From assembly GCA_047495785.1 (NCBI GenBank), contig JBLDXI010000028.1, positions 620,001 through 684,000 of the forward strand: 64,000 bases of DNA, written 5' to 3'. Of the stretch, positions 1-64,000 are shown one piece after another. Position 1 is the stretch's first letter. Every line of letters begins with the position of its first letter. The stretch is from Lepidodermella squamata (lineage: Eukaryota > Animalia > Gastrotricha). Below the pieces are notes generated by a model, which saw only the letters and a list, made by a program, of their open reading frames with translations, made no database searches and had not been told where the DNA came from. The translations under genes were made by a program, and so were the position numbers.

Positions 1-3000
1 AATGGAGCCGGGCGACAGCTCCTTATTTATTGGATCTTCTGAATCAGCAAACTTCATCGAATAAAATATTTCGGTTGATTCAGGTACAATAATTTGCTAA
101 TATATTCTACATTTGATTGAAATAAGACTTTATTAGACTTCGAATCTCTTGGGCCTTCTGGTCGGAAACCGAGATTCAGAAGATGATCCTTTCAATTTTG
201 AACCCATGGTATTGTCGAAGCTCCAATCTCAAATCGAAAGCGTCAGCCGATTGACAGATTTATGGCTTCGAATCTTCGGTAATCTCAACTTATCGATATT
301 CCAAGGGTTCAACACCGAATTCCAAGCTGTCGACTACGCTACCAATCAAGCTGAACTCGGAAATGTTACAGTAGTTGCCGTTCTAGCTTTTGACGTGAAC
401 AAGACCACCGGAGCCTTACTTCCTCACATGACTTACAAGATCCGGATGAACTCGACTAACATTCCGTCTGTTCGCCAATTTCGAGACTTTTTCTGGCACT
501 CGCCGAGTTACTTACGAGATTCGATTACTAAAGACTAGTAAGTAAATTAGTGCTTTAAACTGACATTTCTAATATTTATCGATGTCTCTAGTTCCTTATT
601 CGTTTTTATCCAAGACTTGATCGATCGGGCGATAATCGACGTGACTGTCGGTGAAAATGTGGTCGAACCTGGAACCTTCGCTACCAGCTTCCCGTTACCA
701 TGTCGAAACTCAGATAACTTTTTAGACGAGTATCGGTAAGGTCCTGAATCTTTCATTTTTTTTGCCTGAATCCAATTTCAACTAAAATAGGGACCTTTTG
801 CATCTTGACATGCCTCTACGGTTCGCTTTTGCTGCGGCCATTTTGGTGCAAAACGTTATGGACGAAAGAGAAAGTGGAGTTCGCTACCTGCTCATCGCGA
901 TGGGTGTTCAAACCGGAATTCAAAATCTGGCTTGGTTTTTAACGTCATTCTCAATCCAAACTGCAACTGCTACACTTACAACTTCACTCTTCTACCTCAG
1001 CGGCATATTTCCTGCTAGCAATCCACTCGCTATCTGGCTGATCCTCGAACTATTCGCTGTCGCTATTACTGTTTTCGCGCTATTTATAACTGCTTTGCTG
1101 CCAGAGAAGCGATTCGCGTCGTTGCAGTTTACGATTATTTATTTAATCGCGTTTATTCCTGCCGCCACTATTAACCTGTATGAGGCTAGTTCATACTTTC
1201 CATTCCCTGCTTTCGGGAAGCACGTGGCCAGTCTGATACCAACTACACCGTTCGGAATTGCCTTCAAACTTTTTCTTTATCGAGAAGTTGAAGGTGTAGG
1301 CGTTGATTGGGACAACTTCTTGGAATCTCCAATCTCTGGCGATTCTTACTCTTTACTTCATGTCGTGATTTATCTTGCGGTCGATACTGTGATATTCGCT
1401 CTTCTGGCTTGGTGCCTTAACGAAACAAATCCCGGCAAATTTTGCATCGCAAAACCTTGGTACTTTCCGATACTGAAGTCTTATTGGAAGGGTCAGCCTT
1501 GCGATTTCGATAGTCCGGTTCCTAGCTGGGCGTGCAAGCTCAGAATCTCTGGTGAAGCTCTGAATCATGTCGAAGATAACTCAGTCCCTGATCTCACCCT
1601 TGGAGTTGACATTCGCCATCTCTGCAAATCTGGAGAAATCAACGTGAAGAGCTTAACAATGAAGCTACTTGAATCTCAGGTTACCACAATCCTTGGGCCG
1701 AACGATGCTGGCAAAACTACGATTTTGCAAGTTCTGGTCGGTTTGCTGCCACCCTCTTCGGGATCGGTCCGCGTCTATGGAATGGAACTGATGGCTAATT
1801 TGGACTTCATCAGAGATTTCGTCGGCTTTTGCCCGCAACAAACAATCTTGTTCGAAGATTTGACCCCGGAGGAACATTTTGGCCTCTTCAGTGGATTGAA
1901 GCAGACTTCATCTGAGTTCGAGATCGAGAAGATGCTGCGAGAAATAGGTCTGTCAAGCGCTGCGCAGATCACAGTCAGCAAATTGGAGCCTCAGTTACAA
2001 CGAAAGTTATCCGTTGCCCTGGCTTTCATTGGCAAGTCGCGATTTGTGGTTTTAGACGATCCAACCTCTGGTCTGGATGCCTTGAACCAGCGATCTGTTT
2101 GGGATTTCATTGCGAAGCACAAGCCGGGCAGAACTGTTGTGATTTCAACTAACAAACCGAGCGAAGCTGATAATCTATCTGAAAGAATCGCCATCGTCTC
2201 GAATGGTCGCCTGAAAGCTCTGGGCACGTCATCTCAAATCAAAACTTCCTTCTGCGATGGCTATCATTTGGTTCTTACAAAAGGGCTGAGGTGTGGCCAG
2301 CCCTGGGGTTCCATAGTCCATTTCATCCGTGAAACTGTTCCCACGGCGATCGTCGAGTCTGAAGAGGAGACAATGCTGAAGCTAGTTCTTCCATATCCGG
2401 AATGCGATAAGTTTTCTAAGCTGTTCAAGCGACTTGAAGAATCATCTGAAAGCCTTGGAATTCTGACTCACGAATGTTATGATTCGTCCCTTGGCGAGGC
2501 CTTTCATCGCATAACTCGAGACTCCGCTGAAAAGCCCAGTAAAGAAGTTGAACATGGAAGCGAACATGTTACTGAGCCGGATTACAGCTACTGCAAGTTG
2601 TCGCAGTTCGAAAAGGATGGTGATGTTGAAGATCAAACAAGCTTCGTCCAGCAATTTTTGACGATATTTTCGACTCGGTTGACAGGATTCCGGCGTAACT
2701 ACTGGTCATTGACGTGGCAGGTTGCTGTTCCTGTTTTCATCATCTGGGCTGCTTTCTTACTAACCTTTGCAGTTTCTACCGAGGCTTACTTTGAACCTCT
2801 TGCCATGTCGCCAGTTCAGTTTTTTGGTATTATGGAAGGCAGAAGTCTTCATACTCCGATATCTCATCACGATTCCGACAGTGATATCCAACGAGCAATG
2901 CGATCGCTTGAGATATTTGGCCTTGGCACATCTTGCCACCCGGTGAAAGATCCGAACCGATGCGGCTATGGTGAAATGAAATCTGAAGCGATGATTTTAT

Positions 3001-5544
3001 CGAATCTGTCCGATTTACTCTACCCATCGTGTAGTTGCTCGAGTGACAACTCTGGACTAACTTGTCAGAGTGACTACAACCGAGCTGCTAGAAAGCGGTT
3101 GGCAACTGGTGAGTTCCTGGTAGACATCGGCTGGCAGAGCATGTCCGAATACCTGTTGAACACTGCCGGAGAATTTGTCGACAATCGTTATGGAGCGATA
3201 GATTTCGGTTTGGAGCTCAGCCATGTCCCAAATTATTCTTTGAGGCTAGCTGCAAGACGCATTGTCAACTATTACTACGAACCGCGCGGCTATCATTCGA
3301 TGCCAGCCTATTTGAATGTAGTGAATAATGCGATTTTGCGCGCCAATGTTCAAAGGCATGCGCATTTGGGCGATCCTGGTATGTATGGCATAACAACGTT
3401 GAACCAGCCTATTGACGGTACAGACAGCTCAACAATTGGTGACTACGTGTAAGTTTAAAAGCGTAGATCGTAGGCAGATTTTAACTTTCGTAAAAATAGG
3501 CGATGCGTCAGAGATATGCTGATCAGTATGATGGTCCTAACGGCGATGGTTTTGGTCTCCTCGGGCTTTGCGATTGATCTTATTAACGAAAAGATCACTC
3601 TTGCCAAGCACATCAAAGTGAGCCATATAGATGAGCTTAAATTTTAGAGGTTCTAAATTTCCTCAGGTCATGGCTGGGCTGAATTCAACTACCTATTGGC
3701 TGGCGTCTTTCGCGGCAGATTTTCTCATCTTCGCTATACCTGCAACATTGGGAATGGTTGGAGCATCCATCAATTTCCTTAAAACTTTAGTATCAAAATT
3801 TCTCGTTGTCTAGATGGCTTTTGCAGCTTTTGGGAACAGTGTTTATCTACCTTTCGTTGTGTTGCTGTTCCTCCTCTTCGGATGGTCTTCAATTCCAATG
3901 GTCTACGTCCTGAATTGGAAGTTTGCCGATCCCAACAAGGTTAAAACTCCTGATTTGTTTTCCAAATTTGACTTTACTGTTTCACAGGCTTATGTATTCA
4001 CCGTGACATGGAATTTCCTCACTGGCGTTATCGGAATTTTAGTGACATTTCTATTGGATCACCACGGCGCCCCAGAAGTTTCCGAGCATCTCAAGGCGCT
4101 TTTCTTGCTTTTCCCGTCCTACAGCTTGGGCCAGGGTATAATGGACATTTCCGCAGATCATTTCGAAAGATGCTTGTACTCGTCGTCTGAAGGTAATCAT
4201 TATTTTCACAACATTTTTGCATCATGCGGTTATGAAGCAGGTCTGGAACTTGTCCCAACTGCGCTTTGGGAAACTATCGGTCGTAATATGGTAGTTATGT
4301 TCGCCGAGGGTCTTCTCTTCATCGCTTTAACCATGGTCCTCGAGCTTCATTCATTAAGCACGAAATTCAACGAGCCGGAGAATTTCTCAGAATCCTCAAC
4401 TTGTGACGATATCGATGACGCCGAAGTCGAGGCTGAGCGTAAACGGGTTGCTTTATGCGACACCTTTGAAGAGTTGCTTGTAATCGATGGCTTGACTAAA
4501 GACTTCAAAAACTGTCGAGCTGTCAACAATGTCACGTTAGCTCTGCAGTCTGGGCAAGTATTCGGCCTCCTTGGTTTGACTGGATCCGGGAAATCGACTT
4601 TACTGTCTGTTCTCGCTGGAATGAGTGAACCGACAAAGGGAGAAATTCGAGTTACAGGGCGACGCATTGAAGCGATTTCTGGTTCCTCAATCGACCAGAT
4701 TTTCCATCGAATCGGATTCTGCCCGCAGGCCAATCCTCTATCTAGTGAGCTCACTGTTTTCGAGCATCTCAACTCTTTAGCAGAAATCCGCGGCCTATCT
4801 TCTCAAAAGGAAACAATCGAGCGGCTGCTTGTCAGAACTGGTTTAGAAGACTGCGCAGATGTTGTTTGCGCTGATTTGCGAGATGATCTTAAGAGAAAAT
4901 TATCGATCGCCCTAGCTCTTCTTGGAGACCCTGAAATCGTCATTCTAGACGACCCAACTTACGGCATGGATCCTAACTCGCGGAAGATGATCTTGAACTT
5001 GATCGTGGAGCTTCGAAATGAGGGTCGATTGGTGATTCTCGCGACTCGAAGCATGGAAGAATGCGAGGCGGTCTGCGATCGGGTTGGAATCATGGTTGCT
5101 GGCAAGTTACGGTGCCTAGGCTCGATCCCACAGTCCAAGTCGCGTTTTGGCCCTGGCTACACTGTAACCATCCGTTTCCCGTCGTTCAGCAATTCCAAAG
5201 ATTGCGTAGCAGCGGATGATATGAAGAAAGAATTCAGTCGAGCTGGTGTTGATGCTTCTGTCGGACGGTCCTTTGCGACAAGACATGGAGAATGTGTAGT
5301 GCTGGACCTTCTCGAGGCGAGGCCTAGATTCAGCCAGCTTTTCAAACTACTGAGCAACTTGGTCAACTCTGGCAAGGTTGAAACGTACAGTATTTCACAG
5401 AATGGCCTTGAGGCGGTGAGGAAAGGATTGAATCTATGCTTATTTCTTCTATTCATGATCATTTTTCAGATGAATCTCCATTTAGCAGTCACATCTTTGC
5501 CGAGCAGTCAAGACTCGACATGCTCTCAAGTGATTGAACACTGA
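1..5544 (+). CDS. ABCA-subfamily full transporter (5' part outside window; multi-exon), both NBDs degenerate
   Basis: TMD1-NBD1-ECD2-TMD2-NBD2 layout over ORFs 149-538, 798-3452 and 3814-5544. ABCA-type segments (ERESG, PWYFP, GFCPQ, GYHSMPAYLN), Walker A GPNDAGKTT and GLTGSGKST, short GT-AG introns. Confidence 0.92.
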
Positions 5545-6099
5545 AACTCTTGGGAAATTCAGATTTGACAGTAATTTACCAGTGAAAATGATGTATTTTA
5601 ACGCGGAAATGATGCTTATTTAATTATAATCTGAGTTGTGTTGCTGTATTATTGCTGCCGTAACTTATTACCCCGGATATTGAGAAGTAAAGTTCATTAT
5701 AATAATTCTCAGGTACCAAGTACCAAGTTTCAAACGTTTCTTTCAGTCCTACACTGTTCCAGACGATAGACAATTTTAGACGAGGTTTCATGGTTTATTT
5801 GACTGTGTTTTGAACAGCTTTCGACTAAACCAGCAATTATTTTCGGATTTGTTGCATAGAAAATATCCATATCGCTGGAAATTTCCGTTTAGTTGGCGAA
5901 AGCGCCAATTTGATAGTGAAAGTCCAAAAATTGACAGTGGAAACTACATAATTGATGGTACAAAGCATTTTCCCATGCGAAATTCATTCCATCAAAATTG
6001 TTAAATAAAAAATCCGCCTTAAAAGTTTGCGATTGTTAATTGCTCACGCGAATTATAGTCGGATCGTGTATACCCTGAAATGTTGTCACTACTTTCGAC

Positions 6100-6878
6100 A
6101 TGCGTATAATTCACTACGCCGCTATGATTACGGCGTTCGTAGCAGTGTCGCTAATCGTCGCATTCGACAGCGATTCGATTTCCGATCAAGTGAATGCAAG
6201 GGCAAAAACAGGCTCTGGCAAAGATAAGGGAACCAGTAAGGATAAGAAAGGGTAAGTTTTTCCTATTAAGGCTTAGATTAGATTTTTCACTAGATTTTTC
6301 ACAGTGGGAAGACTACGAAGAAGGCAACAGCGGCGACACCAAAGCCAGTAACGGCGACACCAAAGCCGGCATCAAAGGGTACTGCTGCTGCTACTCCCCA
6401 ATCAGCCACAGCGCAACCATACTACACTCCGCCGCCACCGTCTAATTACCTAACACCGGGACATCCAAACAATCCATCGGGAACCAACACTGGCAATAAC
6501 AAGTTGAGTGATTTGCTGAAAAAAGCGAACCCGGGATCGTTTTTCAAGGGCCTGGGCCTTGATAAAATGGGCGCTTGGTTTCGCGATGCTTGGAACAATT
6601 TAGGTTCGCCCATCTTTAATGTACACCATATTGATTTCATCAGCATTTGAATGTGCTATTATTTCGAAATAGGCTGGATGCGTTGGATGTTTGCAGGCAT
6701 TAGCGGGCTGATTTCGCTGGCTGGCACTGCTTTTACTGTCTACTATTGTTTCTGGGGCCGAACGGCTGCCCCGCAATACCCGCAGTACCCGCAGTTCCCG
6801 AATCCGTACCCGTATCCATCGCCTTACTATCCGCCGCCAATGCCGCAGCCCGCCTACCGTTCTAAAAGGCGGAAATAA
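6100..6878 (+). CDS. Orphan type-I membrane protein, 3 exons (6100-6251, 6305-6603, 6673-6878)
   Basis: Two GT-AG introns splice in frame. Product: signal peptide MRIIHYAAMITAFVAVSLIVA, K/T/P-rich ectodomain, TM helix (WMFAGISGLISLAGTAFTVYYCFW), Pro/Tyr-rich tail ending RSKRRK. Confidence 0.75.
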
Positions 6879-7044
6879 TTCGAATGAAAAAACTGCCATC
6901 TTTTCAAAACATTACACATATTGATTTGTCCAATTATTGGAAAATTATATATATATAACTGCAAACTATTTTGTTTTAATGGGAAATGAAAGCGTGATCA
7001 AATCGAAATTGAATTAAAATGAAACTGGGTCCTGATATTTGCAA

Positions 7045-7430
7045 GACTAAAAATGAGGCTCCAACACTAAATTTAAGCGTCCTGGCACTGAATTTTTCTT
7101 TGAGATTTCAGCCTTTTCATTTGTTGATGAATACCAAGGCCCTTCTTGAACCTATGATTTTTTTCAAGTTTCCTGGCGCCATAAGCTACGTTGAAGAATT
7201 ATCGATGTTGGATTCCACTACGGCTGATATTGCAAAAAATCACTGATTTGTAAAATCGATACTTGGAATCGATATCGGCTCTTCAGGCTGAAGTACGAAT
7301 AACTCGTAAGATGACTGCTAATAGCGCTATAAATTCGCTTAATATAAAGATCTATTGGTTAGACATGATAACAACAAAATTGAGGTCCCAGAGAAAGCAT
7401 AGTGCTGGAGCCTCAAATTTAGTGCTGTAA
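7045..7430. repeat. Dispersed repeat/degenerate MITE; related copy in opposite orientation near 47290-47420
   Basis: Imperfect terminal inverted repeat (actaaaaatgaggctccaacacta / tagtgctggagcctcaaatttagt). The reverse complement of ~7225-7275 aligns with ~47370-47420. Confidence 0.55.
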
Positions 7431-7847
7431 CCCTAAATTTAGGGTGCACCCAAATCATCTTTGAAAGCTCATCACAATAAGCATAATTGTACGCAATCGA
7501 ATTTCGAATATTTCATTGGTAAATATCAATGCTGCCCATGATTTTCAATAAAATAAAAATAAATTGCGTTAAAATTATCTACCATTCTACCCTCTCCTCA
7601 TACCATGTACCTACTAAGAGCCCAGGATTTCTCACAAAACTTTCGGGAAATATTGACACTTGTATACTCATGTCGAGTGTTTTACAGATGTAAAACATGA
7701 AGTAAACATGCCCATTGGTTGTACGACTTTTCAGCAATGAGGATCAACTCATCATCAGCGAAAAATAGCAGTGACATTTGAGCTGCGACATTTGGGCAGT
7801 GACAAATAAATCATCACCGTCAAGTCAGCGTCATTTTTTTTATTTAT

Positions 7848-7946
7848 CGTCGCGTTGCGTTTGAAAGGAGCCACTCAATCAGTATTATTCATAAGAAATC
7901 CATCACGAAATTAAACATAGCGGCTCCTTTCAAACGCAATGCGACG
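7848..7946. mobile_element. 99-bp MITE with 25-bp TIRs and TTAT target-site duplication
   Basis: cgtcgcgttgcgtttgaaaggagcc versus ggctcctttcaaacgcaatgcgacg (1 mismatch); TTAT at 7844-7847 and 7947-7950. Confidence 0.75.
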
Positions 7947-8165
7947 TTATCCTAAATTTTTTTTAAATCTCATTTTTACCTCAGTGACATTTGCGCAGTG
8001 ACATTTCTGCCGTATTGAGCGCTCCATGCGCCTACATGTGCTACATTAATGCTTTAATTGCTTTTCACTTTTCGCGTGCCGAAGCAACTTGATTTTTTTT
8101 GCTTTTTGCACAAATTCTTCACGCTACTCAGAAAAATAACATAGTGGCATCGTGCCAGCATACTA

Positions 8166-8834
8166 ATGCCTCTAACAAAAGGTGACCTCGAACAAATTTC
8201 GAACATCGTCAATACGGCTGTACAAAAGCTCACCGATATAATAACTAGTCTTCGCAACGAACTCGATACTGTCAAAACTGAGTGTAACGAACTCACCAAT
8301 AAAGTCGACGAACTTACAATTAAACTCAACGCCTGTGAGGAAAACAATCTGAAAAATGTTATCATGGTAACTCTTCCTGGCAAGGAGAAGAACGACGAAG
8401 AACTTGATGAAGTCATCAAAGCAGCGGTTCCGGCTCTTGAAGATGCTGATCTCCGCTGTGTTCGGTTTGGTACGAGAACCGATCAAACAAAGAAGGACGC
8501 TAAAGGACGCCCTGTGAAAGTGACCATCCTAGGCCCACATGGACCTGAACTGGCCTTGTCTGTGACCCAGGACTGGAAGAAAACTAAACCGGAAAATGGC
8601 CCGGTCGTGAAACCTTTCAAGACGAAATTAAGATCGGCCTTGAACAAGATGCTCTATCTTAAACTGACCGAGATGAAAACGGCTAATCCCAAGTTGGTTT
8701 ATGGCTGGTCTAATGATGGATTCGAGTTGGTTACATCCGACGGCAACTGGACTTTCTCCTTCAAGGAGTCAAAGCTGGTGGAAATCGATGATGGCAAGCT
8801 CCCGAAAACCAAAGGAAAAGGCGGCCGCGGCTAG
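8166..8834 (+). CDS. LINE ORF1 protein (N-terminal coiled coil, RRM-like region), 222 aa
   Basis: Heptad-rich N-terminus, 'RFG...GRPVKV' segment typical of LINE ORF1, position upstream of the ORF2 remnant. Confidence 0.8.
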   Translation: MPLTKGDLEQISNIVNTAVQKLTDIITSLRNELDTVKTECNELTNKVDELTIKLNACEENNLKNVIMVTLPGKEKNDEELDEVIKAAVPALEDADLRCVRFGTRTDQTKKDAKGRPVKVTILGPHGPELALSVTQDWKKTKPENGPVVKPFKTKLRSALNKMLYLKLTEMKTANPKLVYGWSNDGFELVTSDGNWTFSFKESKLVEIDDGKLPKTKGKGGRG

Positions 8835-9743
8835 GGCCTTTCGGCAAGTTCTGTAAATAAAAAACTTCGTAATATTATCTCAAAATATCTACATTGCTTC
8901 TATGCTAACGCTCGTAGTGTCAAGAATAAAACTCATCTGCTTAGACGTGTTCTTGAAAAATCACTCTATGACATAATTGTTATTTGTGATTACGATTGGA
9001 CTTCCTGCTGGCAGCTTCAACTCTCTGTTTCGAAATGTGCATGCTTACATCTTGGTAAAAATAATCCGAAAACTGAATATAAAATTGGCGATCACTCTCT
9101 TGGTAAAGTAAATTCCATCAGGGACCTAGGGGTCCTGATTGACGATCGTCTCTCTTTTTGTGATCATATTGACTCTATAGTAAAGAAATCGATGCAACGT
9201 ATCAACCTTATCTTTCGTGCCTTCAAATCTCGCGATAAAGCTACGCTAGTTCGCGCCTACTGTGTATACGTGCGACCTCTTCTTGATTATGCGTCCCCGA
9301 TCTGGTCTCCATTCACGAAAACGTTAATTGATAAAATCGAAAAAGTTCAATCTTACTTCACTCGTCGCCTATTCTGTAGAAAAATATCTGATCCACGACC
9401 CTCATACTCTTTACGACTACAACAGCTCCATATTCCATCTCTTGAACTGCGACGCTTGAGAGCTGACCTGGTCTTACTGTTCAAAATTATAAAAAATGAA
9501 GTTCGCTGTAATCTTTCTGACAAGCTAAAATTTAATTCTAACGTCACTCGTTCTAATCATTCCTTCAAACTAGTTATACAAACTTGTAGAACTGATCAAT
9601 ATCGCTTCTCATTTGTAAACCGACTAGCTCCGATCTGGAATAAACTGTCAAACGATATAGTATCTTCTAATAATTCTGTTATTTTCAAACATAAGCTTAT
9701 GAATTATGATCTTTCTAGTCATCTTCGCAGCTCAATACTGTAA
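8835..9743 (+). pseudogene. Mini-ORF2: APE N-terminus fused in frame to RT C-terminus; no catalytic RT core
   Basis: Open frame from just after the ORF1 TAG to 9743. Deletion junction near 8989 (TGT GAT TAC GAT TGG). No YADD motif. Confidence 0.85.
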
Positions 9744-10542
9744 ACATTATCCACTTTGCACGCTATGAAAATATGTTATAATGTAGGTACATGTAAGTGG
9801 CAGAACTTGCCCTTTGTATTCTAATCCATTTTCCTCAATGATTGTTAACCTTAAATTCTGTAATTATTTTTGATTGAATTTGGAAAATAAAATACAATAC
9901 AATACAATACAATTAAAGTTGTTGAGCTCAAAAAGTCAAAGTTCAATGCCCGAGATTAATAATTGAATTCGATGAAGTGTCACTTGCTCATTTTTCGCTG
10001 CTGAAATGTCACTGCTCACTTGCCTCCAAGGATTTTAAAAATTAATACAAAAAAGTGTATTATTATGAATTTTCTACCGACGAGAAGTCACTGCTGATTT
10101 CACCGTAATGTGCTGCAATGTCACTACTGAAATGTCTGACCACGATATTCAATCGATATCACACTTTTTATTATCATTTCTTCGCCTGAATTTTCATATC
10201 AATCAGCAAATTTAAACAAAAAATGGAAAATCCCGAAAAATGGAGAGAAACGCCACAAAGCGGTAATAAAATGCCTTTCTACGTTATTAGGGCTAGGAAT
10301 GAGTGAGTAATAAAAACATCGTACAATCTAGTAGGTCGCCATTCGTTCATAAAAAAACCAAGCACGTGTCGCAATGACATACACACAACTCTGCCTTATG
10401 TCTTGATTAGAGCTAGCACATTACCCACGAGGTGTTCATCGTTCCCAGCACTCGAATTTTTCATTTAATTTGTCATTTTTTAATTAAAATTTAGAAATAT
10501 TTGTGGCTTATACTCTGTGTTTACTGATTGGGGGATAATAAA

Positions 10543-10966
10543 ATGGCGTCCGGTGGCCATTACCAGCACGCCGCTTCGAAAAACTTTGCCGGCCATTTTA
10601 ATAGTCAACAGCAGCGAACAGTTCGCCACGGCCGTCAGAATTACGACGGCGGTAATTTTTACTACAATCATGCTCCACCACCAGCCGCTGCTGAGAATTG
10701 GCGACAAAGCAGTTCTTACAGCCACAACCAGCAGCACAATTACGTCGATTTTCAACCGGCGCTAAATAATGTCAACCGGCCGCCGCGTTACAACCATCAA
10801 CATCCGAGGAATAACCAGCCGGATTTTCAGGCTGAGTATTGTTCGCGGAAATTGGACCTTTGCAAGGAAGCGACTTGCCTCAGGCGCCATCCTGAATCTG
10901 AATTCGAGCTGACTTTTCGAAGCAATCGAATGCTGTCGCAAAGCATGAAGTACAACATCAGAAAAT
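10543..10966 (+). CDS. Coding exon, N/Q/H-rich with CCCH-like motif; possibly first exon of the downstream helicase
   Basis: ATG in AAAATGG context, open frame, CSRKLDLCKEATCLRRH motif, strong GTGAGT donor at 10967. Link to the helicase not demonstrated. Confidence 0.5.
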
Positions 10967-12149
10967 GTGAGTCGATTTTGCATAGGGAAATACATCGACC
11001 TTGTTTACTTTAAATTTAATCAAATTGTTTAAATAGTAGCAATTTATTTCAATTTCCAAACTATTTCAATTTTTTCCTAATTTTTCACTCCTAAAAATAA
11101 TAATGATGTCCCATACGTAACACGCAAGCAAGGAAAATACGCGGAAAAGGCTTCAGAAACTTTATGAAGTCGTTTGGAAAAATTAAAAAAAAATCGCGAA
11201 AATAATAGTAATCAAGTAGTAAAAGTCACTTGTTAATTGGACTGACAAAATTCCGGAGAAATTCGGTCTAACCGGGTAAAATACCGAAAATACCGAACCA
11301 GTTACCATCGGGATTTTCCGAGTTTTCATTTCTTCGGTTAAATCACGGCTACGATGGAATATTCTCTCTAGGTATAATTTAAACAATTAGTTAAATTTCC
11401 TACGAAAATAATCATGTTAAAAAATAGCTGTGCAACTTTGGGACACAAAGCCTGAAATGAGGGCTCTATCATCACTAAATTTTTGAGAGAAGGTACAGTT
11501 AACTGTTGCCAACTTTCCTTTCACTTTTCAGCCTACCTATCATTGCTTTTGCTGGGGAAATGGGAAAAATTTGCAGATAAATCGCCAGCTAAATTTGGTT
11601 ATCTTCAACTCTATTCAGATGGGAAAGCAACGATCTTCCTGTATAGTAAATAAATTCACACTAAAACGTGGAAAAGTGTGCACGCAACCTTTATTTTTAT
11701 TCACTCATCGCCCTATCCGCTCATTGTAATTTTTTCGATCATTTTCTGAAATTGCAGAGAAAACCTATCATCCCCCACAAATTCCTAAGAACGGAATACT
11801 AGAATACTATTGAATACTATTGGATGAGACTATTTTTTCCTATTTCTTTTAATTGTCTCAAAGTTGGTTACTTTCACGAAATATCGCCATTTTACGAGTC
11901 TTTAAGGGCGGTAAACTGTTTCAAACTATTTTGGACAAGCAATGCCTTCGGAAAGATCGATTCACAGTCTATTAGGGCGGTAAACTTCTTACTTGGCGTA
12001 TAAAACTTGAGCAAGACAGATTTTTTGAATATCAAGAGAGGCTTGGCGTCCTATTTTTTAAACTCGTCCTAAGATTGCGGATAAGACTGAACAATAGTAT
12101 AGGGTTGAGAAGTCGAGAAGTGTCAATGTGAGAATTAAGGAAAATAACT

Positions 12150-13290
12150 AGTTACCGGCATCGACAAATCCTCTTCAGCGCGGATTTTTGTTTGAAATCG
12201 AAAATAGAAAGTTCATTGAATCTCAAGTCATGGCGAACATTGCCGCCCTTAGCAAAGTTGAATTTCTGCACGACATAACAGCGCAATGCCGCGCGAGAAC
12301 TTGTTCGGGGCTAGGGTTGCTTGCACAGCCATTGAATTGTCGCTCGTAACCGAAGGTAAGCTCTAGCGAATCTTGGGGGAGGTAAGCTTTTGAAGCCTGC
12401 TTTGAATAACATAAACTCGGCGACTCTGATAGCAGTTCGGCAGGCTAGAACCATGCCCCGAACACCACACTGCAGAGCTCGAAATGGCGAAATTTCCGTG
12501 AAGATCGGCTAGACTGAGTAGAGTATGAACAGATTCACGAAGTGTTGCTTTCCAGTCAGAGAATTTGGCCGGTGTGAGAGTGTGTCGGGCGGGATTAGCA
12601 TCGTTGAATGACCGTTAATTCAGACAGTCCCGCATCTTGTTGTAGATGCGGAATAATCATTCGGCGCCTTCAGAGCAGTGTAGAAAGATGGGAATTTTAC
12701 TGAAAGGGGGATTGGCAAGGGCCCCCTTACATCGCCCTGTGGTTATAGGCTACGAGCCCCAAGGGCTTGAAGCAGGAACAGTCCTCCTCGTCGTTGTCAT
12801 AGCAACTATTCCACGTGCTTTGATCTCAGCTCTGACTTTCGTTAGGAAAGCAGTTTGGATTTTTTCGTTCGTATGATCTAAAAATAAAACACCTATTGGG
12901 TAAGCAGTCATTCCGCTTAGCGCAGTAGATTCAATGACAAGAGCTCCGCGAGGAGCCATGACCATGACTATCTGAGATTGGATCTCCGGCAGGCTTGAAC
13001 TCGCCCGCGACAACAGCTCCATTTTTAGCGAATGAAAGGTTTTCTCTGGGAATTTTAGAAAATACCGTATTTGTTCTAATAGCAGTCCGGGCAACCCTCA
13101 AAGAATTCCTAAAAAGTGGGCTACCAATAGAGATGGGCAATTTGTTCGACGCTCTATCTTCGTAGTCATTGTCTTCCTGTGCATCGCGCTCTTCGTCACT
13201 GAATTGTTCAGCCAGATTTTCGGCAGGTTCGGCAGGTTTCGGCTCGGTTTTAGGCTTGAAGAAGCAGTCGATAGTTTTTCTGAACAATTT
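12150..13290 (-). pseudogene. Decayed DNA-transposase-like remnant (P-element/THAP9-like, tentative)
   Basis: Frameshifted fragments (YPIGVLFLD...GIVAMTT; RLQKLTS...; RFNELSIFD) loosely recall P-type transposase blocks; many stops. Confidence 0.3.
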
Positions 13291-14028
13291 AGCGGCAACA
13301 GTCTTATTTCAAATATTTCTGCGTCGTATGCGGGCAAATACTTGATTCACCTTCAATTTTACTAGAATCCGACTAGAACGCTGAAATCGCGATTTTGAGG
13401 CAATTCTCAATCTTCGACCGATTTAGTGTGCTGACCGTGTCGCTCTTAGGGAAAGAGAGGGGCAAAGAAAACGCCGACAGTCGGAGGAGCGTCAGTGCAT
13501 GAAGAGCGAATTGGCGGCCATGAATTTGCCTGTCGGGAAAATTGCCGAATCAATGTTGTCTTATTTGGAGGAAACAGGTGTTCACTCCAAACTCTATCAT
13601 ATCTTGTTTGGCGTCAAAACTAAAAAATGGGCAATCATCGTAACGTTAAAAAACTGGATTGAATCTAACCGTTGCCATTCTTACGAAGATGACATGAAAA
13701 TAGTCGTGTCGGCGGCATTTCTTTCCGGCATCAACGTCGTTGGAACCACCATCAATGTGCGAACCCGTACAAAGACGCATACAATCCAAGACTCTATCCA
13801 CTTTCTGTCAAATGCAGCGCTAAGACCTGGACTTCTTAATAATGCACAATTGCTCGATGTCGCCAACAACATCGAGTGTCCAAGTCCAAGGGGTTCATAC
13901 CCGGAGTTCAAAGTCACTTTGTAGACATATCTTAGATGACCTATCAAAGCTGATGCCTTTTTGGAGCAAAATAGCTGAAATATTGTAATGGCCGGGTGAT
14001 TTCCATTTCAGCCGCTTGATCATTTGCT

Positions 14029-14330
14029 TTAGCACCCATTTAGGGCCCATTTTTCCCTGGGGATTATCATCATATCGTCTTGGAGTATGAGTTGTCGAGG
14101 TCGTGACGTGGTGTTGTGTGAGATGTGAATAAGTTGAATGAATAGCTTCGGTACGATTTTAAAAGTGTTGTCAATGAAACATCGGCTAGTTTTAGCCAAG
14201 CGAATAAACCGTTGACAGTGTCGAAAATGATGAAGGCTCCATTCTCGGTTTTTTCGAAAGTTTTGAAAAACTCCTCGTTTCTCTTTGTTTTCAAACATCG
14301 ATCGAGCAAGTGCGGATCGTAGTCAAGGTC
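14029..14330 (-). pseudogene. MULE/Mutator transposase fragment
   Basis: FIDNTFKIVPKLFIQLIHI matches the MULE DGTFK..P..F.QL..I motif; frameshift just upstream. Confidence 0.55.
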
Positions 14331-14748
14331 ACGAGGTGACGCTAGTGTAACAGATATGAATCCGCTAGCGGCCAGAATGTAGAATTTGCTGTTTCATATC
14401 TAGTTCATATGGATTCGATCATCCGATTTTGCAAGGTGGGAACTAATTTTCTCGAACTGCGGAGCGAGTGGTTTGTTGTAAAAGCAGCCGAGATCCGGCC
14501 CATTTCGACAGCCCGATCTGAATACGCCAACGGCCAGCGAAAATTTACTGCCCAAGCTGCGAAGTAGGTTTCGGGATATATGAGACACGCTCTGTAGTTC
14601 TTTTAGATCTTTCTGTAAAATAGCTGGCAAATGCCCTGAACCTCAACGATCGCGAGAATTGATCTGTTCAACATTTATATAATACTTCAGCTACTACTTT
14701 CATTTTATTACTGAGAATCGATCCTTCCGACACTCTGAATCTTGAATC

Positions 14749-17634
14749 ATGCATTTTCTACTCTTAGCCCTCTATCAGATTGATAAGGACATCAAGCAAG
14801 CCCGATTAGCCCTCATCCAAGAGAAATCAGATCCCAGCGAAGAAGACGATTCTGCAAAGCGAGTAGCCGTTCTCGAAATCAAAGTCTTCGAACTGATCCA
14901 GCAGCGCCATGCTTTCTGCTCGCGAGCTTACGAATCTCTGTGGCTGAAACATTACAGTCGTTACGCTTTCGTCTCTGTGGTATGGAGAGATTTATATCGG
15001 CTCAATGGTCGCCTTCCTGCACTGGCGAAACGGCTTGAACTGGAAGATGCCATTCGCAACAATGATTTTGTCATGGTTGTTGGCGCAACTGGGTCTGGAA
15101 AGTCAACTCAATTGCCGCAATACGTCATTGATATGCCAGAGTTCAATGGCAAAAAGGTAGAATTTCTCATTTCAGCATCCGTCATGTAATTCATTCTTTT
15201 CTAAGGTCTATTGCACTCAACCTCGAAGGGTTGCAACCATGCATCTAGCAGAACGAGTCGCCCTAGAATTCGCCGGTGGCTATGAGCCCCACGGCCAGCT
15301 AGGCCGCTCTGTTGGTTTCCAAATCGGAGGCCTCTCGAACCGATCGAAATACACTTTGATAGAATACATGACAGAGGGCATGTTAGTCCAACATTTAGCC
15401 GATAAGTTCAGCCGGCAAGAGGACGCCAATGATCCTAATGCTAGGGAACGGATTCGTCTCAACGAATGTGCTGCTGTTATTGTGGACGAGGTCCATGAAC
15501 GAAATATCATTTCAGACTTCCTTCTGGGACTTCTGAAGGCTAAAAAGAAGGAGTATCCCAAACTGAAGGTCATTGTCGCCTCAGCAACTGTGGATAATAA
15601 AAAATTCTCAGATTATTTGGCCTGCCCGGTCATTGAGATCCCTGGTAAGATTTTTTTCTGCTTCAAACTCTGCTAAATTCTTCGTTTTAGGAAAGACTTT
15701 CCCTGTAAAAGTAGAGTACGAACCGCATGCTTTTCACTCCCAGTTCCCTTCGAACAAAGATCTCTTAGTCGGAGCATTGGTTGCAAAGGCCCTTGAAATC
15801 GTCAATACAACGCGAGATGGTCATATTCTAGTCTTCATAACTGGCCAATTCGAAGCTGAAACAGCTCGCGACATGATGCGCTCTCGACTCATTTCACTGC
15901 CGGGAAAGAACTGGTCGACAGCCGTGCACGCGTTGTACGGCAAGCAGACCCCAGAAGAGCAATTTGATGTCCTCCATCCACAAGATCCGAACCAGCGAAT
16001 GGTTCTCTTTGCGACTGATGTAGCTGAAACTAGTTTGACTGTCGATGGTGTGCGTTACGTCATCGATTGTGGCTATTCGAAGGTATAGTTTCCCATGCCT
16101 ATTCACTGGTTTCTATTGACGAATGTCGCTTATAGGATGTCATTTATGATTCGAGAAGAAATGTTACGACTCTGAAGGTTTTTCCGATCTCCAAAAGTTC
16201 CGCCGACCAGAGAACTGGAAGAGCTGGTCGAACTGCCTCAGGAATCTGTTATCGCCTCTATCCGAAAAGCTTTTACGATGAAATGGATGACTATCCCAAG
16301 CCTGAGGTATGATTTGAATTGGACTGAAATAATACTTTTATATATTCATTTCCTATTCCCAGATTAAGCGCAGATCCCTTTCTCTCACAGTGACAACTCT
16401 TATCGCTATCGGCAAGAATCCATACGATTTCGAATGGATCGACGCCCCTGATAAAAGTGCCATCAAAGCTGCGGAAAAAGAACTTCGATACCTCGGCATT
16501 ATCAAAGGCCCTATTGAAAATGCTCGAGTTACTGATGTTGGCCGGGCTATTAGTTCTTTGCAGATCGAACCAAGTTTGGGTCGAATGATCTTCTATGCGT
16601 GTAAGGAAGGCTTTGGCCGAGCTGCGACAGCCTTAGCTGGCCTTATGACCTGCGGTTTCCAGCTGTTTTCAACCGCTGTAAATGCGAAGAAGTCTAAATA
16701 TTTGACTGAAAAGGGCGAGATTGTTTCGGCATATCGAGCTTACATGGATTGGCTGGAGCTGAAGAAAATCGATGATTTCGAGTCGAAAATGAAAGCAGAA
16801 TTGGAGAAGGAGAAACAATCTGCAGAAGAAGAGCCGGTCAAGACTCTCGAGTCCACCGAAAATCCTACCGGGGGCCGTGATAGTGGACTTGATAGCAAAA
16901 CTCCTTCTGCTGAAACCCCAAATCCGGAACTTGAGCCTGAATCAACCGAGGTCGAAGAGCAAGAAATGAAGTATGAAAGTGGGGATGAAGATGAGGATGG
17001 CGATGGTAAGTTCGAGATGATCCTACCCGATGAGATCGACGAATTGGCTCGAGCAATGCCTGATTCGAATTTCGTCGATAAAACTGACGCTATGCCTACC
17101 TCGCCGCGAATCACTGAATGGGCTGCGAAGAACGCTGTTAGCAGCGATGCGTGTTACATGGCTTACCTCGAACAACAAGCTCTGATAAGCCGTTTACAGA
17201 TTCGTGGCATTTGGAAGGCTGCTGTTGATCAAGAACGCGAGCCGAGTGACGAAGACCTGCAGAAGATGGCTCTGAACGCTTTGCTACAAAATGTGGCGAA
17301 GCTTGAATTGCCGATGCGATGGCGCTATCGAGTTTTAACCACTGAAACTACCGGTGAGGTTTTCAAACTCTGCCCACCTCGGAATGTTGCTGGCTACAAC
17401 CCGCCGCCGAAATGGGTCGTCTTTCACGAAGCTACTCAGCCTGCTGCGAGTTCGGGCGATGACGATAGACCGGCGTATTTGCACAAAGTAACTCCCATCG
17501 ACCCGATTTGGATTGTTGAAGGCGCGACGACGAAGCGATTTCCGAAAAAGATTCTCGAATTAGTCCAAGAGAATTTGACTTCAGATTCTGATGAAGAGTC
17601 GAGTTATTACGATTCGTCCGATTATGACTTTTAG
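14749..17634 (+). CDS. DEAH/RHA-family RNA helicase (multi-exon; true start is upstream)
   Basis: Motifs I GATGSGKST, Ia TQPRRVA, II DEVH, III SAT, V ATDVAETSLT and VI QRTGRAGR, plus an HA2-like region; short GT-AG introns. Confidence 0.93.
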
Positions 17635-17761
17635 GTGCTGTGATTTCAGTCTTTTGAACGCTCAAGAAAATATACAATAAACAGTATAACTCTTTGTTTC
17701 GCCTATTTATTTTGATATTTTGATTTTTCTGCAGTTAATATTGCGTAAATAGGGTAAAAAC

Positions 17762-20082
17762 TCAAGCTGAATCATTGAGAACTTCTGTGTTTTTGGCGTG
17801 GTGGTGATCCAGAGTCTTAGTGTTATTCGGATCATAGTCGTGCAGGCCTTGCTCGGCTGATACGCTATGAGAGCGCTCGAAACAACATCTCGAAATGAAA
17901 TCCAAGCTGGACGAAACAAGAAGCAGTGGCTTATGATAGAAACTTCTGATGTCAAACTTACTTGAGCAAAATACAAGCTCCGAAAAATATCGCGAACAGG
18001 ATGATATTCCATTTCATGAGGCGAACCTTGTGTTCAACGATTATCTGGCGGGGTAAAGCAGAGTAGACTCGTATTTTATAAAGTGCTTCAAACTCACATC
18101 TTGAAGCAGATCGCGATTTCTGTAAGATCGGGCTATGTCACTGATATCAACAATGGCATCTCGCATCATTTGTGTCTTGAGTAACGTTCTGTATTTCTGA
18201 CTCCACCATAGCAACTCTGACATTTTCGATTCGAAAACTTGCGGGTCGTCAAGAAGAGAATAGCGAATTCTACGCCTCAATTCGTACAAAGGCATGATCG
18301 ATGAAGAGCTTGATCCTGTCGATTTGTGGCAACTCCCGTTCTTGGGTAAGCTATGCTTCCTATTATCGACTGTAGCAATGTGGCGGGTTACGTTTTCCGA
18401 CCAAATCTCACGGGCTCTAGCCATTAGTTCGTCGTTATGTTCCAATAAAGTCGCCAAGTACTTATCAAGGTCCTTTTTCACGCCTAAATAGAACTGCTGG
18501 ACTGAATCGTCGTCTTGATAATAGCTTGAAGCTTTTGAACCGCTCGAGCCAGTTGTTGAAGATACGTCTTCGGTTGATTCCCTCGAAAAAGCGTTGTCTG
18601 CCTTCCGAATTTTGTGGCGATGCTCGGCGAAAATGCTGTGGAGACTGAAGACTCGAGCGGTGGTTGATACGCAGATGATTACAACGGTGGAAATGAAGTA
18701 TCTTCCGAGAAGGGGGACGACTAAACTTGAGGCAGGGGTAATGTCCAAGTAGAAGTTGAGGAAGAATAGCACGACTAGCAGGGTTGAGACAGATAATCCT
18801 ATTTTCTCCCGGCAATCAGCTGGTAGTAAAAAGGCGCAAACTGCGAGACACATTAGGGCAGCTGATGGAAGAACCTGAGAGAATTGAGAAAAAGAACGAA
18901 GTCTTACTAACTATTAACGAATAGCAATAGGACAAGAATAGACAAAGGGTAAGAATGGGAAGTAAAAAGAAGTTATCACTATTCCTATCCAATATCTTGT
19001 CCCAAAATGATGCATACCAGATTTATAGTGTAGAAGAATGATCTTCGCTTTAGGCAAACTGTGAATCGAATATCCGAGTAAGTCTCGTGCCGATTTGCAT
19101 AGATGTACTCCTGCCTGTATCGCCTCGCATAGGAATCCTTCAGCTCCCATTCAGCATTCGTATCATCAAACTGAGATAAGTCTACAATTCCTGTATCATC
19201 TGTTTTACCGTTGCTAATTTTCAGCTCGAGAAGCGAGGAATCATAACTCCAAGAACCAAATTTGAGATCGCAGCATTGTTCGTCACTTCATACAAGAGAA
19301 TAAAGTTAAACCTTATTTGGTTCGGCATGTCAATGTTAGACTTACTAAGGGAAATAATGCATGTCCACAGCACAAAAACTGCTTAAAATCGCGGGAGGGC
19401 GCCATACTATTGTTCCATTAGCGTAAATTGTTGCTTTTGATTGACTCCCGGGAGAGTTGGCTTTATTGGGACTGTAATCGCCATCGACACTGAGAAATTA
19501 ACAAACGGTACAAGGGGACAGTTTTTAAGCACGTCCAAACCTGTTGTAAAGAACAATATCCGGGTGCCAAATTGAGTTAGGAGTAGTCGAGATGTGAGAA
19601 ATTCCGCCGTAGTCGGCCGGGTTCCAAGTCAGTCGCTCGTTGACCCATTTGTGGTAGACGAAAAAATTGCCCAACAGCATTTGATTCACCACATCGAGGT
19701 TAACCAACTGAATCAAAGAAAGGCCAACCTCAACGAACAAGGGTGGTTCTTGAATGACGGATGCACCGCCCCCTAACGGATGATAAGTGTCATTTATGAT
19801 ACCCGTTGGTCTAACAAGGCGATCGAAATGCGTTTCGGGGGAGAAAAATCGTTGATGAAGACGGAAAGAGTGGTAAACCTGGCTGTCTTCATCCTCATCT
19901 TCGAGATCGTAGAAAAAATCGGCATAGTCTGTATCGAGTAATTCTTCTCCTTCGACCTCAGCCGACTGATCGGTAACTTTGCTTTGCTCTTTGTAAACCC
20001 CTTGTAAATCAGCTAAGGAAGCGATAGACACAATCAAGCAAAAACTTGATAACATTTCGGTGTTCAAATTTTCCATCTGCAT
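17762..20082 (-). CDS. Cys-loop ligand-gated ion channel, nAChR-like non-alpha subunit (copy A)
   Basis: WNPADYGGI, IWHPDIVLYN, Cys-loop C..DM.YFPYDEQCC.L.FGSW, EKIGLSVSTLL (M2), four TM helices; no vicinal Cys in loop C. Confidence 0.92.
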
Positions 20083-20473
20083 GGGCGCCTAAAGCAGCCG
20101 CTCGAAGTGGCGGTGCACTGGTTTCGCCGCACTATTGTCGCGCTTTAATGGAGAGATAAGCTGCGCCTTATAGCGGTCTCTGTTTTCCATAAATCAGCCC
20201 GGCAATGTCCTTTTCTCCGCTTATAGACTTCAGCTTATTTGTTGTGTAAAATTGTCAAAATTCCAAGCTGCCAAGTTTTTGCACTAAATTTAGGTTCTTA
20301 TGGGAGTTATCGAGTAGCGAGTTTTTCATTTTATCATGTTAACTCACAACAAAATTTGCCTTTATCGGAACTGCTATTATCAACTTTGAGACCTATGGAT
20401 GTGAATGTATAAACAAGCTTGATAGCAAGAAAATAAGCCATTCTACAGTTGTGTGATTCTATAATTTTCTCCA

Positions 20474-21851
20474 ATGAATTCGCGCTACATAGTCAAGCAT
20501 TTAACCCAGTGGTTGATTGTTTGTTTGATTTTTTGTGCCGAAAAAGGTTTTGCGGAGTTGTCGCCCATGGAAAATAACTTGCTTAATGCAACTTCCAGTC
20601 TCGACGTCAAACAAGATGACACAGCGCTGAAATGGTTTGCAACACCAATATTCATCGCTGTATCCTCGCTGTTAATTTACATATTCTTACAATTTGCGGT
20701 CCAATTTCTTGATGGTATTTCGTCTAACGATCTTGGAAATATTCAAGTTGGTAAAAGCATTTTAAGTGAGAGGTTTGTAAATGGCTGGGGATCACGTACA
20801 GAGACGGGAGAAATCAAGCCCACAAGCGAACTTCCTTGCTGCTTGCGAATGTTGTCAGTCGTCGTCAAAGCACAAATTACTCGACTTATCCTCATGGGCA
20901 TAATCGTGAAAACGTTTGACGTCTACGTTTCCATAAAATTGGAACGCCTGCTTTCGGCTGAGTTCAATAGCGAAATTTTTGCCACAATAATTACAGCTGC
21001 CGTTCTACTTGTTGTTGAATTCGTACCTGCTATTCTGTTAAACTGCATTACAAAGGAGATTTTAGTACCAATAACAGCTTTCTTCTCGATCTTTCCTGGG
21101 TGCATTTTGTGGTTGTCTGGTTTTGCGTCATTTGAAATCTGGATGAGGGAAAAGTTTCCTATGGCAAATCTACCGCGACATCAACAAAAACGAAATATTT
21201 TTAAATCTGTATTGACGGCTTTTGATTCAAGTCAGTGGGATACAATTCTACGTAAGGACAAATAATCCAATATTTCTTCTTTTCCACATATATGTCTGCA
21301 CATCCCTTGTAGGTGTGGTAAAATTAGGCCTTCACGACATGGCACATTTTATAAAACTTGGCGCAGTAGAACATGATGCGAAAAATCAAGGCAAGAGAAA
21401 AACTGATGCAGAAGCAGAAAAACTGAACAAAAAAAAGCTTGCCGCAAAAAATGTACGTGAGTTCGAATCTAGTCGAATAATACGGAAAGATGATGCTCCT
21501 TCATTTGGCGACGGCAATTTCGTGCTTGTCTCAGAAGGTGGGATTATTCAAGACTATGTTGTTTCGGGACTACAAATAGGACCCAATTCATATGGCAAAA
21601 CTATGAGCGAAATTCTGCAAGAAAACCAACAGCTGCTCAAGCTGTCGTGCTTTCATTTAGCCATGGACGACTTGGTGATTGACGTGTTACTGGGTCTGGT
21701 TAGGCAGTACGTGGAATATGTCGTGGTTTGGGAAGTCAAAAGAAAGGATAAGCCAGGATGGAAGGGCTTCAAGGCGCCACAAAACAGAAATGGTGTACAA
21801 CCATTTCGCCTTATGAAACTGAGTGAAATAAGAATATTGGATCCTCCGTGA
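20474..21851 (+). CDS. Orphan multi-pass membrane protein (intron ~21252-21312)
   Basis: ORFs 20474-21265 and 21222-21851 join in frame via GTAAG...TTGTAG. Signal-peptide-like start and several hydrophobic helices; no recognisable family. Confidence 0.55.
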
Positions 21852-22059
21852 GATTGTTCCTTGCCAGAATCTCACGTAAGAGATATTGTCCGAGGCAATG
21901 TGGTTATTGAGTCTGTGAAAATTGCCAAGGCAACCAAAAACAACCTAAACTGGAATTTTTCGAACTAAACGCTTTCGGAAAGTCATAAATCATATGCAAT
22001 TGCCCAAATGAATGTTTTAATATTATAATTAATGAAGCCTTTGTAAGCCAGAAATAAAG

Positions 22060-24063
22060 TCACGGAAGAGCTGTAGAAACGTTTGAAATAGCTTCGATGT
22101 ATTCACGCTTAGCACTCGACACAACGCCCCTTTCATGGCTAACTTGATGCTCTTGGGCCAAACAACAGTGCTTGAACAAGTCGTAACTGAAAATTATTAG
22201 ATGAAACGTAAAATATAAATTTAAGGAATATAGTACCTGGCATAGAGACTCGCACCAAGAAAAACGAAAAACAAAATTACGTTGATTTTTGAAAGTCGTA
22301 TTCGAAGCTTCGTATCAACCGCCTCCATTCTGTCCTTCTCCATCAGCGAATCAGCGATTGAGCCAATATCCACGATAAGATTTCGCATCAAATGGCCCTT
22401 TAACAGAGTCCGGTAGCGCTTGCTCCAGTTGAGGAGTTCTGATAAATTAGACTCGAAAACTTCCGGTGTCTCCAGGCAGGCAAAGCGAATCCTACGGCGA
22501 AGTTCAACCATGGGAATCATTGACGCAGAGGCTAGCGTTGGGCTATCGCCTGTTTTAGGCTTCCTGCGATGCTTTCTATTGTCTATTTTCGCCCAGCAAG
22601 ACGTAATATTCTCAGCCCAAAGCTCACGAGCCCGTTGAGTTAAATCTCGATTTGCCTCGAGGAAAATTATGAGTTGTTCATCTAAGTCCCGCTTGATTTC
22701 CCGATACTGGCGGCGGAAGAAGTTGTCAGTCCTATCCCCGGCATGAAACGGAGATTTCTTAACCTTCTTTTTGGCAAAGCTGTGCTCGATAAAGATGTTA
22801 TGGACAGTTAGAACTCTGGCAATAGTAGACAGGGCGACTATGATTATGGTGGCTACGATGTATTTTCCAATAAGTGGCACTGCGAGGCTAGTTGGAGGCG
22901 TCAAATCAATGTAAAAATTTATGAAGAATAGTACATTGAGTAGGGTGGACACGGATAATCCGATTTTTTCGTCACTATCCGGCGGTAAGAAGAAAGCAGC
23001 TACAGCAAGGGCCATCAAGGATGCGCAAGGGAAGACCTGTGAAACGAATTAGACGATTCGAAACAAAGAAAGCTACAACAACGTACCAGATTGATTGTAT
23101 AAAAAAAGGACCTGCGTTTCAGGCAAACTGTGAACCTCGCGTCTGAGTAAGATTCAGGCTCGGAGTCGGCGTAAGTGTAAATCCTTCGATGTCGTCTGGC
23201 TAGCGTGTCTTTCAACTCCCACTCCGCATTCGTGTCCTCGAAAATCGATAAATCAATACGGCCAAAGTCGTCACTTGCCCCGCCCATAAATTTGAGCTCG
23301 AGAAGTTGGGAGCTGTAAGTCCACGACCCAAACCTTAAGTCGCAGCATTGCTGGTCGTATGGGAAGTTGTTCATATCGATCGTGCAGAAACTGCTCAAAA
23401 TCGCAGGAGGTCGCCATAAGATTGTCCCGTTCGCGAATAAAATCGCCTGTGACTGACCACTAGAAATTGTGCTCTCAGGATTATACTCGCCATTAGCACT
23501 AGCAGATGAAAGATTGTTCATGTTACGACAGGCCAAAAGTCCTCCAAACTTTACCTGTTATACAGAACGATGTCCGGCAGCCAAATTGAACTGGGGCTAA
23601 TGATAATCTCAGATATACCGCCGTAGTCATTCGGATTCCAAACGAAGCGCTCATCTACCCATTTATGCGTCAGAAAATAATTGCCCACCAGCATTTGATT
23701 GTGGATATCTAACTGAACTAATTGAACTAATGTCAGCCCGATCTCGATGGTAAGAGGCGGCCAGGCTGCGAAGGTTTTGTTATCGGACCTTATTTTCATC
23801 AAAACCGCGTTTTCAACGATGCCGGAAGGCTTGACGAGTCGTTCGAAAAATTTGTCAGGCGGGAATAAGTCTTCGTGAAGCCGTTTTGAATGGCTCACTT
23901 GTGAGTTGGCTTCTTCTTCGGTGATGGGTGGTATTGTAACGTTGGTGATCAACAGAAAAACGGCTGCAAAATCATCTTCGTTAAACGAGCCGGTTTGGTG
24001 ACGTCGCTGGGAGAAGACCACGGGTAGAAACAGAGCGAAAAATAACAGCAATTTTAACCTCAT
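22060..24063 (-). CDS. Cys-loop ligand-gated ion channel, nAChR-like non-alpha subunit (copy B)
   Basis: Signal peptide MRLKLLLFF, WNPNDYGGI, IWLPDIVLYN, CTIDMNNFPYDQQCCDLRFGSW, EKIGLSVSTLL; paralog of copy A. Confidence 0.92.
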
Positions 24064-24581
24064 TGTTGCGCGAATGAAATTTATTGGAATGTTGTGTTTG
24101 GGATTTTGTTCGTTTCGTTTGAGCCGATAATCTGCTAGCGGCAAACGGCGGCTTCCAAAGCGCCAAACATCCGGAACGGCGATTAGCACTACTAAAGCAA
24201 CTTCCCGCGTGTATCTTATCAGTTGACATAATGGAGAATCAACACACAATCGGTCGTAATTTAGAGTGCATTTTAATTCTTCCATTTTCTTCATTCACAT
24301 TTTCAAAGAAAAACCCGCATGGAATAACTCTCGTTTATAAGCTGAAAATCACAATATAAATTGTTAAAAGCAAATAAAATGAGGAAAATTCGAGTTCGGC
24401 TAATTGACTTTGGAATTTCTCCCCGTCATCATAACATCGGAAATTCCAGAACATTCGCCCTTATAGTTTCCTACACTGATCACGGAATTGTCCGTTTAGA
24501 TAAGAAAACGGAACTTACCTATGTTGATAAAGCAGTGTGAATAGTTAATTTGGGCTCTCATGTACCTGCAATTCGGTCGGG

Positions 24582-24588
24582 TATATAA
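24582..24588 (+). promoter_or_regulatory. Putative TATA box of the Cys-rich peptide gene
   Basis: TATATAA about 50 nt upstream of ATG 24633. Confidence 0.5.
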
Positions 24589-24632
24589 GCACGGGCCTTC
24601 AAAGCCTGATCGTAGTGCTATTGTTTCCAGCT

Positions 24633-25265
24633 ATGATTACCAGCGCCTCTGTTATTCTTCTGATTGCCGTGTTCGGGTCTTCGCAAGCCTGGCCGGACGA
24701 AGGCTTCTGCGCCTTGTGAGGAATACTAAAGGAGGACAAACTCGCGCGCGCACACAGCGCGAGCCAGGCGACCATGCATAGTTTTCTTGAGGTAACTTTT
24801 TTGCCTTGATGAATTTGAGAAATATTTTTACAGATTCGGAAAGCTCGCTTCAATCTGCAGTCGCCTATGTTTTTACTTTGTGGATTTTCCTCTTCGAAAT
24901 TTATAAAAAGTTGGGGAAACGCTCAAAATGCTTAAAAACAAGCAAAAATGACCCTTTTTCCGGCGCATAATGCAAAATTACTGTGAATGATGTTTAAAAA
25001 ATAAAAACATGAGCGACACCATCTTGAGGCGAACTTTCCAAATCTGTAAACAGTTTCCGAAAATTCCTCATAACAAAAAAGTTACCGCGGGATTAAAACA
25101 CCCCACTTTTTGGGGTGACTAAATAACACGCGCGCTGGTCGCACAATAGGCCCATACTGTTACGCGCGCGCGCACGCAAGTTTGTCCTCCTTTAGTATTC
25201 CTCGCAAGTTCTGCGCAGGACCACAGGCTGAGTGTTCCATTCGCCGTTGCTGTACAGGCTCGTAA
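24633..25265 (+). CDS. Secreted six-cysteine peptide gene interrupted by a MITE
   Basis: Removing 24718-25203 restores MITSASVILLIAVFGSSQAWPDEGFCALCKFCAGPQAECSIRRCCTGS* (48 aa: signal peptide plus 6 Cys). Confidence 0.75.
24718..25203. mobile_element. 486-bp MITE, 25-bp perfect TIRs, no target-site duplication
   Basis: gaggaatactaaaggaggacaaact at 24718-24742 and its reverse complement at 25179-25203; flanks TTGT | GCAA. Confidence 0.9.
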
Positions 25266-26046
25266 TGACTGCTCGTATTGCGCAAGAGGTGTTATTGAAA
25301 AATGCGTTTCAGGCACTGCGTCAATGGATTATGCGTAGGAAGCGGGTCAAGTGGTTGTTCTATAACTTTTTGCGATGGAGGCCGTCAATGCTGTGGTACA
25401 GCGTAGGTTCCACGTTTCTTTTCCCTTTGCCGGCTTTGATATGTAACAACTAATTTCAGCGTGTGCTCTTCTGGCTATTGCGTTGCTATTGCTCCGCCAG
25501 ATCACGGATGGGGAACAAGACAAAACCCAGGCTGGGGAAAATGATTCACTACGTACTCAGTGGACTCCAGTGACATAAAAATGAAAATTCCAAGTTCCAC
25601 CTTATTTTCATAATTATTAACTTTTACTATTTCCTGAAAGAGTCAATAAAAGAGCAAAAAATAGACGCGATCCACTGAAAAAGTACAAGTTGTACGGAAC
25701 GTGACCCAATTGCCTTGCAGCGCTTACAGCGTCGCCTCAACGTCTATAACGTTCAATTTGCTGCGCATCTATCAGTTTTAGCGAAATATCGCATGTATCG
25801 CCGTCAGACCCCTCACGTGCCATCTGCCACCTGCCATATAACCTGGATTCCACGTTTTCAACCCAGCAGTAAAAAAATAAGTCCTCATGCGACTATTATC
25901 GCGAATGTAAACATTTCGATTTTACTTATCAATGTATCATTAATTATCAAATATTTCATTCACAACAGGTATAGTCAAAGCATCATACATTAATCAACTC
26001 TAAATGTTACGTAGATTATAATAACCGCGAGTTTTTCAACAGATTT

Positions 26047-29000
26047 TCACTTTGCCTGTTGATTTCTCAGCGCCGGAATCATTGACCAAATCGCGAGAGG
26101 GCGCATATAGCCCAACGATCGATATTTATTCAGCGTATTATACGCTTCCGGTGTCTGAAACCCAAGACCCATTCGCTCGTAGATATTCCTATAAATAGCC
26201 TCGGCAATTTCAAACCCCTCTTGCCGCCGGCCGTTCGCTATCAACAGCGACGCGAGGCAGTAATTAACACCCGTCCAAATCTCCTCAGATTGAATGCAAT
26301 CAATATCGACTCCCTTGCCATTTGGCAAGGCGCCGTTCACAACCCCCCACTTGCCGCCATCAACAGCCCTGTAATTGTTGTCCAACACCGAAGTCAGTGT
26401 CAAGTCAACATTTTGCGCCGGAATAATAGCAGACGGGTTTTCCAGTGAATTTGTCACAACTTTCGGATCGTGCACCAAATCACACATGCGTAGATACCAA
26501 TAACCGGCCAACTGATCCGCCATAACCACAGTTCGGTTATACTCCTTTTTGTTACAGTCAAAATTGTAGTATTTCCCGTTCCAAAGTTTGGCCTCGTAGG
26601 CCTGTGACGCTTTGGCGAGTGTTTCCTCGTAAAATTTAGCGTCCTCTGTTAATTTCAGTTCCAGGGCCATGAGTTGGCAGCATCGCAGGGATGCGAGCCA
26701 AAGGCCGCCGCAGTATGCGCTCGGCCCAGTCATCACCCAAACGTCGTAGGTTTGGTCTGATCGCCCACCGTTTTCTATCAAACCGTCCTTATCGGCATCC
26801 CATAGCTCGAGACAGCGTTGGGCAAGCAGTTTGCACAACGGGTAGATGTCTTCGATGATGGCGCGATTTTTGCTGAATACGAAGTCTCTGAAAGGGAGTT
26901 CAATTGGTTTTAAGAAAAGTTTGATTGAAATGTTGATCGGAGCGAAGTTCGCCCTATAATAGGCAGACCGTCATAACAGCACATACCCGAAACAGCAAAC
27001 ACGACAAAACAGAAAAATGTTAAACTAGAGACATAACATCAGAAACACGGTGCATCTTTCTAAGTGTTCGCTGATTTGTCACGAAATGAAAAATTTGCTG
27101 TTTTGTCGCATTCGATGTTCTGCGAAGTTGCTGTTTTGTCGCCCTACAGACCTCTAATACAATGTCTGTGTCATTCGAGAAAATCTGACGTTTTTTCACA
27201 TTCCAAGATTCAAACTACGGAATAATTACCTCCACGTTTGAAGAATGAACTTGAGGTTGAGATCTTTCCACTGTTCGGTCGGATGTACGAAATACGCGTT
27301 GATGTCAGTCCACGGATTCGCATCCGGATCGCCGAGATCGTGCGGCACCGAGTTGCCGACTTTGATAGCACCCACTTCACCCAACATAAACCGCGTCTGC
27401 CGTAAATCTTCCTTCGTTACAGCTCGCGCAAATTCGTACTGAATTGACCTAGAAAAATAAAATTAGGGAATGCGATGAAAAAACCAAAAAATCGAGCTTT
27501 TACAGCTGAATATTTGGCCACAATTGAACCAGAGCGAAAGACGCGTTGTAATGCACATCGTAGGTATTGTACATTTTGTACTCGTGGCCCTCCAAATAGG
27601 CGAACCGGCCGTAATCACGCAGCATCTGCTTATGCGACTCACTTATCGCCTCTGAGTCAATATTTTTCAGATCGACGTCCAACCACACCGTACCACCATC
27701 GGCGATGAAGTACAGCTCGTTGAAAATGGCCGAGCGGAACCACTCGGGCAGCGTCGAGTCGGTGAGGATCGGCAGCTGCCACTCGTCGATCGCCCTCTCC
27801 CACGACTTGTACGCCGACAGGGCGTGGGCGACGAGGGCGTTCGGGTCCTGGTAGAAGCGGGCGTAGCGCCGCTGGTGCGTGTGCCCCGTCGACGCGAAGT
27901 GGATCGTCGGCTGGTGCCACGCCAGCGCGAACACGATCTGCCGCGTCTGCCCGGCCGGCACGCGGTAGCACGACCCGGCCACCGCCGTGCCGATCTCCTC
28001 GCCCTTCGCCGTAGTCGTCTTCGAGCGGTCGTCCAGGGCGGAGGAAAACGCGCCCCGTTCTCGGAATTCGTTCCATAGGTCGGAGCCGTTACCCAACGGG
28101 TTGAACGAGGTCTTGTGAGAGATCAGGACTTTACTGTCGCTATTCGCAGAGCTTTCCAAGGCGCCGAGGCAGTAAGTTGTCGGCATTTTGCGTAAATCTT
28201 GCTGAATCTTCGCGACACGAATCGAGCTTTTCCCATCTTCAGTTTTCACCTACAAAATCACAGTAAAATATTCAAGCCTTCAAAAATGTATACTTTATGT
28301 TTCGATCGGATGAATCGGAAATAAATTCGTCGGGGATCAGATTTATTTCAGAAACAAAGTCGGATTGATGAGCTGATCGGCTTTGACTCGCAAGAAGACC
28401 ACCTACAACTAAGAGAGGACGTCTGCGAGTGGCTTCGTAGAGCCTTGTCTTATTGGCCTCATATCGAAGAAAAGCAAAATAACTTGCAACTTGCAAAATA
28501 AGTAAACATAAGGGTGCACAGCACACAGGCGCCGGCCACGATGATCTGGGCCGAAAGCTAACTCTGAACGTTCTGCTCTAGGCAATAATAATTATATTGG
28601 ACCTTGGGAGTCAAAAACGTCGCTTACTCATTTCATTCTCTCTGCGAACTTCACTAAGACGCTAATCTTTTTCGGTTTTACCTGCGCATTATAACTAAAA
28701 ATAAAACCCCATCATTTCGACTGATATCTTAACAGTCATTTTAACAATAAACGCGCTAAAAATGACAAACAAGCTCATTTCAAAACGTCTTCTCATTCAA
28801 AACCCCATCACTCGCGCATTTTCGTTACACGCGAAATGATCGTTCCCATACATTTTCGAAAAACAATCTTTTAGTAGAAACAACCGAAAATTCTGGGCAT
28901 TTTTTGCAATTCTGCGACTTATTTTGAAAATTACTAAAACAAAAGAATTTTCTGAAAAAAGATACCGTAAATTGGGGTGAAATTACCATATCAAAAATCG

Positions 29001-30093
29001 AAGGTGGGTAATGATGTATTGATGTGCGTTGTAGATATCTAGACTGGTCTCTTCTCGGGCTATCCAACGGTCTTGCCCTAACTTCGATTTTTGATGTACA
29101 TGGTCAGCCTAATTTACGGTAGGTCCCTCTTTTCGTGTATTTTCTTAGCTAGCGTTACGTATGGGACACGTCGTAGCTCAGTAATAAGCCTTGCCTCCTT
29201 CCGAGGGGATAAGCGCATAAATCCACATTGTCCAGCAATTTTAAATCGACGATTGAAATTCAGAGAATTTTTCAAAATTCAAAGTGAAAGAATTCAGCAA
29301 GATAAGATTAACATACCTGAGAAGCTTCGGTGAAACAGCCTCCATTCCGATCGAAAGCCGCTTCACCAACGCCGTTTTTGAACGCAAAAGCCAACGAAAT
29401 ATCCAAGTCCTCATTCGACGTATTCTTCACATCCCAAACGAACACGGCGCATGGCAAACACGACTCGGTGTAATCGCCCGGGATGAACGGCGAAATCTGG
29501 CGGCAAGTCGCTTCGACGCCACACTGCGACTTCAAATCGTAGCTCGTCCACGATTTCGGGTACAACGCTCGATAGGACACCGATTTTCGGTCGGACAACT
29601 TCTTCCAAGTCGTTAGATACGGCGATTTCTTGTCAGGAATTTGCGGCCCACCCGCGACAAGTAGGGCTTCCTGCCAGATTTTTTCCGGCTTCTGATCGGA
29701 ATTTTCGGGCGATTTCGCGACGCGAAGGATGAACTGATCAGCGTCAACTGTGTTGTAGGTATAGTGCCCTGGGATCATTTGGAATCGCGTGAAAGCGCCG
29801 CCTATCGACCGGCCGATTGTGCCAGAGCCGATTCCGCCCAACGGAGCGCCGTACATTGGCGCGTATTGAACGAGGTGAGCGTGGTCCATTGGTATGCTTT
29901 CGCCGCTCCATCGCTTTTTGGCGTAGTACCAGGCGATGTGGGGCATGTACCATAGAATTTCCCACATCTGGTTGAGGCGGGGCGTTTGAAGCGGGCTCAC
30001 TGGTTGCGGGAAGACATGGTCGAGTTTGACGCTCCAGCCCAGGGTGTTCACATCGACTTCACCATTGGAAGACTTTTTCTCATCGGAAGACAT
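26047..30093 (-). CDS. GBA2: Non-lysosomal glucosylceramidase (GH116), copy A
   Basis: [84 protein letters not shown]. Confidence 0.95.
26960..27150. repeat. Small foldback repeat in GBA2-A intron
   Basis: cgacaaaacag(c/a)a-type motifs on the left, inverted ttgctgttttgtcg twice on the right. Confidence 0.5.
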
Positions 30094-31735
30094 GTCAAAA
30101 GTTCAATTTCAGGTATAAAAAACGCACTAGAAATGGTCAATTAAAAAAATAGAATCTGGCCTATAAGTAAGGATCAAAGGGCGAGATAGATAAAGAGTCA
30201 CCAGTTTTTATCTTATCGCCAAAGAAGGCCTCATTTACGCGCCATTTTTAGCGATAATGGCCTGCCCTCGAAATTATTTCTGGAAGGGCAAAATCTGCGA
30301 TCGTGGTTAGACTGAGTTTTTAACTCAATTATTTCAAGGAGTTCCCATTCCTCGAAAACTATTTGGTCTGTTCACCTCTTCTCCAAGAAGACAAGGATAT
30401 TCCGTCATATATTTCAACTATCTACTATTCACTGAACGATACTTTGAAATTCGAAATAAATTTGTCGGTAAATGCTGTTAGCGAAACAGAAAAACAGTTT
30501 AATGAGGGTTACGCTGGCGAAAACTCAAGAAAATTCGGGAAAATGCGCGTTTCGAGCAACAAAATTCCCCACTTCGTTCCGGGTCTTTTGATTCAACTTT
30601 TGATAGGATAAAGACGAATAAATAGAAAATAACGCCAATAGCTGATCTCGTGGCAGGATGACGCACATAACCTAGGCACGTGCCAGGATTGTGTTAACAA
30701 GATTTTGAGCATTATTCTCGCCGTTGTCTCATCAACGGAAAAATATCTAAAAAATGTGTAGCACTAGGGTCTACCCTGAATTATCAAGTGATAAGTCGAG
30801 TTCTCCGTAAATCGTAATATTCAACATTACAAAGTTTTGTACCGCTGGGTTGAATCAGCAGAAGCGTGTTCCCCATTGGACAAACTCTGGGCAGGTTACG
30901 CAACTTTTTCGAATAATCACTTCCTGCGTAACCTCAAAAACTATCCTTTAGTGAGTAGGTATGTAGGCAATCCTTTAAACACTAATTAGTTGAAGCCGTT
31001 AGGAACTCAGTTATTAGTGGTAAACGTAGCCATTTCGATTTGTTAGTCTTTTTTTAGATCATTAATCACTCGATAAGCGTTGTTTATTTTGTTACGCAAA
31101 GCTATGTATACCTCAAGAATTCAAGCCAGCTTTGCAACTCGGGAAACGAACTCCTTCTCCAGACAGTTTCAATATCAACCTCTAAATCAGAAAAATCGAA
31201 TCACAGTTTTTGAAAAATGACGATAAAATCAGCAGATCAATCTTTATGTTTATTTTGCCGTTTGGTAATATTTCGATTTGATCTCCTCCAATTTATATCA
31301 CACATCAAGTTCATTGCGATTTTCCTCCAGACATCGTATAGTAGCAAGAAACAAAAACTAACAGAATTTTGAGTAACAATATAAAAATTTTGATGAATGC
31401 CTATAGAGCAACAAATTTTGTTTTTCAGCAAATAACAATATGATATTATATTATCGCATGTCGTTAAAAGAATATTTTTTGCGCAGTGTTCGAAACAACA
31501 TTAAAAACATTTTATACACAGTAAAACGGGAAAGGAAACACGTTCAGAGCACAACCGGATATTTTTATCTTAAAAAGCGAGTGCCTTAGTTTTGTCATGG
31601 CAGCACCGATCATCATCATTTCCCCGAAATATATAAGGCTGAGATTTATACGCATGATAATATACAACCGGAGGTAATAAAATTAATTTTCCATAGCAAC
31701 AAGCAGATCTTTTTTCAACAGTGACATTATAAATC

Positions 31736-34700
31736 TCAATTATCGGATGCCAGATTTTGCTTCGCGTGGTTGAGCGCCGGGATCATTGACCAAATCGCAA
31801 GCGGCCGCATGTAGCCGAGAGATCGAAATTTGAACTGCAGATTGTACGCCTCGGGCGTTTGGAAGCCGATGCCCATCGACTCGTAAACGGTCCGATACAC
31901 CGATTGCGCCACGGCCAGGCCATCGCTACGCCGGCCATTCGCGATCAAAAGCGCGGCTAGGCAGTAGTTGACTCCGACCCAGATTTCTTCGGATTGGATG
32001 CTGAACTTCTCCACGCCTCGATGATTCGGCCTCGCGCCATTCACCACGCCCCATTGGCCGCCGGAGATCGCGCGAAAATTGTTCTCGACAATCGACGTTA
32101 AGGTGGACTTCACGTGATCTGGAGGCAGAATCTCCGAGTCTAATTCGCCGTCTTCGTCCTGAACTAGATCGCACATTCGAAGGAACCAGTACCCGGCGAG
32201 CTGATCAGCCATGACCGTGGTTCGAATCGTTTCGCTTCGATTGCAGTCGAAGTTGTAGTACTGACCGTTCCACAGGCGGCTTTCGTACGCGTCAGATGCG
32301 CGATTTCGGACATTTCGGTAGAATTCGGCGTCTTCTTGCAGGCCCAGCTCGACGGCCATGAGTTCGCTGGAGCGTAACGCGCCGAGCCAAAGACCGCCGC
32401 AGTACGCGCTCGGGCCAGTCATCACCCAGTTGTCGTAGGTCTGGTCAGGGGCGCCGCCGTTTTCGATGAGGCCATCGCCGTCTTTGTCCCAAAGGGCCAA
32501 GCAGCGTTTGACGAGGGCCGCGCAAACTGGATAGATATCCTCGATTACACTGCGATTTTTCGTGTACACGAAATCTCTGAAAATTTAACGGAAAATTGTT
32601 TTACATTAATTTATACCAATTTTCCATGTAATAAAAAAATGAATTTCTTAGATTTTAGAAAAGTCTATAAAAATATATTCCTTACGAATTATTTTGAAAA
32701 ATAAAAAAAATTCAAAAATAGAACCAAAATTTTAGAAATTTACTCGGTCGATTTTCATTTTTAAATTTATAATTGAAAGCCCGAAAGAGATATTAAAGCA
32801 CTTGCGGAAATTAGAATAAAAATGCAATTCTAATGCTTACCGCCATGTTTGAAGGATGAACTTGAGGTTGAGATCTTTCCACTGATCGGTCGGATGCACG
32901 AAATACGCGTTGATTTGCAGCCAAGGATCCGAGTCAGGATCACCGAGATCGTGCGGAACACAGCCAGGAACTTTCAACACGCCGGTCCCGCCAGCAAGGA
33001 AAACGGCTGGCCGTGTGTCGGACAAAGTAGTCCACCTCGCGAATTCATACTGAATCAAGCTAATAACAAGAAAATGATGGTTATATTGTTTTATATAAAT
33101 TTCAAAAAATTCAATTTTTGTTTCAAAATAAACAAGCCAGTTCCCATCTGATTTTTCGGATTTTTTAATAAATTTTAATCTGGTGAAATCTATGATGAAT
33201 ACTGCTAGCTTCTCCCCGAAGGTTCAATTTGAAAAAAATTGATAAGAAACCAGAAAATAGCGATGGAAATTATAGGACACTGACGACGAGTTCCTAAATT
33301 CCAAACTTTTCTTGAATTTCCATGATTATGAGGATCTAATTTTTTAATGAGAAATGAGAATATGGCAGGATCAATTTGTTATAACCTGTAGATAGAGATT
33401 GCGTGCTCATTTCGCGGAATAGGACCCCAGACATTTTGGATTAAAAATTGAATTTTTAGGGAAAAAAAATAAAATATTTAAAGATAAATTGAATAAACTC
33501 ACAGTTCGATATTCGGCCAAAGTTGAACTAGAGCGAAAGACGCATTGAAGTGCACATCATACGTCGTGTACATGCGGTATTCATGGCCCTCCAAATACGC
33601 AAATCGGCCGTACTCGGCCAGCAAATCACGATGCGCCGGACTGATAGCCTCAGCCTCGATATCCTTCCGATCAATATCGACCCAAATCGTACCACCATCG
33701 GCGATGAAGTACAGCTCGTTGAAAATGGCGGAGCGGAACCACTCGGGCAGCGTCGAGTCGGTGAGGATCGGCAGCTGCCACTCGTCGATCGCCCTCTCCC
33801 ACGACTTGTACGCCGACAGGGCGTGGGCGACGAGGGCGTTCGGGTCCTGGTAGAAGCGGGCGTAGCGCCGCTGGTGCGTGTGCCCCGTCGACGCGAAGTG
33901 GATCGTCGGCTGGTGCCACGCCAGCGCGAACACGATCTGCCGCGTCTGCCCGGCCGGCACGCGGTAGCACGACCCGGCCACGGCCGTGCCGATCTCTTCG
34001 CCCTTCGCCGTTGTCGTCTTCGAGCGGTCGTCGAGGGCGGACGAAAACGCGCCCCGTTCGCGGAATTCGTTCCATAGGTCGGAGCCGTCTCCCAACGGGT
34101 TGAAGGTTAGCTTGTGGGAGGTCGAAATTTTGCTGCAGCTCTGGTCGTCCGAGCTGTCGAGAACGCCGAGGCAGTAAGTTGTCGCCATCTGCTTGAGTTC
34201 TTGGTAGATTTTCGAGCACCGAATCGATTTTGAGCCGTCTTCAGTTTTTAGCTAAAAATTATAATAACAGTCATGATGAAAATATTCATTTTTAGCGCAA
34301 TTTTCTAGATGGACTCACTTGACTGTCACAAAAGCAACAAACTGAGGTCTTAAGCACCCTTAAAATTATAAATCATTTTACTGTTTTTGTTTCTGTTGTT
34401 TAATGTACGCCCCCACAACTTGCCAGCGCGCCCATCGTCAAACCTGCTGTTTCGGGAGGTACCTCGCCCGGTAAGAGCGGATCTTTTCAACTTTTTTAAC
34501 ATGTTGAACATTTTTTGTTTGAAAATGTGTCACAGCCACTCCGTTCCATGCGAAGTACGGCCGCAGCCATTGTTGTTGCCTGCTGCGCATTCATCCTGGG
34601 TTTGATCACATTCTACTCGTTTTTATTGTCACCGTTGGCCCGGGGTGATAGCAGGCGGTGTTGCTCGCCGTCATTTACCTGTTACTGTTGGTTTAGACAG

Positions 34701-37700
34701 CGCTGTCCATTTTCAGCCATCTGCACACCCGGAACCGGGCACTCAACACAACTATAGCCTTAATAATTCTGAACACAACAGCCGCCCTCAACTCTAGGTT
34801 ATCGACGCAGTCATGCAGCCAGTCTTAGTCAACTACCAGCTACATCACTAGCTTTTAATATTATATTGGCTCATGTATAGATGCTTTATTACATCACCTT
34901 AAGATCAAACAAATATTCTTGATTTCACATGGTGATTTCTCCGTATTATTCACTGCAGCACCCGGGAGTACTCGTGTTTCTCCAAAATTGTACATGCTAT
35001 AAATATACTCTAAAATTTACATTTTTGGGTGCTTGGGTGCTGGACCGCGGTTTAAACCCAATCCGAATGTCTAAAAGGCAACGTTACAGTAACTACTTAT
35101 CTGTAACTCGGATCTCCGATAAATCCGTTTCTCCTTAGACGAGCAGCTCATTTCTGAGAATGACCTGATATCGATCAGGATGGGCATTCAAGCGATATCT
35201 CACCTGCCCGACTGTCCACAGAGATCGGCGGACATTCATTCTCAAATGTTGGTGGAATACTCATTTTTCCTTAAACTTGCACGTACCACTTTTGAAATTA
35301 ATTTTTTCATGTGATTTTATGAATTATCGCCCTGAATGAAATTACTATAATCACAGGCAAACGACGTCGAGCAAATATTGTTCATATCGCGCCAAAACTC
35401 AATTTTACTCCTTAACGCTTTATAACATTTATCATGTCTTTTTTGAAGAATCTTCGATACTCATTTTTCTTATACTTACTGTACATACTGTATTTTATAA
35501 AACACTCGGTACTGAAAAATTCTGACTCGTCTTTCGATGCAGCTTTTGGTATTCCATTCATACATATTTTAACCGCAAAAAAATAATCTTTATATAATCA
35601 CTGTGTCGCAAGTCCACATTTTTAATAAATGTTTATCTCTCTTTGTCTATTTTTATCAATAGCAATTTGTCTAGATACCTCACTATCATATAAAAAGTTA
35701 TATTTAAATTTCTCTGACTTCATTTTCGCACGCGATTGTAAAATTGTAAAATGTCTTCTTCTACGCTTTCTTCCTCACTGTAAAAAATCTCTGGCTATAT
35801 AGCAGTTGGTATTTAGCCACTTTGGGTATTTACTGTTTCACAATTTCGAATAAAACAGGATAATTTGCCGAAAATTATTTAACTTCAAAAAATCTCTAAT
35901 TAGTGTGTCATATTTTTCATTCGTGATAATTACTGGATGAAAAATGCGCATTTGAAATGAGAAGGGCGATTGTGATTTTTTTGTCTTAAGAGAGAGCAAA
36001 ACATGTTGCGCAACACAGCTGGCTCGCTGATTTTCAATAATGATGGATGAAAAGAAATAAAAACATTCAACGAACAGAGATCGATTTTTCGAAGTTTGCT
36101 GAGTGCCATAATGTCATATAAATCATGTCTATGTTTAATGCAGTTACTTTTTGTTGCGGATATACTTATTATTTTGTTGATATGGTTATTAGAATGGATA
36201 GGGAAAAACGTTTCCCGGCCTTATTCAAGGATGAAAATGTCGAAGATTCAGTCAAATCTGAAATTTTCGAAATTATGGAGAGTTAGTTTTGAATTATTTC
36301 TTAGAGTTCTTATCGTTTTTGAAATTTTAGACATCTCAGCCGCTTTTATTTACTGATTTTCACTCAAATTTTATTTTAAGCGATGTACATTGTTTGATTT
36401 ATTTCGGATTGATTTTTTGTGAAATTTCAGATTTTCCATTTTTGGCTTTTAAATTTGAATTTTTAAATTACCTTTTTAGCGGAATTGTTATCATCACACT
36501 TTTAGCGGTTGAAATTAAATTTTACACATTTTACAGTGCCAAATGCCTTTTTAGGGAATTTTCCTGTCTCGTTGTTAACCCTTAAATGCCGAATACTGTC
36601 TTTATTAACGCAGGCTCGACTGTTTTTGTTACAATTTCTTCGGTTTTTCATGAAATTTTTTCTTCAAAGAAATGCTCTGATTTTTAGTTGAATTTTTTTC
36701 AATAAAATAAAAAATTGCAAAATATTGTATACAATTTTTTAGTGAGATAAATATTGAAAAATTTCTAAAAATATTGTCATATTTGACTGTCGCTTTGTAG
36801 GATGTCGCCTGACGGTTACTGAGCTGCCGGATTTGGACGACCTCGTGTTAGAAAAGGTGTTCCCAATAATCGGGCTTCGAACAATCGTTAAGCGAATTTT
36901 AAGGCAAAAGCCTGCAGAAGCTTCTAAGGTTATACGTAGCACTATTTTTCCTTTCTCGGAATTTAACCAATTTTCAACAGAATACCGGCAAAAATCGGCA
37001 CGAACCACTGGTTATGAACTTCACCCAAGTTCACTGGGATCATCCCACTCTCAGGGCTGAGTGGAAGGAGAAGCGCATATGTGCGTCCTTCAACCAGCTG
37101 GTTCGCGAATATGGCCTGGCTCTGCTGAAGCAGAATGTTGGACGCGATTGGAAGCGCGGCGATAGCACGATAGCGACTGAGGTACTAACCAACCGCTTTA
37201 CGTGGCTTTTCAGTGTCGACGAGACAATCGTGAGTTATTTCAATTTATGATTTGTAAATTCAGCCAAAAATTTATTTGATTCTTTGAAATACTGAATTAA
37301 AATCAACTAGATACGCAGGGTGTCCAAAACGTAGGGCATAAATATATTTATATTATATATATATATTAATGATCAATAATAATTTTTAAATATTAATAAT
37401 CGGGCGCGCTCGGTGATGAATAAATAGTGACGATAGTGCGGTGAAACTATCCTCGAATATTTCTGATATTTCGGGTTTTATTTCTTTCACCAAGTACTAC
37501 GTCGTATCCGCAAAATTCCTTCTGATAGTTTGACCGGCTATATTTTATAATACAGAAGGCGAAAAAAATCTGAAAAATTGCCAACAAGAAATGCATCGGG
37601 CCATCGTTTCATCCGCGAATTTTTCCTGATGCTTGACTGTATTTGTAACTTGCATTATTTGTAACTACTTTTTAGACACGCCGTATTAGCTGAATTAAAC

Positions 37701-40700
37701 TTGAACGGCCTTAGGGAGAAAGATTTTCCTTACTTTCGTCTTTCGTCAATAATCTCAAAGGGTTAAAATCTCCGGCGAATTTTCGGCGCGCTGCTTTTCT
37801 GGGAATGTTAAGGGAACCAAATAGACGGATTTGCTCTTCGAAAAAGTTGTTTTTTGTTTCGTTAATCGTGATTAATTTTCCTGGGTTTCTGATTTCTCCA
37901 AAATGTCTATTATTTTCAAAGTTGTTCTTGGAAATGCTTAAGAAATATAAATTCCTCAAATTGCAATGTTTTTCCAAACAGACCCAGTTCAGAAAGCAAC
38001 TGCGCGAGTTTCTGAAAAATTACAAAAAGGAAGATACTGAAAACCTTAAAATGAAGGTCCGGCGCCGGAAACGTCGAACGAAAGAAGAGATGAAGTCATC
38101 GGCAGGGAACAAAGGTAATTAACCTTTACTTGTGAATGAAAATGCTAAAAAATCAATTTAGACGTCGAACATGATTCACCGCCTTCAAAGGCGCAATCGA
38201 TTTCGAAACCTAATACTACGAATGTCGAAAATCGTTCGAAAGACAGTTCTGGGTTCAGTTTTGCTGGTGGAAGTCCTTACGAGATTACATCCGATTCTTC
38301 TCATTCATCCTTGTCGCACGAAGACGCTGGACTCGAATCTGCCAATTTACAAGACTCCCAGGCATCGAAGGTACGATCACAGACAGCGACGAGTTCGAAA
38401 TCGCCAAGTCCTGCCTCATTCATGGCCGACGCTTCGCCTGATAGATCGCCATCGCCGACAACTGGCCATGCTTCGCCCTGCCTGGCACGTCAGCCGAAAT
38501 CGAAAGTAAATCTCGCTCGCAAAAATACGGAATCGAAACGACAGACTACACCGTCGTCTAACTCAAGGTCGCCCTCCCCGTCGTCTCCTAATCGCTCAAG
38601 GTCGGAATCGCCAGTTATTTCATCGCCTCCCGCCTTTCCAGCAAACCGTAACTCGCAAAATGAACGAATTTCTATTCCTCTTCGAATTCCCATCCGTACC
38701 GCAGCGGTGTCATCGACCCCAAGATCTTGCTCGCCACCTTCAAAAGATTTCCCATCGCCTATCTCTTCGAAAAGCTTATACGCGCACGCCAGGTTGGTTT
38801 CTGCCGAATATTTTCGTTCATCGAGTAGTTGTGAATCGTCGCCGCCTGTCCCATCGAGAGAAAATCGGCGAAATGAAACGTCAACGCCATCGTCATTGCC
38901 GACTGGGGGGGACGAGACTCGTCAAAGTCTACAGATGGATGAGTCGCCTAAGTCAAACCAAGAATCTTTCTTGACTCACTTGGATTCACCGACAGCAGCA
39001 GGCTCAGTGGCAAGTAACCAAGGCTGCCCTAGGCATGAGAACTCGTCACTCGTATCACCAGCTGAGACTGAATCAGTAACCTTCTCAAGTCAACGAGTAT
39101 CTTTTCCGTAAGTTGACAATGGTCTACATTCAATCCCATAAAATGATTGGCTTCGTTTTAGCGAACGGAAACAACCAGCTGCAGAAAACGCAGCGCCATT
39201 GGTCACTCAGTCCTCTGAAAATCTATCGAAGTCCCCGCTAGTGCTCGAAACGCAGTCGGAGCAACCTCATCAAACCGTCGCAACGTCTGAAGGCCTACCG
39301 GACTCCTGCCTCTCTACTGCAAACCCTGCTTCTTCCAGGAAAGCTCAGAAAGTCACGCCTTAGTAAGTTCAACATCCTTGAGGTCAATAAAAATTTGAGC
39401 AGTAAAGAGAGCTTTATTCTTCATTTTTTTGAATTCCGCATTCGCCCATTTACTAAAGACTAATTTTTCCAACAAAACCTCATCAGTGAGCGATTTTGCT
39501 TTTTTTCCGACGAATAAATACTATTATGAATACTTGCGGTTCTGTTAATTTGCGTTCTTTAATAGCGAGCGCCGGCTGGATGCGGTGCCAACCGACGAAC
39601 AAATCGCGAAATATTTTTCGATACCGCCACATCGGTTCACAGTCAAGCCGGTCGCGGGTGATGGCAATTGCCTGTTGAGGGTCGTTTCTGATCAAGCGGA
39701 TGGCACTCCAGAAAACTGGGCAAAATACCGCAACATGGCCGCTGAATATTGGAAGCGCAAAAAGGGCGACCTGGCTGCTTTTCGGCAAGGACTTTTTCCC
39801 GAAAATGATCTCGATCAGGTTTCAGAAGAAGCTGCCGACTGGAGCGTCGACGATTACCGTAAGCATTGACTATTCCTTTTAATGTTAATAGATGGAGTAT
39901 TTACTGTTATAGTTAAAAAAATGGAAAAACCAGGGTTTTTTGCCGGAAATGAGGTTTTGGCTGCCATAGCATCAGAAATGAACGTGGTTATCAACGTGCA
40001 TCAGTTGGACAAACCGTTAACGGTGATTAGGCGGGAAGATGAGAACGCACCGCTTCCGGCAAAAGAATTCAACATCTTCTTTAACGGGCTCAATCATTAC
40101 TCAAGCTTGCGCCCTAAACGTGGGCGTAAGCCGCGCACCTCGGCAGTAGAAGAAGCTCCTTGAATTACTACGCCGATATTCGATATTCGAGGGTGGCGAG
40201 AAGGAACTTTTGTAAATATTTATTATTCATGACTTTTCAAAAAATCAGACCCTATATGTCTTAACGATTTCTTATAATTTGGCGACTCCTTTAGAATCTT
40301 TGCATGGCGCCTACATAAGTCTCTTATCTCCTATGCGACCAGTTGCTTAATAGCTTAGCCAAATTGGCTATACGAAGTAAGTGTACTATTACACACTTAA
40401 AAACTAACTAACAACTTTGCAATCTATTTGACAGCGCTTTGAATATTTCAATTCCGCTTTCAACTTGCTTTCATTCGAGCTCTCGAATAAACTTGGCATT
40501 ATCAATATTTTTAGATGGCTCCTTTTAAATCGGGACAGGTTTTGAGAACCGTGTACTGCAAATTTTGCGCTTATCGATTTTTAAACAATACCAGGCGCAA
40601 GAAACATCAAGAAGTTTGCCCAAATAGACCTTTTCAGGACTACGCAAATGATCCGACCATCGCAACGACAACTGATGATCTTCCTGTGATGGGAGATCTG

Positions 40701-43700
40701 CAGGAGCCGCGAGGCGAAACCGATGTCGAGCCTGAGTTCGCGAAGATTCACGATGATGTTAGTTTACGTGTTTACTTAGCTTGCCTAGTTATCTGCTGAT
40801 TTTCAGGTCTATGGTTTTGTGCGTCGATTAAAATGCGAATTTGTTCTTACCGAGGCAGCGATCGAATTCATTGTCCAATTCATGATGACTTCTTTTAGTC
40901 AACTTCTGGCTATGATCAACTCTACTAGTGCCCACTGTCGTCTGTCTACCATTTTCAGGGGTCTTGGTTCGAGTTACCATCGATCGCTAACTTTCTCCGT
41001 TAGTTTACAAACAGACGACGCTATGATTTACTAGTAAACCATTTAATTACAGGGCGAATTCAGATGCACACTCGAAGCCGCTGGGTCTTTCAATTATTTA
41101 CCGATAATACCTCAAGTATCGAAAATTTTCACCAAGTGTCCGGATTTCGCCTTGGCGCATGAGAAATCTGCGTTACTATCTTACGGTTTTGGCGAAGCGA
41201 TTACGTCGCCTCTAAACGGAGCTGTCGTGCAGGAATTCATCAGGGAAATCCAAGCTGATCTAATTGTGCCTCTTTTTGTTTTCTTCGATGAAGCTAACCC
41301 AGCGAGCTCGATGAGTGCAAAAGGAAAAGGCCAGGAGTTGGCTCTGTTCAGTTGGTCTTTTGTATCACAACCCGAACGCAAAACAAAGTTTGTGATTTTG
41401 ATGACCTCGAAATTATCTGTAAAATTATTTTTTTAATTTTTTAAGCATAATAACGGAATCAGACAACGTTCTGATGCTCGCCCTGGGAAAATCGGCGAGT
41501 TTGAAGGAGAAAAACGTGCCAGAAGCCGTAACTAAAAGTAAGTCAAAACTTCATGGTTCTATTCCTCAAATCTATCAGTTTTATAGATTTGTCTTTCGTC
41601 CTTGAAAAAGTCGAAGCCGAACTTGAAAATTCGTTTCGGATTACCATTTGCGACCGCGAGTATCTCGTATTTGTGGCAGTAATTGCACTCGTTGCTGACG
41701 CATTAGCTGGCCACCAAATAGGCGGATTCACGACCGCATTCGCCAAGGCGAAGTCGATCTGTCATCGGTGTATTATCACGAGAGAAGAGCTGATTACAAT
41801 ATTCGATGCATCCTGCGCCCTGCGATCTGTGGAATCCATCAACATCGATAAGTCAAAAGTCGCCATGGCGTCCTTACATGAAAAATCTAAATTGTAAGCC
41901 AACCTGAGATGAGAAATCTCCTTATTTTTATCTTGATTTTTCAGGAGAAGTTCAACTGGTGTTAACGGTGAGATATCCGGTGCTTCGCGGATGAAACACG
42001 TCAAGTATCCTGGCGGCATTCTTGCTGATCAACTTCATGACTTCGATGAAGGGTTTCTACACTCAGCTTTCGGTGAACTCCTATCCTATGCAATCTCAAA
42101 ACATGGTCTCAATATCGAAAATTTCGCCTTGGCTGTCAAGCAACACTGCTACGACCCGCTGGAAAAGCACGAATGTGTTCCGACGAACATTTTTAGCTAT
42201 GCTTCGAACATGGTATCTACGCGTCAATCGGGTACCGGGATGAGGATTCTTTGCACTCGGCTACCCTTCATTTTAAGTGGTCATTCTATGCTCCAAGACT
42301 CGAACCGATTCTTTTCCAGCACTCAATGGTTCGCTTTCATCGACATTCTCAAGGCGAGAGCAGCTATTCTCACACCTGTGTCGTTCAGATGTGACACGCC
42401 CCGCTTGGCTTCTACCATTCAAAAAATGCTACAAAATTACGTAGTTGCCTTTGAGAAAAAGAAAATTGAAGTTAAGCCGCATCGACTGACCCATTACCCG
42501 AAACAGCAAATCGATTACGGCCTTTTGAGGTGAGTATTCTAACATCAATTCTGTCAACAATAATAATCATTCTTCATAGGGCGCATGCGTCGTGGAAGTA
42601 CGAAAGAAAAATCGGCCTGTTAAAAAAGTCAATTCATGGGTTCAAAGACTCCGTTGCTGAGTCAATGTCGTTCTTCTGCACTCAGGCAGATCGGTTCATT
42701 GAACTGTTCAACTCAGCACCGAACTATCAGGTCAAGTCAAAACTAGTTTCCGAGTTGAAACTCGAATCGCCGATCGCCTGTCTGGGGGAGACAGTGGACC
42801 TGTTGTCACCGCTACGATATCGAGGGACGTTTCTTGCGCCTGGCTTGGCTATTCTACAAAATATGCCATTCATGTCGTGGTTCGATGACAACTATCTTCC
42901 CCGATTCTACATTATCCGGCACCTTATATTATTAAATAACCAAGTTTTTGCCATTGCTTCTAATTCTACCACAACCCACTTTAGCAGACGATACATTTCT
43001 TTTGAAATTGAAATTGACAGCTCACATTTATCTCTTATCAAACTAGAAGACTTGAAATTCCGAAGATCTTTTTCTGTCAAATATGTGAGAAAATCTGCTT
43101 TCGTAATTGTTGATTCTTTTCCCATTATATGAGAATAACTGAGAACTTGGAGATGTTCAAGTAAAGCAAAACGTTCTGTTTCCCCGTGTTTTTTTGGAAA
43201 GCAGAGCCGGAACGAGGGGGAGGGGGCTGGGTGGCGGAATATTGTGGCTACTTAGCACGGGTTAAATATCTGAGGATAAATATCTGGTGTAAATAGCTGT
43301 TCGTTGGATAAATAGTAGCGGCTGTTTAGTTTTTCTAACGATCAGATAAATACCAACTTGATAAATAACCATGATAGATATCTCGTCTGAATATATGATT
43401 AACCCATTCCTTGTTATTTACCAAAAATAAATTCACTTGGGTAAATAGTACGCGTAAATTAATTTGAAGGGCTAAATAGGAGGTTCTATGGGGGGTTTTT
43501 ATCCAAACAATTAAAGCAATTCGAATGGCTAATTAGCGGCTATATAGCCAGAGATTTTTTACAGTGCTGAAAAAATCGTAAATCAATGGTTATTTCCCGA
43601 ATCTTCAGTCAAAGCTTTAAATCTCTTCACATCTGTGCTTGCTCAATGGCCTTTTCGTTTTATTCATATCCAGCAATAAACACTATTTTGATACAACAAG

Positions 43701-45842
43701 ACCCCGCCATTTTTTGTGTTCAAGCTGATTGAAAAATTGATCAACTCAAACTGCCAATAAATCGGCTTTTCTCTAAACATCAATAATGTAATTTTACTTC
43801 CTGAGATCTCTCTTTATCTATCTCTGTCGAATTTGATACCTTGCTAATGATAGCTAAAATATCATTAATTGATAAAAAAAATTATCAATGAATTTCTCGA
43901 AATTGTCAATTAATCCAATAACCTGGGCATACCTAAATATTACTGCATGAATAAATAGACATATTAAATAATCTCTGCCTTTTCGCTTAAAAGCGAACTT
44001 CCGCCCTCAACTTATTTCGAGTTATTAAATCCAGAAAAATTTGAAATTTTTGGCATTTATAGTCCACTGCTTGGATCTTTTAGGAAATCTACTCGCTTAA
44101 TTATTCCAGAATAATTCAAATCTCCAGCTCTAGCAACTACTCATTCTACATCTTTCATCGTTTCAAAAATATAAATTCAAAATAAAATTAATAGGCGGGA
44201 TTTTTTAATTGAAAATATCAAGAATAGTAATAAATATAAATGTCCGCTCTTCAAGACTAGCGACTTACCATGCAAGCATCAGTGTAGCAGCCGCCCTTTC
44301 GATCGAATTTCGACTCGCCAACGCCGTTTTTAAACGTGAAAGCCAGCGAAATGTCTAAGTCTTCATTCGACGTATTCTTCAAGTCCCAAACAAACACCGC
44401 ACACGGCAGGCACGACTCCTTGTAATCCCCCGGGATGATCGGCGTGATTTGCCGACACACCGCCTCGACGCCGCAATGACCGGATAGGTCGTAGGTGGTC
44501 CACGATCGCGGGTAAATTGCGCGATACGTGACAGATTCGCGGTGGTTGAACCGCTTCCATTCGGGTAGAACTGATGGTTTTTTCTTTGACACCTGCCCAG
44601 CGACTAGGAGGGCCTGTTGCCAGGCGTGAGGGTTCTGCGGCTGAGCGGCAGCACGAGCCGATGGCACAACTCGGAGAATAAACTGATCAGCCTGAAAATA
44701 TTTAAAAAATATATGTTGATGATGAATAGTAGCGCGAAAGGGGCCTTTATTTAGGTAATTGTTAATTAAAGCATAATTTAGGATTAATTAGAAAATTAGA
44801 AAAATTTGACGGAAAATTAAAAAATTAGAATAATTTAAGCAAAAATTATAAAATTATCTGCAGCTAGAAACTAAGAATATTGAAGTATGTTTTTGCGGCA
44901 GGCCCCTTTTTCATACGGTGTGTCATTAGCTGGATACAAAAAACCAGTACTTATTTGAGCACGAATATACGGGCCAATAACAATATTTGCTATAGTATAA
45001 ATCCCCTTTCTTTGTGCTCGGTTGAGTAGTCATCAAACAATACGCGCTAAATAAAGGTACAGGCGTCCGGAACGAGACCAGAAAACCAAACTTATTTATA
45101 GGTCAAATCCTATAATTTTTATATGAATGTCCAATGAAGGTCAGAATTTAGCCACGAACCGGCAGTTTTTTGTACATTTTACGCACGAATTGAGCCTAAT
45201 TTTAGCACGAATTAAACAAATTTAGCATAATTGATCGAGAGTTTTTATTATTAATATAGAAATTAGTTATTTTCAAGTAATTTAAAAATCTATACTTACT
45301 TCGACTGGCTTGTAAGAATAGTGGCCGGGAATCATCTGAAACCTGCAGAAAGCACCACCATACGCCCGGCCGATAGTCCCCGATCCGATACCACCGATTG
45401 GGGCGCCGTAAATCGGCCGATACGGCACAAGATTGGCCTGATCCATGGGCACGCGTTGATTGGCAAGGCGCTTCTTGATCCAAAATTTGGCGAAATTCGG
45501 CACTTGACCCAGCAGTGGCAACACCTGTTTGAGCCGCGGCAGGTACAACGGCGTTCCAGGGCGCGGGAATGAATGGTCGAGTTTGACGGACCATCCTAGC
45601 TGGGAGACGGTCAAATTTTGGAGGTCCTGCTGTGATGGGGGGCGTTTCATTGACGGCATTCGTTGCGGGCGAGCAACGACTGATTTCTGGTTATCATCAA
45701 CAACAACTTGAGGTAGCTTTTCATCGGCTGGCGGGTCTTCCGAGTCTGTGCTGTCTGGAATTTGTTCGTTATTCGACTCGGAAAATTCGCGAAGAGTCAC
45801 TTCTGACGGCAGAAGGACTTCAACTTCAGAAAATGAAGACAT
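31736..45842 (-). CDS. GBA2: Non-lysosomal glucosylceramidase (GH116), copy B, with a ~10-kb intron (~34253-44266)
   Basis: Same conserved motifs as copy A across exons at ~45300-45842, 44267-44691, 33503-34252, 32841-33058 and 31736-32576. Confidence 0.93.
34548..34757 (+). CDS. Putative secreted six-cysteine peptide nested antisense in GBA2-B intron
   Basis: [69 protein letters not shown]: hydrophobic leader, dibasic site, CC-C-C-C-C. Confidence 0.5.
   Translation: MRSTAAAIVVACCAFILGLITFYSFLLSPLARGDSRRCCSPSFTCYCWFRQRCPFSAICTPGTGHSTQL
36194..40163 (+). CDS. Transposon accessory protein: SAM-like N-terminus, basic NLS, Ser/Pro-rich linker, C-terminal OTU cysteine protease (8 exons, ~760 aa)
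   Basis: All exons splice in frame by GT-AG. OTU Cys box [15 protein letters not shown], central [11 protein letters not shown], His box [10 protein letters not shown]; NLS-like KVRRRKRR. The SAM-like call is tentative. Confidence 0.85.
40515..43132 (+). CDS. EnSpm/CMC-type transposase (7 exons)
   Basis: N-terminal CxxC-x12-H-x3-C finger; FVFFDEANP; [17 protein letters not shown]; DQLHDFDEG; [13 protein letters not shown]; WKYERK. No stops or frameshifts after splicing. Confidence 0.88.
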
Positions 45843-46501
45843 TAAAAAATGTTTGTAGTATAATTTTGTCTAAATAAAACAAAGAGAAATTAGCAATTTT
45901 TTCCGATTATCATTTCGATTTTTTTATCGACAAACTTCAAAAGCAATTCTATGTGGTTTTTTCATAACGAATAAAGAAAGTTTTAAGAGATTCCCGGCGA
46001 AAAATTCGAAACGCGCAAGCCGAAAAAATGAAGAGAAAAAATCACAAATAAATAATGTTATAATTATATATTGCAAATACAAGGCGATGTTATTTTTCTC
46101 ACACAAAATTTCGATCGGAAAGTTGACGCAGACGGAAGCTAAAACGCGAATGGAAGCACAGAGAAAAACTGTTGAATGTTGCAAGATGGCTATATTTGCG
46201 TAGTTAACACTGCATTAATAGTCGACTTTCTTCGTTTCATGATAGAAAAAATATAGAAAAAGAGTGAATTTGAAGTTTTAACAAATAATAGCACTCGCGC
46301 ACTACAAGATTTCTTTGATAACCGAAATGAGAAAATTTTCCAATTTTTTCGCAATAACTTAAGATTCGAAAATTTATCAGCATTTCGATCATCAAAAGAT
46401 GCAGTCTCGAAATGTATTGATTTTTCACAATATATTCAAAGGCAATAATAGTTTTTTCGGAATTTCACAAGTTTTTTTTATACACATAGGTAGTAGGACT
46501 T

Positions 46502-49072
46502 CTAGCCCCTGGCAAATACAGCATAGTTAACAGGATGCCGTAGGTATATTTCAATTTCCTGCGAAATAATTGGCGTCGCCGATGATAAATGGTGTTGCAC
46601 GAGGTGCGCAATGCTGATGAACTGGCGGTCGCGCGTCCGCACCGCGCCTTCCGGGTCGATGAGCAGCAAATGCTTGACGCCGCAGAACTCGGTGCGGCCG
46701 CTTAGCACGAACTGGCCGGGCGTTCGGCCCGATTCGCGGACGAGAAAATCGCCGGCGTTCACGAGACGCGCTTCGGCTTCGTCGCGGTCGATGGCGCCGT
46801 GGAACCACGGCTGCCCGTAGACACCCTGCTTTTGTTGCACTTTAATCGGGGAGGTAGAGTCGACTGAAAAACCTGAAAGTATTCAGAGGAAAATGTTAAA
46901 AATTGACTGGGAAAATGAGAGGAGTAGCAGTTTGATGCGAAAATTTGCAAAAAATAAGGCCACATTAAAAATCATTCAAATTGGCAATTTTTGCCTTGAG
47001 AAAGTATTTTGAAAACTAATAAAATAATAGAAATATTTTCCGAATTCCGAATTCAGCTTTAAATTCAGCTTCAGCATTTCATTCTCATTTTCTATTCATT
47101 TCCGCCAATAATACAAAAATAAAACATTTTACTTTTCAAATGCGAAACTCAACTTCAAGTGCAATAAAATGTCGAGAAAAAATAAATTCGGTTAAAGTTA
47201 AACATACCTTAATAACTGAATTACATAGTTCAAAACATATCGTATTTTATCGAAAATTCTAAATGCCAAATAGGTTCACAACTGTCCCAATTTATGGTAA
47301 CAGCCCAAAATTTGAGGCTCTGGTAATAGATTATCCCACAGAATGGTGTCTTCTGAGTTTCCCGATCCAATATCGATTTCAAGTATTGAATTTACTAATC
47401 AGTGATTTTCCGATATCAACGAGCCCGAGAATGAATCCCTGACTGATGGTACCAGGAGGAAATAAAATGAAATATCCCAGGGCCAGAAAAAGTCTTTATT
47501 TTAGTGGTGAAAATATGTTGACTCTTAAATTTCTTTAATCATAAATTGGATAAATTCTTACTTTGATTATTAGGCTGGGGCGACATCAAACTGCCAGCGC
47601 TGCCTATCGAATCGTTGACATATTCTCGCGAATCGTGGCTCATATTCAAATTATGGTGATTGCCATTGTTTCCATTACTCCGCGATTGCTTGTTACCCGG
47701 CGATACGTTGTTGCTATTGCTAACCAACGCCGGCTTGTCGCGAATGATCTCCGCAAAGGTTGTTGTGTTAGGTGGCAGTGAAGTCGTCGACTGGTTCTGT
47801 TGCGGCTGCGACTGCAGAAAATCACCGGCATGAGCGAGCAGTTGATTGCGTTGCGCAACTAGTCGACTGAATTTGAGATCGAAAGCCTGGCCCAGCGTGC
47901 CGATGAGCTCCTTCGCGACGGGCACGCTCGGCGCCAACAGCACGTGACACGCCCGGCCTTGCTCAGCATCTTTCGCCACGAAAGCAACGCAAGATGACAC
48001 ATCCTGGTTACAAAACAGGGAAAATTTAGAGAACTGATAAAGAACTTGTGCTGCTGGGGGTTGAAAATTGGCGCGTGAAGGTGTGCCACGTGCCACAGAA
48101 ATAGCACGTGCGAATAACAAATGTTACGTTAATTTTGGAGGTCAAAAGGTCAAAAACTGGTTTTTGTACTTACGTCGTCACCTTTCGAGGCGAATGACAC
48201 CAGCGAGAGTTGAAAACAACCGATACGCTGCAATAAAAACAGACATTAGAAATGATAAGCAATTTTTAAAAAAATTGCGAATTTGAATGAATTTTTTTAG
48301 TTCAATCGACCAAATTTTTGGACATTTGAATAACATCTACAGGCTCCGTTGAGTCTCGAAAAATCCACTTACATCTCCTGATACTCGGTCTGAGATGAGC
48401 AATCGTTCAATGTTGACCGAAACTGTAACAGGCTGGTTTGCGTTCGATAAATCTGGCGAAGTCCCCACAAATTGACCGAGTTGTTGCGTTGAAGCTGACG
48501 AAGAGCTCTAAAATATGAGAAACCATTAATGGTCATTTCAATTTTTAGAGAAGTAAAAAAGTTAGAAATCATAGCCAGAAGTTTCAATCTAATCATTCTC
48601 AAGTTTTTGATAATAAAATTCTAGTAATTTTATTCATCTCCAAACTTCCGAAAATTCATCGGACAAGTTCTTTTTAAACTCCATTTTTCTCGTGAGCCTT
48701 ACTATTAAATATTTAAATTAAAAAAAATATGTATCAAACTAACCGCTGATCGTTTTCGAATTGGAGCACTCGGATACAGCGCGCCGTATATTCGATCGAT
48801 ACATTCTCGGGCAAGAATAGTTCGAGACGTGAAATCCAAGTCTTTCATAGGCCGAAGCACTTCGATAGAACCGCAATACTGCCGTTAATAAAGCCAGTTA
48901 TTTTCAATATTCCGAGTCAAGCACAAAAAATTACCGTCACATCATAGCTTAGACCTTGCTCACTCATCAAATCGTTATCGGAATGAGGCCACACTGTAGA
49001 GGTCGTTGCGCTGCTGTCATTCTGATTTTGATTCGACGCATTGGAATGTTGTGTCACTATTACCGATGCCAT
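46502..49072 (-). CDS. SHC1: SHC adaptor protein (PTB + SH2)
   Basis: PTB: WPHSD...SYDVTYCGSIEVLRPMKDLDF.SRT..ARE, VAFVAKD...RACHV, IGTLGQAF. SH2: WFHGAIDR, GDFLVRES, KHLLLIDPEGAVRTRD. Symbol denotes the family. Confidence 0.92.
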
Positions 49073-49176
49073 CCGAAATTTCACATTAAAAACTACACCA
49101 AATTGAAATTGAATAAAAAAATTAATGAAAATGTTTTTGCAGCCCAACAATAACATTAAAATTCGATTTTTTCTTT

Positions 49177-49582
49177 CTATAACATTTTGACGATTTTTTT
49201 CGGCTTTTTCACCCCGCCACTGATTGTGGCCGGCGATTTCGAGGTTTGCGATGACGAGGAGCCGTGAAAAGCTGGCGGCAGGGACGGCTCAGGTGACGTG
49301 ATTTTACTACTCGAGTTGTATAACCGCTTCATCGGCCCCTCTCCACTTTCTTCATTTTCCACCATAACAAAAGGAGTGTCGACGTCACCGCCTTCGTAAG
49401 GCTGTATCGTATCGCAGTATACTCTGTTCGCTGGTAATAAAAAATTAGGAAAAATAAAATTAAGCTGATCAAATAATGAGAATTTATGACTCACGTTTTA
49501 AAGATTGTTCAGCTTCCAACTCGCGTTGTTTTGCGTCAAATGGTGACGAAGTCGATGGGGCAGACTCGGCTCGCTTTTTCAT
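49177..49582 (-). CDS. Small 2-exon ORF (113 aa) directly upstream of SHC; separate gene or SHC N-terminal extension
   Basis: ATG 49582; intron 49431-49494 (GTGAG...CCAG) splices in frame; stop at 49177. Confidence 0.45.
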
Positions 49583-50735
49583 ACCTCTCTATAATAAAAA
49601 AATGAGAGAAAATTACAGAAAATTTGGTAATTATAATAAAATAGGAAATAAAATGTTGAGAAAAAAATTACCTTTTGAAATTGCCAACTATCAGCTTTGT
49701 TGACACGCCGTTTTGAGAAATGATCCAAATTAGCGAATCGAGTCATTTTTAAAGTCAAAAATATCTAAAAATAATAATTCAGGAGATTTTAATTCATTTT
49801 CATTCCATCATTTTTTGATCGACTGCTATTCGTTTTTTCAAGGCTGATCTTTGACATCCAATACACGTATATAATAATAATATAATATTGCTCCAGATTA
49901 CAATAATCATCTGAATAATTGCGACTATAATATGTTATTTTCGACGGAAAAAAGAGGCACCCAGCAGAGAGAGAGAGAGAATAGAATGAACACAAGCTAG
50001 TGCAAATAAGTCACAGCACAAAAGAAGAAGAAGCTCATCATCGTTTTTAAACGGACAAAAATTTCGAACAGAAAAGCGACGATTTATCATCCATTTAAAC
50101 AGTAAAAATGACGGGAAGAATAATCAGCGAGATTTACGCGAGAAATTTCATCGATTCATTCCAGAACAAAATCAGTTAGCGTCGAGTGGCGCCGGCTTAT
50201 AAGTGGCACACAACCGTTGTTGCTTCAAATACTGCTGCTGTTAATGAACAAAATCTTCTTTCGAGGCAAAAAACTTTCCGGAAAAATTGTTAAATCAAAG
50301 AAATTCAACCAAAATGTGTATTTTCATCTCATGAAGTGTGTTATTTTGGTCGACGTTATCCAGTCAGTAGTAGTGATATCATGCATTTCATACAAAAAGC
50401 AGAAGGTTTTATTCAGTTCATTTATATAAAAGCTCATATTTAGGGCGAAGAAATACAGAAATTAATTATAGTCATTACGTCTCGGTTTATAGTTTCCGGT
50501 GCAGAACTCTAATCAATAATCGGAAGCAGATTGCATTTTTCTGGCTCTTGAGGCAAAAATTATCTAGGTCGCTCTAATGGAGAACAATTAGTAAAAAATT
50601 ATCAATTAAATCTAACATTAAATTGTGTCTCCCAAATACAATTCTTTGGAATATATATTCATAGTTTTGGGACATCGCACACAAAATTTAATATTCCTCA
50701 GACCCTCGCTAAGACTTCATGAAGGGGAAAATCGA

Positions 50736-50781
50736 TTTCTATGCATCTCAACAATATTTTCTATGCATCTCAACAATATTT
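50736..50781. repeat. Tandem duplication of ~22 bp
   Basis: tttctatgcatctcaacaatat occurs twice head to tail. Confidence 0.8.
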
Positions 50782-50957
50782 ATTGCAGCTTTTCGTGAAG
50801 AATAGGGCAATTTTTATATAAAATCTACCTCCTCCTCTTTTAATAGAGCTTCTCTCAGTGATTTTTGTCTCAATGAACGAATAAATTTGCGGTGTCATTT
50901 TTTTCCAGAGTTTAATAATTAATAATAAATTTATCAGATAGACGAAAAAAATACTAA

Positions 50958-53900
50958 TCAGTAGTGCGATGAAGCAAGCTGCGGAATGACGCCTGATGAC
51001 GAGGACATGGTCGAAGAAGTGGAGGCCGCCGACGAGATTTGCGGCACAATGGGAGATGCGACCATCGAGGCGCCGCCGGTTGGAACGACGCCGGCGCCCG
51101 ATGAAGACGAAGTGTTTACTGCGCTGCCGCCGCCTGATGGGATCGAGGAGAGCAGCGAGGCTGGCACTTGGCCGATCGGCGTCTGGTGGATGCGGTCTTC
51201 GGCCGAGGCCATCATCATGCGAACTGAAGTGTTGAATAATTGCCATTCGTCGGAGCGAGGCGAGCCGGTAGACTAGAAAATTCGGAAACAAGAGAAATAT
51301 AAATTCAAATCACTCGAGGCAATGAGCAGAGACTTGTGGTTCTCTATAATCATATCAGTTTCTTTTGTTATTAAAACAGCGAATATGATAATAGGAGTAA
51401 CTCTATGTCCTGCCACATAAGCATTTTTCCGTAATAATTGTCCATCCTACAATTTCGAAGTCGTTTCGACAATTATAAATCAAGGTTGTGATTTAGTTAT
51501 TTATAATGACGTACGCCTCATCAAATGACAATGTAAAGCAATATTTAGCGCAATTAATGCGTTGGATTCCAGCATCACATAGCCCAGCAAGGAGTAATTC
51601 CAAAGACTGCCGAGGCGAAAAATTTAAAAGTAAAAAGCGGCTATTAACATTTATTTCGGAATGCAAATATAGGAAATTAATTTTTTATGCAATTTCGAAA
51701 TTTAAATAGAAAATTACCAGGTACAGCTGGATGGTGAGACTTTTTTATCCGAAAGTTACAAATTAATGAGGCAAATTTACTTCAAGCCTGACAAAAGTAT
51801 TTGGGAAGCGGCTTCAAAGCCTCTAAAGGAAATCGATTTCACCAACATTCGCTAGTTTTCGGTACCCTGGGAAGTGAGTATGCTAGGAGTGTATTCTGTT
51901 TAGCCGAGGATTCCAGTTTAGGAAAATATGGATTCCAGAAAAATGACATAAATTGGAACCCATGGAATCCATGGAAAAATGCAGGCAAATTCTGATTTTT
52001 GGTCAACTCGATTAATGAAGACACTCCGCCAGAAAACAGCCCAAATATGCATTTTATTTTTATTTTATTTATAATTATTGAAATCTTGTTTTGCTGGATA
52101 CTTCGACATGTTCGGAGAAAATCATCTATTATATGAGATAAATACCTATCCATGAAAAATTAACACCTTAGTTGCTTCCTGGTGGAAATTCTCCAATAAC
52201 AATTAATATTTGGGTTGATTTCGGGAGGAGCGTCTCAATTTTAGCCATATTTTTTATGTAAAGTCGTTTCATTTCCTACTAAATTTCCTACATTTTTTTG
52301 GTAAGATTGTAAAAATTATCACAAACCTCGTTGATGCTGTACATATGCAAAAGGCCGCTTTCAGTACCAGCGGCTAGGAACAACCCACTCGGGTGCCACG
52401 AGATGCGTTTGATCAACGACCGGCCGCTTTCAACCGCCGTCTGCGCAATCGGCACCTCGCAGTTTGTATTCAAATCGTACAAATACAAGCGACCAGACGC
52501 ATCGCTAGACGCAAACAGCGCCGGGTGGACAGGCGACCATTTGACGTCAGTCGAAGAATCTTGCCCCTCGCGGAACTGCTCGATATACATTTTCGTCGAC
52601 CGCGTCGACCACAACCGCACAGCCCAGTCGTTCGACGCTGTTAGCACAAGATTCGAGAAGTCTATCGGACCCCTGGCGTGGTGTGTGTCCACGGCCGTTA
52701 GGTTGAACTGGTGGCCGTAGTCGAACTGGTCGAGGACGCCCTGTTTATTGCCGTGCCGGCACGCCGTGTACAGCGCCCCGTCTTCCGAGCCGACTACAAA
52801 ATTGTTCGGGTCGTTGTCGAGGAAGGCGCAACACACGGCGTTGACTGGTTTTTGCTTGTAGGCTAAATCTAGGGTTTCCTGCGGCTGCGAGAACATGTCC
52901 AGGGTCCACGAGCACAGCCGGCCGTCAGTTGATATCGAAATCAAGTTGTTGGCGTTCTGTGTGCCGACCACCTTCAGGCAGTAGATCGGGTGCGTGTGCG
53001 CGGTTGACGAGAGTGGGGTGCGGTTGGCGGGGGTTCGGCGAGGCAGCCGCGTGTCCCATAGTACGACTTGGCCTGAGTACGTCGCGCCAACAACGAGATT
53101 GGGGTGGAAAGGGGCGAAACACGCAGCTCGAACCGGAGACTGAATGAAAAAATTAAGAAAAATTATTTAAAATTATAAATATCAGAGAAATTCAACGAGG
53201 AAAAGAATCAACACGAAATAGCTCAAAAACTTTCAAAATAAACGGTGTAACTGGAAAATATTAAGGTTTGAGGTGCCACTTAAATGTGAGAATAATTACG
53301 AAAAAAATTCGATTGATTTCTTGAAACCTAGCGGCTATCGACAAGGATCAAGGAATCCATGATAATTTACTGTATGCCTATCACTAAGTCGTGAAATTCT
53401 GAAGAAAACAGAATGAATTTTGGAACCACTGGGCTCTAAATTTGGGTTATCGGTAAAATTTCCATATCCAATGATGAGAGAAATGTAAAAAAGTGCAAGG
53501 GATCGATTAAATTTCGCCAAACATTCAATTTCAGGAGAAATTTAGGTTCCAAGGCTAAGATGAACCATACAACTAGATGTAGAATTAGTTAAAAAAAAAC
53601 CAGAAAATCCGATGAGAAGTTCGAATGATCGATGAGAAGGAAATTTATTTCCAATTTTGATAATATCACTGGGTTGAAAAATGGGAGATTTATTCTACAA
53701 AACAATTTCAAATTTCAACATGCTTTTAATTTAAGTTTATTAAATCTGAGTTCTCCGGAAATTTAGAGGTTTAGTAGAAAATTGAGGTGAGCGGAAATTG
53801 AATTAGATAGATACAATTGCAATCACAATCGAATGAGAAATTCATGAAAATTTATCAAATTTGGACAAGAAATCAGAATATATGCTATAACGCACCTCAG

Positions 53901-55965
53901 CGTGAAAGACGAATTCCGGAGCAGCACCAGCAAATTTCGTGTTCCAGATGAGAACAAGGCCCTGCGGATCGGCGATGGCCGAATCGCCGTGGTCGCAATA
54001 AGACGCCAACGCGAGCTCAGGGTTGATGGGCGAAAAATCCACCGCCGTCACGAGGCGATGCCGCGACCCGAACCGGTCGTCCGTAAACGTCGTCGCCAGA
54101 CTGAAAATCTCATTCGACCCGGACGCGGCCTTGCCGGCCGATAAATCGCGCGTGTAATCGATGCAAACATCCGGCTGTGTCAACGCCCGCTCCAGCACGC
54201 GAGACGCTCGCATGACAAACGACTGAAACCGCTCCGAGCCGACAATTTGCGACCGCTCCTCCTCGCTCAGGTCGCGGATAACGGGGGGCGGGGTGACTTG
54301 AGCGGGTTTTGCATCGCTGTCATGGCGCGAAACGGGCCCGGCACCGTTCGCCGCGGTCTGGCCCGCCATTTCGTACTCGTTCGGCGAAGTGCCGAATTTC
54401 GTCGAGTGGTGGTGCGATGTCGGGATATCGTCTTCATCGCCGTCGTAGGCCAGAACTAATGAAAAGCAATCAACACACAGCTTATCAAATTACAGTACAA
54501 CATTATAGTGGCGTATAACAAGCAACAAAAATACGAGGCGAAATAATAATACAATAAAATTAGGAAAATTGGTGGTAATAAAAGAAGTATCTTTTTTATT
54601 CAGCTGAGGATCAACTTCCAAAGCCCAGCCAAAAAATGAAATGAAATAAAACCATGCCCTGAATCTATTACCACCGTAAAGTAAACCAGTTTTACATACC
54701 TGGTGGCAATAGGCTATTTCTCTTGCTTTTCAGGCCTATAAATCGGTCAATATCAATTATTCAAGGATGGGGAGGAGCAAATATATTCCGTGAATTTTCA
54801 AAATTAAAAACTTGAAAATAATTTCAAATTTCAGACCAATAGCTAAGGACTAAAAATATAACTTTCACTACTATTTCAAATTTGAAAAGCTTTCCTAATC
54901 AAACGAATCGAAACGACAAAATACGTATTTTCCTCTGTGCACTAACAATGGAAAAAGAACATGCTATGACAGTGCAATGCAAACTGACTTTGATCAAGAC
55001 AACATGGAAAAATTGACAACAAATAATGAAACAAGACAAGACAAAAAATTGGCCAAAAACCAAATTTATACAACGAAATGTAAACTAAAATATTTTTTGT
55101 TCATAATGCATAGCCTTGCGTGTTTGTTCCCTACCTGCGTGAGGAGGATGAATGGGCGCGAATTCGTCGTCCCATTCGAAATTAGAAAAAAACTTGGGTG
55201 AACTGATGCGCGAAGAACCGGCCGCTGTATCAAATATCGACAGGACATAAGATGGTCAATTCAATTTTAGGTACACATCAACACACGTCAAAACAAGCAA
55301 AGAACTTTGAAAAAGATCTGTAACCCGACTCAACTCGATTCGAGAAGTTATTAGTCGAAAAAGCAGAAGAAATTAGTCCTTTTTAGACTCACCGTAATAG
55401 TCGAATGAAGATTTCGGAGGCCGACTATCGCCTGAACCGCCTACAATGTGGTAATCGTTTGCATTAGGTGTTGACGGAAGCGTTTGGACTTCTTTCGAAT
55501 AAGTTATGCTCTCTTTAGGCAGAATCACTTCGGACCGAATCGGAGCTATGGAAAGCTGTGTTCTCCTTCTGAAATTAAAAAAAATTATAATCAATTTCAT
55601 TTCCTTCAAGAATTATCAACTTTTGAGCCGATAACTTACTTTGTTGAGCCAGATTCACTGTTAGGAGGCATCATAATACTTTGACTAGGCGTTAGGAAGC
55701 TTTCGTGAACTCCGGAAACCGCCGAATTAGTCATCGAATTAGGTACTCGCATTTCAATGCCAGAATTAGACCGCGGCAAATCGCCGATTCCAAGCGAGGC
55801 TATGATTTCATCAGCCCCTAGCTTGGTGTTAATCTGCGGCTGGCTGTCATTTGATGGCAGAATTCCTGAGCCACGAGTTCTCCCTGAAGCTAATTCATTG
55901 CGAGACTGACGCATACTCTCCAACTTGCGCCGCTTCTCTTCAAGCTCGCGCTGTCGATCGGACAT
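50958..55965 (-). CDS. DYNC1I: Cytoplasmic dynein 1 intermediate chain
   Basis: MSDRQRELEEKRRKL coiled coil, TYSKEVQT LC8 site, RASRVLERAL, WD40 repeats (VGTQNANNLISISTDG, DVKWSPVHPALFA). Confidence 0.95.
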
Positions 55966-56091
55966 TTTCCGAGAACCGATCAACAACAAGATAACAAAAA
56001 AATCTAAAGGAAAATCAAGGAAAATCGATGAAATTAGCATTACTCGAGAAATATCGTGTGATGGAATGAAATGAATGTAGTTCAGAATGAA

Positions 56092-57051
56092 TTAATTAGC
56101 TCGAGCAGTTTCACGAACGATCTTGTTGAACCAAAAATTGTAGCAAATAGCAACGAGACGGAAAATTCCTCCGAGAGTAGTTTCAGCAACACTTTGCAGC
56201 AGTCCACTTGGTGGAGCCATGCCAGCAGTTAACGTAGCTAACAGCCAGCCATCCATACCAACAGAGCAAAAGAAATTTCCCTGCAAAATTTGCGGAATCA
56301 CAGCTTTAGCAACTTCATCAGACGAAAATAGCCCAGAAGTTTGCGAGATCTTGTGAGTAGGCAATGGTTTTCCGATTTGTTCAACGGCGTAACCAGGAGT
56401 ATCGGTGTCAGGTGGGAAAACCATTGAAACAGATATTTTATGAGGGGCCAACTCCATAGCGAGTCCCTCGGCAAGTCCTCGTAGCGCGAATTTCGATGCT
56501 GAATAAGGCGCAAATCCGAAAATTCCGACCTGACCGGCCTGAGATGATGTAAAAACGACAATTCCTTTTCCGTTTTGAATCATTCTCGGCACTACAACTC
56601 GGGTGACGAAAGCCGACGAGTAGTAATTAATGCGAATCATGTCTTCGATGATTTTAGGGTCAGACCTGTCGAATTCACGGGCGACGCTCGACCCAGCGCA
56701 GTTGAAAAGAATGTCAATTGGGCCGTTTTGATCAACGACGTCTTCGATAGCAGTTTCGATTGCGGTGTAAGATCCTGACAAATCGCAACTGACCGTCAAA
56801 ATTTCGGCTTTCAAGCCTTCCAATGACGATTTGGCAGTGGCGAGTTTCGCTTTGTCACGAGCTATGATTGTAACTTTTCGACATTTTCCAGCGAAAATCT
56901 TAGCGGCTGCAAGACCTATTCCACTTGATCCTCCCGTGATGAGAACATGTGCGGTATCAAGCTTGACATTTGGCACCACGCGTCTTTTAGCAACGATGAA
57001 ATAGACGCCGCAAAGCGCCATCAAGACTATCAGAATCAATGTGAAAATCAT
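56092..57051 (-). CDS. KDSR: 3-ketodihydrosphingosine reductase (intronless CDS)
   Basis: N-terminal TM, ITGGSSGIG, SSQAGQVGIFG, YSASKFALRG, FPPDTDTPG, C-terminal hydrophobic helices. Confidence 0.93.
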   Translation of the reverse strand: MIFTLILIVLMALCGVYFIVAKRRVVPNVKLDTAHVLITGGSSGIGLAAAKIFAGKCRKVTIIARDKAKLATAKSSLEGLKAEILTVSCDLSGSYTAIETAIEDVVDQNGPIDILFNCAGSSVAREFDRSDPKIIEDMIRINYYSSAFVTRVVVPRMIQNGKGIVVFTSSQAGQVGIFGFAPYSASKFALRGLAEGLAMELAPHKISVSMVFPPDTDTPGYAVEQIGKPLPTHKISQTSGLFSSDEVAKAVIPQILQGNFFCSVGMDGWLLATLTAGMAPPSGLLQSVAETTLGGIFRLVAICYNFWFNKIVRETARAN

Positions 57052-57392
57052 CTATGATTGCAAACAAAAAGCAATTCTTGTAAGTATATGGATGTTTTAC
57101 TAAATAAGACGACCAGATCTATTTTAGGCAAGACAGCATTCAATCCTCAAAAGAGGCAAACTCAAAAAATTAACCGGCAGAAAGCATTATGCACCTTTGG
57201 CTGTTAACAATCACCGAAGCTGAGCTGAAATATACTTAAGCGAAACTGGAAGCAACAAATGTTTTAATACTTCTCACAACTTGAATGAATAATTGATCAC
57301 AAGCAATAATTTGATTATCAGGGTGGTTAATGATTGTCATTTTGATCATAGCCCTCTACGGGTAGGCACAATGTCGAAAAGGGGATTCATAT

Positions 57393-57791
57393 CTATTCGC
57401 CCTTCTTGTACTTGCGGGTGGCAGTGACACCATTGGCAACACAGACAGCAATCAGCTCATCACCTTCAATGTAGCGGGTGATGGTAGAGTCAACCTTGGC
57501 CTTCTGGGTCTGGATGAGCTTGCCATCTTCGAATTTGAAGGTCGACTTGACAGTGCGGCCGTCGGCAGTAGTCTCTTCGAACTCTTGCTCAAGCTCGAAC
57601 TCAATGGTGACGGTCTTGAAAGTCGATTCAGTGGTCAAAGTAATTTTGCTACCGTTGACAGCAATAATAACGTTGGGTTTAGCCAAGTTACCCATTTGGC
57701 GCATCGGCCAGCTAACACCAACCTCCTTCATGTAGTCATCAAAGTTCTCGCTAGTTTGCAAAACCCACTTTCCAGCCAATGCTTCAACCAT
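57393..57791 (-). CDS. Fatty acid-binding protein (132 aa, intronless CDS)
   Basis: GKWVLQTSENFDDYMKEVGV, TESTFKT, FEETTADGR, TRKY. Confidence 0.95.
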   Translation of the reverse strand: MVEALAGKWVLQTSENFDDYMKEVGVSWPMRQMGNLAKPNVIIAVNGSKITLTTESTFKTVTIEFELEQEFEETTADGRTVKSTFKFEDGKLIQTQKAKVDSTITRYIEGDELIAVCVANGVTATRKYKKGE

Positions 57792-59684
57792 GTTTAATAG
57801 ATTAACTTGACCTCTTAGCAAAAACTAATAAGAAAACCAGGTACATACAACGAAATGAATGCTTGCAGCGCAAGGTGAGGAAACCTAAAAATGGGACCGC
57901 TAAGATTTGAGTTTACATAGTAATGATTTCAACGCCTTAAACCTGAAAACTTTGCACGATATCAAATGATTTTCCAAGAATTAAGAAAGTGAGAAAACTA
58001 CATCTGAATAAACAATAAAATAATAACCACCAAGTAACCTAACCAGACCAGGAGATGCGGCTAGATGACAGGATCCTGCGGCGCCGCTCGCTTTTTGAAG
58101 CGCGGCGGCGACCGATTTTTGCATTTTTCGCATGGGTTTCTTTGGTCTTATCAGATGTTCGGATTAAAATATTTTGAAATTTGATGTAATATAAATGTTT
58201 GCAATTTTGATTTTGTTTATTTTTTTAATTTGAGTTTAAACTTTGCTGCAGGTTTTTTCTAATGAAAAAATTGGATGCTGTTCAAAGTCCAACGTTTTGT
58301 TTTTCTTCTTCGTTTGTTTCAGTCAGGATTGAACTTTGAAAGCGTTTGAAAGGCAACCCGAAGCTGACCAATTATAGCCTTGGCCGACGTGGAACGAGTA
58401 GAAAGAAATCTCAAGTCTTTATCGCAGCACGAGACCGAAGACCAAACGGAACCACCAAGCAACTTCACGAGAACTGGCAGAGGTTTTCCCAGTTGCTATT
58501 AAATTCCTCTCTTTCAGCGTCTCTCTCACTCGGCGCCACAATCAATTGGCTCAAGAAAAACGTGCAACCGAACGCAATGATTACAGCCGAAACCCTGCAT
58601 CGCCATCGTCCCGAAACTGCCAGCATCCCAAACAACGAAGGGTCCTCGCAGCGGAATGCGTGGATAAGAAAGAAGGCGCTCTGTGAATCGAGCCGCCGTG
58701 ACGCCTCCCGTTGTCAAGAAACCATGACCCGCTCTGACACAAAGAATCTGGAGTGAGAAGGAACTAACTAAGCTGACTAAAGCGCAGCTTGTGGACATAA
58801 TTTTCAGCAGGCAACTGCAAAATCCCTATACAGCGAACCGACAGAAACCACCCAAACCTGACAGCAAGAAGAGCGCCATAGGGCAATAGACAGACAGGCT
58901 GAACTTTAGTCAACAAAAACCGCTAAGAAAAAAATGCGGCACCTTCTACCCAAAAAGTCAACAATCGGGCAATCGATCAAGAATCTAGTCTTGGTGGGTC
59001 TTGGTAAGATGAGCGATCATCTTCCCGCCCCTCGAACTACTCTATGCTTCAGAACGTGCGTGGTATTTTACAACTCCTACGGGAGGCGCTGAGCGAACTG
59101 AAAACAGCGCCAACTCATTCCAATCACGATCGCTCTCCTATACATGAGAGACCAATTGCTCCGTACGGAGCAAATAAGCTGAATTTGAGTTTAAATTTTT
59201 CCAGTAATGTGCATAGCTACTCAATTAAGCCCCTGCGAAATTAGTGACACCTTAATCTGTAATTGGAGCTATCAAAATCGTTGAAAAACTTTTGTCTCAG
59301 CATCTATATTGAAGTCTCCACTGAACTGGAAAGATGAAAGAAACCATGTTGAACTCTATAAAAACACAATTGGGAGTTGACAAGTTTGTTTTGCTGATAT
59401 CAACCGATGATGCCTTGAGCGGAGTTACATGAAAAATATATGAAAAGTTTGTTCAGATCTTCTTGAACGTCACAGGTATCTCAGATCTGACAACAAATTC
59501 ACTGATCTGTGATTTCTTTTTCATGGATCAGTTGACTCAGATTATCGATTGAACAACTTCTTAACCACCATCAGCGGAGTTTCTTTCAACTGCCATATCA
59601 AGGCCATGTTTAGCTAAAATTGCTGAATGATACTCAGTTGGATGTGATCTTGAATTCATAGAAAAAATCAGAGAGAGAAACCAT

Positions 59685-60170
59685 TTTATTTGGTTGTACT
59701 GTGTTATTAACAATAATAACAATGCCTTTAAGACGCAGTGGTATATATTTCCTAATTTTAGTTGGATAATATTTTGATTAATGGTTGGATTGATTGTTAG
59801 CGTATAGATGATGATTTAGGATTCTAATTCCATCTTATAGAACTTGAAGGGCGATTTCCACTGATTTGCTGCTGCTGATGCCGCAATCCTGAAGTAGTTT
59901 CACCGCTTCTTTTGTCAGTGAGCCACGGGCGCCAATGTAGAGGCCGCGTACTTCGATCGAGTCCAGGTCGAAAGCTTCACAAATAAAGTTACTACACGGT
60001 TCATATATTGAGCGCTTTTCCAGATCTACAACTGTAAATTGGTCTTCAGTTGATTCGAATCTAATCGTCGGGTCGATAATTAATCCATTTTTACTTCCCT
60101 TTTGAACTGCTAAAATGTCGAATCGTCGCGTTGAACCATTGTTGGCGATGCAGTGTCCTTCCTCAGTCAC
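59685..60170 (-). mobile_element. 3' fragment of an R2-group (RLE) non-LTR retrotransposon
   Basis: Restriction-like endonuclease block EE.HC...GSTRRFDI...IIDPTIRFE...EKRSIYEP...GLYIGARG, then an AT-rich 3'UTR with AATAAA; 5' truncated. Confidence 0.75.
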
Positions 60171-60291
60171 TTTAATTAATTACTTATTACCAAATTACCA
60201 TTGCATTAATTACCAAATAACATTTCAATTATTCACCACCTTCGCTACACACATCCGGTTCGCTTTTGCTGCTCGCCCGACAAAATACTAT

Positions 60292-60340
60292 AAATAATAA
60301 TAATAAATAATAAATAATAAATAATAAAATAATAAAAATA
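60292..60340. repeat. Imperfect (AAT)n microsatellite
   Basis: aataataataataaataataaataataaataataaaataataaaaataa. Confidence 0.85.
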
Positions 60341-62776
60341 AAGTATAGGCTAAATAATATAGGCCGTGACCGGGCGGCAATGAGTCGATGATGATGGGAA
60401 CGTGGCGCAAGACGCAACAGAAATCAACACTGTGGTACAGTCCGTGAAATGAAACGACACCGAGTGAAAAGTATATAAGAAGGAGTCAACGAGACGGGCT
60501 CACCGGTCGACAAAAATTAGTTATATTTAATATCGAATTTTTCTTCCTTTGACGGGCCTATTTTTTCATTCAAATTTACTCCACCCGAGCTCTGTCACGA
60601 GAAGTCGAAACCTTTGAAACATTCATCCACAAATATTTCAAAATTTTTATTAATCCAGTTTCGACTCCTTCCCTTGGAAAAGTCAGAAAAAATGTAGAAA
60701 CAACCAAAAAAGCATACCGCCCTAAATTCGGGCACTTTTTGGGTTTTTCCTACTTTGCCAGCCAGGTGAATTTTTGGAGAATATTCGGCAAATACAGAAT
60801 TATAGAGGAGTTCTTGGGCTATCGAATGCCGGTTCCCGCAAGTCCGGACGATTTTGTCTCAATTTATGGCTAATTTTGTAGTCACCTAGACTCCTCGCCG
60901 GAATTAAGGAACCGGGTGCCCTAATTTCGGCCACCTCATCCAGTTACGCTAATACCGCAAGTTTGATACCGTTAAATTCGTCTCGACAAGCTGAGTGTGG
61001 AAATCGCCTTTGTTGCTTTACCTAGGAGTATTCCTTGACGACGTGATGCCTGATCCATCGGTGTTTATGGTAACAGAGACATTTTCCCCATAGAAACTAG
61101 AAACATCTACAGCTATTTTCCTGGTTTTTTTTAAAAAGGGCTAAAACCGGCGATTATTCGGGTGCGGCATTTTCCCCAGCTTCGTCATTTTCTATAGTAA
61201 TATGATCGAAAATAAGTTTTTGCTTGTATATCAAGTTTGGATCTACTTTTTGATACTTGAAGGTAAAACATGGATGATTGCTTCCTGATTTTCTGGAATT
61301 GTTTTTCAAAATGATATTCGGAATTTACGGTATAAAATGTAAAGAACGATTGCGGATAATTTGATCTAGAATCTTTGTTTACAGCAGCGTGCGCCGCACA
61401 TGGCGGAGTTCAAAAAGACCTGAGCAGGGTGTCAGTTCTCAATTTGCAACTCACTATTCCAAAATCTCGAAAAATTAGTGAATATTATCATCCAAGTTAG
61501 CTCCAAGTATCAATATGTAGATCTCGATCTGAGCTTTTTGACCCATACAAAAACTTGAGAAGCAAAGTTGTAGTAAATCGGGAAAAAATCTAAAAGTTCG
61601 CTCTAAGTATCAAAATTTGAATCCCGGCTTGAGCAACCCGAATCATACATCATACAAACCTGTTTCAATTTCAATATAATTGCGCACGGTCAGGAATTTG
61701 CTGAGTCGAAACCAAAAATCTCGCACGCAAATATTTTAAGCTTCATGCTTGGGTTCAAACCAGCCAAAAATAAATAATGTAACAGACGCAGAAATTTTGA
61801 TAGGTGTAAAAATATGAATATTCATGTGGCGCTAATTAATATTCAGGTCAGTGCGCGAAGTAGGATCCTCGAACTAGGGGGTATTTTCGGGCCCCAATTT
61901 TATGACCAAAGGGAAACTTTTATTTACTTGGCCCTCAAGTCGTCGATGAGTCAAAATTTTGAATAAACTCAGGTTGATAAATTTGTCACATTCCAGTCAG
62001 GAATCGCATGACCAAAAAATACAAGATAATTATTTTTTTGCATTTTGAGCCAGAAAGGCCATTCTTTGGCCTTCAATATCGGTCGTCGCAACGAAGTAAA
62101 ATGAAACCGTCGAACTTTCATTTTCTTTTCTCGAACCATTTTAACTTGAAGCGTCGGAACTATCGGGATATTAAATTTTCATATTTTCAACAAATCCATC
62201 GGAAAATTCAACGTTTTATTTGATCTCAGCTTCCGATGGGTTAAGGCACCTTATATTATTTGAAATGTACGATGAAATGAGTCATTGTTATTGCACTATT
62301 GATCCACTGTCGGACTCGCCTCGGCCGCGAATATCCACTAAAGCTCGCGACCATGACCGTTACCTCGGCTTCGTGTCATCAAGTCGGAAGCAGTGGGGCC
62401 ATCTTCAACATATCAACATATTCAGCCTCAAATCCTGTAAAATGCCATTTTTTGAAAATGAGAATTTTTCAAAAAGTCGCGGACAGCATTTTCCTCATCA
62501 ATTGTCTCTCTCGAACCCCATTCTAACGGAAATTTCTGGAAAGTTCATCCCAGACTAGATCTATCGACTGGCGAAAACGGCATTGAAAAATTCCTCACGG
62601 TTACGAAGTTATTCAAAAAACGCGAGGCAAAAAAGTTTGCGCATACTTTATCATCATTAAGCAAACAATTGCATGAAATGTTTGCGGAAAAACTGAGGTG
62701 GAATCGAAGACACTATTATTATGGCAATGAGTAATAAAAATGTTGAGACGTACTGTAAAGCGGTCCTTTTTCGGAC

Positions 62777-63546
62777 GGGGTAATTTCGGACACTTTTGGC
62801 TTGAGTTTCTCCTCGCTGTTGATAGAAATGCCGTTCAAAATAGCAGGTGATAGCCGCGAGTCTGGTTTTTCAAATGACACCTGAAACATGAGAAACGGAT
62901 TTGTTGACGAAAATGGTTGCACTTCTTCGCAGGTGTGCACCGAGGTAAAAATTGCCCTTTTCAGTTAGGTGGGCATGGGAACAAATTTAAACGGGACATT
63001 TTTCCTGAAATTCAGCCAGAAATAACGATATCCCCCGGCTTATTTCGGACAGAACCAAACTACAGAGAATTCAATCGCCATATTTTTTAGGGTGAGACTT
63101 TTTTCATCCGACAAATGTCTTATTTCATCCGAAATCCAAAAATGTGACTAAAATCATCCGACATGAAAATATCGATTTTCCCGAGTTCGATTTTTACGTA
63201 GGGGCATACCCCTTTTATGCACCCTATTTTGGCCCCTGAACCGGAAGAATTTCATGGTAAAAGATTTATGGCGATCAGAGTAGTATTTTTTTACTGTAAT
63301 TTTTCGAAAATATGAAAAAGCAAGTCGGATGAAAAAGTTTCCTCCATTTTTTAAACTGTAATATTTTAGTGCTAATAGCAATGAACTGCTTTGCGAGCAC
63401 AATTTACAATCCCTCAGGGTTCAAATCCCTCAACATGCAATTTCTTTATTTTTTTTCTTTATTTTTTCTTCACAAATTTTATCTCGCTTTAATGTCAACT
63501 TTGACCATAATCTAAATATGCACTCTGAACTGTCCGAAATTACCCC
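62777..63546. repeat. 16-bp inverted repeat pair, probable MITE remnant
   Basis: ggggtaatttcggaca (62777-62792) and tgtccgaaattacccc (63531-63546). Confidence 0.5.
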
Positions 63547-63854
63547 AATTAGCGTGTTTTCTTAAGGTTCGATTGGGTGTTTAAAATTGCGGTTTCGGAG
63601 TGTAATTTTGGGGGTGAAGACCATTTTTCTTGCGATTTCGGCCAAATTTGGCCCTTTTTGGTGTTTAAAAATTTCCTGTTTGGTGTTTGAAATTTAAATT
63701 GTTAAACTGCTTAAGAGAACACTGCCTGTTGTGTCCGAGTCAGTTACCCGTGAATACCTGTGCAGGTTTACCGTGATTTCTTTCAGCTCGAAAAATTATA
63801 ATTTCCTAGAATATTTCTGAATAAAACAACGCTGTGAGAAATTCGTATGCCGAA

Positions 63855-63960
63855 AACTGAGACCACGACATCTCAGATCCGACAACTGAGAACGGACAAC
63901 CGAGACTAAATTAATTTTAATTTTTTTTAATCGCTTAACCGAGACACCGACAACCGAGAC
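63855..63960. repeat. Subterminal-type short repeats, element likely continues past the window
   Basis: Several (c)cgacaac(c/t)gaga(c) units. Confidence 0.55.
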
Positions 63961-64000
63961 CAATTAATTAATAAATTAAATTATTTTTATTTTTCTTACG

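Follow-up and report, generated by a model that had tools for sequence, protein, structure and literature searches.

The 64-kb window, that is, the whole stretch of DNA analysed here, contains a ~7.8-kb intact-looking cut-and-paste transposon with CACTG...CAGTG ends (35776-43566), in which an accessory gene with an OTU domain accompanies the transposase gene. The question raised by this locus is whether the OTU gene takes part in the life of the element, as a nuclear deubiquitinase that helps transposition, or is a passenger picked up from the host. We examined the element ends, both genes and the relatives of each, and weighed them against the claims of an earlier sequence-only reading.

Element ends and genomic context

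The following features delimit the element:

35774-35775, no strand: left CT, putative 2-bp TSD copy, abutting the 5ʹ TIR
35776-35803, + strand: 5ʹ TIR, CACTGTAAAAAATCTCTGGCTATATAGC, 28 bp, beginning with CACTG, perfect complement of 43539-43566
35804-35900, + strand: 5ʹ subterminal region, with two TATTTAB motifs (35810, 35827) and, at 35887, a second copy of the TIR core, AAAAAATCTCT, in direct orientation
43270-43490, - strand: 3ʹ subterminal region, holding seven inverted TATTTAB motifs
43539-43566, - strand: 3ʹ TIR, CACTGTAAAAAATCTCTGGCTATATAGC, 28/28 complementary to the 5ʹ TIR
43567-43568, no strand: right CT, putative 2-bp TSD copy, abutting the 3ʹ TIR

The perfect 28-bp TIRs claimed in the sequence-only reading were confirmed: in a search of the whole window with up to three mismatches the TIR sequence matched only at the two element ends, with no match expected by chance. 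For the claimed CT TSD, the flanks of this single insertion read CT/CACTG...CAGTG/CT, so that CT does adjoin both ends; since a 2-bp match arises by chance in 1/16 of cases, the apparent duplication alone is weak evidence. A TSD of 3 bp or 5 bp does not fit the flanking letters. The nine TATTTAB motifs of the two subterminal regions compare with a window-wide frequency of 0.48 per kb per strand, and the subterminal repeats are oriented with the element ends.

A GBA2-like host gene surrounds the element, which occupies a large gap between blocks of its exons and is antisense to it; in the paralogous GBA2 gene, the homologous intron is ~9 kb shorter. In run X1 the assembly graph is broken ~40 bp inside the 5ʹ end and ~100 bp inside the 3ʹ end; such breaks would be expected if other elements in the genome had the same termini. 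Neither another copy nor a fragment of the element turned up in the window, the databases searched yielded no second copy, and no close relative of the transposase or of the accessory gene was present in protein or metagenome collections.

The single copy, the 1/16 chance of the flank match and the 14 nt outside each TIR, whose partial complementarity (10/14) could call the true boundaries into question, would suit a locus that is not a working mobile unit but a single fossil or composite, with a host-like gene between two ends and a coincidental CT flank. We consider this very improbable, given the 28/28 inverted ends with their zero chance expectation, the repeats oriented with them, the graph breaks just inside both ends, the shorter paralogous intron and a transposase with all its catalytic residues in an open frame.

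The transposase gene

The transposase and its signature were located as follows:

40515-40757, 40807-40998, 41053-41387, 41446-41537, 41587-41893, 41945-42529 and 42580-43132, + strand: transposase gene model, 7 exons, 768 aa
41287-42604, + strand: catalytic signature, with D224 (41287-41289), D325 (41697-41699), C346-x2-C349 (41760-41771), H569-x3-H573 (42480-42494) and E593 (42602-42604)

The uninterrupted 7-exon gene reported earlier was recovered, with 768 codons free of stops and six GT-AG introns of 49-58 nt; its sole weak splice site is the exon 3 donor, AAA/GTTTGT (41387/41388). In an alignment of the transposase with six relatives (seven sequences), D224, D325, the CxxC cysteines and E593 fall in the most conserved columns. 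This D-D-E / CxxC / Hx3H pattern is the one described for the CMCT clade, which has short TSDs of 2-5 bp (PMC12730594).

A database search yielded 22 relatives of the transposase among 1.84 billion representatives, and identity to database sequences was 24-36% at most. Residues 29-767 are colinear with the intronless metagenomic ORFs P0008, P0002 and P0023 (E 1e-46 to 1e-53), and the ends of relative L005 read CACTAGTG...CACTAGTG. The transposase exons matched no Pfam family, including the CACTA models Transposase_21 and DUF4218; of the relatives, P0004 passes DUF4218 (35.8 bits versus a cut-off of 27) and four others match it weakly. Atlas neighbours are Plavaka, Transposase_21 and RAG1, and AlphaFold DB neighbours include DUF4218 proteins. 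The fold comparison was made with P0008 (25% identical, colinear, E 1e-53; model pLDDT 74.9) in place of the element's own spliced transposase, and the best 48 PDB matches of this model were all RAG1, RAGL or Transib (best E 4.9e-10).

Judged from its sequence, the element is thus shown to be a DNA transposon with a complete structure, assigned at clade level to the CMCT clade (CACTA/EnSpm-Mirage-Chapaev-Transib), and it looks autonomous. The EnSpm/CMC-type identity proposed earlier agrees with the clade signature, the ends and the RAG1/Transib-like fold of the modelled relative.

The accessory gene

Upstream of the transposase, co-oriented with it and inside the TIRs, lies the accessory gene:

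37014-37229, 37982-38114, 38162-39107, 39162-39362, 39566-39858 and 39913-40163 (stop TGA), + strand: 6-exon core model of 679 aa, with one open frame and GT-AG at every junction
36125-36281 and 36801-36928, + strand: optional, hypothetical upstream exons of an 8-exon model, with compatible frames and GT-AG sites
37014-37136, + strand: N-terminus derived from ribosomal protein S29/uS14, residues 1-41 (phmmer, Smith-Waterman)
38060-38077, + strand: basic cluster RRRKRR, candidate nuclear localisation signal by sequence
38162-39362, + strand: Ser/Pro-rich low-complexity linker by composition, two exons
39633-40109, + strand: OTU domain by OTUD3 similarity, split by a 54-nt intron (39859-39912)
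40116-40136, + strand: basic C-terminal tail KRGRKPR, AT-hook-like, not canonical
40486-40491, + strand: AATAAA, 24 nt before TTTTTAG (3ʹ splice-site-like), which abuts the transposase ATG

The 8-exon gene of the sequence-only reading stood only in its larger part. Its exons 4-8 (37982-40163) form one frame across GT-AG introns of 47, 54, 203 and 54 nt, and an 8-exon model of 785 aa starting at 36125 can be built; its first two exons, however, are supported by frame and splice-site compatibility only, and showed no Pfam or PDB similarity and no RNA support. The 6-exon model is no less likely, since the S29 similarity starts exactly at the Met of its ATG at 37014. The NLS-like cluster and the long linker ahead of the OTU domain are both present as described. 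Ser makes up 21% and Pro 10% of a 390-aa window (residues 171-560 of the 8-exon model) that overlaps, but differs from, the two linker exons (roughly residues 222-604); the linker has no Pfam match.

The N-terminal similarity was absent from the earlier reading and is new. S29 of many species matched from Met1 in phmmer (E 0.003-0.01), and the Smith-Waterman score against S29 was 68, compared with 19.2 +/- 3.6 for shuffles (maximum 48 of 20,000). Among 2,044 window segments this one ranked first by S29 score, the runner-up scoring 41. The segment has no Pfam Ribosomal_S14 match. About 32% identity and the retention of only 1/4 zinc cysteines (3/4 lost) rule out a functional S29. On this similarity the N-terminus is best described as a degenerate fragment derived from S29, which makes the accessory gene a chimera of captured host-gene pieces.

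Because the transposase ATG abuts a 3ʹ splice-site-like sequence 24 nt past the AATAAA of the upstream gene, the two genes may be expressed as one unit. No splice junctions were seen in one possibly-RNA run, of which one contig retains intron 4.

The OTU domain

Both halves of the domain resemble human OTUD3 (4bou): the first aligns with residues 18-68 (E 1.4e-5), the second with residues 78-139 (E 7.1e-6), and the Atlas neighbours of both are OTU clusters. The candidate catalytic Cys534 (codon 39669-39671) lies within GDGNC (39657-39671), opposite GDGNC of OTUD3, and the candidate catalytic His658 (codon 40095-40097) within NHYSS (40092-40106), opposite EHYDS. The third triad position, two residues after His, is Ser660, where OTUD3 has Asp. 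A complete catalytic set had been claimed; Cys and His are indeed there, but the third position departs from OTUD3. The first exon half alone reached 16.1 bits (E 0.017) with Pfam OTU (PF02338), compared with a cut-off of 23.3, and the second half had no match. Taken with the colinear OTUD3 similarity, the accessory gene is judged to end in a genuine, OTUD3-like OTU domain with Cys and His kept, inside the inverted ends and in the orientation of the transposase, as the earlier reading had it.

Comparison with known systems

The earlier statement that no characterised OTU cargo is known in animal EnSpm elements agrees with our literature search, in which no report of OTU in CMC/EnSpm elements was found. 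Ulp1 cargo in plant CACTA elements is already known, and OTU cargo is known in Ginger1 (PMC2836005) and Helitron (PMC11417382, PMC9741609).

The element shares with plant EnSpm/CACTA elements, including carriers of Ulp1/Peptidase C48, the CACTG/CACTA termini, the presence of subterminal repeats, a D-D-E + CxxC + HxxxH transposase with a DUF4218-type region in its relatives, a second gene that is co-oriented with the transposase and lies upstream of it or beside it, and an accessory cysteine protease of the ubiquitin-like modifier system; its putative TSD would be short as well. It differs in the apparent 2-bp TSD (3 bp in plants), in a protease of the OTU (ubiquitin) rather than the Ulp1 (SUMO) type, in a host with animal-type genes and in exons that lack a Pfam CACTA match. 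Mirage (C. elegans) and Chapaev are likewise animal CMC elements with 5ʹ-CAC...GTG-3ʹ ends, and Mirage has 2-bp TSDs in the Repbase classification. We know of no OTU gene in Mirage or Chapaev, and the literature search found none in either. The TSD of Chapaev is 3-4 bp (PMC4079192).

RAG1 and Transib resemble the element in the fold of the modelled relative P0008 and in the placement of CxxC and HxxxH between the second Asp and Glu; the spacing of 20 residues from the last His to Glu equals that of RAG1 H942-E962. Transib differs in its 5-bp TSDs, which do not fit here, and the relatives of the element carry the CACTA-associated DUF4218. Human OTUD3 is the best solved relative of both OTU halves (about 33% identity, GDGNCL and HY-S aligned), but it has Asp two after His instead of Ser, and the surroundings of the domain, here an S29 remnant, an NLS-like cluster and a Ser/Pro linker, are unrelated to those in OTUD3.

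Ginger1 of Hydra, Aplysia and aphid is also an animal cut-and-paste element with a C-terminal, Pfam-type OTU (or a Ulp1) and a proposed ubiquitin link to transposition or repair; there, a Gypsy-integrase-like DDE is fused to OTU, whereas here the transposase is RAG1-like and OTU belongs to a separate upstream gene (PMC2836005). Helitron/Helentron elements offer further transposon-borne deubiquitinase modules (OTU and VTD), captured repeatedly and independently, but they are rolling-circle elements with these domains within the RepHel polyprotein; their VTD domains cleave K48, K63 and K11 chains (PMC11417382, PMC9741609). PMC9741609 states that no OTU domain borne by a transposon has itself been assayed.

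Possible role of the OTU gene

The reading that we prefer, and to which we give about an even chance, is that the OTU gene encodes a nuclear deubiquitinase that helps transposition, a chimera assembled and kept in a CMCT element. Since related transposases are found without an OTU gene, the accessory gene may have been assembled within this transposon lineage from captured host sequences. From that time on its frame would have been maintained, given that identity of the S29 and OTU parts to their donor families is now only about one-third, yet ~680 codons are uninterrupted. The protein would be imported into the nucleus and protect the transposase from ubiquitin-dependent turnover or, alternatively, modulate ubiquitin signalling at double-strand breaks left by excision. 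We infer each of these functional steps: nuclear import, deubiquitination and help to transposition. Published proposals give similar roles to transposon proteases of the OTU, Ulp1 and VTD types, carried by Ginger1, Mutator/CACTA and Helitron (PMC2836005, PMC11417382, PMC9741609). Counting against this reading are the one known copy, the finding of OTU on 0/9 contigs with related transposases (24-27% identity), no splice junction in the possibly-RNA run, Ser at the triad position and Pfam OTU scores below the cut-off on the separate halves.

Gene pieces picked up by the element may in part be mere passengers. The accessory gene as a whole could be a chimeric transduplicate, swept up as in plant CACTA and Mutator elements, in which an S29 fragment, an OTUD3-like fragment and low-complexity filler have no role in transposition and remain open only through the youth of the copy. 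We regard this as a real though lesser possibility, strengthened by the S29 fragment, which proves fragment capture. Transposase relatives without OTU, the third triad residue Ser, the lack of spliced RNA in the one possibly-RNA run and the low-complexity Ser/Pro sequence without a family match that forms about half of the protein agree with it, and a young copy shows perfect TIRs and open frames with or without selection. S29 ranks with the best-conserved proteins of eukaryotes; nevertheless, identity between the captured parts and their donor families is as low as about 32-34%, with no stop or frameshift in 679-785 codons and all splice sites canonical. This is hard to explain without selection on the frame, except if the pieces were already decayed at capture. 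The catalytic Cys and His are kept as well. That ubiquitin/SUMO proteases are found repeatedly in transposon superfamilies with no relation to one another speaks for an advantage to the element. Perfect ends had been taken as a sign of recent activity, which is reasonable but weak; the ~4.4-4.7 kb of open coding sequence in the element is a better argument for youth or selection.

The sequence-only reading had proposed a two-component system of transposase and nuclear deubiquitinase that counters silencing, which is pure inference. Its mechanism, in which OTU would remove histone ubiquitin or other silencing-linked ubiquitin marks and keep the chromatin of the element active, seems quite improbable to us. 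The basic cluster would fit nuclear import and the AT-hook-like tail contact with DNA or chromatin, and enzymes that modify chromatin or DNA, such as TET/JBP, occur in other CMCT-related elements (PMC12730594), but nothing in the sequence indicates a histone substrate, and the closest solved relative, OTUD3, is reported to prefer K6 and K11 chains (PMC9741609), not monoubiquitinated histones. It is unlikely, too, that the S29-OTU protein is a long-maintained second component, like TnpA in En/Spm, made from the transcription unit of the transposase by alternative or trans-splicing and needed for efficient mobility.

The pairing of OTU with a CMC-type transposase is unreported in the literature searched, yet it fits the known habit of transposons of acquiring such proteases. 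To the question of why transposons keep ubiquitin/SUMO proteases, this element brings a compact case of two apparently intact genes. As the accessory gene stands apart from the RAG1-like transposase, it is cleanly deletable, and its chimeric origin from S29 and OTUD3-like parts is a built-in clock for how long the gene has been kept. If the present copy is the only one, the locus is a case of ordinary gene capture; if others exist, the claim is directly testable by comparison of copies and by a transposition assay with and without the accessory gene. Should the second-component reading be true, this would be the first CMC-type element with a deubiquitinase that it built itself from host parts.

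Structure of the element and its ends

The sequence-only reading had placed perfect inverted repeats at both ends of the element, and sequence comparison bore out their positions as well as their complementarity:

35776-35803, 5' terminal inverted repeat (TIR), CACTGTAAAAAATCTCTGGCTATATAGC, perfect reverse complement of the 3' end
43539-43566, 3' TIR, perfect reverse complement of CACTGTAAAAAATCTCTGGCTATATAGC

At up to 3 mismatches these two were the only TIR matches in the 64-kb window, with 0 expected by chance, and the TIR core AAAAAATCTCT had one further copy at 35887. The motif TATTTA[C/G/T], which has a background of 0.48 per kb per strand, occurred twice in the leftmost 60 bp of the element and seven times, inverted, in its rightmost ~290 bp. 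The dinucleotide CT directly adjoins both ends on the outside; a 2-bp identity of this kind has a 1-in-16 probability by chance, so the CT is suggestive at most, and neither a 3-base nor a 5-base target duplication fits the flanks. A 2-bp flank would presumably fit Mirage in the Repbase classification. We also noticed that the 14 nt outside each end (35762-35775 and 43567-43580) are mutually complementary at 10 of 14 positions, which could reflect a palindromic target preference or coincidence.

The transposase and its family

The transposase gene was modelled as seven exons on the plus strand:

40515-40757, plus strand, transposase exon 1
40807-40998, plus strand, transposase exon 2
41053-41387, plus strand, transposase exon 3
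41446-41537, plus strand, transposase exon 4
41587-41893, plus strand, transposase exon 5
41945-42529, plus strand, transposase exon 6
42580-43132, plus strand, transposase exon 7

The spliced model gives 768 residues with no stops; all six introns, of 49-58 nt, have GT-AG borders, and the exon 3 donor (AAA/GTTTGT) is the sole weak splice site. The full-length relatives come from contigs of metagenomes or assemblies, where each is an unbroken ORF; they were colinear with the model over residues 29-767 (24-27% identity, E 1e-46 to 1e-53), thus supporting the exon structure independently.

Pfam returned no family match for the transposase exons taken separately. An exhaustive HMMER search with exon 6 against 1.84 billion cluster representatives yielded 22 relatives and no close one (top identity 36%), indicating that the family is sparsely sampled; the JGI metagenome scan with the same exon found no relatives, and a word-indexed protein search with P0008, one of the related transposases, added a single relative. 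Another related protein, P0004, exceeded the Pfam cut-off for DUF4218, which four other relatives matched weakly; as far as we know, DUF4218 accompanies plant CACTA transposases. The language-model neighbours of exon 5 were Plavaka, Transposase_21 and RAG1 clusters. In an alignment of seven sequences, the most conserved columns included D224 (FFDEA), D325 (LVADAL), C346-x2-C349 and E593 (KYERK), with a comparably conserved block, H569-x3-H573, immediately upstream of E593. The order D, D, C(2)C, H(3-4)H, E is the signature of EnSpm, Mirage, Chapaev, Transib, Plavaka and RAG1 (PMC12730594).

Fold comparison was run on the AlphaFold model of P0008 (pLDDT 74.9, pTM 0.76), a relative of the 24-27% identity class that stood in for the window transposase. 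Its best 48 PDB matches were all RAG1, amphioxus RAG-like or Helicoverpa Transib structures (top E 4.9e-10), whereas a profile of the transposase family had no real match among PDB sequences. The AlphaFold DB neighbours of P0008 were mainly unnamed, two being labelled DUF4218 and one 'Transposase domain-containing'. We conclude that the window transposase belongs to the CACTA/EnSpm-Mirage-Chapaev-Transib (CMCT) clade, on the CACTA side and not the Transib side. Membership in Transib itself was rejected, as a 5-bp target duplication misfits and the relatives carry DUF4218. The eighth-ranked AlphaFold DB neighbour, A0A6J8C0I8, is named 'HECT domain-containing' and its residues 3-592 align with the transposase fold; this may tie the transposase family to the ubiquitin system through a second domain, or the gene model may be a fusion.

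The gene for P0008 (760 aa, intronless) lies in a 5.4-kb element at 97-5517 of the metagenome contig L005, with ends CACTAGTG...CACTAGTG and a readable 2-bp TT flank. Upstream of it are three small ORFs (197, 87 and 119 aa), none of them similar to the OTU gene. This may be a whole related element whose second gene is a different one.

The accessory gene and its OTU domain

Upstream of the transposase, on the same strand, is the accessory gene, in which we recognized the following coding parts:

37014-37136, plus strand, fragment derived from ribosomal protein S29/uS14 (~32% identity, three of four zinc cysteines lost)
37982-38114, plus strand, accessory exon
38162-39107, plus strand, accessory exon
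39162-39362, plus strand, accessory exon
39566-39858, plus strand, accessory exon
39913-40163, plus strand, accessory exon

The five exons from 37982 to 40163 share one frame and are separated by GT-AG introns of 47, 54, 203 and 54 nt. The last two encode an OTU domain: compared with that of human OTUD3 (PDB 4bou), its first half aligned to residues 18-68 (E 1.4e-5) and its second half to residues 78-139 (E 7.1e-6). The two alignments follow each other colinearly on either side of the predicted 54-nt intron and so confirm its junction; unspliced, the region has an in-frame stop inside the intron. The search for an OTU profile, proposed together with the sequence-only reading, gave a weaker answer: when all exons of the element were submitted to Pfam one by one, the only match was OTU for the first half alone (E 0.017, under the cut-off). 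The Atlas neighbours of each half were OTU clusters. No match to either half came from the word-indexed protein search, no relative of the first half from the JGI metagenome scan, nothing useful from PHROGs, and no record from an exact look-up of two ORFs of the element.

A complete catalytic set had been claimed for this domain. The Cys loop GDGNC (Cys534 in the six-exon model) and the His motif NHYSS (His658) do align to their OTUD3 counterparts, but the residue at His+2 is Ser where OTUD3 has Asp; thus the catalytic dyad is intact and the third position atypical. RRRKRR (38060-38077) is a plausible candidate nuclear import signal, and the C-terminal tail KRGRKPR is AT-hook-like, although non-canonical. 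Ser/Pro-rich sequence without any Pfam match makes up about half of the protein. The sequence-only reading went further, with a nuclear deubiquitinase that would counter silencing, for example at histone marks, or stabilise the transposase; its histone anti-silencing version we consider improbable. An F-box considered in exon 2 was dropped, being supported by neither Pfam nor PDB.

An S29-derived N-terminus

Similarity to the 40S protein S29/uS14 starts at the very first residue of the ORF that opens with the ATG at 37014, and residues 2-41 of this ORF matched residues 2-42 of S29 from many species (E 0.003-0.01). By Smith-Waterman the segment scored 68, against 19.2 +/- 3.6 in 20,000 shuffles (maximum 48); of the 2,044 segments translated from the window it was the top scorer, with 41 for the runner-up. 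Pfam Ribosomal_S14 did not match the segment. Judged by these alignments, the N-terminus is a remnant of S29 coding sequence, old and decayed, which makes the accessory gene a chimera assembled from captured host sequences. Since the similarity begins at the ATG, the eight-exon gene (785 aa) described before is no more likely than one of six exons (679 aa); the former can be built, but its two extra upstream exons, which had no Pfam or PDB matches, rely on compatible frames.

Two further features of this region were observed. A pyrimidine run, tttttcctttctc (~36945-36958), lies 55 nt upstream of the S29 fragment and recalls the TOP start site of ribosomal-protein genes; a promoter may have been captured along with the fragment. 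The intron at 37230-37981 (752 nt) is much longer than the other accessory introns (47-203 nt) and holds an AT-rich palindrome (37345-37378) and short stretches common to contigs of the sequencing runs X2 and X3, and it may contain a nested small repeat.

Arrangement of the two genes

The AATAAA of the accessory gene lies 24 nt 5' of the sequence TTTTTAG/ATG of the transposase (40486-40517), the ATG thus standing immediately 3' of a splice-acceptor-like sequence. As far as the sequence can be read, this arrangement suggests two ways in which the transposase would be expressed: its mRNA could be cis-spliced from exons further upstream, as in En/Spm, which makes TnpA and TnpD in this manner, or the genes could form an operon-like pair with trans-splicing. 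There is also a weak in-frame donor, GCA/GTAGAA, at 40145/40146, which could join the two proteins. The reads of X2 (marked 'RNA?') were low-depth, near-identical fragments that included introns, with no splice joints.

Copies and genomic setting

In X1, probably the source of the assembly, coverage of the stretch was even (word depth 38-44). The X1 assembly graph breaks near both termini, ~40 bp in from the 5' end and ~100 bp in from the 3' end, which hints at other elements in the genome with the same termini. There is a further branch point at 42036-42073, where 36 nt covering the conserved HDFDEG motif are common to another contig and have a depth of 60 vs 38, a hint of at least one paralogous transposase elsewhere in the genome. 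Within the window no further copies or fragments were found at the DNA or protein level, and X3, from a different organism of the same study, was without the element. The structure of the element is real and well supported, and we regard a non-mobile fossil or a composite as very improbable.

The element lies antisense between exon blocks of a minus-strand GBA2-like gene (one block ends at 34261, the other starts at 44262), the second of two tandem paralogues:

26300-30051, minus strand, GBA2-like paralogue
32004-45608, minus strand, GBA2-like paralogue containing the element

In the neighbouring paralogue the matching blocks are ~1 kb apart (28259, 29310). Most simply read, the insertion is intronic and later than the duplication.

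Origin and possible role of the accessory gene

Plant CACTA elements carry Ulp1 genes. Such genes are also carried by plant Mutator elements, and OTU domains occur in Ginger1 transposases (PMC2836005) and in Helitron/Helentron proteins (PMC11417382; PMC6431247). In fungal DNA transposons, OTU and C48 proteases serve as accessory-domain markers (PMC5751038), and fungal CMCT relatives carry TET/JBP genes (PMC12730594). In searches of full-text papers we found no report of OTU in a CMC/EnSpm element. Of nine contigs with related transposases (2.5-6.8 kb), none gave an OTU match at E 10 or below, which argues that OTU was acquired in the lineage of this element and is not a feature of the family. 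The protein and metagenome collections searched held no close relatives of either gene.

While the structure is firm, the function of the accessory gene is something we infer. Few eukaryotic proteins are as conserved as S29, and the OTU domain is only ~33% identical to OTUD3, so much change has accrued since capture. That 679-785 codons and all splice sites are intact despite this divergence makes an indirect case for maintenance, which fails if the pieces had decayed before capture or if the copy is very young. A passenger chimera, carried along by the element, would fit the captured origin of the gene, and we take it to be a real possibility, albeit the less probable one. To a maintained nuclear deubiquitinase that would serve the element we give about even odds, more than to any other reading.
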